Assembly (NCBI GenBank): GCA_963923625.1
Contig: CAWUMZ010000001.1
Coordinates: 1 to 49,995, forward strand
Source of the DNA: an uncultured bacterium
Lineage (GTDB): Bacteria > Actinomycetota > Thermoleophilia > Gaiellales > F1-60-MAGs149
DNA length: 49,995 nt
Direction of reading: 5' to 3'
This document shows, one piece after another, positions 1 to 49,995 of the stretch. The first letter of the stretch is position 1. Each line of letters starts with the position of its first letter. The notes below the pieces were generated by a model that did not search any database, was not told the DNA's origin, and was given only the letters and a program-made list of their open reading frames with translations. The position numbers were made by a program, and so were the translations under genes.

Positions 1-46
1 AGATGTAGAGAGGTCTCGTGGGCTCGGAGATGTGTATAAGAGACAG
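1..46. other. Illumina Nextera transposase adapter (synthetic, non-genomic) at the contig end
   Basis: nt 13-46 read GTCTCGTGGGCTCGGAGATGTGTATAAGAGACAG, the Nextera Read-2 adapter including the 19-nt mosaic end. nt 1-12 (AGATGTAGAGAG) look like a degraded mosaic-end fragment. Confidence 0.9.
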
Positions 47-148
47 GTCAAGGGGCTGAGCCCCGGACCGTGGGTCGCCTCGGTCACCTCGAAGCTGAAG
101 ACCGGAGGCAGCGGCCCGACGGCCTCGAACACGGTTCCGGTCAAGTAG
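47..148 (+). CDS. 3' end of an unidentified upstream gene (partial, 33 codons plus TAG)
   Basis: The frame starting at nt 47 is open to the TAG at 146-148, and about 30 of 33 codons end in G/C. A strong hairpin follows immediately. It is not in the ORF track because it has no start. The product cannot be identified. Confidence 0.3.
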
Positions 149-149
149 C

Positions 150-185
150 GCGGGTGCGCGCCGGGTCGCACCCGGCGCGCACCGC
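150..185 (+). terminator. GC-rich stem-loop (13-bp perfect stem, no T-tract), a candidate terminator for the partial upstream gene
   Basis: GGTGCGCGCCGGG (153-165), loop TCGCA, CCCGGCGCGCACC (171-183). It starts 2 nt after the TAG at 146-148. Confidence 0.45.
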
Positions 186-252
186 CTCGCTCGCTGTACG
201 CTGCCCGCATACGGGCAGATGCCTGTCCCGTCTAGCACCAGAAGGAGTCGGC

Positions 253-1910
<1,658 letters not shown>

Positions 1911-1914
<4 letters not shown>

Positions 1915-3206
1915 CCTGGCTCCTGCCCGACCTCGTCCTCGACGCCGACGGCGTCCGCCGCGACATCGCGGTCCAGATCGAGGATGGCGCGATCAGCGCC
2001 GTCGTCCCCGCCGAGGAGGCTCCGGCCGACGCGCTGCGCCTGACGCGCTCCGCGCTGCTGCCGGGCTTCGTCAACGCCCACTCGCACGCGTTCCAGCGCG
2101 ATCTGCGCGGCGCCGTCGAGCGCGTCGACCCGGCCAATCCCGACGACGATTTCTGGACGTGGCGCGAGGAGATGTACGCGCAGGCCGGCAGCATGGACCC
2201 CGACAAGATCCACGACGTCGCGCGGCGCTGCTACCGCCAGATGCGCGCGAGCGGCGCGACCAGCGTCGGCGAGTTCCACTACGTGCACCATCAGCCCGAC
2301 GGGACCTATTACGACAACCCGAACGCGCTGTCGGAGGCCGTCTGCAAGGCCGCCGAGGCGGAGGGCCTGCGCATCGTCATGCTGCTCGTGGCGTACGAGC
2401 GCGGCGGCAAGGACATCCCGCCGACGCCCGGTCAGCGCCGCTTCTGCGATCCGACCGTCGAGGCCTACCTCGAACGGCTCGAGGCAATGCGCGTGTGGGC
2501 CGAGGATCGCCCGCTCGTGACGGTCGGTGCCGCCCCGCATTCGATGCGCGCCGTCTCGCCCGAGTGGCTCACCGCCATCAGCGACTACACGCGCCGGCAC
2601 GAGATGCCGCTGCACATCCACGCCGACGAGCAGCCGCGCGAGATCCGCGAGTCGCTCGAGTGGTACGACCTGCGTCCGGTCCAGGTGATCGACAAGGCGG
2701 GCGCGCTCGACCACCGCACGGTGATCGTGCACGGCACGCACTGCGATGACGCCGAGCTCGATCTGCTCGCCGAGCGCAACGCGGGCGTGTGCGTGTGCCC
2801 GACGACAGAGGCGAATCTCGGTGACGGCTACGCGCCGGTGAAGCGGATGTTCGAGCGCGGTATCTCCGTCTCACTCGGCTCCGACTCGAACACGATCCTC
2901 GACCCGATCGTCGAGGCGCGCGAGCTCGAGGCGATGGCCCGGCGCACCGCCGGCCAGCGCAACGTCCTCGTTCGCGCGGGCGATCCCGGCCCTGCCGGCT
3001 ACCTGCTCGAGGCCTCGTGGGATGCGGGCGCTCGCGCGCTCGGCCTGCCGCTGCCGCGCATCGCCGTCGGCGCACCGGCCGACCTGATCGCACTCGATCT
3101 CGACAACGACGAGATCCTCGGCGTTGCCGACGAGCACCTGGCGGCCGCGATCATGCTGGCGGGCTCGTGCCAGCTGGTCACGCGCACGTGGGTCGCCGGC
3201 AGCTGA
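1911..3206 (+). CDS. hutF: formimidoylglutamate deiminase (amidohydrolase superfamily)
   Basis: Amidohydrolase metal-binding motif [23 protein letters not shown] start/stop overlap with hutU. The HutF assignment rests on that motif plus hutU adjacency. Confidence 0.72.
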
Positions 3207-3207
3207 C

Positions 3208-3289
3208 GTGACGCAAAGGGGCCAGACCCCTATGCGTCATCCGCGGCACTGCCGCCATGACGCATAGGGGTCTGGCCCCTTTGCGTCAC
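3208..3289. repeat. Long perfect palindrome (33-nt arms, 16-nt loop), copy 1 of a repeat family; likely a bidirectional terminator
   Basis: GTGACGCAAAGGGGCCAGACCCCTATGCGTCAT (3208-3240) is the exact reverse complement of 3257-3289. It fills the whole spacer between the convergent hutF stop (3206) and oxidoreductase stop (3291). The core recurs at 24221-24328. Confidence 0.85.
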
Positions 3290-3290
3290 C

Positions 3291-4712
3291 TCAGTGCCCG
3301 GTCAGCCAGTCGACGAACGTGCCGGCACGCGAGGTCTTCGTGCCGTGCTCCTCGTTCGCCTCGGCGATGCGCAGCAGCTTGAGCGAGCCGTTGGCGCCGA
3401 TCCAGCGAGCCGGCTCCGGCTCCCATTTTGGCGAGCGGTGGTTGACCCACGGCAGCGTCGTGATGTCGGTCTCGCGCTGGAGGATCAGGTCGGCGAGCGT
3501 GCGGCCGGCGAGGTTGGTGACGGCGACGCCGTCGCCCACGTAGCCGCCGGCCCAGCCGATGCCTGTGCGCCGATCGAGCCCGACGGACGCCTGGAAGTCG
3601 CGCGGGATGCCGAGCACGCCGCCCCAGGTATGCGTGATCCTCGCGTCGGCCGCAGCGGGGAAGAGCTTGGCGATGACGCCCTGCAGGCGGTCGTGCACGG
3701 GCAGGTCGTGGAACGACGTCTCGAGGCGGCTGCGGAAGATGTACGGGTGACCGCGCCCCCCGAGGGCGATGCGATCGTCGGCGGTCCGCTGCGCGTAGAT
3801 GAACAGGCGACGACCGTCCGACAGGACCTCTCGTCCGTTCCAGCCGATCTCATCCCACGTGGCCTGCGGCAGCGGCTCGGTCGCGACCATGCACGACGCA
3901 AACGGCATCAGGCGGCGCTTCTCGCGCTTCAGCTCGGGCGTGAAGCCCTCCGTCGCGCGGATCACGATCTCGGCGTGCACCGTGCCGCGATCCGTGAGGA
4001 TGCGACCCTGCTCGATCGCCGTGACGTTCGTCCCCTCGTAGATCCCGACGCCGCGGCGCTCCACGACGTCGGCGAGTCCGCGCGCGAGGCGCGCCGGATG
4101 CACACGGGCGGCGTGGGGGCAGTAGACGGTGCCGAGCGCGCCGGGCACGTTGGTGCGCGCCAGCGTCTCCTCGACGGACAGCAGTCGGTAGTCATCCTCG
4201 GAGTGGCCGAACGCATGGTGCGATTCGACGGCGTGCTGCGCGTGCTGCAGACCGACCGGCGTCATTGCGAGCGTCGACCAGCCGCCCTTGTGGAAGTGGG
4301 CGTCGATGCCCTCCTTCTCGAGTGCCGCGCCGATCACGTCGATGGTGTCGAAGCACGTGCGCTCGTAGCGCATGACGGCGTCGTGGCCGTGGTCCTTGAC
4401 GAATCGCGCTCGGCTGCCGGGGAGTCCGCCGTAGCACCAGCCGCCGTTGCGGCCGGACGCGCCGTACCCGGCGATGTCACGCTCGATGATGACGATGCGG
4501 AGGCTCGGGTCGAGCTCGGTGAGGTAGTACGCGGTCCAGAGTCCGGTGAAGCCCGCGCCCACGATCGCGACGTCGGCCTGCGTGTCGCCGGGCAGGGGGG
4601 CGCGCTTCGTCAGAGCGCCGGGCGCGGAGTCGTGCCAGAAGCTCGTCGCACGGTAGTGCGCGTCCTCAGCCGCGCTCGTCGCGGTCGTGCCGGTGGTCTC
4701 GGTGGTCGCCAT
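3291..4712 (-). CDS. FAD-dependent oxidoreductase (DAO family, gamma-glutamylputrescine-oxidase-like)
   Basis: Dinucleotide-binding motif DVAIVGAGFTGLWTAYYL. The ATG at 4712 (MATTETTG...) is chosen over the Arg-rich upstream extension. Confidence 0.85.
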   Translation of the reverse strand: MATTETTGTTATSAAEDAHYRATSFWHDSAPGALTKRAPLPGDTQADVAIVGAGFTGLWTAYYLTELDPSLRIVIIERDIAGYGASGRNGGWCYGGLPGSRARFVKDHGHDAVMRYERTCFDTIDVIGAALEKEGIDAHFHKGGWSTLAMTPVGLQHAQHAVESHHAFGHSEDDYRLLSVEETLARTNVPGALGTVYCPHAARVHPARLARGLADVVERRGVGIYEGTNVTAIEQGRILTDRGTVHAEIVIRATEGFTPELKREKRRLMPFASCMVATEPLPQATWDEIGWNGREVLSDGRRLFIYAQRTADDRIALGGRGHPYIFRSRLETSFHDLPVHDRLQGVIAKLFPAAADARITHTWGGVLGIPRDFQASVGLDRRTGIGWAGGYVGDGVAVTNLAGRTLADLILQRETDITTLPWVNHRSPKWEPEPARWIGANGSLKLLRIAEANEEHGTKTSRAGTFVDWLTGH

Positions 4713-4732
4713 GCGGCGAGTGTACCGCCAGT

Positions 4733-5266
4733 TCAGGCCGGCCGGTCGACGGCGTCGAGCACGACCGGATCGACGAGCCCGAGGCGGAAGGCGCGGCTGA
4801 CGGCTTCCGCCCGCGTCGTGCACCCCAGTCGGCGATAGACGCCGCGCAGGTGATTCTCGACCGTCGTCTCGGCGATCCACAGCCGGCGGCCGATCTCCCG
4901 CGAGGTGAGGCCGAGGCAGAGCAGGTTGAGGATCTCGAGCTGCCTCGCCGTCAGCTCGACGCCGGTCGGGCGCTCGTCGTCGAGCGACAGCAGGAGCGCG
5001 ACGGCGCCCGCTCCCTGCGGGCGCGCATCGAGCAGCATCGGCTGGCCGTCGACGACCACGCGGCGGCGGATGGCGTGTCCGCCGATCGCCTCGCGCAGCG
5101 GCTCGGTGAGCTCGGGGTGACGCAGCCCGAGGTCGCTGCCCTCGACGATCGCGAGATCGTCCACGAGCGATGCGCCGCCCGTGGCTTCGACGACGGTCAG
5201 CGAGCCGTCGACGACGAACGCGATCGCCTGCAGCTGGTCGAGGGGCGTGGGGAGGAGCGTCGGCAT
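4733..5266 (-). CDS. LuxR-family transcriptional regulator (about 100-aa N-terminal domain plus C-terminal HTH)
   Basis: C-terminal LuxR/GerE HTH: LTARQLEILNLLCLGLTSREIGRRLWIAETTVENHLRGVYRRLG. The ATG at 5266 (MPTLLPTPL...) is chosen; the rest of the 394-aa track ORF is Arg-rich junk. Confidence 0.8.
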   Translation of the reverse strand: MPTLLPTPLDQLQAIAFVVDGSLTVVEATGGASLVDDLAIVEGSDLGLRHPELTEPLREAIGGHAIRRRVVVDGQPMLLDARPQGAGAVALLLSLDDERPTGVELTARQLEILNLLCLGLTSREIGRRLWIAETTVENHLRGVYRRLGCTTRAEAVSRAFRLGLVDPVVLDAVDRPA

Positions 5267-5307
5267 GGGAGCGGTGACGGCGAGCCGTGCTCGCCGCTGC
5301 CCTCTCC

Positions 5308-5964
5308 CTATCGCCCGGCGGTGTCGCTCGGCCGAGCCGGCGGGCGGATGTCGAGCGCGATCGATCCGTCCTCGAGCGCGAAGGCGTTCCACTCGCGCCA
5401 GCGCGGCGCGAGCTCCGCCAGCGAGTCGCCGCGTTCGTCGAGGCGCACGGCGGGGACGCCGCCGGGCTCGACGAGGTACCGATACCACGAGAGATCCCAC
5501 GCGATCGTGATCGCCGCGCCGGGACGGCGCCCGCCGAAGGCGACGACGCTGACGCGGCACTTGCCGAGGCTCTTCGAGATGCCCGAGACGGTCCCGCGGT
5601 ACGGGCTCTCGTTGAAGGTCTCGACGCTGATCAGCATCGTCGTCGCGCGCGCAAGTTCGTCGCCGGTGCCGAGGCCGTTCGGCGCGCGGATGGGGTCGAG
5701 CGGGTCGAGCTCGGGCGCCGCCCTGCGTCGACGGAGCCGCGTCAGCACGCTCTCCCGCTGGGCGTGGACCGGGGGCGGTGCGGGACGCCCCTCTTCGACC
5801 CAGCCGTCGCCGCGGGCCTCGGCGGCGCAGAGGCGGCAGACGGTGCGCGACCGGCCGTTGTGCGAGAAGCGCAGGGGCTCCTCGCCGAGCAGGATGGTGC
5901 GCTCGCAGATCGCGCACGCCAGCAGGCGGTCAGTGCTCGTCAATCGCTCGTGCGTCGCGGCCAT
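5308..5964 (-). CDS. hypothetical protein with an N-terminal CxxC...CxxC zinc ribbon
   Basis: MAATHERLTSTDRLLACAICERTILLGEEPLRFSHNGRSRTVCRLCAAE..., strong GC3 bias in this frame, ATG at 5964. I recognise no family. Confidence 0.65.
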   Translation of the reverse strand: MAATHERLTSTDRLLACAICERTILLGEEPLRFSHNGRSRTVCRLCAAEARGDGWVEEGRPAPPPVHAQRESVLTRLRRRRAAPELDPLDPIRAPNGLGTGDELARATTMLISVETFNESPYRGTVSGISKSLGKCRVSVVAFGGRRPGAAITIAWDLSWYRYLVEPGGVPAVRLDERGDSLAELAPRWREWNAFALEDGSIALDIRPPARPSDTAGR

Positions 5965-5993
5965 GGGGGCGGAAGCATACGGCGGCTGCGGTG

Positions 5994-6887
5994 TCAACGG
6001 TCGGACTGGCCGTCGCCGCGCGGATGCGCCTGGGCATGGGCACGGCGAAGGTGCGGGAGGCCGAGGTGCGTATAGACCTCGGTCGTGGCGAGCGAGGCGT
6101 GGCCGAGCAGCTCCTGGATCGCGCGCAGATCGCCGCCGCCCTCGAGCATGTGCGTCGCGTAGGCGTGGCGGAGCGCGTGTGGGCCGTGCGACTCGAGCCC
6201 CACCGCCTGCAGGCGCCGCGACAGCGCCCGCCGGACGGCGCTCGTGTCCATGCGGTTCCCGCGGGTCGACAGGAGCAGCGCGCGTGGCGAGTCGGCGGTG
6301 GTCAGCTCCGGCCGCCCGCGCACCACCCACGCGCTGATCGCCGCCGCCGCCGGGTCGCCGATCGGAACGAGCCGCGTCTTGCCGCCCTTGCCCGTCACGC
6401 GCAGCGTCCGTCCCTCGAGGTGGTCGATGTCGAGGGCACAGGCCTCCGCTGCGCGTAGGCCGGCGCCGTAGAGGAGCTCCAGCAGCGCGCGGTCGCGCAG
6501 GCCCGTCGGCGTCTCGGGCCAGGCGACGTCGAGCATACGAGCCGTGTCGCGCTCAGGCGGTACGACGGGGAGGCGCCGCTGGCGCTTGGGGCCGGGGATC
6601 TCAGCGGCGGGATCCTCGCCGCCGCCGCCCGCGAGGCGGCGGTGGAACCCGCGTACCGACGACAGTCGGCGCGCCCTCGTCGTCGCGGCGAGCTCGCGAG
6701 CCGCGAGATCGGCGGCGTAGGCGCGCACGTCGGCCCGGCTTGCGTGCGCGGGATCCGAACCGCGAGCAGCGAGCCACGCGGCGTAGTCGCGCAGGTCCGC
6801 GCGGTACGCGCGCAGCGTCTGCGGGCTCGCGCCGCGCGCGCTCAACGCAGCCAGGTGCTGCTCGATCGGATCGGCAACGGCGGTCAC
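5994..6887 (-). CDS. tyrosine recombinase, XerC/XerD family
   Basis: N-terminal SAM-like domain (TLRAYRADLRDYAAWL) and catalytic-domain motifs (HALRHAYATHMLEGGGDLRAIQELLGHASLATTEVYTHL). GTG start at 6887. Confidence 0.9.
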   Translation of the reverse strand: MTAVADPIEQHLAALSARGASPQTLRAYRADLRDYAAWLAARGSDPAHASRADVRAYAADLAARELAATTRARRLSSVRGFHRRLAGGGGEDPAAEIPGPKRQRRLPVVPPERDTARMLDVAWPETPTGLRDRALLELLYGAGLRAAEACALDIDHLEGRTLRVTGKGGKTRLVPIGDPAAAAISAWVVRGRPELTTADSPRALLLSTRGNRMDTSAVRRALSRRLQAVGLESHGPHALRHAYATHMLEGGGDLRAIQELLGHASLATTEVYTHLGLPHLRRAHAQAHPRGDGQSDR

Positions 6888-6923
6888 GACACTCCGTTCG
6901 CCATGCTCCGCCCGTCTCTTGCC

Positions 6924-7085
6924 TCAGCGGGAGCGGCGACGGAGGCCGCCGGCCGCCATCGTTCCCATCCAGACGGCGAGCACGAGGGCCCCGATCGCGG
7001 GGATGCGCTGCCCGCCGTTCCAGGCTGCCCACGCGATCACGAGCAGCCCCACGGCGAGGACCGCGAAGAGGAGACGCGTTGCCAT
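6924..7085 (-). CDS. small two-TM membrane protein (53 aa), hypothetical
   Basis: MATRLLFAVLAVGLLVIAWAAWNGGQRIPAIGALVLAVWMGTMAAGGLRRRSR. It has high GC3 and lies 36 nt upstream of the recombinase gene on the same strand. Confidence 0.45.
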   Translation of the reverse strand: MATRLLFAVLAVGLLVIAWAAWNGGQRIPAIGALVLAVWMGTMAAGGLRRRSR

Positions 7086-7157
7086 GACGGCACGGTCGCA
7101 TGTGTGCCCGCTCCCGTCCAGCGGCATGCCCGGGTCAAGGCGCATACAGTTCGATGC

Positions 7158-8315
7158 GTGAAGAGCGCCCGACTCCCGCTGCTCTTGGCGCTCATCGTCG
7201 CCCTGCTCGTGGCCGCGCTGCCCGCGCACGCGGCGCAGCGCACCACGCGCGTGGTGGGTGGGCAGCCTGCGGCGATGACCGACATGCCCTGGGTGGTGTA
7301 CCTGGAGGCCACCGTCAGCAGCTCGAACTCGTGGTCGTGCGGCGGCACGATCGTCGGCGTCCACTTCGTGCTGACGGCGGCGCATTGCGTCGTCGACAAG
7401 GGGCAGGCGATCAAGGCGAGTCAGATCAGCGGCGTGGCGGGGCGCGGTGACCTGCGCGGCACGGATGGCACGACGTTCGACGTCATCCGCATCGCCGTCA
7501 GTCCGACGTACAACCGGACGCGTGCCACGGAGGGCGGTCCGGGTGACGCGGCGCTGCTGTGGACGAGCGTGGACCTGCCGTACACGGCCCTGCCTCTTGC
7601 GACCACCAATGACGCAGCGTCATACGCGGCCGGCTCGATCGCGCGCATCGCGGGGTGGGGCCTCACGTCGACGTCGGGTGCCTCGAGCGACGTCCTGATG
7701 TCCGCGAACGTGCCGATCGTCTCCGATTCGGAGTGCGCGGCCGACGATCAGGTCTCCATGGCGGAGGCGCAGTCGATGGTGTGCGCCGGGTTCGCCGCGG
7801 GCGGCGTCGACACCTGTCAGGGCGACAGCGGCGGCCCGCTCACGGTGCCGAATGCGGCCGGTGCGACGATCCTCGCGGGCGTCGTCTCGTGGGGCTACGA
7901 GTGCGCAGCCGCCAGCCGGCCGGGACTCTACACCCGGGTGGCGACGCTGGTGCCGTGGCTGGCACCGCTCCTCACGGGTGACGAGGCCGCGTGGAGCGCC
8001 GCCTCGGACCAGCAGGCCCCGCGCGTGCGCCTGTCGCGAGCGCGGATGGATGCCAAGTCGTACGCGCGCTTCACGTACCGCATCCTCGGCGAAGCCGGAC
8101 CGACCCGCGAGACGATCACCATCCGTCGAACGCGCGGCGGCACGGTGCTCAAGCGCATCGCGACGAAGGCGGCGGTCAATCCGCCCGGGCAGAGCTCGTA
8201 CGTCTCCTGGCGCGTGCCCAACTCGCTGCCGTACGGCACGTACCTGTGGTGCCTGACTTCCAAGGACGCCTACGGCAACGCGTCGCCGATGCAGTGCGCG
8301 CCCCTCGTCGTCTGA
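7158..8315 (+). CDS. secreted trypsin-like serine protease (S1 family) with a C-terminal extension of about 120 aa
   Basis: Signal peptide KSARLPLLLALIVALLVAALPAHAAQ, then RVVGG..., LTAAHC (His) and DTCQGDSGGPL (Ser). The GTG at 7158 is the only in-frame start before the signal peptide. Confidence 0.85.
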   Translation: MKSARLPLLLALIVALLVAALPAHAAQRTTRVVGGQPAAMTDMPWVVYLEATVSSSNSWSCGGTIVGVHFVLTAAHCVVDKGQAIKASQISGVAGRGDLRGTDGTTFDVIRIAVSPTYNRTRATEGGPGDAALLWTSVDLPYTALPLATTNDAASYAAGSIARIAGWGLTSTSGASSDVLMSANVPIVSDSECAADDQVSMAEAQSMVCAGFAAGGVDTCQGDSGGPLTVPNAAGATILAGVVSWGYECAAASRPGLYTRVATLVPWLAPLLTGDEAAWSAASDQQAPRVRLSRARMDAKSYARFTYRILGEAGPTRETITIRRTRGGTVLKRIATKAAVNPPGQSSYVSWRVPNSLPYGTYLWCLTSKDAYGNASPMQCAPLVV

Positions 8316-8357
8316 CGCGGGATTGGCGTGGATTCGGCCGCGTGGTAGGTTGCCGCC

Positions 8358-9107
8358 ATGGCTTCCCACACCGTTGACCCCACGCTGCTCGCGCAAGGGC
8401 GCGAGGACCTCGCAGCGCTCCTGCGCATCTCCGCCGTGCACGGCTACAACGAGGGGATCGACAACCACTACTCGCTGGCGCTCGACGGGCACGATGATCT
8501 CTTCCTGCTCAACCGCTACGGCCCGCACTGGTCGGAGATGGTGCCGAGAGACATCCTGCTCGTCGACCTCGACGGCAACGTCGTCGACGGCGCCGGTGAC
8601 GGGCAGATCACCGCGCTGCAGATCCATCGGCAGATCCACCGTGCGCGACCGGACGCGCGTGTCGTCATGCACACGCACATGCCGTACGCCTCGGCGATCG
8701 CCTCGACGAAGACCGGCTTCGTCACGCGCCTCACGCAGAATTCGATGAGCTTCCACAACAGCGTTGCCACGCTCGACTACGGCGGGCAGGTGCAAGGCGA
8801 CGGCGAGGGCGCTCGGCTTGCGAACGCCGTTGCCGAGGGCGCCAACGCGATCTTCCTCCAGAACCACGGCGTCATCCTCGTCGGTGCGACGGCGGCCGAG
8901 GCGTGGCTGCGCACGTACTTCCTCGAGCGCGCCTGCGAGGTGCAGGTGCTCGCGCAGTCGACGGGTCAGGAGCTCGTGCTGGCCCCGGAGGACGTCGCCG
9001 CGCACACCGCGCAGCAATGGGCCGACGCGTGTCCGTACGAGGGGCCGCTTCTGTTCGACGCGATGAAGCGCCTGCTTGATCGCGATCAGCCCGGCTGGCG
9101 GGGCTAG
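8358..9107 (+). CDS. class II aldolase/adducin-domain protein
   Basis: Overall resemblance to class II aldolase/adducin N-terminal domain proteins (..RVVMHTHMPYASAIAS.., ..FLQNHGVILVG..). ATG at 8358. Confidence 0.75.
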   Translation: MASHTVDPTLLAQGREDLAALLRISAVHGYNEGIDNHYSLALDGHDDLFLLNRYGPHWSEMVPRDILLVDLDGNVVDGAGDGQITALQIHRQIHRARPDARVVMHTHMPYASAIASTKTGFVTRLTQNSMSFHNSVATLDYGGQVQGDGEGARLANAVAEGANAIFLQNHGVILVGATAAEAWLRTYFLERACEVQVLAQSTGQELVLAPEDVAAHTAQQWADACPYEGPLLFDAMKRLLDRDQPGWRG

Positions 9108-9111
9108 CGTC

Positions 9112-9573
9112 GTGGTCGGCGATACCGACCCCAAGCACACCTCCCTGTCCGGGCTCGAGCTGTTCCAGCAGCTCAAGGACGGGGAGATCACGCCGAGCCC
9201 GTGGGCCGTCCTCGCGGACCTTCACGTGCAGGACCTCGGCGAGGGACGCGCCGTACTGGGTGCCACGCCCGATGAGCGGCACCTGAACCAGATCGGCCTC
9301 GTCCACGGCGGCTGGGTGACGACGCTGATGGATTCGGCGCTCGGCGGGGCGGCGCACACGCTGCTGCCCGCGGGCCGGCGCGCCGTGACGATCGAGATCA
9401 AGGTCAACCTGACGCGGCCCGTCATCCCGGGCACGCCGATCACGGCGACGGGCGAGGTGCAGCATCACGGTCGCCGCACGATCGTCGCCGAGGGCAAGAT
9501 GCGCGACGACCAGGACCGCATCCTGGCGATCGCACTCGCCACCTTCGCTGTCGTCGAGGTGCCGACGGAGTGA
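9112..9573 (+). CDS. PaaI-family (hotdog-fold) thioesterase
   Basis: NQIGLVHGGWVTTLMDSALGGAAHTLLP...VTIEIKVNLTRPV. The start is uncertain: GTG at 9112 or TTG at 9076, and the latter would overlap the aldolase gene. Confidence 0.78.
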   Translation: MVGDTDPKHTSLSGLELFQQLKDGEITPSPWAVLADLHVQDLGEGRAVLGATPDERHLNQIGLVHGGWVTTLMDSALGGAAHTLLPAGRRAVTIEIKVNLTRPVIPGTPITATGEVQHHGRRTIVAEGKMRDDQDRILAIALATFAVVEVPTE

Positions 9574-10142
9574 CGCGCCGGATCGCCGATGCCGCGCGGC
9601 TCGGCGACGTCGAGGTGCGGCGCTGGCGTCCCGAGGACGGCGCCGAGCTGCGGGCCGTGATCCTCGCCTCCGACGCGCACCTGCGGCCGCGCATGGCGTG
9701 GCTCGACCTGTGGGCACCCCCCGAGTGTGATCCCGCCGCGACGATCGACGGCTGGAATGCGGAGTGGGAGGCCGGCGGCGATCTGTACGTGGGCGTCTTC
9801 GACCGGGGCACGATCAGCGGCGGTGCGGGGCTCCATCGCCGCCTCGGCCCGGATGCGCTGGAGATCGGCTACTGGCTGGGCGCGCACGCAACCGGGCGCG
9901 GGCGAGCCACGATCGCCGCGGGACTGCTCACCGACCTCGCCTTCGCGGACCCCGCCATCGAGCGCGTCCGCATCGCGCACGACGTGACGAACGCCGCGAG
10001 CGAGGGCGTGCCGCGGCGCCTCGGCTACGTGCTGGTCGGCGAGATCGAGTGCGAACGCCCGCTCGGACCGGCCGATACGGGCGTGGATCGCATCTGGGAG
10101 GTCACGCGCGCGGCGTGGCCGGGTTACGCGAGCCTGGCGTAG
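9570..10142 (+). CDS. GNAT-family N-acetyltransferase (RimJ/RimL-like)
   Basis: Length and pattern are typical of RimJ/L-type GNATs (..[18 protein letters not shown]..). GTGA overlap with the thioesterase stop. Confidence 0.7.
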
Positions 10143-11701
10143 GCGGGGATCGTCAGGAACTCCTCGAAGCGCTCCTGCGTGACGAGCTCGTCGAGCAGAT
10201 CTACGGCCTCGCCGTTGCGTCCCTCGCTGCGACCGCCGATCTTCGCCAGCTCGTCGTCGCGGAGCTGCGCATAGAGCTCGGGCGTGAGGGTGCGGCCGTC
10301 CTCGAGCTCGACGGCGAAGTGCAGCCACTGCCAGAGCTGGGCGCGCGAGATCTCGGCGGTGGCCGCGTCCTCCATCAGGTTGTCGATGGCGACGGCGCCC
10401 AGGCCGTCGAGCCACGCGGCGATGTAGCGCGTGCCGACGGAGATGTTCGTGCGCACGCCCTGCTCGGTGATGGCGCCCGGCGTGTCGCCGAGGGCGACGA
10501 GCGCGGCGGCATCCGGCACCACGTCCTCGCGCAGGCGGTCGACCTGGTTGGGGCGATCGCCCAGGACCGCGTCGAAGATCTCCATGGCGAGCGGCACGAG
10601 GTCGGGGTGGGCGACCCAGGTGCCGTCGCAGCCGCCGTTGACCTCGCGCTCCTTGTCCTCGCGCACCTTCGCGAAGGCGATGGCATTCACCTCGGCGTCG
10701 CGACGCGACGGGATGAACGCCGCCATGCCGCCGATCGCGAAGGCGCCGCGGCGATGGCACGAGCGGACGAGCAGCTGCGTGTACGCGCGCATGAACGGGA
10801 CGCCCATCGTCACGCACGCGCGGTCGGGCAGGATCGCGTCGCGGTGCGCGTGCAGCTTCTTGATCGAGCTGAAGATGTAGTCCCAGCGGCCGGCGTTGAG
10901 ACCCGACGCGTGGTCGCGCAGCTCGTACAGGATCTCCTCCATCTCGAAAGCCGCAGGCAGGGTCTCGATCAGGACGGTGGCGCGGATCGTGCCGTACGGG
11001 ATGCCGATCGCCTCCTGGGCGATCGTGAAGGCGTCGTTCCAGAGTCGCGCCTCGAGGTGCGATTCGAGCTTGGGCAGGTAGAAGTACGGGCCCGATCCTC
11101 GCGCCAGCAGCTCGTGCGCGTTATGCGTCAGGTACAGCGCGAGGTCGAAGAGGCCACCGGAGACGGGTTCGCCGTCGAGCAGCGCATGGCGCTCGTCGAG
11201 GTGCCATCCGCGCGGGCGCACGATCAGCGTGGCGAGCTCGTCGTTCAGCGTGTAGTGCTTGCCGACATCGCTGGTGAATTCGAGCGTGCGGCGGATCGCA
11301 TCGTGCAGGGCGGCCTGGCCGTCGAGCACGTTGGCCCAGCTCGGGGAGAGGGCATCTTCGAGGTCGCACATGAAGACCTTGGCGCCCGAGTTGAGCGCGT
11401 TGATCATCATCTTGGCCTCGGCCGGCCCGGTGATCTCGACGCGGCGATCCTGCAGGTCGGCGGGGGCGGGCGCGACGCGCCAGTCGCCGTCGCGGATCGC
11501 CTGCGTCTCGGGCAGGAAGTCGAGCCGCTCGCCCGCGTCGAGGCGCGCTTGCCGGTCGGCGCGGGCGGCGAGCAGCTCGGCGCGGCGCGGGCCGAGCTCG
11601 CGCTGCAGCCGCTCCACAAGCGCGAGGGCCTCATCCGACAGGAGGTGCGCGCGCTCCGGCGCGACGGGGCCGACGATCTCGATGGCGGTGGCAGAGGACA
11701 T
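10124..11701 (-). CDS. aceB: malate synthase A
   Basis: 525 aa with malate synthase A hallmarks ([34 protein letters not shown]...). ATG at 11701 with GGAGA 6 nt upstream. Confidence 0.93.
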
Positions 11702-11766
11702 GATGGATCTCCGAGAACTCATAGGTTTACGCCTATGTCCCTTAGGCGGGAACCGAATCCTTGCAC

Positions 11767-12759
11767 ATGGCGTCACGGCTCGGACGGTGGTACAACGCAG
11801 CGGTGAGCTCCCGCACCGTCCGCATCGCGATCGCCCAGGCGGCGCCGCGCATGCTCGACCTCGACGGCTGCCTCGGCGAGGTCGAGCGCCTCGCGACGGC
11901 TGCCGCGGCCGATGGCGCCCAGCTCGTCGTGTTCCCCGAGACGTGGATCCCCGGCTACCCGGTCTGGATGTACGGCCAGGCGCCTTGGGACGGCGAGCTG
12001 CAGAAGAGCGCCTACGCGCGCATGCTCGAGAACGCGATCGAGGTGCCCGGCCCGGCGACCGAGCGTCTCGGCGCACTCGCGCGCGAGCTCGGCGTCCAGC
12101 TGCACCTCGGCATCCACGAGCGCGACACGCAGTCCGGTGGCACGCTGTTCAACAGCCTGCTCTCGATCGGCGCCGACGGCAGCGTGCTGGGGTGCCACCG
12201 CAAGCTGATGCCCACGCACGCCGAGCGGATGATCTGGGGACGCGGCGACGGCAGCACGCTCAACGTCTACGACACCGAGCTCGGGCGCATCGGCGGGCTG
12301 ATCTGCTGGGAGCACTGGATGCCGCTGACGCGCATGGCGATGCACGGCCTGCGCGAGCAGATCCACATCGCGGTCTGGCCCGACGTCGGCCCGAACGCCA
12401 CGCTCGCCAGCCGGCACTACGCGTTCGAGGGGCGCTGCTACGTGATCGCCGCGGGCTCGTCCCTGTCGATCGAGGAAATCCCCGAGGATCTCAAGGAGCA
12501 GACGCTGCTCGGCACGTGGAACGACCAGGTCGCCAATGACGGGATGCTGCTGTCCGGCGGGTCGGGCGTGATCGGCCCCGACGGCGAGTGGGTCGTCGGG
12601 CCGGCCGGTACCGGCGAGGAGCTGATCCACGCAGAGCTCGACCTCGGCCGCCTCGACGGCGAGTTCCAGCACTTCGACGCCGTCGGCCACTACAACCGCC
12701 CGGACGTCTTCTCGTTCTCGGTCGACCGCACGCCGCGCAGCGCGGTGGACTGGCGCTGA
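11767..12759 (+). CDS. nitrilase (carbon-nitrogen hydrolase superfamily)
   Basis: [10 protein letters not shown]..., [12 protein letters not shown] (Glu) and LICWEHWMP (catalytic Cys). The start is uncertain: ATG 11767, TTG 11761 or GTG 11803. Confidence 0.85.
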
Positions 12760-12762
12760 CCG

Positions 12763-14187
12763 CTACTCCTTGACGACGAGCACCGTCTCGAGCAGCGGGT
12801 CGCCGCAGTAGGCGATGCGCGTGCCGCTCCGCGCCTCGGCCTGCAGGGCGGCCAGCATGTCGCCGTTGATGCGCTCGCCCGGCGCGAGCGCGGGGATGCC
12901 CGGCGGGTAGGGCGCTGCGGTCTCGGCCGCGATGCGTCCGACCGCCTCGGTCGCCGGGACCCGCTCGTGATCGGCGAAGAACGCGTCACGCGGCGACATC
13001 GCCGTATCGGGCTGCAGCGTCCACGCCGTGATCGGCACGAGCGCACGTGGCTCTCCGCGGTGCTCCTCGATCGCGCGGATGATCTCCGTGGTCATGAAGT
13101 CGACGGTCTCCGGCGTGTCGCCCAAGGTGATGACCGGGCAGAAGGTGTCGCGGTCGGCGAACTCGAGGTGCAGGCCGCGGGCCTCCAGCACATCGGCGAC
13201 GACCTGGCCGTCGGCGCCGGTTCCGGGCAGCGTCAGCACGATCTTCGTGGGGTCGTGCATGAAGAGCGCGGGGGAGCGGTCGGCGATCTCCTCGCCGACG
13301 ACGCCGAGGCCGGGCACCTGGCGGAAGCGCTCGCGCGCCTCCTCGGCGAGGCGGATCGCCTGGCCGAGCAGCTCCTCGCCGCGCTCCTGCAGGAGGTCGC
13401 GGGCGAGATCGATGCTGGCGAATATGGCGCCCGACGGGCTCGTCGTGTGCAGCCCCTCGAAGGCGGCCTCGAGGCGCTCGAGGTCGATGCGCTCGCCCTG
13501 TGCCAGCACCATCGACGACTGGGTGAAGCCCGTGATGTGCTTGTGGATGCTGGTGACGAGAACGTCGGCGCCAGCCTGGATGGCGTGGGGCGGCAGGTCC
13601 GGGTGGAAGCCGAGATGCGCGCCCCAGGCGGCGTCGACCGTGAGCGGGATGCCGTGCGCGTGCGCGAGCTCGGCGTGGGCGGCCACGTCGGAGACGCCGC
13701 CGACGTAGCTCGGCTCGACGAGCATCACGGCCTTCGCGTTCGGGTGGCGCTCGAGGGCCTCGGCGACGCGGCTGACGGGCATGCCGGCGGTCAGCCCTGT
13801 CTGCTCGTCGATGTCCGGGCGGATCCAGACGGGTACCAGCCCGGCGAGGACGATGCCGAAGAACAGCGACTTGTGAATGGTGCGCGCGACGATGACCTCG
13901 TCGCCGGGCTTGCCGAGGGTCAGGCAGATCGCCTCGTTGCCGTGCGACGATCCCTGCACCGAGAAGCCGCACCAATCCGCCCCCCAGAGCTCGCCGGCGA
14001 TGCGCTCGGCGGTCGCCAGGCGCTTCGTGGAGACGCGGCGGTTCTCGACGCCCGTGTAGTGCGGCACGTCGAGGGCCAGGAAGTCGTCGATCAGCTCGGG
14101 ATTGCGCTTGTGGCCGGGCACGGTGAACGGCGTACCGGCATCGGCGAGGAAGTTCCTATACGCGTCGTACAGCGGGGTGTCGCTCAT
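12763..14187 (-). CDS. PLP-dependent Orn/Lys/Arg decarboxylase-family protein
   Basis: MSDTPLYDAYRNFL...FTVPGHKRNP...SIHKHITGFTQSSM (PLP-lysine region). ATG at 14187 with GAGGA upstream. Confidence 0.85.
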   Translation of the reverse strand: MSDTPLYDAYRNFLADAGTPFTVPGHKRNPELIDDFLALDVPHYTGVENRRVSTKRLATAERIAGELWGADWCGFSVQGSSHGNEAICLTLGKPGDEVIVARTIHKSLFFGIVLAGLVPVWIRPDIDEQTGLTAGMPVSRVAEALERHPNAKAVMLVEPSYVGGVSDVAAHAELAHAHGIPLTVDAAWGAHLGFHPDLPPHAIQAGADVLVTSIHKHITGFTQSSMVLAQGERIDLERLEAAFEGLHTTSPSGAIFASIDLARDLLQERGEELLGQAIRLAEEARERFRQVPGLGVVGEEIADRSPALFMHDPTKIVLTLPGTGADGQVVADVLEARGLHLEFADRDTFCPVITLGDTPETVDFMTTEIIRAIEEHRGEPRALVPITAWTLQPDTAMSPRDAFFADHERVPATEAVGRIAAETAAPYPPGIPALAPGERINGDMLAALQAEARSGTRIAYCGDPLLETVLVVKE

Positions 14188-14354
14188 CGTGGCGGTCCTC
14201 CGGCGATCGGCCGTCGGCGCTGCCGGCGGCGTCTTTTGGGATTGCGTACGCGAGTCGCCCAGACCGCGGGTGCGCGGGCAGGACCCCGTAGGTGGTGCGG
14301 CTCCAGCGTAGACCACCGACCGGCCGGGCGGGAGCGATCTGGCACCCTCTGGGC

Positions 14355-14792
14355 ATGCGCCTCGTCCTGCAGCGGGTATCCGAAGCCTCCGTGTCGATCG
14401 GCGGCGAGGTCGTCGGCGCGATCGGGCCCGGGCTCGTCGCGCTCGTCGGCATCGGCGAGGGCGATGACGCGAGGACCGTCACGCGGGCGGCGGAGAAGAC
14501 CGCAGACATGCGCATCTTCCGCGACGAGGACGGGCGCTTCGATCGCTCGGTGATCGACGTCGGCGGCTCGGTGCTGATCATCTCGCAGTTCACGTTGCTG
14601 GCCGACACGCGCCGCGGCAACCGCCCGTCGTTCACGTGGGCCGCCGATCCGGCCGTGGCCGAGCCGCTCGTGAGTCTCTACATCGAGACCCTCAAGGGCC
14701 TCGGCGTCCCGGTGGCCGGCGGGCGCTTCGGCGCCGACATGCAGGTTGCGCTCGTCAACGATGGTCCGGTGACGATCGTCCACGACTCCTGA
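14355..14792 (+). CDS. dtd: D-aminoacyl-tRNA deacylase
   Basis: [34 protein letters not shown]...[18 protein letters not shown]. 145 aa. Confidence 0.93.
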
Positions 14793-14858
14793 GTGACACC
14801 CCCGCGAGCAGACGTCTGGTAGCGTTCGACACGAGCGCGGCAGGGATGCGCTCGGCCG

Positions 14859-14886
14859 AGACGGGCCAAGAGCCCGTCTTTTTTTT
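14859..14886 (+). terminator. canonical intrinsic terminator (8-bp stem plus T-run)
   Basis: AGACGGGC (14859-66), loop CAAGA, GCCCGTCT (14872-79), followed by T's through 14886. It lies downstream of dtd. Confidence 0.7.
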
Positions 14887-14915
14887 GGGAAAACGCAGAC
14901 GAAAGGGGGTGCCAG

Positions 14916-15355
14916 ATGAGCGCAGCAGCGGATCCTCGCGAGCAGGTCGAGCAGCTGATCGCCGAGGCGCGCCCTGACGTCTACGTGTGGGACGTCACGG
15001 CGGACCCCGGTCACGGGCAGCTCCGCGTGATGATCGATCGCGAGGGCGGCGTCGACCTCGGTCTCTGCGAGGAGATCTCCAAGGTCCTGCTGCCCGTGCG
15101 CGAGGAGTGGGCGCTCGAGGTGTCGTCGCCCGGACTCGATCGCGCGCTCACGCGCCCCGAGCACTACGCGCGCATGGTCGGACGCGAGGCGTCCTTCGTC
15201 CTGCGCGCGCCGGTCGACGGCCAGACGTCCTTCGCGGGCGTGCTCGTGGCCGCCGGCCCCGATTCCGTCACGGTCGAAACCGGCGACGGGCGCCTCGAGG
15301 TGCCCTACGCCGACGTCAAGAAGTCAACCCTCATGTGGAAGCTGGTGAAGTCACG

Positions 15356-15359
<4 letters not shown>
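14916..15359 (+). CDS. rimP: ribosome maturation factor RimP
   Basis: ...LEVSSPGLDRALTRPEHYARMVGREA... GGGGGT-type SD upstream. ATGA overlap with nusA. Conserved position upstream of nusA. Confidence 0.9.
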
Positions 15360-16852
<1,493 letters not shown>

Positions 16853-17144
16853 CGCCGCCGCGTCCGCGCCCGAGCGCACCTGCTCGGGCTGCGGGCGGCG
16901 TCGACCGCAGAGCCGCCTCGTGCGGCTCTCGGTCGATGCCGCCGGCGCGCTCGTGGTCGGCGGCAGGACGGGGCGGGGGACGTACCTCTGCCCGCAGGAC
17001 GCGTGCGTCGACGCCGCGCTGCGATCGCGTGCGATTCCGCGACGTCTCCGCGTGCCCGTCGAGATCCCCGAAGACCTTGCGGCGCTTGTGATCGCGGCGC
17101 TGCCGGGGGGCTGAAATCCGCATGGCTGATAGGATCCTCGGCTG

Positions 17145-19478
17145 ATGGCTAAGCGACGAATCGTGGAAATCGCGCGTGAGCGCGGGCTCGATCCCAACGA
17201 GGTGGCCCGCGTCCTCTTCGAGGCGGGCGTGCCGATTCAGCGGGACATGGTCGACGAGGTCGCAGCGGCGCGCGCGCTGGCGGGCTCCAAGCCGAAGAAG
17301 CCACCGGCGAAGAAGAAGTCGGCCGCTTCCGCCGCGAAGAAGCCCACGGCCGCCAAGGGCGCCGCCGAGGCCAAGCCGGCCGATCCGGCCGCCGCGCACC
17401 CCAACGCGATCAAGCCCGAGCCCGTCGAGCCGCCCAAGAAGAAGGAGGAGGAGGCCGCTCCCGCCGCTGGCAGTGAGCGCCCCGCCCGCGATTCGCGTCC
17501 GCCGCGCCCGACCTCGGGCGGCAGCCGCTTCGCCCCGCCGCCTCCGCCCGGTGGCGCACCGGCCGGTCGCGCCCGCCCGCAGCGCGGCGTGCCCCAGGGC
17601 AAGAAGCGCCGCGTCGTCATCGACTCGCAGGCAGCGCGCGGTCCGCGCGAGCGCCCGCAGCGCGGCGGTCGCGGCGGCGGCGACCGCGAGGTGCGCGAGG
17701 AGAAGCCGGTCGTCCGCCCGACGGGCCCGGTCACCGTCCCCAGCGGCGTCACCGTCAAGGAGTACGCGGAGAAGCTCGGCGTGTCCACGGCCGAGATCAT
17801 CAAGACGATGATGGGCCTCGGCGAGTTCGTCACGATCACGCAGTCGCTCACCGATGAGGCGATCGAGATCATCGCCGCCGAATTCGAGCGCCCGGTCACG
17901 ATCCAGAGCGCGGAGGAGGAACTCGACGACATCGTCATCGAGGACGATCCGGCGACGCTCAAGCCGCGCGCCCCCGTCATCACCGTGATGGGCCACGTCG
18001 ATCACGGCAAGACCACGCTGCTCGACGCCATCCGCGAGACCAGCGTCGTCGCGGGCGAGGCCGGCGGCATCACCCAGCACATCGGCGCGTACCAGGTCGA
18101 TGTCGGCGATCGTCAGGTCACCTTCCTCGATACGCCGGGCCACGAGGCGTTCACCGCCCTGCGCGCCCGCGGCGCCAAGCTCACCGACGTGGCCGTGCTC
18201 GTCGTCGCCGCCGACGACAGCGTGATGCCGCAGACGCTCGAGGCGATCGATCACGCCAAGGCCGCCGAGGTGCCGATCGTCGTCGCCGTCAACAAGATCG
18301 ACAAGCCCGGCGCGAACCCGCAGAAGACGCGCCAGGACCTCGTTACGCACGGACTGCAGCCCGAGGACTGGGGTGGCGACACCGTGTTCGTCGACGTCTC
18401 GGCCAAGGAGAAGACCGGTCTCGACAACCTCCTCGAGATGCTGCTGCTGCAGGCTGACGTGCTCGAGCTCAAGGCGAACCCCGACGCACCGGCCTCCGGT
18501 CCGATCGTGGAGTCGCGCCTCGACGTCGGTCGCGGCCCCGTCGCGACGATGCTCGTGCAGCGCGGCACGCTCAAGCAGGGTGACGCCGTCGTCGCCGGCG
18601 ACGCCTGGGGCAAGGTGCGCGTCATGCTCGACGAGCACGGCGTCAAGCTCGAGTCCGCCGGCCCCGCCGAGCCCGTCGAGATCGTCGGCTTCGACAAGCC
18701 GCCGCCGGCCGGCGAGGTCTGTCGCGTCGTCGACTCCGAGCGCGATGCGCGCCACCTCGCGCAGAAGCGCGCCGCGCGCCTGCGCGCCGAGGAGCTCTCG
18801 CGTCGCAGCCAGAAGTCGATCTCGCTCGAGGATCTCTTCAAGCAGGTCTCCGACGGCAAGGTCCGCGACCTCAACCTCGTCATCAAGGGCGACGTGCAGG
18901 GCTCCGTCGAGGCTGCCGTCTCCGAGCTCGACAAGATCAAGAGCGAGGAGGTCGCCGTCCGCGTCATCCACACGGGCGTCGGCGGCATCACCGAGTCCGA
19001 CATCATGCTCGCGGCCGCCTCCAAGGCGATTGTGATCGGCTTCAACGTCCGTCCGAACGCGGAGGCCAAGGGTCTCGCCGATCGCGAGGGCGTCGACATC
19101 CGCACCTACAAGGTCATCTACAAGCTGACCGAGGACATCGAGGCCGCGCTCGTCGGCATGCTCACGCCGGACATCGTCGAGGAGGTCACCGGCACCGCCG
19201 AGGTGCGCCAGCTGTTCAAGGCCTCCAAGATCGGCACGATCGCCGGCTGCATGGTCACCAGCGGCGTGATCGCCCGCGGCTCGAATGCGCGCGTCATCCG
19301 CGACGGCGTTGTCACGTGGGACGGCGAGATCGACTCGATCCGCCACCTCAAGGACGAGGTCAAGGAGATCAAGGAGGGCTTCGAGTGCGGCATCGTGCTC
19401 AAGGGCTTCTCCGATCTCGAGGAGGGTGACGTCCTCGAGGCGTACGTCTCCAAGTCCGTCGAGCGCACCGAGCTCTAG
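17145..19478 (+). CDS. infB: translation initiation factor IF-2
   Basis: 777 aa with a Lys/Pro/Ala-rich N-terminus and a GTPase domain ([29 protein letters not shown]). Confidence 0.97.
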
Positions 19479-19487
19479 GCGCGGATC

Positions 19488-20450
19488 ATGGCGCGGGAGT
19501 TCGAGCTCGCCGATCTCGGAGGCGGTGCCCATCGCGTCACGATGCCGCTGCCGTGGGCGCTCGATCACACGCACTGCTACGCGATCGAGGCGCCTGAGGG
19601 GTGGACGATCATCGACACGGGTCTCGGCACTCCCGGCACGGTGCGGCGCTGGACCGAGGCGCTCGAGCTGCTCGGGAATCCCCGCATCCACCGGATCCTC
19701 GTCACGCACTACCACCCCGACCACGTCGGCTGCGCGGGACTGCTCGCGGACCTCGTCGAGCCGGACGAGATCGTGATGGGCCGCATCGACGCCGCGCTGT
19801 GCCACGGAGCCTGGGTCGACATGGACATCGAGGGTGTCTACGACCACATGCATGGCAACGGGATGTCACCCGAGATGGCGCGCGAGGCGGCCGATGACGA
19901 GGGCAACTCGCCCGTCTCGATCCCGAACCCGACGCTGCTGGTCGACGAGGACGACGTCATCCGCCTTGGTGATGAGGACTTCCGCGTCCTGCACCTGCCC
20001 GGGCATGCCGACGGCCACATCGCGCTGCTCGGCGTCGATTCCGGGCGAATGTTCGGCGGCGACGTGATCCTGTCGAAGATCAGCCCCAACGTCGGGCGCT
20101 GGGAGGACACGGCGTTCGATCCGCTGGGCCGCTACTTCGAGACGCTGGAGCGCCTCGCCGAGCTGTCGCCCGCGATCGTGCACGGCGGGCACCGGGCGCC
20201 GGTCGAGGACGTTCCGGGTCGGGCGCGCGAGATCCGCGCCATGCACGATGAGCGCCTGCTGATCGCGCACGCCGCGCTGCAGGACGGTGCCGTCTCCGCG
20301 ATGGACGTCGCGACGGTCATCTGGCCCGACGGCCACGGCATGCACGAGCGCCGCTTCGCGCTCGTCGAGGCCCTCGCGCACGTCGAGCGCCTGGTCGCCG
20401 ACGGCCGCGCGACGATGTCGGCCGACGGCCGACGCTTCGCTGCCGCGTAG
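19488..20450 (+). CDS. MBL-fold metallo-hydrolase
   Basis: The HxHxDH motif (VTHYHPDHVGCAG) and a downstream His (HLPGHADGH). Confidence 0.85.
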   Translation: MAREFELADLGGGAHRVTMPLPWALDHTHCYAIEAPEGWTIIDTGLGTPGTVRRWTEALELLGNPRIHRILVTHYHPDHVGCAGLLADLVEPDEIVMGRIDAALCHGAWVDMDIEGVYDHMHGNGMSPEMAREAADDEGNSPVSIPNPTLLVDEDDVIRLGDEDFRVLHLPGHADGHIALLGVDSGRMFGGDVILSKISPNVGRWEDTAFDPLGRYFETLERLAELSPAIVHGGHRAPVEDVPGRAREIRAMHDERLLIAHAALQDGAVSAMDVATVIWPDGHGMHERRFALVEALAHVERLVADGRATMSADGRRFAAA

Positions 20451-20468
20451 GAGCCTCGACGACCTTCC

Positions 20469-20501
20469 GGTTCCGAATGGGGACAGGCCCCATCCGGAAC
20501 C
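20469..20501. terminator. hairpin between convergent genes (14-bp stem, one mismatch)
   Basis: GGTTCCGAATGGGG, loop ACAGG, CCCCATCCGGAACC. It lies between the MBL hydrolase stop (20450) and the ilvD stop (20515). Confidence 0.5.
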
Positions 20502-20514
20502 TCAAGGCAATGGA

Positions 20515-22182
<1,668 letters not shown>

Positions 22183-22210
22183 GGCGGCATCGTAATGGGT
22201 TCGGGAGAAC

Positions 22211-24073
22211 CTACGCCGCCATGGCATCACCCGGGTTGTCGGCGAGCACGGCCAGGACCGCGTCGGCGTGCCGCTCGAGGAACGCCGGCCCCACGCCCGG
22301 CAGCAGGCTGAGGGCATCGGGTGTGGCCGGGCGGGTCGCCGCGATGGCGTGGAGCGTGGCATCCTTGCCGATCACGTATGCGGGCACGCCGGCCTCCTTG
22401 GCGGCGGCGCTGCGCCAGGCCTTGAGGGCGATCAGCAGATCCTCGGGCACATCGGCGGGGATCGGCGGCGCGGCGGCCTTGCGCTTGGAGCGCGTGCGCG
22501 TGGCGGCGGTCTCGGCCGGGATCTCGATCGGGCTGCAGACGTCGCAGCAGCGCCCGTCGGCGACCGGCTCCTGCTGATCGCCGAAGTAGCGGAGCAGGGT
22601 CAGGCGTCGGCACGCGTCGCCCGCGGCGAAGGCCTGCGCCGCGTCGAGCCGATCCCAGCGGCCGCCGTCGATGCGGCGGGCCCGCAGGCGCACCTCCTCG
22701 GCGCGGTCGGCGCCGAGTCGTCGCAGCTTGATGCGGCCGCGCCACAGCTGGCTCGACCCGGGGAACAGCTCGGCGGCACCGACGGCCTCCGCGGATGCCA
22801 GCCACGCACGGGCGTCGTCCTCGAACGCGTCGAGCATCCGCGCGAGTTCGCTCGGATTGGCGGAGAACTCGCCGGTGTCCTGATCGGCGAGGTGCGCAAG
22901 GGCGGCGAGCACGCGGTTCACCTCATCGGCGCCGAAGTGCGCGCGACGGATCAGCGCGCCGAGGACGCCGCGGTCGCCGCTCGAGTGCAGCAGGACGCAG
23001 CGCGACGGCAGGCCGTCGCGGCCGGCGCGCCCCGACTCCTGCGAGTAGGCCTCGAGCGACTGCGGCAGACCCCAGTGCCAGACCTGGCGGATGTTTGCCT
23101 TGTCGACGCCCATGCCGAATGCGGTCGTGGCGACGATGACGCCGTCGTCGGACTCCATGAAGCGGTCCTGTCGACGCTGGCGCTCCTCGCGCGCGAGGCC
23201 CGCGTGGTACGCCTGCGCGGCGAGGCCCGTCGCGGCGAGCTCCTCGGCGACCATCTCGCTGTCCTTGCGCGTGCGCACGTAGACGATCGCGGGGAGCATC
23301 CCCGGTGCGCGCAGTCCGTCCTCGAGCAGCTGCAGGCGCCGTGCCTTGCCGCTCGCCTCGATCGCGTCGAACGTCAGATTGGGGCGGTCGAAGCCCGTGT
23401 GCACCTCGACGGGGTCCTGCATCGCGAGGCGCCGCATGATGTCGATGCCCGTCGCCGTCGTCGCCGTGGCGGTGAGCGCCATCACGGCGGTGGGGCGGAT
23501 CTGCTCGCGCACCTGGGCGAGGCGTCCGTAGTCGGGCCGGAAGTCGTGGCCCCATTCCGACAGGCAGTGCGCCTCGTCGACGACCAGCAGGTCGACGTGC
23601 GCCTCGGCGAGCGCGGCGGCGAAGCGCGCATTGGCGAAGCGCTCAGGCGCCACGTACAGCAGCCGCACGGCGGGGCCATCATCGAGCAGGGTGCCGCCGT
23701 CGCCGCGCAGCGACTGCAGGATCGCCTCGACGTCCTCGGCCGAGGTGTCGCTCGACAGCGCGGCGACGTCGGTGCGGCCGAGTCGGCGGAGCGCCTCGAC
23801 CTGGTCGCGCATCAGCGCGAGCAGGGGGGAGACCACGATCGTGAGCCGTAGGGCGCCGAGCGCCGGCAGCTGGTAGCAGAGCGACTTGCCCGACCCGGTG
23901 GGCATCACGACGAGCGCATCGCGGCCGTCGAGTGCGGCCTGCACTGCCTCCTCCTGTCCGGGGCGGAACGCGTCGTGCCCGAAGACGTCGTGCAGGAGCT
24001 GGTGCGGGTCTGCGGCCACGAACTGCAGTCTACGAACCGCATCCGCGCGCGTTCCGCGCGGACCGCGCCGCAT
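22211..24073 (-). CDS. recQ: ATP-dependent DNA helicase RecQ
   Basis: [47 protein letters not shown], and a C-terminal HRDC-like region. The start is uncertain: ATG 24073, TTG 24082 or a downstream GTG. Confidence 0.9.
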
Positions 24074-24080
24074 CTCCGCC

Positions 24081-24115
24081 AATCGACCAAAGGGTTCTGG
24101 TCCCTTTGGTCGATT
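24081..24115 (-). terminator. hairpin (14-bp stem, 7-nt loop) related in sequence to the palindromic repeat family
   Basis: AATCGACCAAAGGG, loop TTCTGGT, CCCTTTGGTCGATT. It lies downstream of the ABC operon and immediately upstream of recQ. Confidence 0.5.
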
Positions 24116-24220
24116 AGCGGGGTGTGTGACGCGTGACGGGACGATCGTGATGTGGGGCTCGGAGGCCTCCTCGGGCAGGGCGGTGCTCCGAGGCGGTGGT
24201 CGGCGAGCTGATCGCTATGG

Positions 24221-24328
24221 CTCGTGTGACGCAAAGGGGCCAGACCCCTATGCATCACACGGCGGGCAACGGAAAGCGAGTGCGGGCGACGTGATGCATA
24301 GGGGTCTGGCCCCTTTGCGTCACACGAG
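24221..24328. repeat. Long perfect palindrome (38-nt arms, 32-nt loop), copy 2 of the repeat family; likely terminator of the ABC operon
   Basis: CTCGTGTGACGCAAAGGGGCCAGACCCCTATGCATCAC (24221-58) is the exact reverse complement of 24291-24328. It shares the GTGACGCAAAGGGGCCAGACCCCTATGC(G/A)TCA core with 3208-3289. The right arm contains the stop codon and last codons of the ATPase gene ending at 24320. Confidence 0.85.
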
Positions 24329-25264
24329 CAGGCAGGCCGCGCGATGGCCCGGGCCGCCGGCCGGGCGCAGCTGCGGATCCTCGGCCGAGCAGGCGGCGGT
24401 CGCGACGGGACAGCGCGGGTGGAAGCGGCAGCCGCTGGGGACGTCGGCCGGATTCGGGGTCTCGCCCTGCAGGATCTCGGGCCGCATCGACTGCTCGGGG
24501 TCGGGCTGGGGGACGACCGAGACGAGCGCCTTCGTGTATGGGTGCTGCGGGTTGCGGATCACCTCGTGCGCCGGGCCCTCCTCGACGATGCGGCCGAGGT
24601 ACATCACGCAGATGCGGTCGGCGAAGTGGGCGGCGGTGGAGAGGTCGTGCGTGATCATCAGGATCCCGAGGCCGCTCGCCCGCAGCTCGTCGAGCAGCCC
24701 GAGGATGCCGGCGCGCACCGAGACGTCGAGCATCGAGACCGGCTCATCGGCGAGCAGCAGGGTCGGCTCGAGGGCGAGCGCGGCGGCTATCGAGACGCGC
24801 TGGCGCTGGCCGCCCGACAGCTCGTGCGGGTAGCGCTCGAGGTAGAGGTCGGGCGGTGTCAGGCCCGCGCGCTCCATGGCGGCGCGCACGCGTTCGTCGC
24901 GGTTGTCGAGCCCGTGGATCTCGAGCGGCTCGGCCACGATGTCCTTCACGCGGAAGCGCGGGTCGAGCGACTCGTACGGATCCTGGAAGATGATCTGCAT
25001 CTCGCGGCGCACGGGCCGCATCTCGCGCTGCGTGGCGTTCGTGATGTCGCGATCGCGGAAGCGGATCGTCCCGCTCGTCGCGGGCACCATGCGCATGGCG
25101 GTCTGCGCGGTCGTCGTCTTGCCGCAGCCGGACTCGCCGACGAGCGCCACGAACTCGCCGGCCGCGACGCTGAGGGAGACGCCGTCGACGGCGCGCACGA
25201 CCTTCTTGCGCCCCTGCCGGAACTGGACGACGAGATCCTCGATGGTGAGCAGCGGCTCGCTCAT
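24320..25264 (-). CDS. peptide ABC transporter ATP-binding protein (OppF/DppF-like)
   Basis: Walker A GESGCGKTT, signature LSGGQRQR, and a C-terminal Cys-containing oligopeptide-ATPase extension. ATGA overlap with the upstream ATPase gene. Confidence 0.9.
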   Translation of the reverse strand: MSEPLLTIEDLVVQFRQGRKKVVRAVDGVSLSVAAGEFVALVGESGCGKTTTAQTAMRMVPATSGTIRFRDRDITNATQREMRPVRREMQIIFQDPYESLDPRFRVKDIVAEPLEIHGLDNRDERVRAAMERAGLTPPDLYLERYPHELSGGQRQRVSIAAALALEPTLLLADEPVSMLDVSVRAGILGLLDELRASGLGILMITHDLSTAAHFADRICVMYLGRIVEEGPAHEVIRNPQHPYTKALVSVVPQPDPEQSMRPEILQGETPNPADVPSGCRFHPRCPVATAACSAEDPQLRPAGGPGHRAACLLV

Positions 25265-26217
25265 GCGCCGGCCTCCACGAAGCACGCGCCCCTATGACCG
25301 GGCTCGGCCGTGCGCGTGGGCGGGTACGACAGCGCGCAGGCGTCGATCGCCGAGTCGCAGCGCGGACGGAACGGGCAGCCGACGATCTCCTCGTCGAGCC
25401 GCGGCGGCGAGCCCGGGATCGAGACGACCTCGCGCTCGGCCAGCAGGTCGGGCGTGGCGCCGAACAGCATGCGCGTGTACGGATGCAGCGGGTGGTGATA
25501 CAGCTCGCTCGTGCTGCCGAGCTCCGTGATGTGGCCGGCGTACATCACGGCCGCACGCTGGCAGATCTGCGAGACGAGCGGCAGGTCGTGCGTGACCATG
25601 ATCATCGCGAGGCCGAGCTCGTCGGTGAGACGCACGAGCAGCTCGAGGATCTGCGCCTGCACCATCACGTCGAGCGCCGTCGTGGGCTCGTCGGCGAGCA
25701 GCACCTTCGGCTCGCACGCCAGTGCCATCGCGATCGCGGCGCGCTGGCGCATGCCGCCGGAGAACTCGTGCGGGTAGCGGTCCTGCCGCTCGCCCGCGAT
25801 GCCGACCAGCTCGAGCAGCTCGGCCGTGCGCGCGCGGGCGGCCCTGCCCTTGGCGATGCCGGCCGTCTCGATCGGCTCGCGGATCTGCGAGCCGACGGTC
25901 TTGACCGGATCGAAGGCGTTCATCGCGCCCTGGAACACCATCGCGATGTCCTTCCAGCGGTGCGGGCGCATGGTGGCGTCGCCGCCCGCGAGGATGTCCT
26001 CGCCGTCGAGCAGGATGCGGCCCGCCGCGCTGGCGTTCGGCGGCAGGAGGCCCATCATCGCGAGGATCGCCGTGGTCTTGCCGCAGCCCGACTCGCCGAC
26101 GAGGCCCATGCGCTCGCCGCGCTCGAGGCCGAACGAGATCCCCTGCACGGCGTGCAGCTCCTTGCCGCCCGGCAGGTCGAACCAGACGTGGAGGTCCTCG
26201 ACGGCGAGCACGCTCAC
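25261..26217 (-). CDS. peptide ABC transporter ATP-binding protein (OppD/DppD-like)
   Basis: GESGCGKTT and FSGGMRQR. GTG start at 26217 with AAGGAGGAG upstream and a GTGA overlap with the permease stop. Confidence 0.9.
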   Translation of the reverse strand: MSVLAVEDLHVWFDLPGGKELHAVQGISFGLERGERMGLVGESGCGKTTAILAMMGLLPPNASAAGRILLDGEDILAGGDATMRPHRWKDIAMVFQGAMNAFDPVKTVGSQIREPIETAGIAKGRAARARTAELLELVGIAGERQDRYPHEFSGGMRQRAAIAMALACEPKVLLADEPTTALDVMVQAQILELLVRLTDELGLAMIMVTHDLPLVSQICQRAAVMYAGHITELGSTSELYHHPLHPYTRMLFGATPDLLAEREVVSIPGSPPRLDEEIVGCPFRPRCDSAIDACALSYPPTRTAEPGHRGACFVEAGA

Positions 26218-27167
26218 GAGCGCTCCTCCTTGTCCGGCAGGGGGCGCAGGCGGAAGTGGCGGCGCGACAGGTGGCTCACCTTGAGGCGCGGGTTGAGCGA
26301 GTCCTCGACGGCGGTCCCGAGCATGTTGAAGGCGAGGATCACCACGGCGACGGCGATGCCGGGCGGCACGATCGCCCACCACGCGCCGTACGAGATCGCG
26401 CTGCGGGAGAACGCGTTCTCGATCATCTTGCCCCAGCTCGTCACGCTCGGATCGCCGAGGCCGAGAAACGAGATCGCGGTCTCGAGGAAGATCGCCAGCG
26501 CGACCATCAGCACGGTCTGCGCGAGCAGCAGCGGCATGATCTGCGGGATCACGTGCTTGAAGATGATGCGCGTGTGGGAGGCGCCGAGCGCCTGCGCGCG
26601 CTTCACGTACGCGCGCTCGCGCACGACCTTCACCTGCGAGCGGATCAGGCGCGCCATGAACGTCCAGTAGATGAGGCCGATGATCAGGATGATGTTGCGG
26701 AGGCTGCGGCCCCAGATCGACGCGATCACGATCATCAGGACCAGATCGGGGATGACGAGGAAGTAGTCGGTGACGCGCATCAGCGCGTTGTCGATCCGGC
26801 CGCCGAAGTAGCCGGCCAGGATGCCGATCGTGCCGCCGACGAGCATCGCCACTACCGCGCCCGCGAAGCCGACGATGAGCGTGACGCGCGCGCCGTAGAT
26901 GAGCAGCGACAGCATGTCGATGCCGCCGTCGTCGAGCCCGAGCGGATGCGCGCCCGACGGCGTGCCGAACAGCGGTCCGACCTGCTCCCGCTCGCCGTAC
27001 GGCGCGAGATACGGGCCGAACAGCGCGACGAAGACGAAGGCGAGCAGGATGATCGCGCCGATCACGGCCTGCGGGTGGTGGCGGAGGAACGACAGCGCCG
27101 CGCGCGTGCGCGACGGGGCGCGTACGACGTCGGGCAGCGCGGTCTGCGGCGGATCGACGAAGCTCAC
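26214..27167 (-). CDS. peptide ABC transporter permease (OppC/DppC-like)
   Basis: Polytopic BPD-transporter pattern. GTG at 27167 (VSFVDPPQ...) overlaps the upstream permease stop. The rest of the 517-aa track ORF is an out-of-gene extension. Confidence 0.88.
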   Translation of the reverse strand: MSFVDPPQTALPDVVRAPSRTRAALSFLRHHPQAVIGAIILLAFVFVALFGPYLAPYGEREQVGPLFGTPSGAHPLGLDDGGIDMLSLLIYGARVTLIVGFAGAVVAMLVGGTIGILAGYFGGRIDNALMRVTDYFLVIPDLVLMIVIASIWGRSLRNIILIIGLIYWTFMARLIRSQVKVVRERAYVKRAQALGASHTRIIFKHVIPQIMPLLLAQTVLMVALAIFLETAISFLGLGDPSVTSWGKMIENAFSRSAISYGAWWAIVPPGIAVAVVILAFNMLGTAVEDSLNPRLKVSHLSRRHFRLRPLPDKEERS

Positions 27168-28138
27168 TCGGTCACCCGCGGGTCGAGGGCGAAGTAGAGG
27201 AGGTCGGCGATGAAGTTCATCAGGATCACCACGAGCGTCAGCAGCAGGAACGCTCCCTGCAGCATCGGGTAGTCGCGGTCGCCCACGCTGGAGTAGATCT
27301 GGAGGCCGACGCCGGGGTAGTTGAACACCGTCTCGATCAGGATCGCGCCGCCGAGGATGAAGCCGAGCGACAGGAAGATCAGGGTGACGATCGGCAGCAT
27401 CGAGTTGCGCAGCGCGTGCTTGCGCACGATCTCCCAGTTCGAGAGGCCCTTGGCGCGCGCCGTCAGGATGTAGTCCTCGCCGAGCGCCTCGAGCATCGAT
27501 GAGCGCACGACCAGCGTGTACTCGCCGAACAGCACGAGGCCGATGGTCGCGGCCGGGAGGATCATGTGCTTGAGGCGATCCGCGAGTTCGCTCAAGGTCC
27601 CGGGGTTCGTGTACGCCAGGTACGGGTCCGCGATGTCGCTCGTCGGCAGATGCAGCGGGCCGGCGAGGTAGAGGATCAGCATCAGCGCCAGCCATTGGGT
27701 GGGCAGGCTGTAGAAGAGCAGGCCGCCCCAGACGACGCCCTTGTCGGAGAGCGTTCCGCGTCGCCACGCGGCGAGCACGCCCGTCGCGATGCCGAGCATG
27801 ATCGAGAGGATCGTGCCGAGCAGGATCATCGGCACGGTGTTCTTGATCGGCTGCCAGAGCTCATGCGTGACGGGCTGCTCGGTGACGAACGAGCGGCCGA
27901 GGTCGCCGTGCGCCGTCTGCTTGAGGTAGATCCAGTACTGCTCCGGCACCGACTTGTCGAGCCCGTACTCGTGCTTGAGCTCCTGCTTGAACTGCTCGGT
28001 GCAGCCCTGGCAGCGCAGGGCGGACGTGCGGTCACCCGGTGCGAGGCGGAACAGCACGAAGTTGAGGCTGATCGCGACGAAGATGGTGATCAGCGCGAAC
28101 AATGCGCGCCGTCCGACGTACGACCAGCCTGCCCGCAC
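27164..28138 (-). CDS. peptide ABC transporter permease (OppB/DppB-like)
   Basis: MRAGWSYVGRRALFALITIFVAISLNFVLFRLAPGD... GTG at 28138 with GAGGAG upstream. Confidence 0.9.
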   Translation of the reverse strand: MRAGWSYVGRRALFALITIFVAISLNFVLFRLAPGDRTSALRCQGCTEQFKQELKHEYGLDKSVPEQYWIYLKQTAHGDLGRSFVTEQPVTHELWQPIKNTVPMILLGTILSIMLGIATGVLAAWRRGTLSDKGVVWGGLLFYSLPTQWLALMLILYLAGPLHLPTSDIADPYLAYTNPGTLSELADRLKHMILPAATIGLVLFGEYTLVVRSSMLEALGEDYILTARAKGLSNWEIVRKHALRNSMLPIVTLIFLSLGFILGGAILIETVFNYPGVGLQIYSSVGDRDYPMLQGAFLLLTLVVILMNFIADLLYFALDPRVTE

Positions 28139-28173
28139 TCAGAGCTCCTCGGATGCGGACAGGCCGGTCGTCA

Positions 28174-29859
28174 TCAGCCGTTCTGATGGATGGTGTCCCA
28201 CGGGATCTTCGAGAGGCCCAGCAGGAACGGATCGGTCAGACCGCCCCAGTTCTTCGAGAACGCCTGGACGCTCTGCTTCTGCGCGACCCACAGGTACGGC
28301 AGATCCGCGTTCAGCATGTCCTGCATCTGCCAGACGAGATCCTTGCGCTTCGCGGGATCGAGCGTGACGCCCTGCTCGGAGTAGAGCTTGTCGTACGCCG
28401 GGTTGCAGTAGCCCGTGTCGCTCCAGCCGCCGTACTGGTTGCAGAGCGTGACGGACAGGATGAAGTCCGGGTCGATGTACCCGACCCAGTCCCAGATCGC
28501 CATGTCGAAGTCGAGGTACTTGTTGTCAGGGGCGATGATGGCCTCGAACGCCGCCGTGGAGTCGAGCTTCTTCGCGGTGATGTTGATGCCGAGCTGCGCC
28601 CACGACGTCTTGAGGATCTCGAACAGGCGGTCGATGCCCTCGACGTTGTCGGGGGTGATCACCTCCCAGTCGAACTTCGATCCGTCGGGGCCGACGCGGA
28701 TGCCGTCGGCGCCCTTCTTGTAGCCGGCGTCGTCGAGCATCTTGTTGGCCGCCGCGATGTCGTAGGTCGGCACCGCGATGTCGGTGTTGTCGTACGGGCT
28801 GGACAGCTTCGTGATGCCGGTGGCGATCGGATCGCCGTACCCGTTGAGGACCGTGTCGATGATCTGCTGCCGATCGAGAGCCGTGTTGAGCGCGGCCTTG
28901 ACCTTCGGGTCGAGCAGCTCCTTGTGATCCGTCTTCTTCGGGTTCGAGTTGATCGGGATGTCGTACGTGAACGTCGACTTGCCGATCTGGACGGTGAAGT
29001 TCGGATCGGACTGCCACTGCTTCGCGAGCGTCGGCGGCAGGGTGTCGACGGCGTCGAGCTGCCCGCCCTTGAGCGCGGCGAGCATGGCGTCCGCGTTCTG
29101 GTACACGGTCAGGCCGACGGCGTCGACGTGCGGCGCCTTGCCGTAGTAGTCCGGGTTCTTCTTGAGGAACGTCGTGCCCTTCTTCTCGAACTTGTCGATC
29201 GTGAAGGCGCCCGCTCCGACGACCGGGCCGGCGCTGGCGGGATCCCACGTCTTAAGGCCCTTGCCGTTGGCGCCGACGATCGGCTCGACGACGTGCTGGG
29301 GGAGGATGAAGAACTGCTGCAGCTGCGGCAGGACGTTGGCGACGGCCTTGTCGTAGGTGATGACGACGGTCGTATCGTCCGGCGCCTCGACCTTGGTGGC
29401 GTGCGCGATGAACGGCGCGAGGGTCGCGGCGGCGCCGTCGGCGTACTTGATGATGAGATTGCCGGTGAAGGCCGCGTCGGCGGCGGTCAGGGGCTTCCCG
29501 TCCGACCACTTGCCGCCCGGCTTGACCTTGAAGGTCCAGACCTTGCCGTCGGCCGAGGTGGTCCAGGAATCGGCCCAGTCGCCGGTGATCTTGTAGTTCT
29601 CGTCGTACTGCACGAGCGTCGGGTACTCCTCGGTGAAGAGGATGTACGAGAGGCTGGAGAAGCCCACGAACGGATTGATCGAGTCGGGATTGGAGATCGT
29701 GCCCATGCGGAAGATCCCGCCCTCCTTGATCGGCGTATCGCCGGTTGCGGCACTGCCGCCGCCGCCTCCGCCGCCGGGCGTCGTCGAGGCTCCGCCACCG
29801 CACGCGGCGAGCACGCCCACCGCGAGCACCAGCATCGCTCCGAGGATGATCTTGCGCAT
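28174..29859 (-). CDS. ABC transporter substrate-binding lipoprotein (family 5, peptide/nickel type)
   Basis: Lipoprotein signal MRKIILGAMLVLAVGVLAACGGG and a family-5 SBP body. ATG at 29859 with GGAGAGGGAGGG upstream. Confidence 0.9.
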   Translation of the reverse strand: MRKIILGAMLVLAVGVLAACGGGASTTPGGGGGGGSAATGDTPIKEGGIFRMGTISNPDSINPFVGFSSLSYILFTEEYPTLVQYDENYKITGDWADSWTTSADGKVWTFKVKPGGKWSDGKPLTAADAAFTGNLIIKYADGAAATLAPFIAHATKVEAPDDTTVVITYDKAVANVLPQLQQFFILPQHVVEPIVGANGKGLKTWDPASAGPVVGAGAFTIDKFEKKGTTFLKKNPDYYGKAPHVDAVGLTVYQNADAMLAALKGGQLDAVDTLPPTLAKQWQSDPNFTVQIGKSTFTYDIPINSNPKKTDHKELLDPKVKAALNTALDRQQIIDTVLNGYGDPIATGITKLSSPYDNTDIAVPTYDIAAANKMLDDAGYKKGADGIRVGPDGSKFDWEVITPDNVEGIDRLFEILKTSWAQLGINITAKKLDSTAAFEAIIAPDNKYLDFDMAIWDWVGYIDPDFILSVTLCNQYGGWSDTGYCNPAYDKLYSEQGVTLDPAKRKDLVWQMQDMLNADLPYLWVAQKQSVQAFSKNWGGLTDPFLLGLSKIPWDTIHQNG

Positions 29860-29974
29860 CGAACCCTCCCTCTCCATGGAACCCCCTCCGGGTTGCTGCG
29901 CAGTCTAATCGCAGAGTCAGGACGCATTCCTGATCAGCCGATCAGTCGCTGCTGCGCTATGCGAGAATCGCACG

Positions 29975-31033
29975 ATGCTGCTTGATGCCGATGCCGTCGA
30001 CCGCTATGCGGAAGGGTGCGCGATCCTCGGCACGGGCGGTGGCGGCGACATCCGCGTGCCCACGCTGATCGCGCGGCAGGCGCTGCTCGAGTGCGGCCCC
30101 GTGCGGGTGCTCGACGCCGACGAGGTACCCGATGGCGCGCTCGTGCTGCCGGTCGGCGGCTGGGGCGCGCCGACGGTGTGCATCGAGAAGTTCGACTCGG
30201 GCGACGAGGGGCGCCTGCTCTGCGAGGCCGCCGAGAGGTGGTTCGGACGTCCCGTCGACGCGCTGATGCCTTCGGAGATCGGCGGCGGCAACGGCGTGCA
30301 GCTCCTGTCGTGGTGCGCCCGACTCGGACTCCCGCTCGTCGATGCCGACGGCATGGGGCGGGCCTTCCCCGAAGGCGACATGTGCGCGATGCACCTGATG
30401 GACGTGGCGCCGTCGCCGGCGTTCTTCGCGGATGAGCGCGGACGTGTCGTGACCGCAACGCCGGACGATGCGCACGGGTTGGAGGAGGCGGCGCGTCGGT
30501 GCGTCATCGAATCGGGCGGCGTGTGCGCCGGCGCCGACCACCCCATGGACGGGGCGACGGTGCGCACCTCGACCGTGCGGGGCACGGTGTCGCTCGCGCT
30601 GCGCATCGGCACCGCGCTCGAGCGCGGCGGCGTCGGCGGGGTGCTCGAGGCGACGGGCGGCGTGCGCATCGCGACCGGCAAGGTCGTCGACGTCGAGCGC
30701 CTCACCGCGGACGGCTTCGCTCGCGGCATCGTGCGACTCGAGGGCACCGGCACCGACGCCGGTCGGTCCCTGGCGCTGCAGGTGCAGAACGAGAACCTCC
30801 TCGCGACCGAGGGCGATCGCGTGCTGGCGTCGACGCCCGACCTGATCACGATCCTCGATGCGGGCACCGGGCGCGCGGTGCCGACTGAGCGCGTGCGCTA
30901 CGGCCAGCGTGTCGCGGTCGTGGGCATCCCGTGCGCGCCGATCTGGCGAACGCCGCGCGGACTCGAGGTCGCCGGGCCCGAGCGGTTCGGCTACCCCGGC
31001 CCGTGGCGCCCGATCGAGGAGACGACGCGATGA
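29975..31033 (+). CDS. DUF917-family protein (hydantoinase-associated)
   Basis: N-terminal ...GCAILGTGGGGD... pattern and tight coupling (ATGA overlap) to a hydantoinase-family gene. The family assignment is from memory of Pfam DUF917. Confidence 0.75.
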   Translation: MLLDADAVDRYAEGCAILGTGGGGDIRVPTLIARQALLECGPVRVLDADEVPDGALVLPVGGWGAPTVCIEKFDSGDEGRLLCEAAERWFGRPVDALMPSEIGGGNGVQLLSWCARLGLPLVDADGMGRAFPEGDMCAMHLMDVAPSPAFFADERGRVVTATPDDAHGLEEAARRCVIESGGVCAGADHPMDGATVRTSTVRGTVSLALRIGTALERGGVGGVLEATGGVRIATGKVVDVERLTADGFARGIVRLEGTGTDAGRSLALQVQNENLLATEGDRVLASTPDLITILDAGTGRAVPTERVRYGQRVAVVGIPCAPIWRTPRGLEVAGPERFGYPGPWRPIEETTR

Positions 31034-32547
31034 GCGAGCTCCGCATCGGCATCGACGTCGGCGGCACCAACACCGATGCGGTTCTGCTGGGACGGGGCGA
31101 CGAGCTGCTGGCGCGCTGCAAGACGCCGACCACCGCCGACCCGCTCGACGGCATCGCGACGGCGCTCGCCGCCGTCGCCCCCGAGGACCGCAGCGCCGTC
31201 GCGATGGCAGCCCTCGGCACCACGCACGCGCTCAACGCGATCCTGCGCCGCCGCGAGCTCGCCCGCGTCGCGGTGCTGCGCCTCGCCGCGCCCGCCACGC
31301 TGTCGGTGCCGCTGTTCGCGGCGTGGCCCGCTGATCTGCGAGCGGCGGTCGACGGCGGTGGCGCGATCGTGCGCGGCGGCGTCGAGATCGATGGTCGGGC
31401 GCACGCGCTTGACCACGACGAGCTGCGGCGCGTGCTCGCGGCGTGCGGCCCGATCGACGCCGTCGCGATCAGCGGCGTGTTCTCGATGCAGGACCCGTCG
31501 CAGGAGCTCGAGGCGGCGGAGGTCGTCCGCGCGGAGCTCGGCGATGGCGTGGGCATCTCGCTCGGCCATCTCGTCGGCGGCGTGGGGCTGCTGGAGCGCG
31601 AGAACGCGGCGATCCTCAATGCCGCGCTCGGCGGCGTGGCGCGCCGGGTGATCGACGGCTTCGAGCAGGCACTTGCCGCCTGCGGGCTCACGGCCACGCC
31701 GTTCCTGACGCAGAACGACGGCACGCTGATGTCGATCGAGCAGGCGCGCGAGCTCCCCGTCCTGACGATCGGCGGCGGCGCCTCCAACTCGATCCGCGGC
31801 GCCGGCGTGCTGACTGGTGTGGCCAACGCGCTCGTGATCGACGTCGGCGGCACGAGCACGGATGTCGGGGCCCTCAGCGGCGGCTTCCCGCGCGAGTCGG
31901 CGTTCGGCGTGGAGCTCGGTGGCGTGCAGACGAATTTCCGCATGCCCGACGTCGTCTCCGTCGCGCTCGGCGGCGGTACCGTCGTGCAGGCCGAGGGAAC
32001 GCTCGGCCCCGAGAGCGTCGGCTACCGCATCGTCGACGAGGCGCGGGTGTTCGGCGGCGCGACGACGACCGTCACCGATCTCGCCGTGGCCGGCGGTCGT
32101 GCGGTCATCGGCGATGTCGCCCGTGCGGGTGCGGCCCGCCCCGACGTCCTCGCCGCGGCCGACGCGCTGGTCGCCGACGCCGTGGATCGCATGAAGCTCG
32201 CGCAGGGCGACGTACCGCTGATCGCCGTGGGCGGCGGCAGCGCGATCCTGCCCGAGTCCGTCCCCGGCTGCTCCGCGGTCCTCCGGCCTGACAATCACGA
32301 CGTCGCCAACGCCATCGGCGCCGCCGTCGGCCTCGTCAGCGGCGACGCAGAGCACGTGCTCGAGCTCGGCGACAGCCGTGCCGCCGGCATCGAGGCGGTG
32401 CGGCTAGACGCCGCCGAGCGCGCGCGGCGCGCCGGCGCCGACCCCGCGCGGCTCGAGGTGATCCGCGTCGACGAGGTGCCGCTCGCGTACACGACGCCGC
32501 CGATGGCGCGGGTGCGCGTCAAGGTCGCCGGACCGCCGCTCGCGTAG
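31030..32547 (+). CDS. hydantoinase/oxoprolinase-family protein (HyuA-like, ASKHA fold)
   Basis: MSELRIGIDVGGTNTDAVLL... and a second phosphate motif ...LVIDVGGTSTDVG... Confidence 0.8.
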   Translation: MSELRIGIDVGGTNTDAVLLGRGDELLARCKTPTTADPLDGIATALAAVAPEDRSAVAMAALGTTHALNAILRRRELARVAVLRLAAPATLSVPLFAAWPADLRAAVDGGGAIVRGGVEIDGRAHALDHDELRRVLAACGPIDAVAISGVFSMQDPSQELEAAEVVRAELGDGVGISLGHLVGGVGLLERENAAILNAALGGVARRVIDGFEQALAACGLTATPFLTQNDGTLMSIEQARELPVLTIGGGASNSIRGAGVLTGVANALVIDVGGTSTDVGALSGGFPRESAFGVELGGVQTNFRMPDVVSVALGGGTVVQAEGTLGPESVGYRIVDEARVFGGATTTVTDLAVAGGRAVIGDVARAGAARPDVLAAADALVADAVDRMKLAQGDVPLIAVGGGSAILPESVPGCSAVLRPDNHDVANAIGAAVGLVSGDAEHVLELGDSRAAGIEAVRLDAAERARRAGADPARLEVIRVDEVPLAYTTPPMARVRVKVAGPPLA

Positions 32548-32588
32548 GCGGCGGGCGCGCACCGGCACCCCGGTACACTGCGCCCTCG

Positions 32589-35180
32589 ATGGATCGCCGC
32601 GCAGAACTCGAGGAACGCACACGCTACGAGGCCGCCGAGGTCGAGAGCCGGATCTTCGCCGACTGGCAGAAGGCCGACCTCTTCACGGCCGACCCCGATG
32701 CCACCGGCGAGCCGTACTGCATCCAGCTGCCGCCGCCGAACGTGACCGGTTCGCTGCACATGGGCCATGCGCTCAACGGTTCGGTGCAGGACCTGCTGAT
32801 CCGCTGGCGCCGCATGCAGGGCCGAAACGTCCTCTGGCAGCCGGGCACCGACCACGCGGGGATCGCCACGCAGATGGTCGTCGAGCGCCAGCTCGCCGCC
32901 GACGGCATCACCCGCCATGACCTCGGCCGCGAGGCGTTCGTCGAGCGCGTCTGGGAGTGGAAGGAGTCGACCGGCTCCACGATCATCGAGCAGTACAAGC
33001 GGCTCGGCACCTCGATGGACTACTCGCGCGAGCGCTTCACCATGGACGACCGCTACGCGCCGGCCGTGCAGCAGGTCTTCGTCGAGCTGCACGAGCGCGG
33101 GTACATCTACCGCGATAACTACCTCGTCAACTGGAGCGTCCCGCTCGCCACCGCGATCTCGGACCTCGAGGTCGAGCACAAGGACGTCGATGATGTCCTC
33201 TACGAGGTCGCCTATGCGGTCGAGGGCGGCGGCGAGATCGTGATCGCCACCGTGCGCCCCGTCACGATCCTCGCCGACGTCGCGATCGCGGTGCACCCCG
33301 AGGATCCGCGCTACGCGGCCATGATCGGGAAGGAGGCGATCGTGCCGATGGTCGGCCGCCGCATCCCGATCATCGCCGACGAGCGCGTCGAGATCGAGTT
33401 CGGCACGGGCGCGCTCAAGATCACGCCCGGCCACGACCCCGTCGACTTCGAGGTCGGCCGCGATCACGGCCTCGAGGCGCTGTCGGCGATCGGCCTCGAC
33501 GGCCGGATGACCGACCTGATGCCGGAGTGGGAGGGGCTCACCGCCGACGAGGGCCACGAGCGCGCGGTCGAGCACCTGCGCGCGAGCGGCGCTCTGCGCG
33601 AGGAGATCCCGTATCGCCACTCCGTCGGCTTCTGCCAGCGCTCCGGCGCGCGCATCGAGCCGCTCATCTCGCTGCAGTGGTTCTGCCGCATGGACGAGCT
33701 CGCCAAGCCGGCGATCGACGTCGTCAAGTCGAAGGAGGTGCGCTTCCACCCGGAGCGCATGGAGAAGATCTACCTGGACTGGATGGAGGCGATCCGCCCC
33801 TGGTGCGTGTCGCGCCAGCTCTGGTGGGGACATCGCCTGCCCGTCTGGTTCGCTCCCGACGGCTCGTACGTCGTGCAGGTCGAACGTCCCGACGGCGAGG
33901 GCTGGGAGCAGTCGACCGACGTGCTCGACACGTGGTTCTCCTCCGCGCTGTGGCCGTACGCGACCCTCGGCTGGCCCGAGCAGACGCCCGAGCTCGCCAA
34001 GTGGTACCCCGGCGACGTGCTCGTCACGGGTCGCGACATCATCAACCTCTGGGTCGCGCGGATGATCATGACCGGCATCGCCTTCGCCGGCGGGATCCCG
34101 TTCACCGACGTCTACATCAACTCCACGATCCAGGCCGCCGACGGCCGGCGCATGTCGAAGTCGCTCGGCACGGGCGTCGATCCGCTCGACCTGATCGACC
34201 AGTACGGCGCCGACGCCACGCGCTACGGCCTGCTGAAGATGTGCTCCACGCAGGACGTGCGCTTCGCCGAGGGCATGATCGACGAGGGTCGCGGCCTCGC
34301 CAACAAGCTGTTCAACGCGACGCGCCTCGTGCTGCTCAACGCGGACCCCGAGGCCGCGCCCGCGGCGAACGGCCTGCTGTCGGCCGACCGCTGGATCCTC
34401 GACCGCCTCGCCGCCACGATCGACGAGGTCACGACGCAGTACGAGGAGTTCCAGTTCTCGGCTGCGACGAAGACGCTCTACGCCTTCATCTGGAACGAGT
34501 TCTGCGACTGGTACCTCGAGGCGATCAAGGCGCGCCTGTACGGCGACGACGCGGCCTCGAAGCTGGCGGCGTCCGAGACCGCGCTGCTCGTGATCGAACG
34601 CACGCTCGGCCTGCTGCACCCGATGTGCCCGTTCGTCACCGAGGAGCTGTGGTCGTTCCTGCCGGAGCGCGACGGCCTGCTCGCCGTGTCGGCCTTCCCG
34701 ACCAGCGACGGCATTCCGCGCGATCCCGCCGCCGCGGCCACGGTTGGCGCGATCATCGAGGCCGTCACCGGCCTGCGCCGTCTGCGCCAGGACGCGGACC
34801 TCGGCCCGAAGGCACCGCTCACCGCGACATTGTCCGGCGATGCCGACGCACTCCGCGCGGAAGCCCCGCTGCTCGCGGCGCTTGGCTCGATCGAACTCGT
34901 CGAGACGGCTGCCGCCGGCCCCGCCGTGCCGCTTCCCGCAGGGACGGCCACGCTGCATATCCAGGGCGACGGCCTCGCGGGCAAGCTGCGCGATCGCCTC
35001 GCCAAGCGCCTCGAGGAGGCGCGAGCCGAGGCGAAGAAGGCCGAGTCGAAGCTGGGCAACGCGAAGTTCGTCGAGCGCGCCCCGGCGGAAGTGGTCGCGG
35101 AGGAGCGCGAGCGCGTCGAGCGCTTCACGCGCGATGCCGCCGAGCTCGAGGCGCAGCTCGCCGCGCTCGACGCGGGCTGA
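32589..35180 (+). CDS. valS: valine--tRNA ligase
   Basis: 863 aa with the HIGH-type motif PPPNVTGSLHMGHAL, KMSKS (RRMSKSLGT) and a C-terminal coiled coil. Confidence 0.97.
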   Translation: MDRRAELEERTRYEAAEVESRIFADWQKADLFTADPDATGEPYCIQLPPPNVTGSLHMGHALNGSVQDLLIRWRRMQGRNVLWQPGTDHAGIATQMVVERQLAADGITRHDLGREAFVERVWEWKESTGSTIIEQYKRLGTSMDYSRERFTMDDRYAPAVQQVFVELHERGYIYRDNYLVNWSVPLATAISDLEVEHKDVDDVLYEVAYAVEGGGEIVIATVRPVTILADVAIAVHPEDPRYAAMIGKEAIVPMVGRRIPIIADERVEIEFGTGALKITPGHDPVDFEVGRDHGLEALSAIGLDGRMTDLMPEWEGLTADEGHERAVEHLRASGALREEIPYRHSVGFCQRSGARIEPLISLQWFCRMDELAKPAIDVVKSKEVRFHPERMEKIYLDWMEAIRPWCVSRQLWWGHRLPVWFAPDGSYVVQVERPDGEGWEQSTDVLDTWFSSALWPYATLGWPEQTPELAKWYPGDVLVTGRDIINLWVARMIMTGIAFAGGIPFTDVYINSTIQAADGRRMSKSLGTGVDPLDLIDQYGADATRYGLLKMCSTQDVRFAEGMIDEGRGLANKLFNATRLVLLNADPEAAPAANGLLSADRWILDRLAATIDEVTTQYEEFQFSAATKTLYAFIWNEFCDWYLEAIKARLYGDDAASKLAASETALLVIERTLGLLHPMCPFVTEELWSFLPERDGLLAVSAFPTSDGIPRDPAAAATVGAIIEAVTGLRRLRQDADLGPKAPLTATLSGDADALRAEAPLLAALGSIELVETAAAGPAVPLPAGTATLHIQGDGLAGKLRDRLAKRLEEARAEAKKAESKLGNAKFVERAPAEVVAEERERVERFTRDAAELEAQLAALDAG

Positions 35181-35185
35181 TCCCG

Positions 35186-36412
35186 ATGGACCGCGCCGGC
35201 GAGATCCTCCAGACGAGGACCATGTTCGGCATGGAGCTGGGGCTCGAGCGCATCACCGCGATGCTCGAGCGGCTCGGCAACCCGCAGCGCTCGTTCCACG
35301 CGATCCACGTCGTCGGCACCAACGGCAAGTCCTCGACCACGCGTTTCATCGCCGCCGCGCTCGCCGCACAGGGAGCCAAGGCCGGCGCGTACCTCTCGCC
35401 GCACATCAACGGCTGGAATGAGCGCGTGCTGATCGCGGAGCCGCGTCGCCTGCCCGCCCCGATCGACGCGGGCGCGTTCGCCGACGCGATCGAGGCCGCG
35501 GAGGACGCAGCGCTCGCCGTCGACGCGGAGCGCGGGGGCGCGTGCACGCAGTTCGAGGTGCTCACCGCCGGCGCGCTGCTCGCGCTGCGCGAGGCCGGAG
35601 TGGAGGTCGCCGCGATCGAGGCCGGACTCGGCGGGCGCCTCGACGCGACCAACGTCCTCGACGCTCCGGTCGTCGTGCTGACCGGCGTCGCGCTCGAGCA
35701 CACGGAGCACCTCGGGAACACGCGCGAGCTGATCGCCGCGGAGAAGCTCGCGGTCCTGCGGCCGGGGGCGGTGCTCGTGGCCGGCGGCATGGACGACGAG
35801 ATCCGCCCGACGGTCGAGCGCCTCGCGGCCGAGCACGGCGTGGCGCGCGCGCTGCTCGTCGCACCCGGCATGCTCGACGACGAGCTGCCGGACCTGATGG
35901 CGGCGGGCACCTTCCAGCGCGCCAACGCGACGGTCGCGCTCGGTGCGGCGGCGGCGCTCGTCGGCGAGCAGTTCCGCGCCCGCGCGGCGATGGAGGCGAT
36001 CGCGAAGGTGATCGTGCCCGGACGCCTCGAGGTCATCGGCCGCTACCCGCTCGTGGTGCGCGATGCCGCGCACAATCCCGACGGCGCCCGTGTGCTGGCG
36101 GGCGAGCTACAGCTCGCGCTGCGTGGCGCGTCGCCGGTGATCGGGGTGATCGCGCTGCTCGCCGACAAGGACGTCGACGGTGTCCTCAGCGCACTGGCCG
36201 GCTCCTTCGACGCCGTCATCGCCACCGCGACGGAGTCCGAGCGGGCCCTGCCCGCCGAGCGTCTGATGGCCGCCTGCGCCGCACACGGGATCGACGCGGA
36301 GGTCGTGGCGGAGCCGGAGGCGGCGTTGACCCGTGCGCGCTTCCGCGCAGGCTCGGGCGGCGCGGTCGTGATCGCCGGATCGCTGACGCTGCTCGAGGAG
36401 CTCGCGCGCTAG
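35186..36412 (+). CDS. folC: bifunctional folylpolyglutamate synthase/dihydrofolate synthase
   Basis: Mur-ligase P-loop HVVGTNGKSSTTRF and its position after valS. ATG at 35186. Confidence 0.9.
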   Translation: MDRAGEILQTRTMFGMELGLERITAMLERLGNPQRSFHAIHVVGTNGKSSTTRFIAAALAAQGAKAGAYLSPHINGWNERVLIAEPRRLPAPIDAGAFADAIEAAEDAALAVDAERGGACTQFEVLTAGALLALREAGVEVAAIEAGLGGRLDATNVLDAPVVVLTGVALEHTEHLGNTRELIAAEKLAVLRPGAVLVAGGMDDEIRPTVERLAAEHGVARALLVAPGMLDDELPDLMAAGTFQRANATVALGAAAALVGEQFRARAAMEAIAKVIVPGRLEVIGRYPLVVRDAAHNPDGARVLAGELQLALRGASPVIGVIALLADKDVDGVLSALAGSFDAVIATATESERALPAERLMAACAAHGIDAEVVAEPEAALTRARFRAGSGGAVVIAGSLTLLEELAR

Positions 36413-36564
36413 ACCAGCAGCCGGCCGAATACGTAGCCGAGCACGTACGCCAGCAGGATCAGCCCCGCGAGGATCAGCACGGCGAAGATCAGGACGGTCG
36501 GACGGCCTCTCACACGGCTGATCGTACCGGGCGACCTGCGCACCGCGACGCCGCTGCCGGTCAT
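36409..36564 (-). CDS. small single-TM protein (51 aa), hypothetical
   Basis: MTGSGVAVRRSPGTISRVRGRPTVLIFAVLILAGLILLAYVLGYVFGRLLV. About 47 of 51 codons end in G/C. It overlaps the folC stop by 4 nt on the opposite strand. Confidence 0.4.
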   Translation of the reverse strand: MTGSGVAVRRSPGTISRVRGRPTVLIFAVLILAGLILLAYVLGYVFGRLLV

Positions 36565-36618
36565 GATTCGGGGACGCCGGCGCCGCTGGCGCCCGACTAC
36601 GACCGCACCAGGGGAACC

Positions 36619-37029
36619 ATGGAGACCACGCTCGTCCTGCTCAAGCCCGACGCCGTCCGCCGCCAGCTGATGAGCGAGATCATCGGCCGGTTCGAGCGCC
36701 GCGGCTTCACCTTCCGCGGTATGCGCCTGCTGCAGCTCGACCGAGCCACGGCCGAGCAGCACTACGCCGAGCACGCGGAGCGCCCGTTCTTCGGCGAGCT
36801 CGTCGACTTCATCACGTCCGGCCCGATCGTCGCGCTCGCCTTGCAGGGCAACGGCGCCGTCGCGACCGTCCGCGACATGATGGGCAAGACCAACCCGCTC
36901 GATTCCGCGCCCGGCACGATCCGCGGCGACCTCGCCCTCGAGCTGGCCGAGAACATCATCCACGGTTCGGATTCGCCTGAGTCGGCCGAGCGCGAGCTCG
37001 CGATCTACTTCCCCGACGGCCTGCTCTAG
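36619..37029 (+). CDS. ndk: nucleoside-diphosphate kinase
   Basis: METTLVLLKPDAVRRQLMSEIIGRFERRGF...NIIHGSDSPESAEREL. 136 aa. Confidence 0.96.
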   Translation: METTLVLLKPDAVRRQLMSEIIGRFERRGFTFRGMRLLQLDRATAEQHYAEHAERPFFGELVDFITSGPIVALALQGNGAVATVRDMMGKTNPLDSAPGTIRGDLALELAENIIHGSDSPESAERELAIYFPDGLL

Positions 37030-37038
37030 GCCCTCGGT

Positions 37039-37428
37039 TCAGCGCGGCGCGGGCGTCTTCGGCGCCCGCGTCTTGCGCTGGAACCGCCGCTGCTCGTCGG
37101 TGCCGCCCGGCAGATCGGCCGGCGGCTCGCCGTCGTCATCGTCCTCATCCTCGTCGTCCGCCCAGCCGCGTGCCAGATAGAGGAACGCGGCGCCGGCGAT
37201 ACCCGCCACCAGCAGCGCCAGCGCGAAGATGCGCTCCGACGACACGATCACGATCGCGCTCATCGCCACCCCGAACGCCAGGATCGCGACGCCGGCGAGC
37301 AGCGACATGACCCGCGGCGCAACGTGGCGTTGCGGGGGGCGCGAGCGGGCGGCGACGATCACCGCCACCAGCACGATGATGATCTCGATCGCGATCACAC
37401 GGAAACGGTAACGGAGCCCGCATGCCAT
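37039..37428 (-). CDS. hypothetical membrane protein with an acidic then basic C-terminal tail
   Basis: Three hydrophobic segments followed by ...GWADDEDEDDDDGEPPADLPGG...RKTRAPKTPAPR. The start is uncertain: ATG 37428, GTG 37398 or a later ATG. Confidence 0.55.
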   Translation of the reverse strand: MACGLRYRFRVIAIEIIIVLVAVIVAARSRPPQRHVAPRVMSLLAGVAILAFGVAMSAIVIVSSERIFALALLVAGIAGAAFLYLARGWADDEDEDDDDGEPPADLPGGTDEQRRFQRKTRAPKTPAPR

Positions 37429-38635
37429 GATCCGCGGCGTGAGCCACGTCCAGAACATCAAGGCCGTCGGGCACGACCTGCACGAGGCGGAGGAGTTCGT
37501 CTTCGAGCCGACCACGGTGCCGCAGAAGATCCTGCGGATCGTCGTGTGGCTGGCGATCGTGTTCGGCACGCTCGCGGCGCTGCAGGCGATCGGGATCGAT
37601 CCGATCGGGTGGCTGCGCGGCGTGGCCAACTCGATGGCGGACATCGAGCCGAAGTACCTCATCGCCGGCATCGTCTTCCAGACTGCGAACGTCCTGCTGG
37701 TCGGCTTCGCGTATGTGGCGATCTGGCGCTCGGCCTATCCGCAGGCCGGCAAGATCCCGGTCGGGCAGGTCGTCGCGTGCTTCGTGGTGTCGATCGCGCT
37801 CAACAGCGTCCTGCCCATGAGCATCGGCTCGTGGGTGATGCTCTTCATGTTCCTGGCGATCATCCCCGGTGCGACCGCGGCCGGCATGGCCTCCGGCTTC
37901 GGCGTCAGCAAGATGTTCTTCTTCGTGATGGGCATCATCACGTACGCCTACCTATTCATCTCGATCTCCGGCGCTCTCAACACCGCGGTCGGCGGGATCC
38001 AGAACCACCTGCCGGCGCTGATCGCGATTCTGATCGCGGTCGTGATCCTGATCGTCGTGCTGCTGAAGACGTTCCGGCAGAAGGCGATCAACAGCGTCAA
38101 GAACCTGAAGCAGGGCGCGAAGATCCTCAGCACACCGAAGCCGCTGATCCTGCTCGTGCTGCTGCCGCAGGCGCTCGGGTACAGCTTCCAGATCCTGACG
38201 ACCGCGGCGTTCATGCGCGGGTACGGGATCCCGGTCTCGATCGGGAACATCATCCTCAACAACGCGGCCAACTCGCTCGCGACGATCACGGCGGTCACGC
38301 CCGGCGGCGTGGGGGCGACGCAGGGCCTCACGACGATCGCACTCCACGGCGTCGCGACCCCGACCCAGATCGCCGGCTACTCGCTTGCTCAGCAGCTGAT
38401 CCTGACCGCGTGGAACTGCCTGCTCGCGACCGTGCTCGTGCTGGTGTTCTTCGGTTGGAGCGGCGGCCGGCAGATCGTCACGAACTCCCTCGTCAGCGCC
38501 CGCGAGGACATGCACGACAAGCGCGTCGCCAGCAAGCAGGCGAAGGCGGAGAAGAAGGCGGCCAAGCAGGCCGGTGCCGAGTCCGCCGGGCCGCACAGCG
38601 TCGACGGCACGTCGACGCCGCCTGATCAGGAGTAG
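37427..38635 (+). CDS. polytopic (about 8 TM) membrane protein, possibly of the UPF0104/LPG-synthase-TM (flippase-like) family
   Basis: 402 aa with about eight hydrophobic helices by eye and a Lys-rich C-terminal tail. The family call is tentative and from memory of the topology. Confidence 0.7.
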   Translation: MIRGVSHVQNIKAVGHDLHEAEEFVFEPTTVPQKILRIVVWLAIVFGTLAALQAIGIDPIGWLRGVANSMADIEPKYLIAGIVFQTANVLLVGFAYVAIWRSAYPQAGKIPVGQVVACFVVSIALNSVLPMSIGSWVMLFMFLAIIPGATAAGMASGFGVSKMFFFVMGIITYAYLFISISGALNTAVGGIQNHLPALIAILIAVVILIVVLLKTFRQKAINSVKNLKQGAKILSTPKPLILLVLLPQALGYSFQILTTAAFMRGYGIPVSIGNIILNNAANSLATITAVTPGGVGATQGLTTIALHGVATPTQIAGYSLAQQLILTAWNCLLATVLVLVFFGWSGGRQIVTNSLVSAREDMHDKRVASKQAKAEKKAAKQAGAESAGPHSVDGTSTPPDQE

Positions 38636-38738
38636 GGAGGACGTGGCGTCACGCACCGCCTGCACCGGAGCTCGAAAGTCGCTGGTCTCGATCCGCCGCT
38701 GAGATCGGGACGTCGGGAACCTCACCCGCAGCGCCCGC

Positions 38739-41700
38739 CTAGATCGAGAAGTCGACGCCCTCGGCTTCGACGCTCAGTTCGAACGGATCGGCGTTGAACG
38801 AGAAGCCGCCGTTGATGTTGATGAACGTCCCCCAGCCGCCCCAGCCGCCGCTGTAGCAGGTGAGGCAGGTCGTATGACCGCCGAGCCACCAGGGCCAGTG
38901 GACGCAGGCGCAGCTGTAGGAGTTCGCGAACGCGTTGTACCACTGCACCTGCACGTCGGCATCGGCGCTCGCCGAGACCGAGAAGTACGGCGCGGCATCC
39001 GAGATCAGCAGGGTTTCCGTGTACGAGAAGCACGCCTGCCAGTTGGCGGGCCAGATCTCCGTGGTGCCGGTGCACGAGCTGCCGCTCGAGTCCGACGTGA
39101 TGCTGAAGAAGCCGTTCGCGCCGATCACGATCGTCGGGAAGTTGTAGGTAATCCCGTAGACGTCGAGGGAGCCGGACATGGTCAGCGTCGTGGTGGTCGC
39201 CTGCGAGCAGCTCGGGTCGGTGCAGTTGGTGAAGACCCCCGACATCGAGGCGTCCGCCAGGTCGGGGATGTCGAGATTGCCGGCCGCGGCCAGGTAGAAG
39301 AGCGGCGCGCCGCCGTTCTCGATGAACGTCAGCTGGCCGTTGAGTGTCGCGAGGTCGGCGTTGAGCGCGATCTGCGCGTTCATGCCGAAGCTCGACGGCG
39401 TCTGATTCAGGTACACGGTCGTGTTGCCGAGGTTGAACCCGTCGAAGACCAGGTTGGCAGAGGCCGTCAGCGAGGTCGACGGCTGGCCGTTCTGCATCGA
39501 GAAGGCACCGGCGAAGGCGAGCGTGGTGCCACCGACGTCGAAGTTCGCTGCGCCGGAGATGCTCTCGTTGCCGTTCTGGCTGGCGACGGCGACCTGCATG
39601 TCCATCACGAAACCGGCGACGTCGAGGTTGCCGCTGCCGGTGAACGAGAAGTTGCCGTTCGAGTTGAAGTCGCCCGCGACGGTGATCTCGTTGTTCGTGC
39701 TCTGCGGCGACAGCGCGATGGTGGCGTTGAGGTTCGCGTAGTCGTCCGTGCCGACGTGGCCGAGGCCGACGTTGCCCGTCAGGCCGAAGCCGTCGATGCC
39801 GATCGCCACGTTCGTGGCGGCGAAGCTGAAGTCGCCGGGGCTGCCCTGCACCTGCTGGCCGGCGCTGTTGGTGACGGTCTCGGCGCAGCCGCTCTCGTAG
39901 ACGAGGGTGCCTTCAAGGGTGGCGGTGAAGAACGGGGCGTAGGCGAACGAGCCGGAGAACGCGACGCACTGCGGCGAGATCTCGAGCGTGGCGGGGTTGG
40001 CGGCGGTGCCGATGCTGAAGCCCGCGGCGGTCGTCAGGACGACGGCCGCGTTGAGGTCGAACGCCCCGGTCGATTGGGTGTACGACATGTCGAACGTGCC
40101 GTTGGCCATGGCCGCAGGTCCGAAGTTGAGGTTCGCCTGGATCTGGACGTTGACGTACTCGACGACGCCGTTGTCGATCGTGGCGTCGAACGCCTGCACG
40201 TTGACCGTGTTGCCCATGATGTCCATGTCGCCCGAGGCGGCGATCGACAGGTCGTTCGTGGAGGGCCCGTAGGTGACGTTGAGCGCGATCGAGAGATTGC
40301 TCAGCGAGAAGCCGGCGACGTTCAGCGATTGCGACTGCGAGACCTTGAGTCCCGCGGTGGTCGTGGAGGTTGCCCCGTCGTAGCTGAGATCGCCGCTGAC
40401 GTCGATCGTCGTGCCGAACATCGTGAATCCGCCGGCGAACGTGACGGTGTCGATCTGCGTCTGCTCGTTGAGCGAGACGGTGACGGTGGTCTGCTGGAAC
40501 TGCATGCCGCCGCCCGTGCCGGGGATGGTGAACGCGCCGACGGTGATGCTGGCGTTGAAGATCGTCGGGTCGAAGCTGAGGGCGGCCTGGACGTCGACCT
40601 CCGTGCCAAACAGCTGTCCGTCGAACGCCATCGAGAAGCCCGGCTGGATCACGATCGGCGTGCCGCCGACGTTGCCGAGGGTGCAGCCGTCGGGGGCGAT
40701 CACGAATTCGAAGTACGTCGCCTGCAGCGAGCCGCCGCCGACGCTGAGGATCGGGGTGGTGCCGGTCGACGAGCCGACCTGCACTTCGATGCACGGGTTG
40801 TCCTCGGAGAGCTCGGCGCCGATCGCGACGGGGATGTTGCCCGGCACGCCGAAGGCGCTCGTGAGCGCGGGCGGCAGGGAACCGGTGTTGAGGCTCGCGT
40901 AGAGCGCGACCGTCGGCGTGGGGAAGGGGACGCTGACGAGGTCGGCGCCGAGGGTGATGACGGCCTCGTTGATCGTGAGACCCTGATCGCCGAATGCGTT
41001 CTGCCAGTTCTCGATGCCGAACGAGGCGGAGACCTGCTGCGTGGTGAAGTCGTACGAGACCTCCACGGACATCTGCGGCGGCGATGACGTGCCGCCGCCG
41101 ACCGCGGCTGCGCTGAGGTTGGCGACGCCGCCCGCCGACACCGTCAGGCCCTCGGCGTTGTTGGTGATGCCGAAGTTGAGCGACGGCATCTGGATCTTCG
41201 ATCCGCCGGACGGGATCGAGTAGCTGCCGGGGATGTCGACGATCGCGTTGAAGAAGCCGGTGGTCGGGTCGAACTGGATCGTGCTGATGGCGTTCGGCAG
41301 GGAGGCTCCGACCAGTGTGGAGAACCATTGCGGCGAGGAGTACCCGCCGGTCACGGAGATCTCGCCGGGGGTCAGCGCGATGGTCTGCTTGCCGAAGCTC
41401 GGCAGGTCGAAGGACATCGTCGAGCCGAAGGACGAGTAGCCGAAGGCCGTGCCCGACTGGGAGCCGTTGCCGCCGCTGAGGGTGACGCCGTCGGCATCCC
41501 AGCCGCCCATCGAGATGCCCTGCGAGGTGATGTTGGTCGCGATCTCGGAGAAGTCGCCGAGACCCGGCACGGTCAGGCCGCCGGCGGTGCTGATCGACCA
41601 GCCGCTCTCCGTCGCCCCGGTGAAGGTCGGCGCGCCGGTCGTAGGTGTGACGCTGCCGGCAGGCAGGTCATAGCCCACGGTGATCGACGGATTCGAGAAC

Positions 41701-44700
41701 GACAGGCCCGGAGCGACGTTGATGCCGTTCGGCACGTCGGCGTAGAGCGAGAATCCGGATCCGCCGCCGATGCCGAAGACCGCGTCCGCATCGGCGGTGA
41801 TCGAGTCGCCGACGGGCGGATTCAGGTTCGCCGTCGTCGAGATCATCATGAACAGGTCCGCCTTCGGGCAGACGAGGTTCGTGAGGGTGCACGAGCTGCC
41901 CATGTCGAGCGTGGTGTTGTTGAGGGTCAGCACGGACGAGACGGTCCACGTCGGGATCACGGCCTTGACGTCCCAGTTCCAGGCGGCGTTGGTCTGCCCG
42001 ATCGAGCCCGAGAAGTCGGACGGCGTCACGTTCAGACCAGGCAGCGGCTGCCAGGTGGGGCCACCGCTGGCGGAGAGCGTGACGTTCCAGTTGGTCGTGT
42101 CGGTGTAGCTGAAGGCCGCGTTGAGGTTCGTCGGCGTCTCGCTGCCGCTGCTGATCGCGACCGTCGCCTTGCCGGTGAAGATCGGGCCGGTCGTGGCCGA
42201 GGTCCAGGTGGCGGTCAGCGTCGTCAGCTGCACGCCGCTCGCGAGGGTGGCGGGCGAGCCGATCGAGCCCGTCACGGTGGAGACGACGGAGCCGCTCGTA
42301 TTGGTGACGTTGCCGGACACGTCGACCGCCGCGTTGCCCACCGTGACGATGTCCTGGGCGGAGACGGACGCGCTGTACGTGCCGTTGTTGTTGAGGGTGC
42401 CGCTGACGCTGACGCCGTGGCTGCCATCGCTGCCCGTCGCGGTGATCGTGCCGTAGACGCCCGCGGTCGGTCCGAAGGAGAGGTTGGCGTTGCCGCTCCA
42501 GCCGGCGGGCAGGGTCAGGAGCGGGAACTGCGGGACCGGGATGTCGCCGATCAGCTGGGCGATGGTGCCGCCGCTGGACGACCCGCCGCCGCTCGAGCCG
42601 CCGCCGTTGCCGCCGGGCGCGACGAACACCAGGGACAGCGGGTTGTTCGTGATCGAGACGTTCGGCAGGCGCCACGAGCTCGGCAGCGACAGCGAGGCCT
42701 GCGGCATCGTGATGGTGGGGCTCAGCGAGGTGCCCTCGACGTCATTGACGCTGACGGTCGCGTTCGTGATCGTGGCGGTCAGGCCCGGGATGGCGGTGAT
42801 CGAGCCGCTCAGCGTCGCGGTCATCGAGAAGGCCGGCGTGCCGCCGAGTCCGAACACGGCATCGGCCGCGATCGTGATCGGGTCGCTCAGCGGCGGATCG
42901 ACGACCGCCGTCGTGTCGATGTTGAAGAACACCATCGACTTCGGGCAGGTGATGCCCTTCGTGGCGGTGCAGGCGCCCGACAGCTCCAGCGTCGTCTTCG
43001 TCAGCGTCAGCACCGACGCGGCCTTCCAGGTCGGCACGTTCGCGGTGACGTTCCACTGCCACGCGCCGTTGTCCTGGGCGATGCTGCCCGAGAAGTCGGA
43101 CGGGGAGATGCTCAGGCCATTGAGCGGCTGCCACGTGGGGCCGCCGCTGCCGGTCAGCGTCGCGCTCCAGTTCGAAGGATCGGTGTAGGAGAGCGTCGCG
43201 TTGAGCGCCGTCGGCGTCGCGCCGGACGTGCTCAGGGCGACGGTCGCCGATCCGGTCAGGATCGGGCCGTTCGAGGCCGTCGTCCAGTTCGCCTTCAGGG
43301 TCGAGAGTGCGACGCCGGGTGCGAGAGCGGTGGAGGAGGTCGTCGAGCCCGCGATCGAGGATACGGTGGTGCCGGACGCGTTGCTCGTGGTGCCGCTCAT
43401 GTCGAGCGACGTGCTGCCGATGGTCAGGATGTCGTTGGCCGTGACGCTGGCGGTGAAGGTGCCGGTCGTCGAGAGCGAGCCCGTCACGGCGACCTGGCCG
43501 CTGCCGTTGGTGGCGCTGGCGTCGACGGCGCCGGTGGTGGTGGCGCCATTGGGCGTGAAGGTCAGCGTCGTCGAGCCGGTCCAGCCGCTCGGCAGCGTCA
43601 GGAACGGGAAGGCCTTCGCGGTGATCGAGCCGCTCAGTTGCGCGTTGGCGCTGCTGCCGCCCGTGAACACGAGCGACAGCGGCGTGCTGCCGATCGAGAT
43701 CGCCGGCAGCTGCCAGCTGGCGGGCGTGGCGACGGTGCCGGAGGTGATCTCGATGCCGGCGGGCATCACGTAGCCCGCGGCATTGGAGATGGTGACGCCG
43801 CCGACGGTGAAGCTCGAGGCCGAGAACGGCGTGCCGTCGCTCGGCGTGGATGCCTGTCGCGTGCCCGCGCCCTTGCCGCTGCATGCGCTGGTCTGGGCGG
43901 CGGAGGGTGGCGTGATCGTCCCGAAGGTGGCGCTGTTGCCCGTGCCGAGCGGGAGATTGAGCGAGCCGCTGCCCGAGGCCTTGGCCGTCTGCGTGAGGAA
44001 CGAGCAGTACGCCTTGCCGGCGGACGCGCCGACGGAGACCGTCACGGTGCCCGTCCCCTGCGTGCCCGTGTTGTCGGTGGCCGTGACGGTGTACACGAGC
44101 AGTCCGGTGCGGCCGGGGACCCTGATCTTCGCGACGGATGACGTGTCATCGGAGATCGGCGTCTTGGTGCCGCTCACCTGCGCCCACTTGTACTTGAGCT
44201 CGCCGTTGCCGCCGGAGACCCGGACCTCGAGTGCCAGCTCCGCGTTCGGCGCGGCCGTCAGCAGCGGACCGCCGGCCACCGAGACGGTCGGCGGCGAGGC
44301 CTGCGTCGTGACGGTCGCGTCGGCGGTGCTGTGCGCGCCGGCGCCATCGGTGGCGGTGACGCGGAAGCCCAGCCCCTCGCTGGTGCTCGGCATCGTGAAG
44401 ACCGCCGTGGAGCCGGTCTTCGCCGAGAGGGCGACCGACGGTCCGGAGGTCTGCGCCCAGCTGTAGGTCACCGTGCCCGTGCCGCCCTGCGCGAGTGCCG
44501 TGAGCTGCACCTTGCTGCCGGGCAGTGCGCCGAGCGACGGGGCGCCGACGATGCTGGCGGCAAGCGCCTGCGTGGTGTCGGTGGCCTTCACGTCGGAGCC
44601 GACATCGACCGTCACGCGTGCGGAGCCCTGCTTGCCGCCGCCGTCGGTGACGGTGACGGTGTAGCTGACGAGCCCCTTCGTCGCCGGCATGTGCGCCTTC

Positions 44701-47700
44701 GTGCTCTCGCCGGCGGCATCCGAGAGCGTGGTGGGTGCACCGGCCGACTGCTTCCACGCGTAGTGCCGTTCGCCGGACCCGCCGCTGACAACTGCGCGGA
44801 GGGTCAACTCGGCGCCGGTCGCCGCGCTCTGCAGCGTGCCACCCTCGATCGTCACCTTCGGGCCGCCCTTGAGTGCCGCGCTGCCCTTGGCCGCGTTCGC
44901 CTTCTGCGTCGCCTTCGCCGAGGAGGCGCGCTGGCTGTCGCGCTTGCGGCGATCCGCCTCGGCGGCCTTCTGCTTCGACTTCTGGGCGGCCTTCTTGCCC
45001 GCCACGTCGCTGCTCTTGCCCGACGACGTGCGCTCACCGCCCTGCTTGAGCTTCTGCGGCGGGACCGCCGTGGTGCGCACGACCTGGGTGCGCGTGGAGC
45101 TGTGGTCGGAGATCGTCAGCTCGAAGACGTACGTGGTGCGCCGCTTCACGCCGGGGATCAGGGCGCGGGCGGTGGCGGCATGGGGATGCTCGACGCGCAC
45201 GACCGGCGACGGCGTCGCGGACGGGCACTTGCCGAATGCCTTGACGTCTTCCGCGGTCGTGCAGCGCTGCACCCAGGTGTAGTCGAGGGAGACGCCGTTG
45301 CCGGCGCTCTTGCTGCCCTTCAGCACGACGGTGCGCAGCTTCTTCGAGTTGCTCGACGCGGCGAGCGTCGACGGCGAGGCGGAGGCGGCGATCGAGATGG
45401 GGGAGCGCACGGGCAGCTTCTGGTGCACGACGCCGACCTCGACGTGCCTGGTCGCGATGGTGCGCGCCGTCGCGTTCCACGTGGTGGCGGCGACGCGCTT
45501 CTTGCCGGTGGCGTCGACGAGCAGCGTCACCTTCGGCGTGCGCGTGCGCTGGGCGAGCGTCGGCGCGAAATCGCATGTCAGCGCCTGGCCGCTGCGGCTG
45601 CAGGTCCAGTTCGAGCCCGTCGCGCTGACGAGCGAGATGCCGGTGGGCAGCGTGGTGGTGACCCGCAGTCGATCGATCGCGTTGTGCTTCTGCAGGTTCG
45701 CCGCGCTCATCGTGATCTCGCCGCGCCCACCCGAGTCGGGGATCTGCCGGACATCCGTCGAGATGCGGACCGTGCGGTCCGTGGCGACCACGCGCAGACG
45801 GACGGGAACGCGGTCCTCGCCCGGATCGCCCGACAGCTTCGCGATGACGGGCCCGAGCGGCGCGTCCTTCGTCTCGCGCGACGGCAGCACGGTGATGTCG
45901 ATGGTGCCGACGACTCCGCCGGGGGCGACGGCCGCTGAGGGGCTCAGTGAGCACGACACGTTGCGACCGGTCGTGCAGGTCCCCTCGCCGTTGACGCCGG
46001 CGGAGATGAGCTTCACGCCGCTGCCGATGGTCTCGGAGATCGAGACCGTCGATCCGGCCGGCACCGCATCACCGCCGTGATTCTCGAGCTGCACGCGGTA
46101 CGTGAACGCCTGGTCCTTCATCACCTTGGTGTGGCCGCCGTCCTTCCACGTCTTCCAGGTGTGGCCGTCGCTCTTGAACTGGATCGAGGGGGCGATGCGC
46201 GGATCGCCGACGTCCTGCACGATGAAGGGCACGGTGTGGGAGATGTCGTGCCGGCTGTTGTCGGCGTACGGCGTCGTCGTGATCTTCCCGTGCGTCGCCG
46301 GCGTGGCCGTCGTCGTCGCCGCCGTGACGTCGATCGTCGCGTACTTGCCGACGGCCACGGAGGAGGTCGGGTTGACGCACTCGGCGCCGAGGCTGTTCGG
46401 CGTGCATGTCCAGCCGCTCGTGTGGCTGGTCAGCGTGATGCCCTTCGGCAGTGCGATGCGCACACCCGGGTGCGTGGCGGTCACGTCGCCGGTGTTGCGC
46501 ACGCGGATGCGCAGCTGGGTGGTGCGGCCCTGCGCGACGTCGATGCCGTGCTTGGCCTCGACGCGCGCCGTCATCGTCGCCGGCTGCAGGACGTGGAACT
46601 TCCAGCTGTAGCGCTGCGAGAAGCACGTCGTGCCCTTCTGGCGCGCCGTCGTCGCCCCCTGGTCGGCGATCGTGGTCCAGTTGACCTTGCCGCTCAGCTG
46701 CCACTTGATGCGCTTCGCCTTGCCATCCGACAGCCGCACGAGCGGAGTCCAGTGGACGTGCAGGTACTCCGCCTCGGCGCCGATGTCGACGGGGCGGTGG
46801 TACGTGCAGATGGTGGTGCCCGTGGCGTCGGAGCAGGACCAGCCGACGCCGGTCACCGTGAACGCCACGTCCGGCGCGCTCTCCGGAAGGATGCCCTGGA
46901 CCATCAGCGAGGGCTTACCGCCGACGCTCTGCGCGACGAGGCCGCCAACGTTGCGCAGGCGGATCACGAAGTCGCGCTCGCTGCCGACGCTGTCGGTGGC
47001 GTCGATCGTGGAGCGGATCAGCGGCTGGACGAAGCCGGTGATCGCCTCCGCCGCCACCGTGCTCGTCGCGGTGAGCGTGCCGGCCTCCGTGGGGACGGCG
47101 AGGGCGGCGGTGATGTCGCCGAGGGCGATCTGCTGCGCGACGCTCGGATCGGGCGGGTTCGGTGTGTTCTTCGGCGGCGTCGGCACGAGATTCGGCGCGG
47201 CCTTCACGATCATGAAGAGCTCGACGACCTGGTTCGGCTGCACGGACGCGGCTTCGGTCGAGGTGAGGCTGCGGTTCATCGTGCAGGTGACGACCTGTCC
47301 AGCGGTCGTGCAGGTGAAGGCGCCGTTCATGCGCGCCTGGTCGCGATCGTCGGCCTGCACGCCGACGTACGTGAGGCCCGCGGGGAGCGTGATCGTGGTC
47401 GTGAGCGGTCCGCCCGACAGCGTGGTGTGGTCGTACTTCATCGCCATCTGGATCACGCCGGTGCGGCCCTGGCCGATCGTGAAGTACTTCGACTTGCTCT
47501 GGCCGTTCGAGTTCGAGCGGCCGATCGGCTTCACCTCGATCCACGCGTACGGCGCGTCCGACGAGCGTGTCGCCGCGGTCTGCTCGGCGGTGAGCGCGGT
47601 GGACACGGCGGCGGTCGTCGCAACGGGAGCGGCGGTCGCGTCGGCGCCGGTCGCCGGCGCCTCCTGCGCCCCGGCGGCTGCGGTGAGGGCGAGCAGCGCG

Positions 47701-47756
47701 AGCAGCAGCGCGGCGGCGAATGGCCCTGCTCGACGGACGACTCCCAGCTGGTTCAC
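38739..47756 (-). CDS. giant secreted multi-domain protein (3,005 aa): signal peptide, DUF11-like repeats, PKD-like repeats, basic linker, two large novel repeats, Gly/Ser/Thr/Asn-rich C-terminal region with a Cys/Trp-rich end
   Basis: Uninterrupted 9,018-nt ORF with strong GC3 bias. GTG start with GAGGGA upstream. Signal peptide ...FAAALLLALLALTAAAGAQE. DUF11-type motifs (LPAGLTYV...FTCT..VTCT; GWSCS; GWTCT; NWTCS) and PKD-like Y-x-W-x-Q motifs. Confidence 0.9.
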   Translation of the reverse strand: MNQLGVVRRAGPFAAALLLALLALTAAAGAQEAPATGADATAAPVATTAAVSTALTAEQTAATRSSDAPYAWIEVKPIGRSNSNGQSKSKYFTIGQGRTGVIQMAMKYDHTTLSGGPLTTTITLPAGLTYVGVQADDRDQARMNGAFTCTTAGQVVTCTMNRSLTSTEAASVQPNQVVELFMIVKAAPNLVPTPPKNTPNPPDPSVAQQIALGDITAALAVPTEAGTLTATSTVAAEAITGFVQPLIRSTIDATDSVGSERDFVIRLRNVGGLVAQSVGGKPSLMVQGILPESAPDVAFTVTGVGWSCSDATGTTICTYHRPVDIGAEAEYLHVHWTPLVRLSDGKAKRIKWQLSGKVNWTTIADQGATTARQKGTTCFSQRYSWKFHVLQPATMTARVEAKHGIDVAQGRTTQLRIRVRNTGDVTATHPGVRIALPKGITLTSHTSGWTCTPNSLGAECVNPTSSVAVGKYATIDVTAATTTATPATHGKITTTPYADNSRHDISHTVPFIVQDVGDPRIAPSIQFKSDGHTWKTWKDGGHTKVMKDQAFTYRVQLENHGGDAVPAGSTVSISETIGSGVKLISAGVNGEGTCTTGRNVSCSLSPSAAVAPGGVVGTIDITVLPSRETKDAPLGPVIAKLSGDPGEDRVPVRLRVVATDRTVRISTDVRQIPDSGGRGEITMSAANLQKHNAIDRLRVTTTLPTGISLVSATGSNWTCSRSGQALTCDFAPTLAQRTRTPKVTLLVDATGKKRVAATTWNATARTIATRHVEVGVVHQKLPVRSPISIAASASPSTLAASSNSKKLRTVVLKGSKSAGNGVSLDYTWVQRCTTAEDVKAFGKCPSATPSPVVRVEHPHAATARALIPGVKRRTTYVFELTISDHSSTRTQVVRTTAVPPQKLKQGGERTSSGKSSDVAGKKAAQKSKQKAAEADRRKRDSQRASSAKATQKANAAKGSAALKGGPKVTIEGGTLQSAATGAELTLRAVVSGGSGERHYAWKQSAGAPTTLSDAAGESTKAHMPATKGLVSYTVTVTDGGGKQGSARVTVDVGSDVKATDTTQALAASIVGAPSLGALPGSKVQLTALAQGGTGTVTYSWAQTSGPSVALSAKTGSTAVFTMPSTSEGLGFRVTATDGAGAHSTADATVTTQASPPTVSVAGGPLLTAAPNAELALEVRVSGGNGELKYKWAQVSGTKTPISDDTSSVAKIRVPGRTGLLVYTVTATDNTGTQGTGTVTVSVGASAGKAYCSFLTQTAKASGSGSLNLPLGTGNSATFGTITPPSAAQTSACSGKGAGTRQASTPSDGTPFSASSFTVGGVTISNAAGYVMPAGIEITSGTVATPASWQLPAISIGSTPLSLVFTGGSSANAQLSGSITAKAFPFLTLPSGWTGSTTLTFTPNGATTTGAVDASATNGSGQVAVTGSLSTTGTFTASVTANDILTIGSTSLDMSGTTSNASGTTVSSIAGSTTSSTALAPGVALSTLKANWTTASNGPILTGSATVALSTSGATPTALNATLSYTDPSNWSATLTGSGGPTWQPLNGLSISPSDFSGSIAQDNGAWQWNVTANVPTWKAASVLTLTKTTLELSGACTATKGITCPKSMVFFNIDTTAVVDPPLSDPITIAADAVFGLGGTPAFSMTATLSGSITAIPGLTATITNATVSVNDVEGTSLSPTITMPQASLSLPSSWRLPNVSITNNPLSLVFVAPGGNGGGSSGGGSSSGGTIAQLIGDIPVPQFPLLTLPAGWSGNANLSFGPTAGVYGTITATGSDGSHGVSVSGTLNNNGTYSASVSAQDIVTVGNAAVDVSGNVTNTSGSVVSTVTGSIGSPATLASGVQLTTLTATWTSATTGPIFTGKATVAISSGSETPTNLNAAFSYTDTTNWNVTLSASGGPTWQPLPGLNVTPSDFSGSIGQTNAAWNWDVKAVIPTWTVSSVLTLNNTTLDMGSSCTLTNLVCPKADLFMMISTTANLNPPVGDSITADADAVFGIGGGSGFSLYADVPNGINVAPGLSFSNPSITVGYDLPAGSVTPTTGAPTFTGATESGWSISTAGGLTVPGLGDFSEIATNITSQGISMGGWDADGVTLSGGNGSQSGTAFGYSSFGSTMSFDLPSFGKQTIALTPGEISVTGGYSSPQWFSTLVGASLPNAISTIQFDPTTGFFNAIVDIPGSYSIPSGGSKIQMPSLNFGITNNAEGLTVSAGGVANLSAAAVGGGTSSPPQMSVEVSYDFTTQQVSASFGIENWQNAFGDQGLTINEAVITLGADLVSVPFPTPTVALYASLNTGSLPPALTSAFGVPGNIPVAIGAELSEDNPCIEVQVGSSTGTTPILSVGGGSLQATYFEFVIAPDGCTLGNVGGTPIVIQPGFSMAFDGQLFGTEVDVQAALSFDPTIFNASITVGAFTIPGTGGGMQFQQTTVTVSLNEQTQIDTVTFAGGFTMFGTTIDVSGDLSYDGATSTTTAGLKVSQSQSLNVAGFSLSNLSIALNVTYGPSTNDLSIAASGDMDIMGNTVNVQAFDATIDNGVVEYVNVQIQANLNFGPAAMANGTFDMSYTQSTGAFDLNAAVVLTTAAGFSIGTAANPATLEISPQCVAFSGSFAYAPFFTATLEGTLVYESGCAETVTNSAGQQVQGSPGDFSFAATNVAIGIDGFGLTGNVGLGHVGTDDYANLNATIALSPQSTNNEITVAGDFNSNGNFSFTGSGNLDVAGFVMDMQVAVASQNGNESISGAANFDVGGTTLAFAGAFSMQNGQPSTSLTASANLVFDGFNLGNTTVYLNQTPSSFGMNAQIALNADLATLNGQLTFIENGGAPLFYLAAAGNLDIPDLADASMSGVFTNCTDPSCSQATTTTLTMSGSLDVYGITYNFPTIVIGANGFFSITSDSSGSSCTGTTEIWPANWQACFSYTETLLISDAAPYFSVSASADADVQVQWYNAFANSYSCACVHWPWWLGGHTTCLTCYSGGWGGWGTFININGGFSFNADPFELSVEAEGVDFSI
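41685..43790 (-). repeat. tandem duplication of a module of about 340-360 aa (about 1,020-1,080 nt) inside the giant gene
   Basis: Unit A is 43790->42771 and unit B is 42770->41685. The two DNA lines 42001-42060 and 43081-43140 align in register at an offset of exactly 1,080 nt. Shared peptide motifs: PLSLVF, FP.LTLP.GW.G, SYTD..NW, SGGPTWQPL.GL...PSDFSGSI, PTW...SVLTL, CPK, ADAVFG.GG. Confidence 0.8.
44028..44856 (-). repeat. three tandem PKD-like (about 86-aa) domain repeats inside the giant gene
   Basis: The repeats contain ...LTLRAVVSGGSGERHYAWKQSAGAPTTL..YTVTVTDGGG.., ...LTALAQGGTGTVTYSWAQTSGPSVAL..FRVTATDGAG.. and ...LEVRVSGGNGELKYKWAQVSGTKTPI..YTVTATDNTG... A fourth, more divergent copy lies upstream at about 45070-45400. 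Confidence 0.7.
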
Positions 47757-47920
47757 GGATCCCTCAATCCCCGCTCCTCCGGTGCAGATCCGGAGAAGGT
47801 GGCGAGACGATAACGGAGGTGGCTGCGATTGGGTAGAAACTGCGACCCGGAATACCGCGGCCGAGTGCAGGGCATGCGCGGCTGCGGTTCTATCCTCCGT
47901 GCGTGGGCGCTTCGCAGATC

Positions 47921-49995
47921 ATGGTGTTCGCCGCTGATCGCGCGCTCCGTCCGGTTGACGTCTCCGACGTGGAGCGCCGGGCGCTGCTCCTGCCCGGCGT
48001 GATCGGCGTCGCGCCGGGTCGAGCGGCGGATCTCGTCGAGGTGACGTACGACCCCGAGCGGCTCAATCCCGAGCTTCTGCGTCTCCAGCTCGAGAGCCCC
48101 TACCTGCGACTCGCGGGCAAGGATCCGCTGGGCCAGCGCCTCGCCGCGGCCTTCGCGCCCCGCCGCATCGGGCACACGGTCTCGTTGCTCGCGCACGCGC
48201 CGAACCGCATCGCGATCGGCTTCGTCGCGGCCACGCTGCTGCTGCTGATCGTCGGCGTCATCGTCGAGCGATTCTCGTTCGCCGCCGCGCTCCCGATCTG
48301 GGGGGTCGCGTTCTTCACCGGCGGCTGGTTCGCGCTTCGCACCACGATCGCGTCGCTGCGCCACCGCTCGCTCGACGTGGACCTGCTGATGCTCATCGCC
48401 GCGGCCGGCGCGTACTCCGTCGAGGCCTTCTGGGAGGGAGCGGTCCTGCTGTTCCTGTTCTCGCTCGGCAACGTCCTCGAGGAGTTCGCGCTCGGGCGCA
48501 CCGAGGCCTCGATCCGCGCGCTGATGGATCTGAGGCCCGAGACGGTCACGATCAAGGAGGCGGACGGGGCCGAGCGCACGGTGCCGATCGACGAGATCGC
48601 GCCCGGCATGGTCGCGATCGTCCGTCCCGGTGACCGCATCCCCGTTGACGGCACCGTCGCCGACGGCCGCTCCGCGGTCGACCAGTCCGCGATCACCGGC
48701 GAGTCGATGCCCGTGCCGCGCGACGTCGGCGATCCCGTGATGGCGGGCAGCGTCAACCTCGACGGCTATCTCGAGATCCGCATCGACCGGCGCGCGGATG
48801 ACACGGTGCTCGCGAAGGTGATCGACCTCGTGCGCGACGCGCGCGAGCAGCGGGCGCCGGCGCAGCGCATGCTCGACCGCTACCAGCCGATCTACGTTGT
48901 TGGCGTGCTCGGCATCTCCGGGGGCGCGCTCGCCGTGCTGCTCCTGATGGGACACTCGTTCTCGGCGGCGTTCCTGCAGTCGATGACGCTGCTCGTCGTC
49001 GCCTCGCCGTGCGCGCTCGTCATCTCCGTGCCCGCGACGATGCTGTCGGCGATCGCGTCAGGTGCGAGGCGCGGCATCCTCGTCAAGGGCTCCGGGCCGA
49101 TGGAGGGCATCGCGGAGCTGACGACGATCGCCTTCGACAAGACCGGGACGCTGACGAAGGGGCGCCCATCCGTGGTGGAAATCGGCGTGATCGGCGACGT
49201 ACCGGAGACCGAGGTGCTGCGCCTTGCGGCGGCCGTCGAGAGTCGCAGCGAGCACCACCTCGCCGTGGCGATCGTCGGCGAGGCTGCCGAGCGCGGACTC
49301 GAGCTGCCCGCATGCGACGACTTCTCCGCGAGCGTTGGACGAGGTGTGGCCGCGACGATCGAGGGGCGTGCGGTGCTCGCCGGCAATATCGACTTCCTCG
49401 TCGAGCGCGGCATTGCGACCGACGGGCCGTTCGAGGCGTTCCGCACCCGCATCGACACGGCGACGATCGTCGGCATCGTGCGCGACGGCGCGCTGATCGG
49501 CATGATCGCGGTGGCCGACGAACTGCGGCCCGAGTCGGCCGAGGCGATCCGGCGCCTCAAGGAGCTGGGGATCGAGACCGCGATGCTGTCGGGCGATCGG
49601 CAGGCGGTCGCGGACCGCGTGGCCGCGGAGATCGGCATCGACGAGCCGCTCGGCGACCTTCTGCCCGACCAGAAGGTCGAGCGAATCCGCGTCCTCGCCG
49701 GCGACGGCAAGATCGGCATGGTCGGCGACGGCGTCAACGACGCGCCGGCCCTCGCGGTCGCCGACGTCGGCATCGCGATGGGCGGCCGCGGCACCGACCA
49801 GGCGCTCGAGACCGCCGACGTCGTGCTGATGGCGGACCGCCTGCTCGACGTGCCGTACGCCATCGAGCTGGCGCGCCGCATGCGCCGCGTCGTGCGCCAG
49901 AACCTCGTCTTCGCCGGCAGCGTGATCATCACGCTCGCAGTGCTGACGCTGTTCGACAAGGTGCCGCTGCCGCTCGGCGTCGTCGGCCACGAGGG
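47921..49995 (+). CDS. heavy-metal translocating P1B-type ATPase (P1B-4-like, SPC motif), 3'-truncated by the window end
   Basis: Translated by hand because the open-ended ORF is absent from the track: TGES (AITGESMPV), VVASPCALVISVP, DKTGTLT, GDGVNDAPAL, and the window ends in ...GVVGHEG. The start is ATG 47921 or GTG 47903; an in-frame TAG lies at 47834-36. Confidence 0.9.
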   Translation, partial: MVFAADRALRPVDVSDVERRALLLPGVIGVAPGRAADLVEVTYDPERLNPELLRLQLESPYLRLAGKDPLGQRLAAAFAPRRIGHTVSLLAHAPNRIAIGFVAATLLLLIVGVIVERFSFAAALPIWGVAFFTGGWFALRTTIASLRHRSLDVDLLMLIAAAGAYSVEAFWEGAVLLFLFSLGNVLEEFALGRTEASIRALMDLRPETVTIKEADGAERTVPIDEIAPGMVAIVRPGDRIPVDGTVADGRSAVDQSAITGESMPVPRDVGDPVMAGSVNLDGYLEIRIDRRADDTVLAKVIDLVRDAREQRAPAQRMLDRYQPIYVVGVLGISGGALAVLLLMGHSFSAAFLQSMTLLVVASPCALVISVPATMLSAIASGARRGILVKGSGPMEGIAELTTIAFDKTGTLTKGRPSVVEIGVIGDVPETEVLRLAAAVESRSEHHLAVAIVGEAAERGLELPACDDFSASVGRGVAATIEGRAVLAGNIDFLVERGIATDGPFEAFRTRIDTATIVGIVRDGALIGMIAVADELRPESAEAIRRLKELGIETAMLSGDRQAVADRVAAEIGIDEPLGDLLPDQKVERIRVLAGDGKIGMVGDGVNDAPALAVADVGIAMGGRGTDQALETADVVLMADRLLDVPYAIELARRMRRVVRQNLVFAGSVIITLAVLTLFDKVPLPLGVVGHE

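Follow-up and report, generated by a model that had tools for sequence, protein, structure and literature searches.

The window, by which is meant the whole stretch of 49,995 nucleotides that was analysed, was taken to derive from a freshwater member of the Thermoleophilia (Actinomycetota), a phylum taken to be single-membrane. It contains the gene for a giant protein with the following features, ordered from the N-terminus to the C-terminus.

38739..47756, minus strand: complete coding sequence of the giant protein, 3005 aa plus stop, GTG start
47664..47756, minus strand: Sec signal peptide, aa 1-31, read from the AGA/QE cleavage motif and hydropathy
47472..47663, minus strand: Ala/Thr-rich low-complexity leader, aa 32-95, read directly from the sequence
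45387..47471, minus strand: five DUF11/CLIPPER-like Ig domains, aa ~96-790, from the DUF11 profile and Cys pairs; basic, pI 9.6
45042..45386, minus strand: PKD-like domain before the linker, aa ~791-905; K319L-like_PKD, E 1.4e-4, 22.3 bits, below the 27-bit cut-off
44847..45041, minus strand: Lys/Arg-rich linker, aa ~905-970, pI 10.9
43872..44846, minus strand: three K319L-like PKD domains, aa 971-1295; PF22352, E 4.4e-26, 91 bits, in three stretches (aa ~975-1300)
42780..43871, minus strand: repeat unit A, aa 1296-1659, predicted all-beta, one Cys pair, no family match
41640..42779, minus strand: repeat unit B, aa 1660-2039, modelled with AlphaFold2, no Foldseek match
39270..41639, minus strand: conserved, predicted amphipathic beta-hairpin meander, aa 2040-2829, with invariant motifs, 3 Lys and 0 Arg
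38742..39269, minus strand: C-terminal cap, aa 2830-3005, with 8 Cys, 8 Trp and a conserved W-G-x-W; dN/dS 0.064

The original prediction of one secreted protein of 3,005 aa is borne out by an intact reading frame with a coding-type GC3 of 0.95, like that of the adjoining genes, by SD-like GAGGGA/GGAGGAG motifs immediately 5' of the GTG start and by the signal peptide. Comparison with the independently assembled orthologue L003 gave a dN/dS of 0.14 across 3,004 aligned codons, with values of 0.17-0.20 for the stalk of DUF11- and PKD-like domains and 0.06-0.12 for the C-terminal block, the cap being the most constrained segment of all. The giant gene is intact, and the purifying selection acting on it is strongest at the C-terminus. 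Spurious long reading frames do arise in GC-rich genomes and many are listed for the window, but an artefact in which repeats were collapsed or fused during assembly, or a frame that does not code, is ruled out by the GC3 and dN/dS values, by full-length orthologues in many independent assemblies, by the absence of DNA tandem repeats from the gene and by the identity of just 41-54% between the two repeat units, the two-unit architecture itself recurring in the independent assemblies P0001 (more than 27 contigs), P0017, L003 and L004. The gene had been described as accessory-looking, a view at odds with the purifying selection and with conserved synteny in related MAGs, where the gene order is ValRS, NDK, small membrane protein, giant gene and ATPase.

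The mature protein is ~301 kDa and the giant protein has 31 Cys in total. The Sec signal peptide comprises RR, an 18-residue hydrophobic core and the AGA/QE site, and is the sole stretch of the protein with a 19-residue mean hydropathy above 2; AXA cleavage sites are also found in homologues. The domain order is as originally described, with the five Cys pairs mapping one to each DUF11-like domain (aa 149/158, 308/317, 451/460, 594/602 and 719/728). About five DUF11-type domains had been proposed, of which domain 3 matched DUF11 (PF01345) with E 8.5e-7 and 29.7 bits, above the Pfam gathering cut-off of 24.6 bits, domains 4 and 5 fell just under it (E 2.7e-4 and 5.5e-4; 21.7 and 20.7 bits), and domains 1 and 2, which gave no profile match, are assigned by Cys motif only. 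These matches came from scanning single domains; a scan of the whole protein gave none, and the DUF11 region had no match among PDB sequences. The 'x-D-x-L-P' position is A, T or G in all five domains as judged by eye, without alignment to a solved CLIPPER domain. The three PKD domains placed after the linker were recovered above the gathering score, while the one proposed before the linker stayed below threshold. The Lys/Arg-rich linker is present as described and an equivalent basic linker occurs in homologues P0001-P0007 and P0011.

The giant protein is a charge dipole, with a pI of 9-11 at the N-terminus and 4 at the C-terminus. The dipole is kept in most close homologues, in which the N-terminus carries a net charge of +40 to +80 and the block one of -60 to -90. 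The C-terminal 1,700 residues are nearly free of Lys and Arg, with 3 Lys and 0 Arg in the last 966 aa, and homologue P0010 has neither residue in 1,700 aa. Depletion of Lys and Arg was considered as a property defining the C-terminal module and was rejected, since no more than 21 of the 57 complete modules show it and it is thus not intrinsic to module function.

No described family was found to cover the C-terminal two-thirds of the protein, as had been anticipated. Residues 1296-3005 matched nothing in Pfam and NCBIfam at E up to 10, profiles of the C-terminal module and of the repeat unit had no match among PDB sequences, and 13 family members scanned against Pfam and NCBIfam for each of the C-terminal block and the repeat unit returned no described family, the AsmA/DUF490 profile appearing in 1 of 13 members at E 0.37. 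Likewise, neither the sequence nor the Pfam and NCBIfam scans revealed an LPXTG motif, a C-terminal transmembrane segment or an SLH- or choline-type anchor, in agreement with the original reading, and no S-layer/SLH-type domain was matched in the giant protein or in the family members scanned. The two tandem repeats were located at aa ~1307-1660 and 1660-2037. Comparison of the repeat unit with the C-terminal block by hhalign gave a marginal match of 33 columns only, and the block is therefore not merely a run of extra unit copies. The meander carries the invariant motifs W-x-[ND]-A-F-G-x-x-G-L, A-P-x-G-C-T and G-D-F-x-F. The terminal module of 8 Cys and 8 Trp is exactly as described, all 16 residues falling within aa 2845-2975. 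In the C-terminal module the invariant columns consist chiefly of G, F, W, P, A and C, and no polar residue of a catalytic type is conserved.

The C-terminal 1,700 residues are predicted to be all beta-strand, and AlphaFold2 modeling predicts an antiparallel beta-hairpin meander of amphipathic strands for the C-terminal block, rather than the solenoid that a 'stacked beta structure' had implied. The model of unit B (381 aa, ~24 strands) has a pLDDT of 80.8 and a pTM of 0.76 and found no match with Foldseek in PDB or BFVD; given a confident model with no PDB match, the unit may be a new beta fold. In the model of the last 966 aa (pTM 0.42) the strands are 10-14 residues long with one hydrophobic face, and two-residue turns at both strand ends leave no long loops. 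Conservation is far stronger on the hydrophobic face than on the polar one (2.12 versus 2.73 bits, p 5e-23). Burial of the hydrophobic face is assumed, since the pTM of the model is just 0.42. The best Foldseek match of the 966-aa model was the apoB100 beta-belt (9ea7; E 1.3e-8, probability 1.0, TM 0.18, 9% identity), followed by LptD-type sheets and also ushers, VDAC and Deinococcus SlpA. Neither model had a fold-level match in PDB, the resemblance of the block to apoB100 and LptD sheets being local only (TM <0.2).

By profile similarity, the C-terminal region is unannotated yet not unique. Searched with a profile built on the last 966 aa, 1.84 billion proteins yielded 643 clusters at 50% identity, so that the family comprises at least 643 such clusters; the module alignment, A1, spans about 930 positions and genomes were scanned with a 146-aa core of the module. 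The protein of the window has the A1 module with W-x-[ND]-A-F-G, A-P-x-G-C-T, G-D-F-x-F and W-G-x-W and, on the N-terminal side of this module, the 360-aa unit, as the family is defined. Family proteins range from 1,345 to 7,222 aa, and the module reaches the very C-terminus in 57 of 62 complete cases. The ~360-aa repeat unit always adjoins the module and is duplicated in the protein of the window. The N-terminal arrays differ in kind (DUF11, PKD, fn3) and in length. A conserved C-terminal module with changing N-terminal arrays is the arrangement seen where a variable passenger is joined to a conserved end for sorting or anchoring. Apparent 'stand-alone' modules of ~1,000 aa were rejected as gene fragments lacking signal peptides. 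The named hosts are all Actinomycetota (Thermoleophilia and Acidimicrobiia), and sortase and LppM are encoded on contigs of distant family members. Literature searches found no papers on the family, which is large and unstudied and consists of giant proteins that are probably at the cell surface.

The P-type ATPase and flippase-like neighbours of the gene were confirmed, the latter (LPG_synthase_TM) being present in the window and L003 only. A functional link to the neighbouring membrane proteins had been hinted at; the neighbourhoods of distant homologues share nothing. There was no conserved partner gene across nine neighbourhoods and no dedicated secretion gene in any context examined.

The explanation that we favor, tentatively and with appreciable room for doubt, is that the giant protein is a fibrillar surface protein without a covalent anchor, its conserved C-terminal block serving as the retaining or assembling base with the Ig stalk directed outward. 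Sec would export the ~300-kDa fibrillar protein, probably to the cell surface. One half would be a basic, fast-evolving stalk of five DUF11/CLIPPER-like and four PKD-like domains with the Lys/Arg linker, and the other an acidic, slowly evolving, putatively all-beta block of the ~360-aa unit (twice), a ~790-aa hairpin meander and a 176-aa Cys/Trp cap. The block, last out of the Sec channel, would be the cell-proximal base. It would fold as a large multi-layer beta structure with its conserved hydrophobic faces buried against itself, neighbouring copies or a membrane surface, thereby retaining the protein, and the variable stalk would form a coat or adhesin layer. We infer the surface location, the proximal end, the self-association and the coat or adhesion role from several lines of evidence. 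These are the AXA signal peptide with no second hydrophobic segment; the C-terminal maximum of purifying selection; the position of the module at the very C-terminus while N-terminal arrays vary, always with the repeat unit adjoining; amphipathic strands whose hydrophobic face is the more conserved; the lack of conserved catalytic-type polar residues in the block; the lack of dedicated secretion or partner genes; and Actinomycetota hosts, with sortase and LppM on contigs of distant members. The reading is also consistent with the established role of DUF11 and PKD as fibrillar-adhesin stalk domains (PMC9210967, PMC12617251) and with the C-terminal anchor of the sole CLIPPER adhesin studied structurally (PMC12617251). 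Against it, we know of no precedent for an anchor of 1,300-1,700 aa, and an adhesive tip is not recognisable at the N-terminus.

An acidic block nearly free of Lys and Arg suits an exposed, protease-resistant surface better than the interior of an anionic wall, and the basic N-terminal third could bind anionic wall polymers, which would flip the orientation. S-layer proteins are typically acidic and rich in Gly, Ser, Thr, Ala and Asn. A rather unlikely alternative, though one deserving consideration, is accordingly that the basic third including the linker holds the wall and the acidic block is distal, as a protease-resistant canopy, an S-layer-like coat or a binding surface. The conserved charge dipole, the near absence of Lys and Arg from the block of the window's protein and their complete absence from that of P0010, a trypsin-family protease gene within the window and the S-layer-like composition of the block all speak for this orientation, as do the S-layers reported in planktonic freshwater Actinobacteria and linked to grazing resistance (PMC7669872). 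However, the putatively exposed block would then be the most conserved part and the putatively buried stalk the most variable, opposite to the usual effect of exposure to phages and grazers; furthermore, fewer than half of the complete modules share the Lys/Arg depletion, and Pfam identifies no known wall-binding domain in the giant protein.

A released or membrane-active protein is improbable. Here an apoB100-like amphipathic sheet would lie on lipid, whether of the cell's own membrane, of vesicles or of prey or competitor membranes, for lipid binding, vesicle coating or pore formation. The top ranking of the apoB100 belt among structural matches, with LptD-type sheets next, 10-14-residue strands with a single hydrophobic face and the lack of a recognisable anchor are consistent with this, the belt forming an uninterrupted amphipathic beta sheet over lipid (PMC11839476). 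TM-scores of 0.18 or less, however, indicate that only local hairpin geometry is shared, anionic bacterial lipids should repel a strongly acidic sheet free of Lys and Arg, Pfam detects no LLTP N-terminal domain, and the family has no variable toxin-like end, no immunity-like neighbour in its contexts and no conserved partner. Comparably improbable is that the block forms a new kind of bacterial envelope structure, in which a giant belt or shell of amphipathic beta sheet would lie on lipid or tile the cell and, in these single-membrane Actinomycetota, act as a protein barrier standing in for an outer membrane or S-layer, with a fold that has no solved relative.

An outer-membrane-type giant beta-barrel or autotransporter-like protein, which would imply a two-membrane envelope, is already disfavoured and very unlikely. 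LptD, ushers, VDAC and Deinococcus SlpA are among the Foldseek matches, the order of signal peptide, passenger and C-terminal beta module is like that of type V secretion, and the last strand has alternating hydrophobic residues and ends in Ile. Yet TM-scores to barrels are 0.10-0.28, the tight turns at both strand ends leave no long loops, Trp (1.2%) and Tyr (2.3%) are too scarce for an aromatic girdle, just 3 of 57 members end in an aromatic residue, Pfam gives no autotransporter or OMP match, and the hosts are Actinomycetota with sortase and LppM on related contigs.

Lakes, soils and mine waters harbour abundant Thermoleophilia and Acidimicrobiia, which are almost uncultured; to our knowledge, their cell envelopes are essentially undescribed. 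The gene is a conserved, syntenic and strongly constrained 9-kb investment and stands for a family of at least 643 clusters that lacks annotation. Should the block serve to retain or assemble the protein, single-membrane cells would have a new means, without a covalent bond, of keeping giant fibrils attached. The block yields hardly any tryptic peptides, so standard trypsin-based proteomics and metaproteomics would largely miss it even if the protein were a major envelope component.

Several known systems bear comparison. AsmA/TamB-like beta-groove proteins resemble the block in having a long all-beta region with one hydrophobic face; unlike them, the giant protein has a cleavable signal peptide, no N-terminal membrane anchor and no AsmA/DUF490 profile match, and such proteins were absent from the Foldseek matches. 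The barrels of LptD, ushers and autotransporters share amphipathic antiparallel strands of similar length and a beta module C-terminal to a passenger, but the block lacks closed-barrel similarity (TM 0.28 or less), an aromatic girdle and an aromatic last residue, and the host phylum is taken to be single-membrane; it does not qualify as an autotransporter or outer-membrane barrel. The apoB100 beta-belt (9ea7; PMC11839476) is likewise a very long run of antiparallel amphipathic strands of ~12 residues each with tight turns. The block differs in being bacterial, acidic and nearly free of Lys and Arg, without helical inserts, and with neither the LLTP N-terminal domain nor the fold-level similarity that mark the apoB/LLTP class. 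Gram-positive S-layer proteins (Lactobacillus Slp, Bacillus Sap/EA1) are also Sec-exported, lack a covalent anchor and are rich in Ser, Thr, Ala, Gly and Asn, with one part binding the wall and another self-assembling, as proposed here; the giant protein is 3-10 times larger, with its 31 Cys and no SLH or other known wall-binding module. The fibrillar adhesins with DUF11/CLIPPER and PKD domains (Monzon et al., PMC9210967; Protein Sci 2025, PMC12617251) have a known adhesive domain and a known anchor (LPXTG, SLH, OmpA-like or TM). Neither is recognisable in the giant protein, Pfam and NCBIfam revealing no adhesive domain or tip anywhere including the N-terminus; it has instead a conserved, undescribed C-terminal beta block of 1,300-1,700 aa, and the Asp of the Lys-Asp-Asn isopeptide triad of CLIPPER domains is absent, by eye only, from its DUF11-like domains. 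The giant protein nonetheless shares with these adhesins great length, a Thr-rich composition, Sec export and a tandem Ig-like stalk of DUF11/CLIPPER-like domains with Cys pairs and PKD domains, the copy number of which varies among relatives.

The giant gene and the small gene near it have the following features.

38739-47756, minus strand: giant gene, a single unbroken ORF of 3005 codons with a GTG start
aa 149/158, 308/317, 451/460, 594/602 and 719/728 of the giant: Cys pairs in the sequence
aa 905-970 of the giant: Lys/Arg-rich linker, pI 10.9
37039-37671, minus strand: small protein ORF with about three transmembrane segments by eye, an Asp/Glu-rich tail and a basic end

The purine-rich motifs GGAGGAG and GAGGGA lie immediately 5' of the GTG start of the giant. 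The GC3 of 0.95 is comparable to that of genuine neighbouring genes; the spurious antisense ORFs falling within the gene are typical of a 70% GC genome. The sole strongly hydrophobic segment, residues 12-30 followed by AGA|QE, is a standard cleavable Sec signal, in line with the Sec signal peptide originally predicted. An LPXTG motif was looked for across the giant sequence and none was found, as had also been claimed.

Every compositional feature and motif listed for the giant in the original prediction was found in its place. When the five predicted DUF11-type domains were scanned separately, domain 3 matched DUF11 above the Pfam cut-off (E 8.5e-7), domains 4 and 5 fell slightly under it, and domains 1 and 2 were DUF11-like by the Cys motif alone. 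The three PKD-like domains after the linker were recovered as K319L-like PKD copies (aa ~975-1300, 91 bits), the sole Pfam match of the whole giant, and the one before the linker matched PKD slightly under its cut-off in the separate scan. In NCBIfam the whole protein matched a single model, that of a myxobacterial protease, and only in its PKD part. The whole-protein hmmscan returned zero DUF11 matches even at E up to 1, yet individually the same domains reached scores as high as 29.7 bits; genuine domain matches can drop out in filters for long, compositionally biased proteins. DUF11 was lately renamed CLIPPER, a stalk domain in fibrillar adhesins (PMC12617251, PMC9210967).

Self-comparison revealed the two expected tandem units at aa 1307-1660 and 1660-2037 (mutual identity 41-54%), and the 8 Cys and 8 Trp ascribed to the terminal module were counted within residues 2845-2975. 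No match to aa 1296-3005 was found in Pfam or NCBIfam, and searches of both at E up to 10 with 13 family members per region gave merely scattered single-member noise. Profiles of the 360-aa unit and the last 966 aa found no PDB sequence, in agreement with the claim that the C-terminal two-thirds lack a recognised family, and literature searches found no paper on the conserved 1,300-1,700-aa beta block. The block is undescribed in Pfam, NCBIfam and the PDB. Invariant family columns are nearly all Gly, Phe, Trp, Pro, Ala or Cys and no catalytic-type conserved polar residues were seen among the alignment columns, results pointing to a structural role for the block.

A word-indexed search yielded 16 relatives sharing the order of parts, the majority with one 360-aa unit, and a genome scan yielded 21 loci, all in Actinomycetota MAGs, chiefly freshwater Thermoleophilia (Gaiellales, Miltoncostaeales) from lakes Pavin, Mendota, ELA and Loclat; one distant member is from a mine-drainage MAG of Acidimicrobiaceae. 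Several of the 21 loci share one local arrangement: ValRS, NDK, small membrane protein, giant, P-type ATPase. The orthologue at locus L003 is 86% identical in amino acids over 3,004 codons with an overall dN/dS of 0.14; the ratio is 0.17-0.20 across the Ig region, falls to 0.06-0.12 for the unit and the C-terminal block, and reaches its minimum in the Cys/Trp cap. Thus the gene is conserved and lies in a recurring gene order, contrary to its description as accessory-looking. The dN/dS, the lack of DNA tandem repeats of note in the gene and the two-unit architecture in many independent assemblies exclude both a non-coding ORF, as do GC3 and the conserved relatives, and the collapsed-repeat chimera raised in the original prediction. 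Some genomes carry two giant paralogues, in tandem in one (L023, Gaiellales MAG CAXNNM010000004, positions 1-2037 and ~2800-8939, on either side of the small membrane-protein gene); in another MAG they lie on separate contigs (L006, L015).

The small membrane-protein gene, whose product has no Pfam match, lies beside ndk or the giant gene in L003, L014, L015 and L023. Conservation is confined to aa ~72-210, which makes M72 or M82 the probable true start. The 5' part of this ORF overlaps, in antisense orientation, that of the LPG_synthase_TM ORF (37427-38635, plus strand), indicating that one start or both have been called too far upstream. The NDK domain occupies just the last 135 residues of the 495-aa ORF 35542-37029 (plus strand), which aligns over its full length to L003 with 64% identity; either NDK carries a long N-terminal extension or a gene separating valS from ndk has gone unrecognised.

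In an exhaustive search of 1.84 billion cluster representatives, the profile built on the last 966 residues matched 643 of them at an E-value cut-off of 1e-3 and 280 at 1e-30. Among the 62 proteins in which this module is complete, it ends at most 12 residues from the C-terminus in 57. The 360-aa unit immediately precedes it (one copy in 84 of 96 proteins, two in 6, three in 2). The N-terminal portions vary, comprising DUF11, PKD or fn3 arrays in proteins of 1,345-7,222 aa, all annotated at source as 'hypothetical protein' or named for fn3 domains. Apparent module-only proteins were rejected as gene fragments. No gene is common to the neighbourhoods of the more distant members; a sortase on one contig and LppM on another are consistent with Gram-positive-type Actinomycetota hosts. 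Pentapeptide-repeat giant genes lie downstream of homologue P0009 in L025 (7968-15251, 2,427 aa) and begin right at its stop in L024 (15527-22867, 2,446 aa), and in L002 the gene for a 420-aa fn3 protein comes after homologue P0015 and overlaps it. Thermoleophilia-type giants occur in MAGs titled 'Bifidobacterium breve' or 'uncultured Bifidobacterium sp.' (L006, L011, L015, L021), L015 with ValRS-NDK synteny and L011 with the P-type ATPase; these taxonomic labels look wrong.

The module is conserved and fixed at the C-terminus, the Ig-like array varies and evolves faster, and partner genes are absent; known sorting or anchoring ends also display this pattern. As the favoured reading, we tentatively propose that the giant forms a fibril held non-covalently at the cell surface, in which the C-terminal block would be the cell-proximal base that retains or assembles the protein and the Ig stalk would extend outwards.

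The pI is 9-11 for the N-terminal 1,265 residues of the mature protein and ~4.05 for the C-terminal 1,710, which contain just 14 Lys or Arg, 3 of those in the last 966. Close homologues share this charge pattern, P0010 having zero Lys/Arg in 1,700 residues. The main alternative, though rather unlikely, is the reversed orientation: anionic polymers of the wall would hold the basic third, and the acidic Lys/Arg-free block would form a distal, protease-resistant canopy, an arrangement suited to the S-layers and grazing resistance reported for planktonic freshwater Actinobacteria (PMC7669872). Comparable depletion was found in just 21 of 57 complete modules (family median K+R 2.9% vs 6.7% upstream); it is therefore a lineage trait, and was rejected as a requirement of the module. 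It possibly reflects resistance to trypsin-like proteases, electrostatics towards an anionic wall, or ease of export. The window also encodes a trypsin-family serine protease (6642-8315, plus strand; Pfam E 2e-46), and the last 1,400 residues of the giant are nearly free of trypsin sites. The annotated 5' end of the protease gene overlaps a XerC/D-type tyrosine recombinase gene (5994-6887, minus strand) situated amid the housekeeping genes for urocanase and malate synthase, rimP-nusA-infB, ilvD, recQ and opp, with no mobile element evident.

An AlphaFold2 model of the last 966 residues, built on a 13-sequence alignment (mean pLDDT 73.8, pTM 0.42), is nearly all beta with ~65 strands, mostly of 10-14 residues, connected through two-residue turns of Gly/Asn/Asp, and is most regular at aa 2643-2941. 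In the predicted strands, residues alternate between two faces, one hydrophobic (Phe, Leu, Val, Ile, Ala, Met) and the other made of Ser/Thr/Asn/Gln/Asp; the hydrophobic one is far more conserved across 72 family modules (2.12 vs 2.73 bits, p 5e-23). The unit B model is confident (pLDDT 80.8, pTM 0.76, ~24 strands) and Foldseek matched it to nothing in BFVD or the PDB (best PDB E 0.016, TM 0.16); no homology of the 360-aa unit to the last 966 aa was detectable. On the Foldseek comparisons of both models with the PDB and of unit B with BFVD, the beta block provisionally has no known fold. The best PDB match of the 966-residue model was the apoB100 beta-belt (E 1.3e-8), an unbroken amphipathic sheet on lipid (PMC11839476), followed by LptD, ushers, VDAC and Deinococcus SlpA, all with TM-scores of at most 0.28, so that only local hairpin geometry is common to the model and these proteins. 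It is improbable that the protein is an apoB-like belt associated with lipid or is released as a membrane-active protein, and it is equally doubtful that the block forms a new kind of envelope layer, a beta-belt or shell, in single-membrane Actinomycetota. An outer-membrane-type barrel is highly improbable given the low TM-scores, the tight turns at both strand ends, the scarcity of Trp and Tyr, the non-aromatic C-terminus and the host phylum.

As a giant secreted Ig-stalk surface protein, the giant belongs to a general kind already known. The model of its last 966 residues resembles the apoB100 belt in local hairpin geometry, not in overall TM-score. The proposal of the conserved C-terminal block as the retaining end of a surface fibril has a counterpart in the structurally studied CLIPPER adhesin, in which the anchor is likewise C-terminal (PMC12617251).

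Follow-up and report, generated by a model that had tools for sequence, protein, structure and literature searches.

The window, that is, the whole 49,995-nucleotide stretch of DNA that was analysed, carries on its reverse strand a giant gene that belongs to an uncharacterised Thermoleophilia family. Its product, which begins with a Sec-type signal peptide whose translation holds no lipobox Cys, is predicted to be exported and either displayed at the cell surface or secreted. The gene and its parts are as follows.

38739..47756, minus strand: giant gene, GTG start, 3,005 aa plus stop, GC3 of the open reading frame 0.94
47667..47756, minus strand: Sec-type signal peptide, about aa 1-30, VNQLGVVRRAGPFAAALLLALLALTAAAGA, with the predicted cleavage before QE (from the translation)
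45057..47579, minus strand: DUF11-like Ig-type repeat array with paired Cys, aa ~60-900 (Pfam DUF11)
44877..45044, minus strand: basic Ala/Lys/Gln/Ser-rich linker, aa 905-960, 10 Lys and 5 Arg per 56 aa
43872..44840, minus strand: three K319L-like PKD domains, aa ~973-1295 (Pfam PF22352, E=4.4e-26, three stretches)
38742..43856, minus strand: cation-depleted zone, aa 1301-3005, with 1 Arg, 12 Lys, 4 His, 72 Asp and 30 Glu (net charge -89)
42756..43796, minus strand: beta-meander module copy 1, aa ~1321-1667 (internal BLASTP, all-beta AF2 model)
41592..42755, minus strand: beta-meander module copy 2, aa ~1668-2055, which holds Arg1696 (internal BLASTP, all-beta AF2 model)
38742..41591, minus strand: conserved C-terminal domain, aa 2056-3005 (AF2, strand analysis, profile search)

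Within the DUF11-like array, which has a normal Arg and Lys content and a positive net charge, the Pfam model is matched at aa 407-498 with 44.7 bits (cutoff 24.6), and an LPxG..GWxC..C pattern recurs in the consensus. In the orthologue consensus the linker remains basic and of low complexity. The last Arg residues before the depleted zone sit around the PKD domains, the final one being Arg1300. The two module copies that follow share 45-48% identity (E=1e-89, internal BLASTP); most orthologues have a single copy, the second being restricted to the window protein and L002. The C-terminal domain, for which sequence searches found no Pfam, NCBIfam or PDB relative, contains a Cys/Trp-rich stretch near its end and then a conserved terminal G-x-x-hydrophobic-x-hydrophobic strand.

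Composition of the C-terminal zone

The 1,705 residues from aa 1301 to the stop codon at 38739-41 are almost free of basic side chains. The original prediction had located the last Arg before this part at aa 1300 (CGA, 43857-59, in the context GAGTRQAS) and the sole later one, Arg1696, at 42669-71 (CGC, in the context SSWRLP), and both positions proved exact on recount, as did its estimate of about 12 Lys. It had also rightly described the first 1,300 aa as rich in Arg and Lys (65 of each, or 5%) and the other proteins of the window as Arg-rich: the 21 other genes with GC3 support, which served as the background set, have mean contents of 7.9% Arg, 2.6% Lys and 2.2% His. Against this background the probabilities of the counts seen in the zone are 1e-59 for Arg (R<=1), 1e-8 for Lys (K<=12) and 2e-12 for His (H<=4), His being depleted in addition to Arg and Lys; against the protein's own N-terminal part they are 1e-36 for Arg and 7e-24 for Lys. 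The GC3 values of the two halves are equal (0.944 and 0.955), and the halves are thus under the same mutational regime. The onset of the depletion is sharp and coincides with the domain boundary where the three PKD domains end and the beta-meander begins.

One part of the earlier description does not stand. Asp and Glu, which had been called common in the zone, together make up 6.0% of it, about half of the 12.7% in the background genes and close to the 6.6% in the N-terminal part. As they are not enriched, the zone carries only a modest density of negative charge, about -0.05 per residue.

Conservation and recurrence among relatives

Members of the family occur in freshwater-lake Thermoleophilia/Actinomycetota MAGs from dozens of lake species, and the search yielded the homologues P0001-P0015 together with 32 genomic loci. 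The orthologues keep the depletion, which is retained in all 32 related loci from lake MAGs down to about 40% identity in the C-terminal domain. In these loci the domain holds 0-17 Arg and 4-22 Lys per ~930 aa, against a median Arg plus Lys content of 9.9% in the neighbouring genes (1% quantile 4.3%). In nearly every orthologue the last Arg falls at aligned positions aa 1280-1300, the boundary being fixed at the junction of PKD domains and beta-meander, and the positions of the zone's few Lys and lone Arg are not conserved. The persistence of the depletion across lake-species relatives indicates that it is selected; its presence in every locus, the fixed boundary and its recurrence in at least three distant subgroups likewise favour selection over lineage noise, as originally proposed.

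A profile search with the C-terminal domain extended the comparison to 619 cluster representatives. Among 120 of these, Arg plus Lys makes up between 0 and 9.5% of the domain (median 4.7%), and the fold therefore tolerates basic residues. Extreme depletion is patchy, appearing in at least three separate distant groups that each lie beside non-depleted ones, the other subgroups having 4-9%. None of the basic columns exceeds 60% conservation among the non-depleted relatives, and the depleted ones have T, S, Q, N or D in these columns, with Gln 3-fold enriched at these former Arg/Lys positions. His falls together with Arg plus Lys across the family (Spearman 0.46), from 1.02% in non-depleted to 0.19% in depleted relatives, which points to charge rather than to protease sites alone. 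A charge dipole runs through 24 of 24 aligned relatives, with an N-terminal half of net charge +37 to +78 and a C-terminal half of -34 to -98.

Does the habitat account for the trait? The paralogue pairs L021/L003, L014/L025 and L019/L024 each combine, within one genome, a strongly depleted and a less depleted member, so that environment alone does not set it. The link with fresh water is itself drawn from the close relatives only.

Beta architecture and comparison with known systems

In the models aa 1301-3005 form a continuous amphipathic beta-hairpin meander, composed of the two 350-aa modules and the 950-aa C-terminal domain. In its AF2 model (pLDDT 74) the C-terminal domain has about 66 amphipathic strands in a hairpin meander, although the pTM values of the two models are only 0.39, for this domain, and 0.45, and do not fix the tertiary shape. 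The strands are ~10-12 residues long, with one face of F/A/L/V/I (mean Kyte-Doolittle 1.73) and another of S/T/N/A/D, Asp being placed on this polar face. The top Foldseek matches of both models are the large membrane beta-barrels of Deinococcus SlpA/SDBC, LptD, PapC and VDAC/Tom40 and the beta-belt of ApoB100, with E down to 4e-5 and probabilities of 0.95-0.99; however, the TM-scores are low (0.05-0.31) and the rmsd exceeds 20 Å, and hence no closed barrel is matched.

As with S-layer and other acidic surface-coat proteins, the giant protein would be an exported surface protein of the very abundant type. Such coat proteins have a low pI, are rich in hydroxy and hydrophobic residues and contain very little Arg, His or Met. 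Classical S-layer proteins keep Lys, at ~10%, as their principal basic residue, whereas the zone is nearly without it. The giant protein also differs in that the Pfam search found neither an SLH domain nor another domain for S-layer anchoring, and in its size, since a chain of 3,005 aa that includes an Ig-domain stalk is far from the usual 40-200 kDa. Resistance of freshwater Actinobacteria to grazing has been linked with S-layers (Tarao et al. 2009, as cited in PMC10582637).

SlpA/SDBC (PDB 8agd, 7zgx, 8ae1) stand with LptD and PapC as the best matches (E=4e-5). They share with the giant protein a long antiparallel hairpin meander, similar strand lengths and the succession of an N-terminal envelope-binding part, putative here, and a C-terminal beta part, but the TM-score is at most 0.19 and there is no sequence relationship. 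The ApoB100/vitellogenin beta-belt (PDB 9ea7, 9e9r, 9enr; Foldseek probability 0.99) is similarly an open antiparallel beta-sheet of great length, amphipathic and with one hydrophobic face, yet its TM-score is 0.16-0.19 and it belongs to eukaryotic lipid carriers, in which ApoB retains functional basic residues.

Mycobacterial PE_PGRS/PPE-MPTR proteins are poorly visible to tryptic proteomics. Like the giant protein, itself a putative surface protein, they are large, surface-associated actinobacterial proteins with very few Lys and Arg. They are made of Gly-Ala or Asn-Gly low-complexity repeats and exported through ESX-5, whereas the giant protein is a predicted Sec substrate with a beta-meander that is non-repetitive, conserved and amphipathic. 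The passengers of type V autotransporters and type I RTX adhesins, whose export is hindered by positive charge, have a giant N-to-C modular adhesin-like layout and are net acidic, as here. Unlike them, the giant protein has an actinobacterial host and a classical N-terminal Sec signal; domain searches found in it neither an autotransporter beta-domain nor RTX GGxGxD repeats, and at the related loci no neighbouring assembly or transporter gene is conserved.

Possible reasons for the depletion

Three reasons had been put forward for the depletion: avoidance of anionic wall polymers, resistance to trypsin-like proteases and a surface that is acidic throughout and binds cations or minerals. The first appears to have the best indirect support, from the conserved dipole, and the second gains circumstantial support, while the third goes against the composition. 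Our leading, still tentative explanation is that of a polarised giant surface protein with a cationic N-terminal half held at the envelope and an exposed, non-sticking C-terminal half free of cations and of trypsin sites. After Sec export the N-terminal half, with its DUF11-type and PKD Ig-like domains and basic linker, would hold the protein on the anionic envelope, a role assigned to it because the domain searches and the translation reveal no anchor of the sortase, SLH, lipobox or transmembrane kind. As one long amphipathic beta-hairpin meander, the last 1,705 residues would probably face the environment, and selection would have replaced their Arg, Lys and His by Thr, Ser, Gln and Asn to leave a neutral-polar surface with sparse negative groups only. 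Such a surface could bind neither back to the anionic wall or membrane of the cell that carries it nor to anionic dissolved organic matter or particles, electrostatic forces being long-range in lake water of low ionic strength. In addition, the ~110 amphipathic strands leaving the Sec translocon would not act as cationic membrane-active hairpins, and the region would offer nearly no trypsin-type cleavage sites, including to the genome's own secreted protease. The topology may also be the reverse, in which the beta part would lie next to the cell and the Ig-like domains at the far end, an arrangement seen in autotransporters.

A possible but doubtful alternative makes protease evasion the main driver, the exposed region having been purged of Arg and Lys and the negative charge being a by-product. 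The agent could be the digestive proteases of grazers, or the organism's own secreted protease feeding oligopeptide transporters, and a protease of this kind is encoded in the window.

7158..8315, plus strand: secreted trypsin-family (S1) protease (Pfam Trypsin E=2e-46; signal peptide)

Its sequence has an R|VVGG activation site, a TAAHC motif and VDTCQGDSGGP with Asp189, which would confer Arg/Lys specificity; the gene is physically unlinked to the giant gene. An Opp/Dpp-type peptide ABC transporter is also encoded in the window. Folded beta-rich domains are usually trypsin-resistant whatever their sequence, which counts against evasion, as do the co-depletion of His, irrelevant to trypsin, and the Lys-richness of other extracytoplasmic proteins (7.4% in the window's exported solute-binding lipoprotein, 5% in the giant protein's own N-terminal half). 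On the other hand, the trypsin P1 residues Arg and Lys are the most depleted, their replacements are neutral polar rather than acidic, and surface layers are reported to protect freshwater Actinobacteria from flagellate digestion (Tarao et al. 2009, as cited in PMC10582637).

It is unlikely that the beta-sheet deals with a hydrophobic phase, as a huge barrel or ApoB-like belt in or around lipid, an outer layer or a target membrane, with a charge pattern that reflects constraints of insertion or assembly. The Foldseek matches, the length and hydrophobic face of the strands and the conserved terminal strand agree with such a role, but the matches leave a closed barrel unsupported, the loops of the C-terminal domain show neither short/long alternation (means 4.5 and 4.7) nor an aromatic girdle, and no assembly gene is conserved nearby. 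Moreover, known outer-membrane barrels are not depleted in Arg and Lys, nor are Thermoleophilia known to have an outer membrane.

Resource economy, whereby an abundant giant extracellular protein in an oligotrophic lake is built of cheap, N-poor residues and avoids Arg, His and Lys, is decidedly improbable. Calculation from the compositions does give the C-terminal part ~13 side-chain N per 100 residues, compared with ~37 for the other genes of the window, all three N-rich residues are depleted, and the exported solute-binding protein avoids Arg too. Yet Asn is enriched (6.3% vs 1.8% in the background), Gln is maintained and rises at the former basic columns, the costly Phe (5.1%) and Trp (1.6%) are enriched, the N-terminal half is not economised, and paralogues within one genome differ in depletion.

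An acidic surface that binds cations or minerals (Ca2+, Fe, mineral nucleation) is very improbable, even with a net charge free of competing cationic groups and an Asp:Glu ratio of 2.4 to 1; it is disfavoured because Asp plus Glu is only half that of the window's other genes, and this content drops from 8.5% in non-depleted to 6.8% in depleted relatives, some depleted ones being nearly uncharged (P0150, with 7 Asp plus Glu in 699 aa), while domain searches of the giant protein detected no RTX, cadherin or other Ca-binding motifs. Least probable of all is a neutral by-product, in which a Ser/Thr/Gly/Asn-rich beta-repeat drifted to low charge with its basic residues unselected: low charge is indeed family-wide and Arg plus Lys runs against Ser, Thr, Asn and Gln (Spearman -0.74), but 868 of the 1,705 zone codons (51%) would need a single nucleotide change to encode Arg or Lys, in a genome of 70% GC, orthologues at 40-55% identity still have 0-3 Arg per ~1,320 aa, the boundary is sharp and conserved, and the trait reappears both in distant groups and in a fold unrelated to this one. 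Nor is the depletion confined to one fold: the gene adjoining the homologue P0009 in L034 encodes an unrelated pentapeptide-repeat giant protein with a single Arg in its last ~1,500 aa.

A zone nearly free of basic residues, bounded by a domain junction

At 38739-47756 on the reverse strand lies the window's largest ORF, which starts at GTG and encodes a giant protein of 3,005 aa from which basic residues all but vanish at a domain junction. A recount agrees with the original prediction on where this happens: the last Arg ahead of the C-terminal zone is Arg1300, the CGA codon at 43857-59 within GAGTRQAS, and the only one beyond it is Arg1696, the CGC codon at 42669-71 within SSWRLP. Beside this single Arg and 12 Lys, about the number that had been claimed, aa 1301-3005 hold 4 His, 72 Asp and 30 Glu, giving a net charge of -89, while aa 1-1300, described beforehand as normally rich in basic residues, indeed hold 65 Arg and 65 Lys together with 53 Asp and 33 Glu (net charge +44). 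The other proteins of the window are Arg-rich, as had also been stated, with means over 21 other GC3-supported genes of 7.9% Arg, 2.6% Lys, 2.2% His and 12.7% Asp plus Glu. Against these genes the binomial probability of the composition of aa 1301-3005 is 1e-59 for Arg, 1e-8 for Lys and 2e-12 for His, and against the N-terminal part of the protein itself it is 1e-36 for Arg and 7e-24 for Lys. The co-depletion of His is an addition to the earlier account, whose further statement that Asp and Glu remain common does not hold, for at 6.0% they are half as frequent as in the other genes of the window.

The GC3 of the N-terminal half is 0.944 and that of the C-terminal half 0.955, so that both halves are under the same mutational regime and a foreign origin of the C-terminal half is rejected. 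Within the depleted zone 868 of the 1,705 codons are one nucleotide away from an Arg or Lys codon. A spurious ORF is likewise rejected, on the GC3 of 0.94 and on the existence of conserved homologues; the plus-strand ORFs that run antisense to the gene at 41746-44466, with GC3 of 0.94-0.98, are artefacts rather than genes, because their third codon positions are shared with those of the giant gene. Elsewhere in the window, a family-5 solute-binding lipoprotein (28174-29877, reverse strand, lipobox LAAC) has 1.2% Arg and 7.4% Lys, compared with about 8% and about 2.6% in the window's mostly cytoplasmic genes, and in the N-terminal half of the giant protein Lys stands at twice the window background. 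Arg seems to be swapped for Lys in exported proteins of the source genome.

Domain layout of the giant protein (gene on the reverse strand)
aa about 1-30: Sec-type signal peptide, …LTAAAGA|QE
aa about 60-900: DUF11-type Ig-like repeats with paired Cys (PF01345, 44.7 bits)
aa 905-960, window 44877-45044, reverse strand: very basic Ala/Lys/Gln/Ser-rich low-complexity linker, KKAAQKSKQKAAEADRRKRDSQRASSAKATQKANAAKG
aa about 973-1295: three K319L-like PKD domains (PF22352, E=4e-26)
aa 1301-3005: zone nearly without cationic residues

The three PKD stretches score 91.1 bits against a gathering cutoff of 27, and the DUF11 (TIGR01451) repeat domain exceeds its cutoff of 24.6 bits at aa 407-498; JGI gives the homologue P0013 the name of a TIGR01451-family repeat protein. 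In a scan of the whole protein against Pfam and NCBIfam (E<=1) only PKD was returned, along with a partial match of the PKD region to myxo_dep_M36, and aa 1301-3005 gave no match at all. The linker that separates the DUF11-type repeats from the PKD domains is also basic in orthologues and may be a wall-binding or stalk segment.

No dedicated anchor is evident, as the Pfam scan and the translation reveal no LPXTG, SLH domain, lipobox or C-terminal transmembrane segment. The protein ends in ...FELSVEAEGVDFSI ahead of the stop codon, without the LPXTG, hydrophobic tail or basic residues of a sortase-type C-terminus. Pfam gives no SLH match, and Pfam and NCBIfam give none to an autotransporter beta-domain (PF03797 or relatives, E<=1), to Rhs YD repeats (PF05593 / TIGR01643) or to RTX/HemolysinCabind; RTX adhesins carry GGxGxD nonapeptide repeats and a C-terminal T1SS signal and have no N-terminal signal peptide, whereas here a Sec-type one is present. 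Hallmarks of autotransporters, RTX adhesins, SLH S-layer proteins, LPXTG proteins and Rhs shells and, as regards fold, loops and aromatic girdle, of typical outer-membrane barrels were looked for and not found.

Conservation, recurrence and genomic setting

That orthologues keep the depletion, the test proposed for the original prediction, is borne out in all 32 related loci recovered by a scan of one genome per species, where the C-terminal domain (~930 aa) contains 0-17 Arg and 4-22 Lys; the flanking genes at these loci have a median R+K of 9.9% and a 1% quantile of 4.3%. The loci all lie in MAGs labelled Thermoleophilia, Gaiellales, Miltoncostaeaceae or Actinomycetota, a few of which carry obviously wrong species labels, and the source sites, where the isolate name tells, are lakes (Pavin, Loclat, Erken, Mendota and others). 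A word-indexed search gives 15 homologues, almost exclusively metagenomic; in an exhaustive profile search, 1.84 billion cluster representatives yielded 619 matches at E<=1e-3, of which 252 reach E<=1e-30. The named members of the family are all called "hypothetical protein", and no account of the family or of such a depletion was found in a search of the literature on Arg/Lys-free surface proteins, on giant freshwater-Thermoleophilia proteins and on charge in autotransporter secretion.

In an alignment of 24 orthologues and paralogues almost all sequences have their last Arg ahead of the depleted zone at positions 1280-1300, which is the junction between the PKD domains and the beta-meander zone. 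All 24 relatives display a charge dipole, with a net charge of +37 to +78 in the N-terminal half and -34 to -98 in the C-terminal half; the few Lys and the single Arg left in the giant protein are unconserved.

The fold does not dictate the depletion. R+K in the domain varies without a break between 0 and 9.5% (median 4.7%) in 120 representatives matched over 600 residues or more, and a clustering of 90 full-length domains has values below 2% in three or more groups that stand apart from one another, each of them beside groups at 4-8%.

Depleted groups within the family
Group 1: the clade that holds the window's giant protein
Group 2: homologues P0009/P0011/P0039/P0070, 27-30% identity
Group 3: homologues P0045 and P0051

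At no alignment column do more than 60% of the non-depleted relatives, of which P0012 and P0044 are examples, have a basic residue, and those columns that are basic in them carry T, S, Q, N or D in the depleted ones. As R+K drops across the family His follows it downwards (Spearman 0.46), D+E becomes slightly lower and S+T+N+Q rises (Spearman -0.74 against R+K). Several MAGs carry one strongly and one less strongly depleted paralogue (loci L003/L021, L014/L025 and L019/L024). Two family genes apparently stand in tandem at L018 and at L029.

A second giant protein lies directly downstream of P0009, at 14816-19972 on the plus strand of locus L034. It has at least 1,719 aa, being cut by the contig end, and consists of pentapeptide repeats throughout (Pfam E=1e-171) behind an N-terminal membrane anchor or signal. 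The first 200 aa contain 6 Arg and the other ~1,500 a single one. Since its fold is unrelated to that of the beta-meander family and its depletion is alike, the trait goes with a class of giant exported proteins and is not tied to one fold.

With regard to neighbours, no gene for a secretion, anchoring or modification partner is conserved beside the giant gene in the 34 loci searched, and synteny is clade-local only, with GroES/EL in one clade and valS, ndk, an LPG-synthase-like membrane protein and a P-type ATPase in another. In the window an LPG_synthase_TM membrane protein at 37427-38635 (plus strand) is convergent with the giant gene and syntenic with it in 4 related loci. This domain is common to lysyl-phosphatidylglycerol synthases, which modify membrane charge.

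Architecture of the beta-meander zone

The depleted zone consists of two tandem ~350-aa modules, with 45-48% mutual identity, followed by a C-terminal domain of ~950 aa. The tandem duplication (window 41592-43796, reverse strand) is confined to this lineage and to L002, a Lac Pavin MAG locus on JAPLCF010000030.1 with an orthologue at 90%; as other orthologues have one copy the duplication is recent, and the second module accounts for a depleted stretch of 1,705 aa here versus about 1,320 aa elsewhere.

A sequence search of the PDB with the domain profile found no relative (best E-value 0.16). AF2 models built from family alignments depict the whole zone as a single antiparallel beta-hairpin meander, with pLDDT 74 and pTM 0.39 for aa 2056-3005 and pLDDT 73 and pTM 0.45 for aa 1301-2055. 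In the model of the last 950 aa, 66 strands (median length 10.5 residues) are joined by 65 loops, of which 46 have 4 residues or fewer. The strands are strongly amphipathic, with an F/A/L/V/I face (mean Kyte-Doolittle 1.73) opposed to an S/T/N/A/D/G/Q face (-0.75).

Do these strands form a barrel? With Foldseek both models give local resemblance only, to large membrane beta-barrels (Deinococcus SlpA/SDBC, LptD, PapC, VDAC) and to the ApoB100 beta-belt, with E-values down to 4e-5, yet with TM-scores of 0.05-0.31 and rmsd above 20 A; these low-TM matches are not taken as homology. No closed barrel superposable on a known one was matched in this comparison, a weak test given the model pTM of 0.39. 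Loop lengths do not alternate between short and long (means 4.5 for odd and 4.7 for even loops) and strand ends show no enrichment of aromatic residues that would make a girdle, and because of these two statistics the zone is not filed as a typical outer-membrane barrel. Teneurin, of the Rhs shell type, is matched very weakly (E about 0.07-0.13, TM 0.04-0.08).

The segment aa about 2900-3005 (window 38742-39050, reverse strand), where AF2 confidence is lowest, comprises a Cys/Trp-rich stretch (…SYSCACVHWPWWLGGHTTCLTCYSGGWGGWGTF…) and, after it, a conserved terminal strand. Throughout the family this strand reads G-x-x-hydrophobic-x-hydrophobic and ends in Ile, Val, Thr or Ala (...GVDFSI, ...GTWFTI, ...QLSFQV); the beta-signal of outer-membrane barrels has an aromatic last residue, as a rule Phe or Trp. 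The Cys/Trp-rich end and the terminal strand could be a sorting or assembly signal.

Explanations for the loss of positive charge

What might a protein gain from giving up its positive charges? The analysis shows an extreme depletion that starts at a domain junction, is conserved and has recurred. Arg, Lys and His alike are lost from an exported, amphipathic region of all-beta structure, and a conserved dipole of the protein, cationic at the N-terminal side and anionic at the C-terminal side, accompanies the loss. The explanation that we tentatively prefer is that the cationic N-terminal half would bind the anionic envelope, a role assigned to it because no other anchor exists, and that the cation-free C-terminal half would be the exposed part, which could not re-adhere to its own wall or membrane, could not stick to anionic organic matter or particles in low-ionic-strength water, and would present no trypsin sites. 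The product, plausibly if by no means securely a giant surface protein, ends in a domain of an undescribed family, and its lack of positive charge is unusually complete and selected. Its nearest known kinds are acidic S-layer or surface-coat proteins. Such proteins are low in Arg and His and normally rich in Lys.

Protease evasion as the primary driver is the main alternative, though an unlikely one; the window itself encodes a protease with trypsin-type motifs that is relevant to it.

7158-8315, plus strand (ORF open from 6459): predicted secreted trypsin-family S1 protease (Pfam Trypsin, E=2e-46)
5994-6887, reverse strand: XerC/D-type tyrosine recombinase (Phage_integrase with SAM-like N-terminal domain), just upstream of the protease gene

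The protease has a signal peptide, a C-terminal extension of ~100 aa, the motifs TAAHC, GDAALL and VDTCQGDSGGP, a putative activation site (TTR|VVGG) and, as read from its sequence, His57, Asp102 and Ser195; Asp189 predicts Arg/Lys specificity. True trypsin-type specificity is uncommon among bacteria. The R|VVGG site and Asp189 speak for evasion, as does an Opp/Dpp-type peptide importer encoded alongside, and a passage of PMC10582637, referring to Tarao 2009, reports that surface layers protect freshwater Actinobacteria against flagellate digestion. Against evasion count the joint loss of His and the abundance of Lys in other exported proteins here. Association of the C-terminal part with a lipid or hydrophobic phase, at which the Foldseek matches hint, is doubtful in view of the missing barrel characteristics. 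Economy of nitrogen or cost is very improbable with Asn, Gln, Phe and Trp enriched, and the acidic surface for cation or mineral binding put forward in the original prediction is more improbable still and is rejected, D+E being halved instead of enriched. Neutral drift is hardly credible, given how many chances for mutation there are and that the depletion is conserved.

A folded, conserved protein goes without positive charges over 1,700 residues here, and P0009 runs over 1,743 consecutive residues without any Arg or Lys. As only two residues are more common than Arg in these genomes, so long a depletion offers a clean natural example of strong selection on the sign of surface charge. The finding suggests a testable envelope principle: an electrostatic or protease-proof coat, if real, would bear on how abundant uncultured lake actinobacteria meet grazers, phages, proteases and dissolved organic matter, and the pairing of a cationic with an anionic half would be a means of attachment without a dedicated anchor. 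It is a far more speculative proposition, and an improbable one, that freshwater Thermoleophilia and related Actinomycetota as a rule build their outermost protein layer without cationic residues, with the beta-meander family and the pentapeptide giant beside P0009 contributing to an undescribed neutral or anionic coat, and with the amphipathic beta-ribbon maybe acting as the scaffold of a hydrophobic or lipid outer layer in an ApoB- or beta-barrel-like manner. Were the coat rule and the scaffold both true, this would be a new envelope architecture, invisible to standard tryptic metaproteomics.

The ~950-aa C-terminal domain, with its 619 cluster representatives and no relative in Pfam or the PDB, merits definition as a family. 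Only 13 tryptic sites occur in the C-terminal 1,705 aa, so that trypsin-based metaproteomics would largely miss this zone and its relatives, and detection calls for another protease such as chymotrypsin, AspN or GluC.
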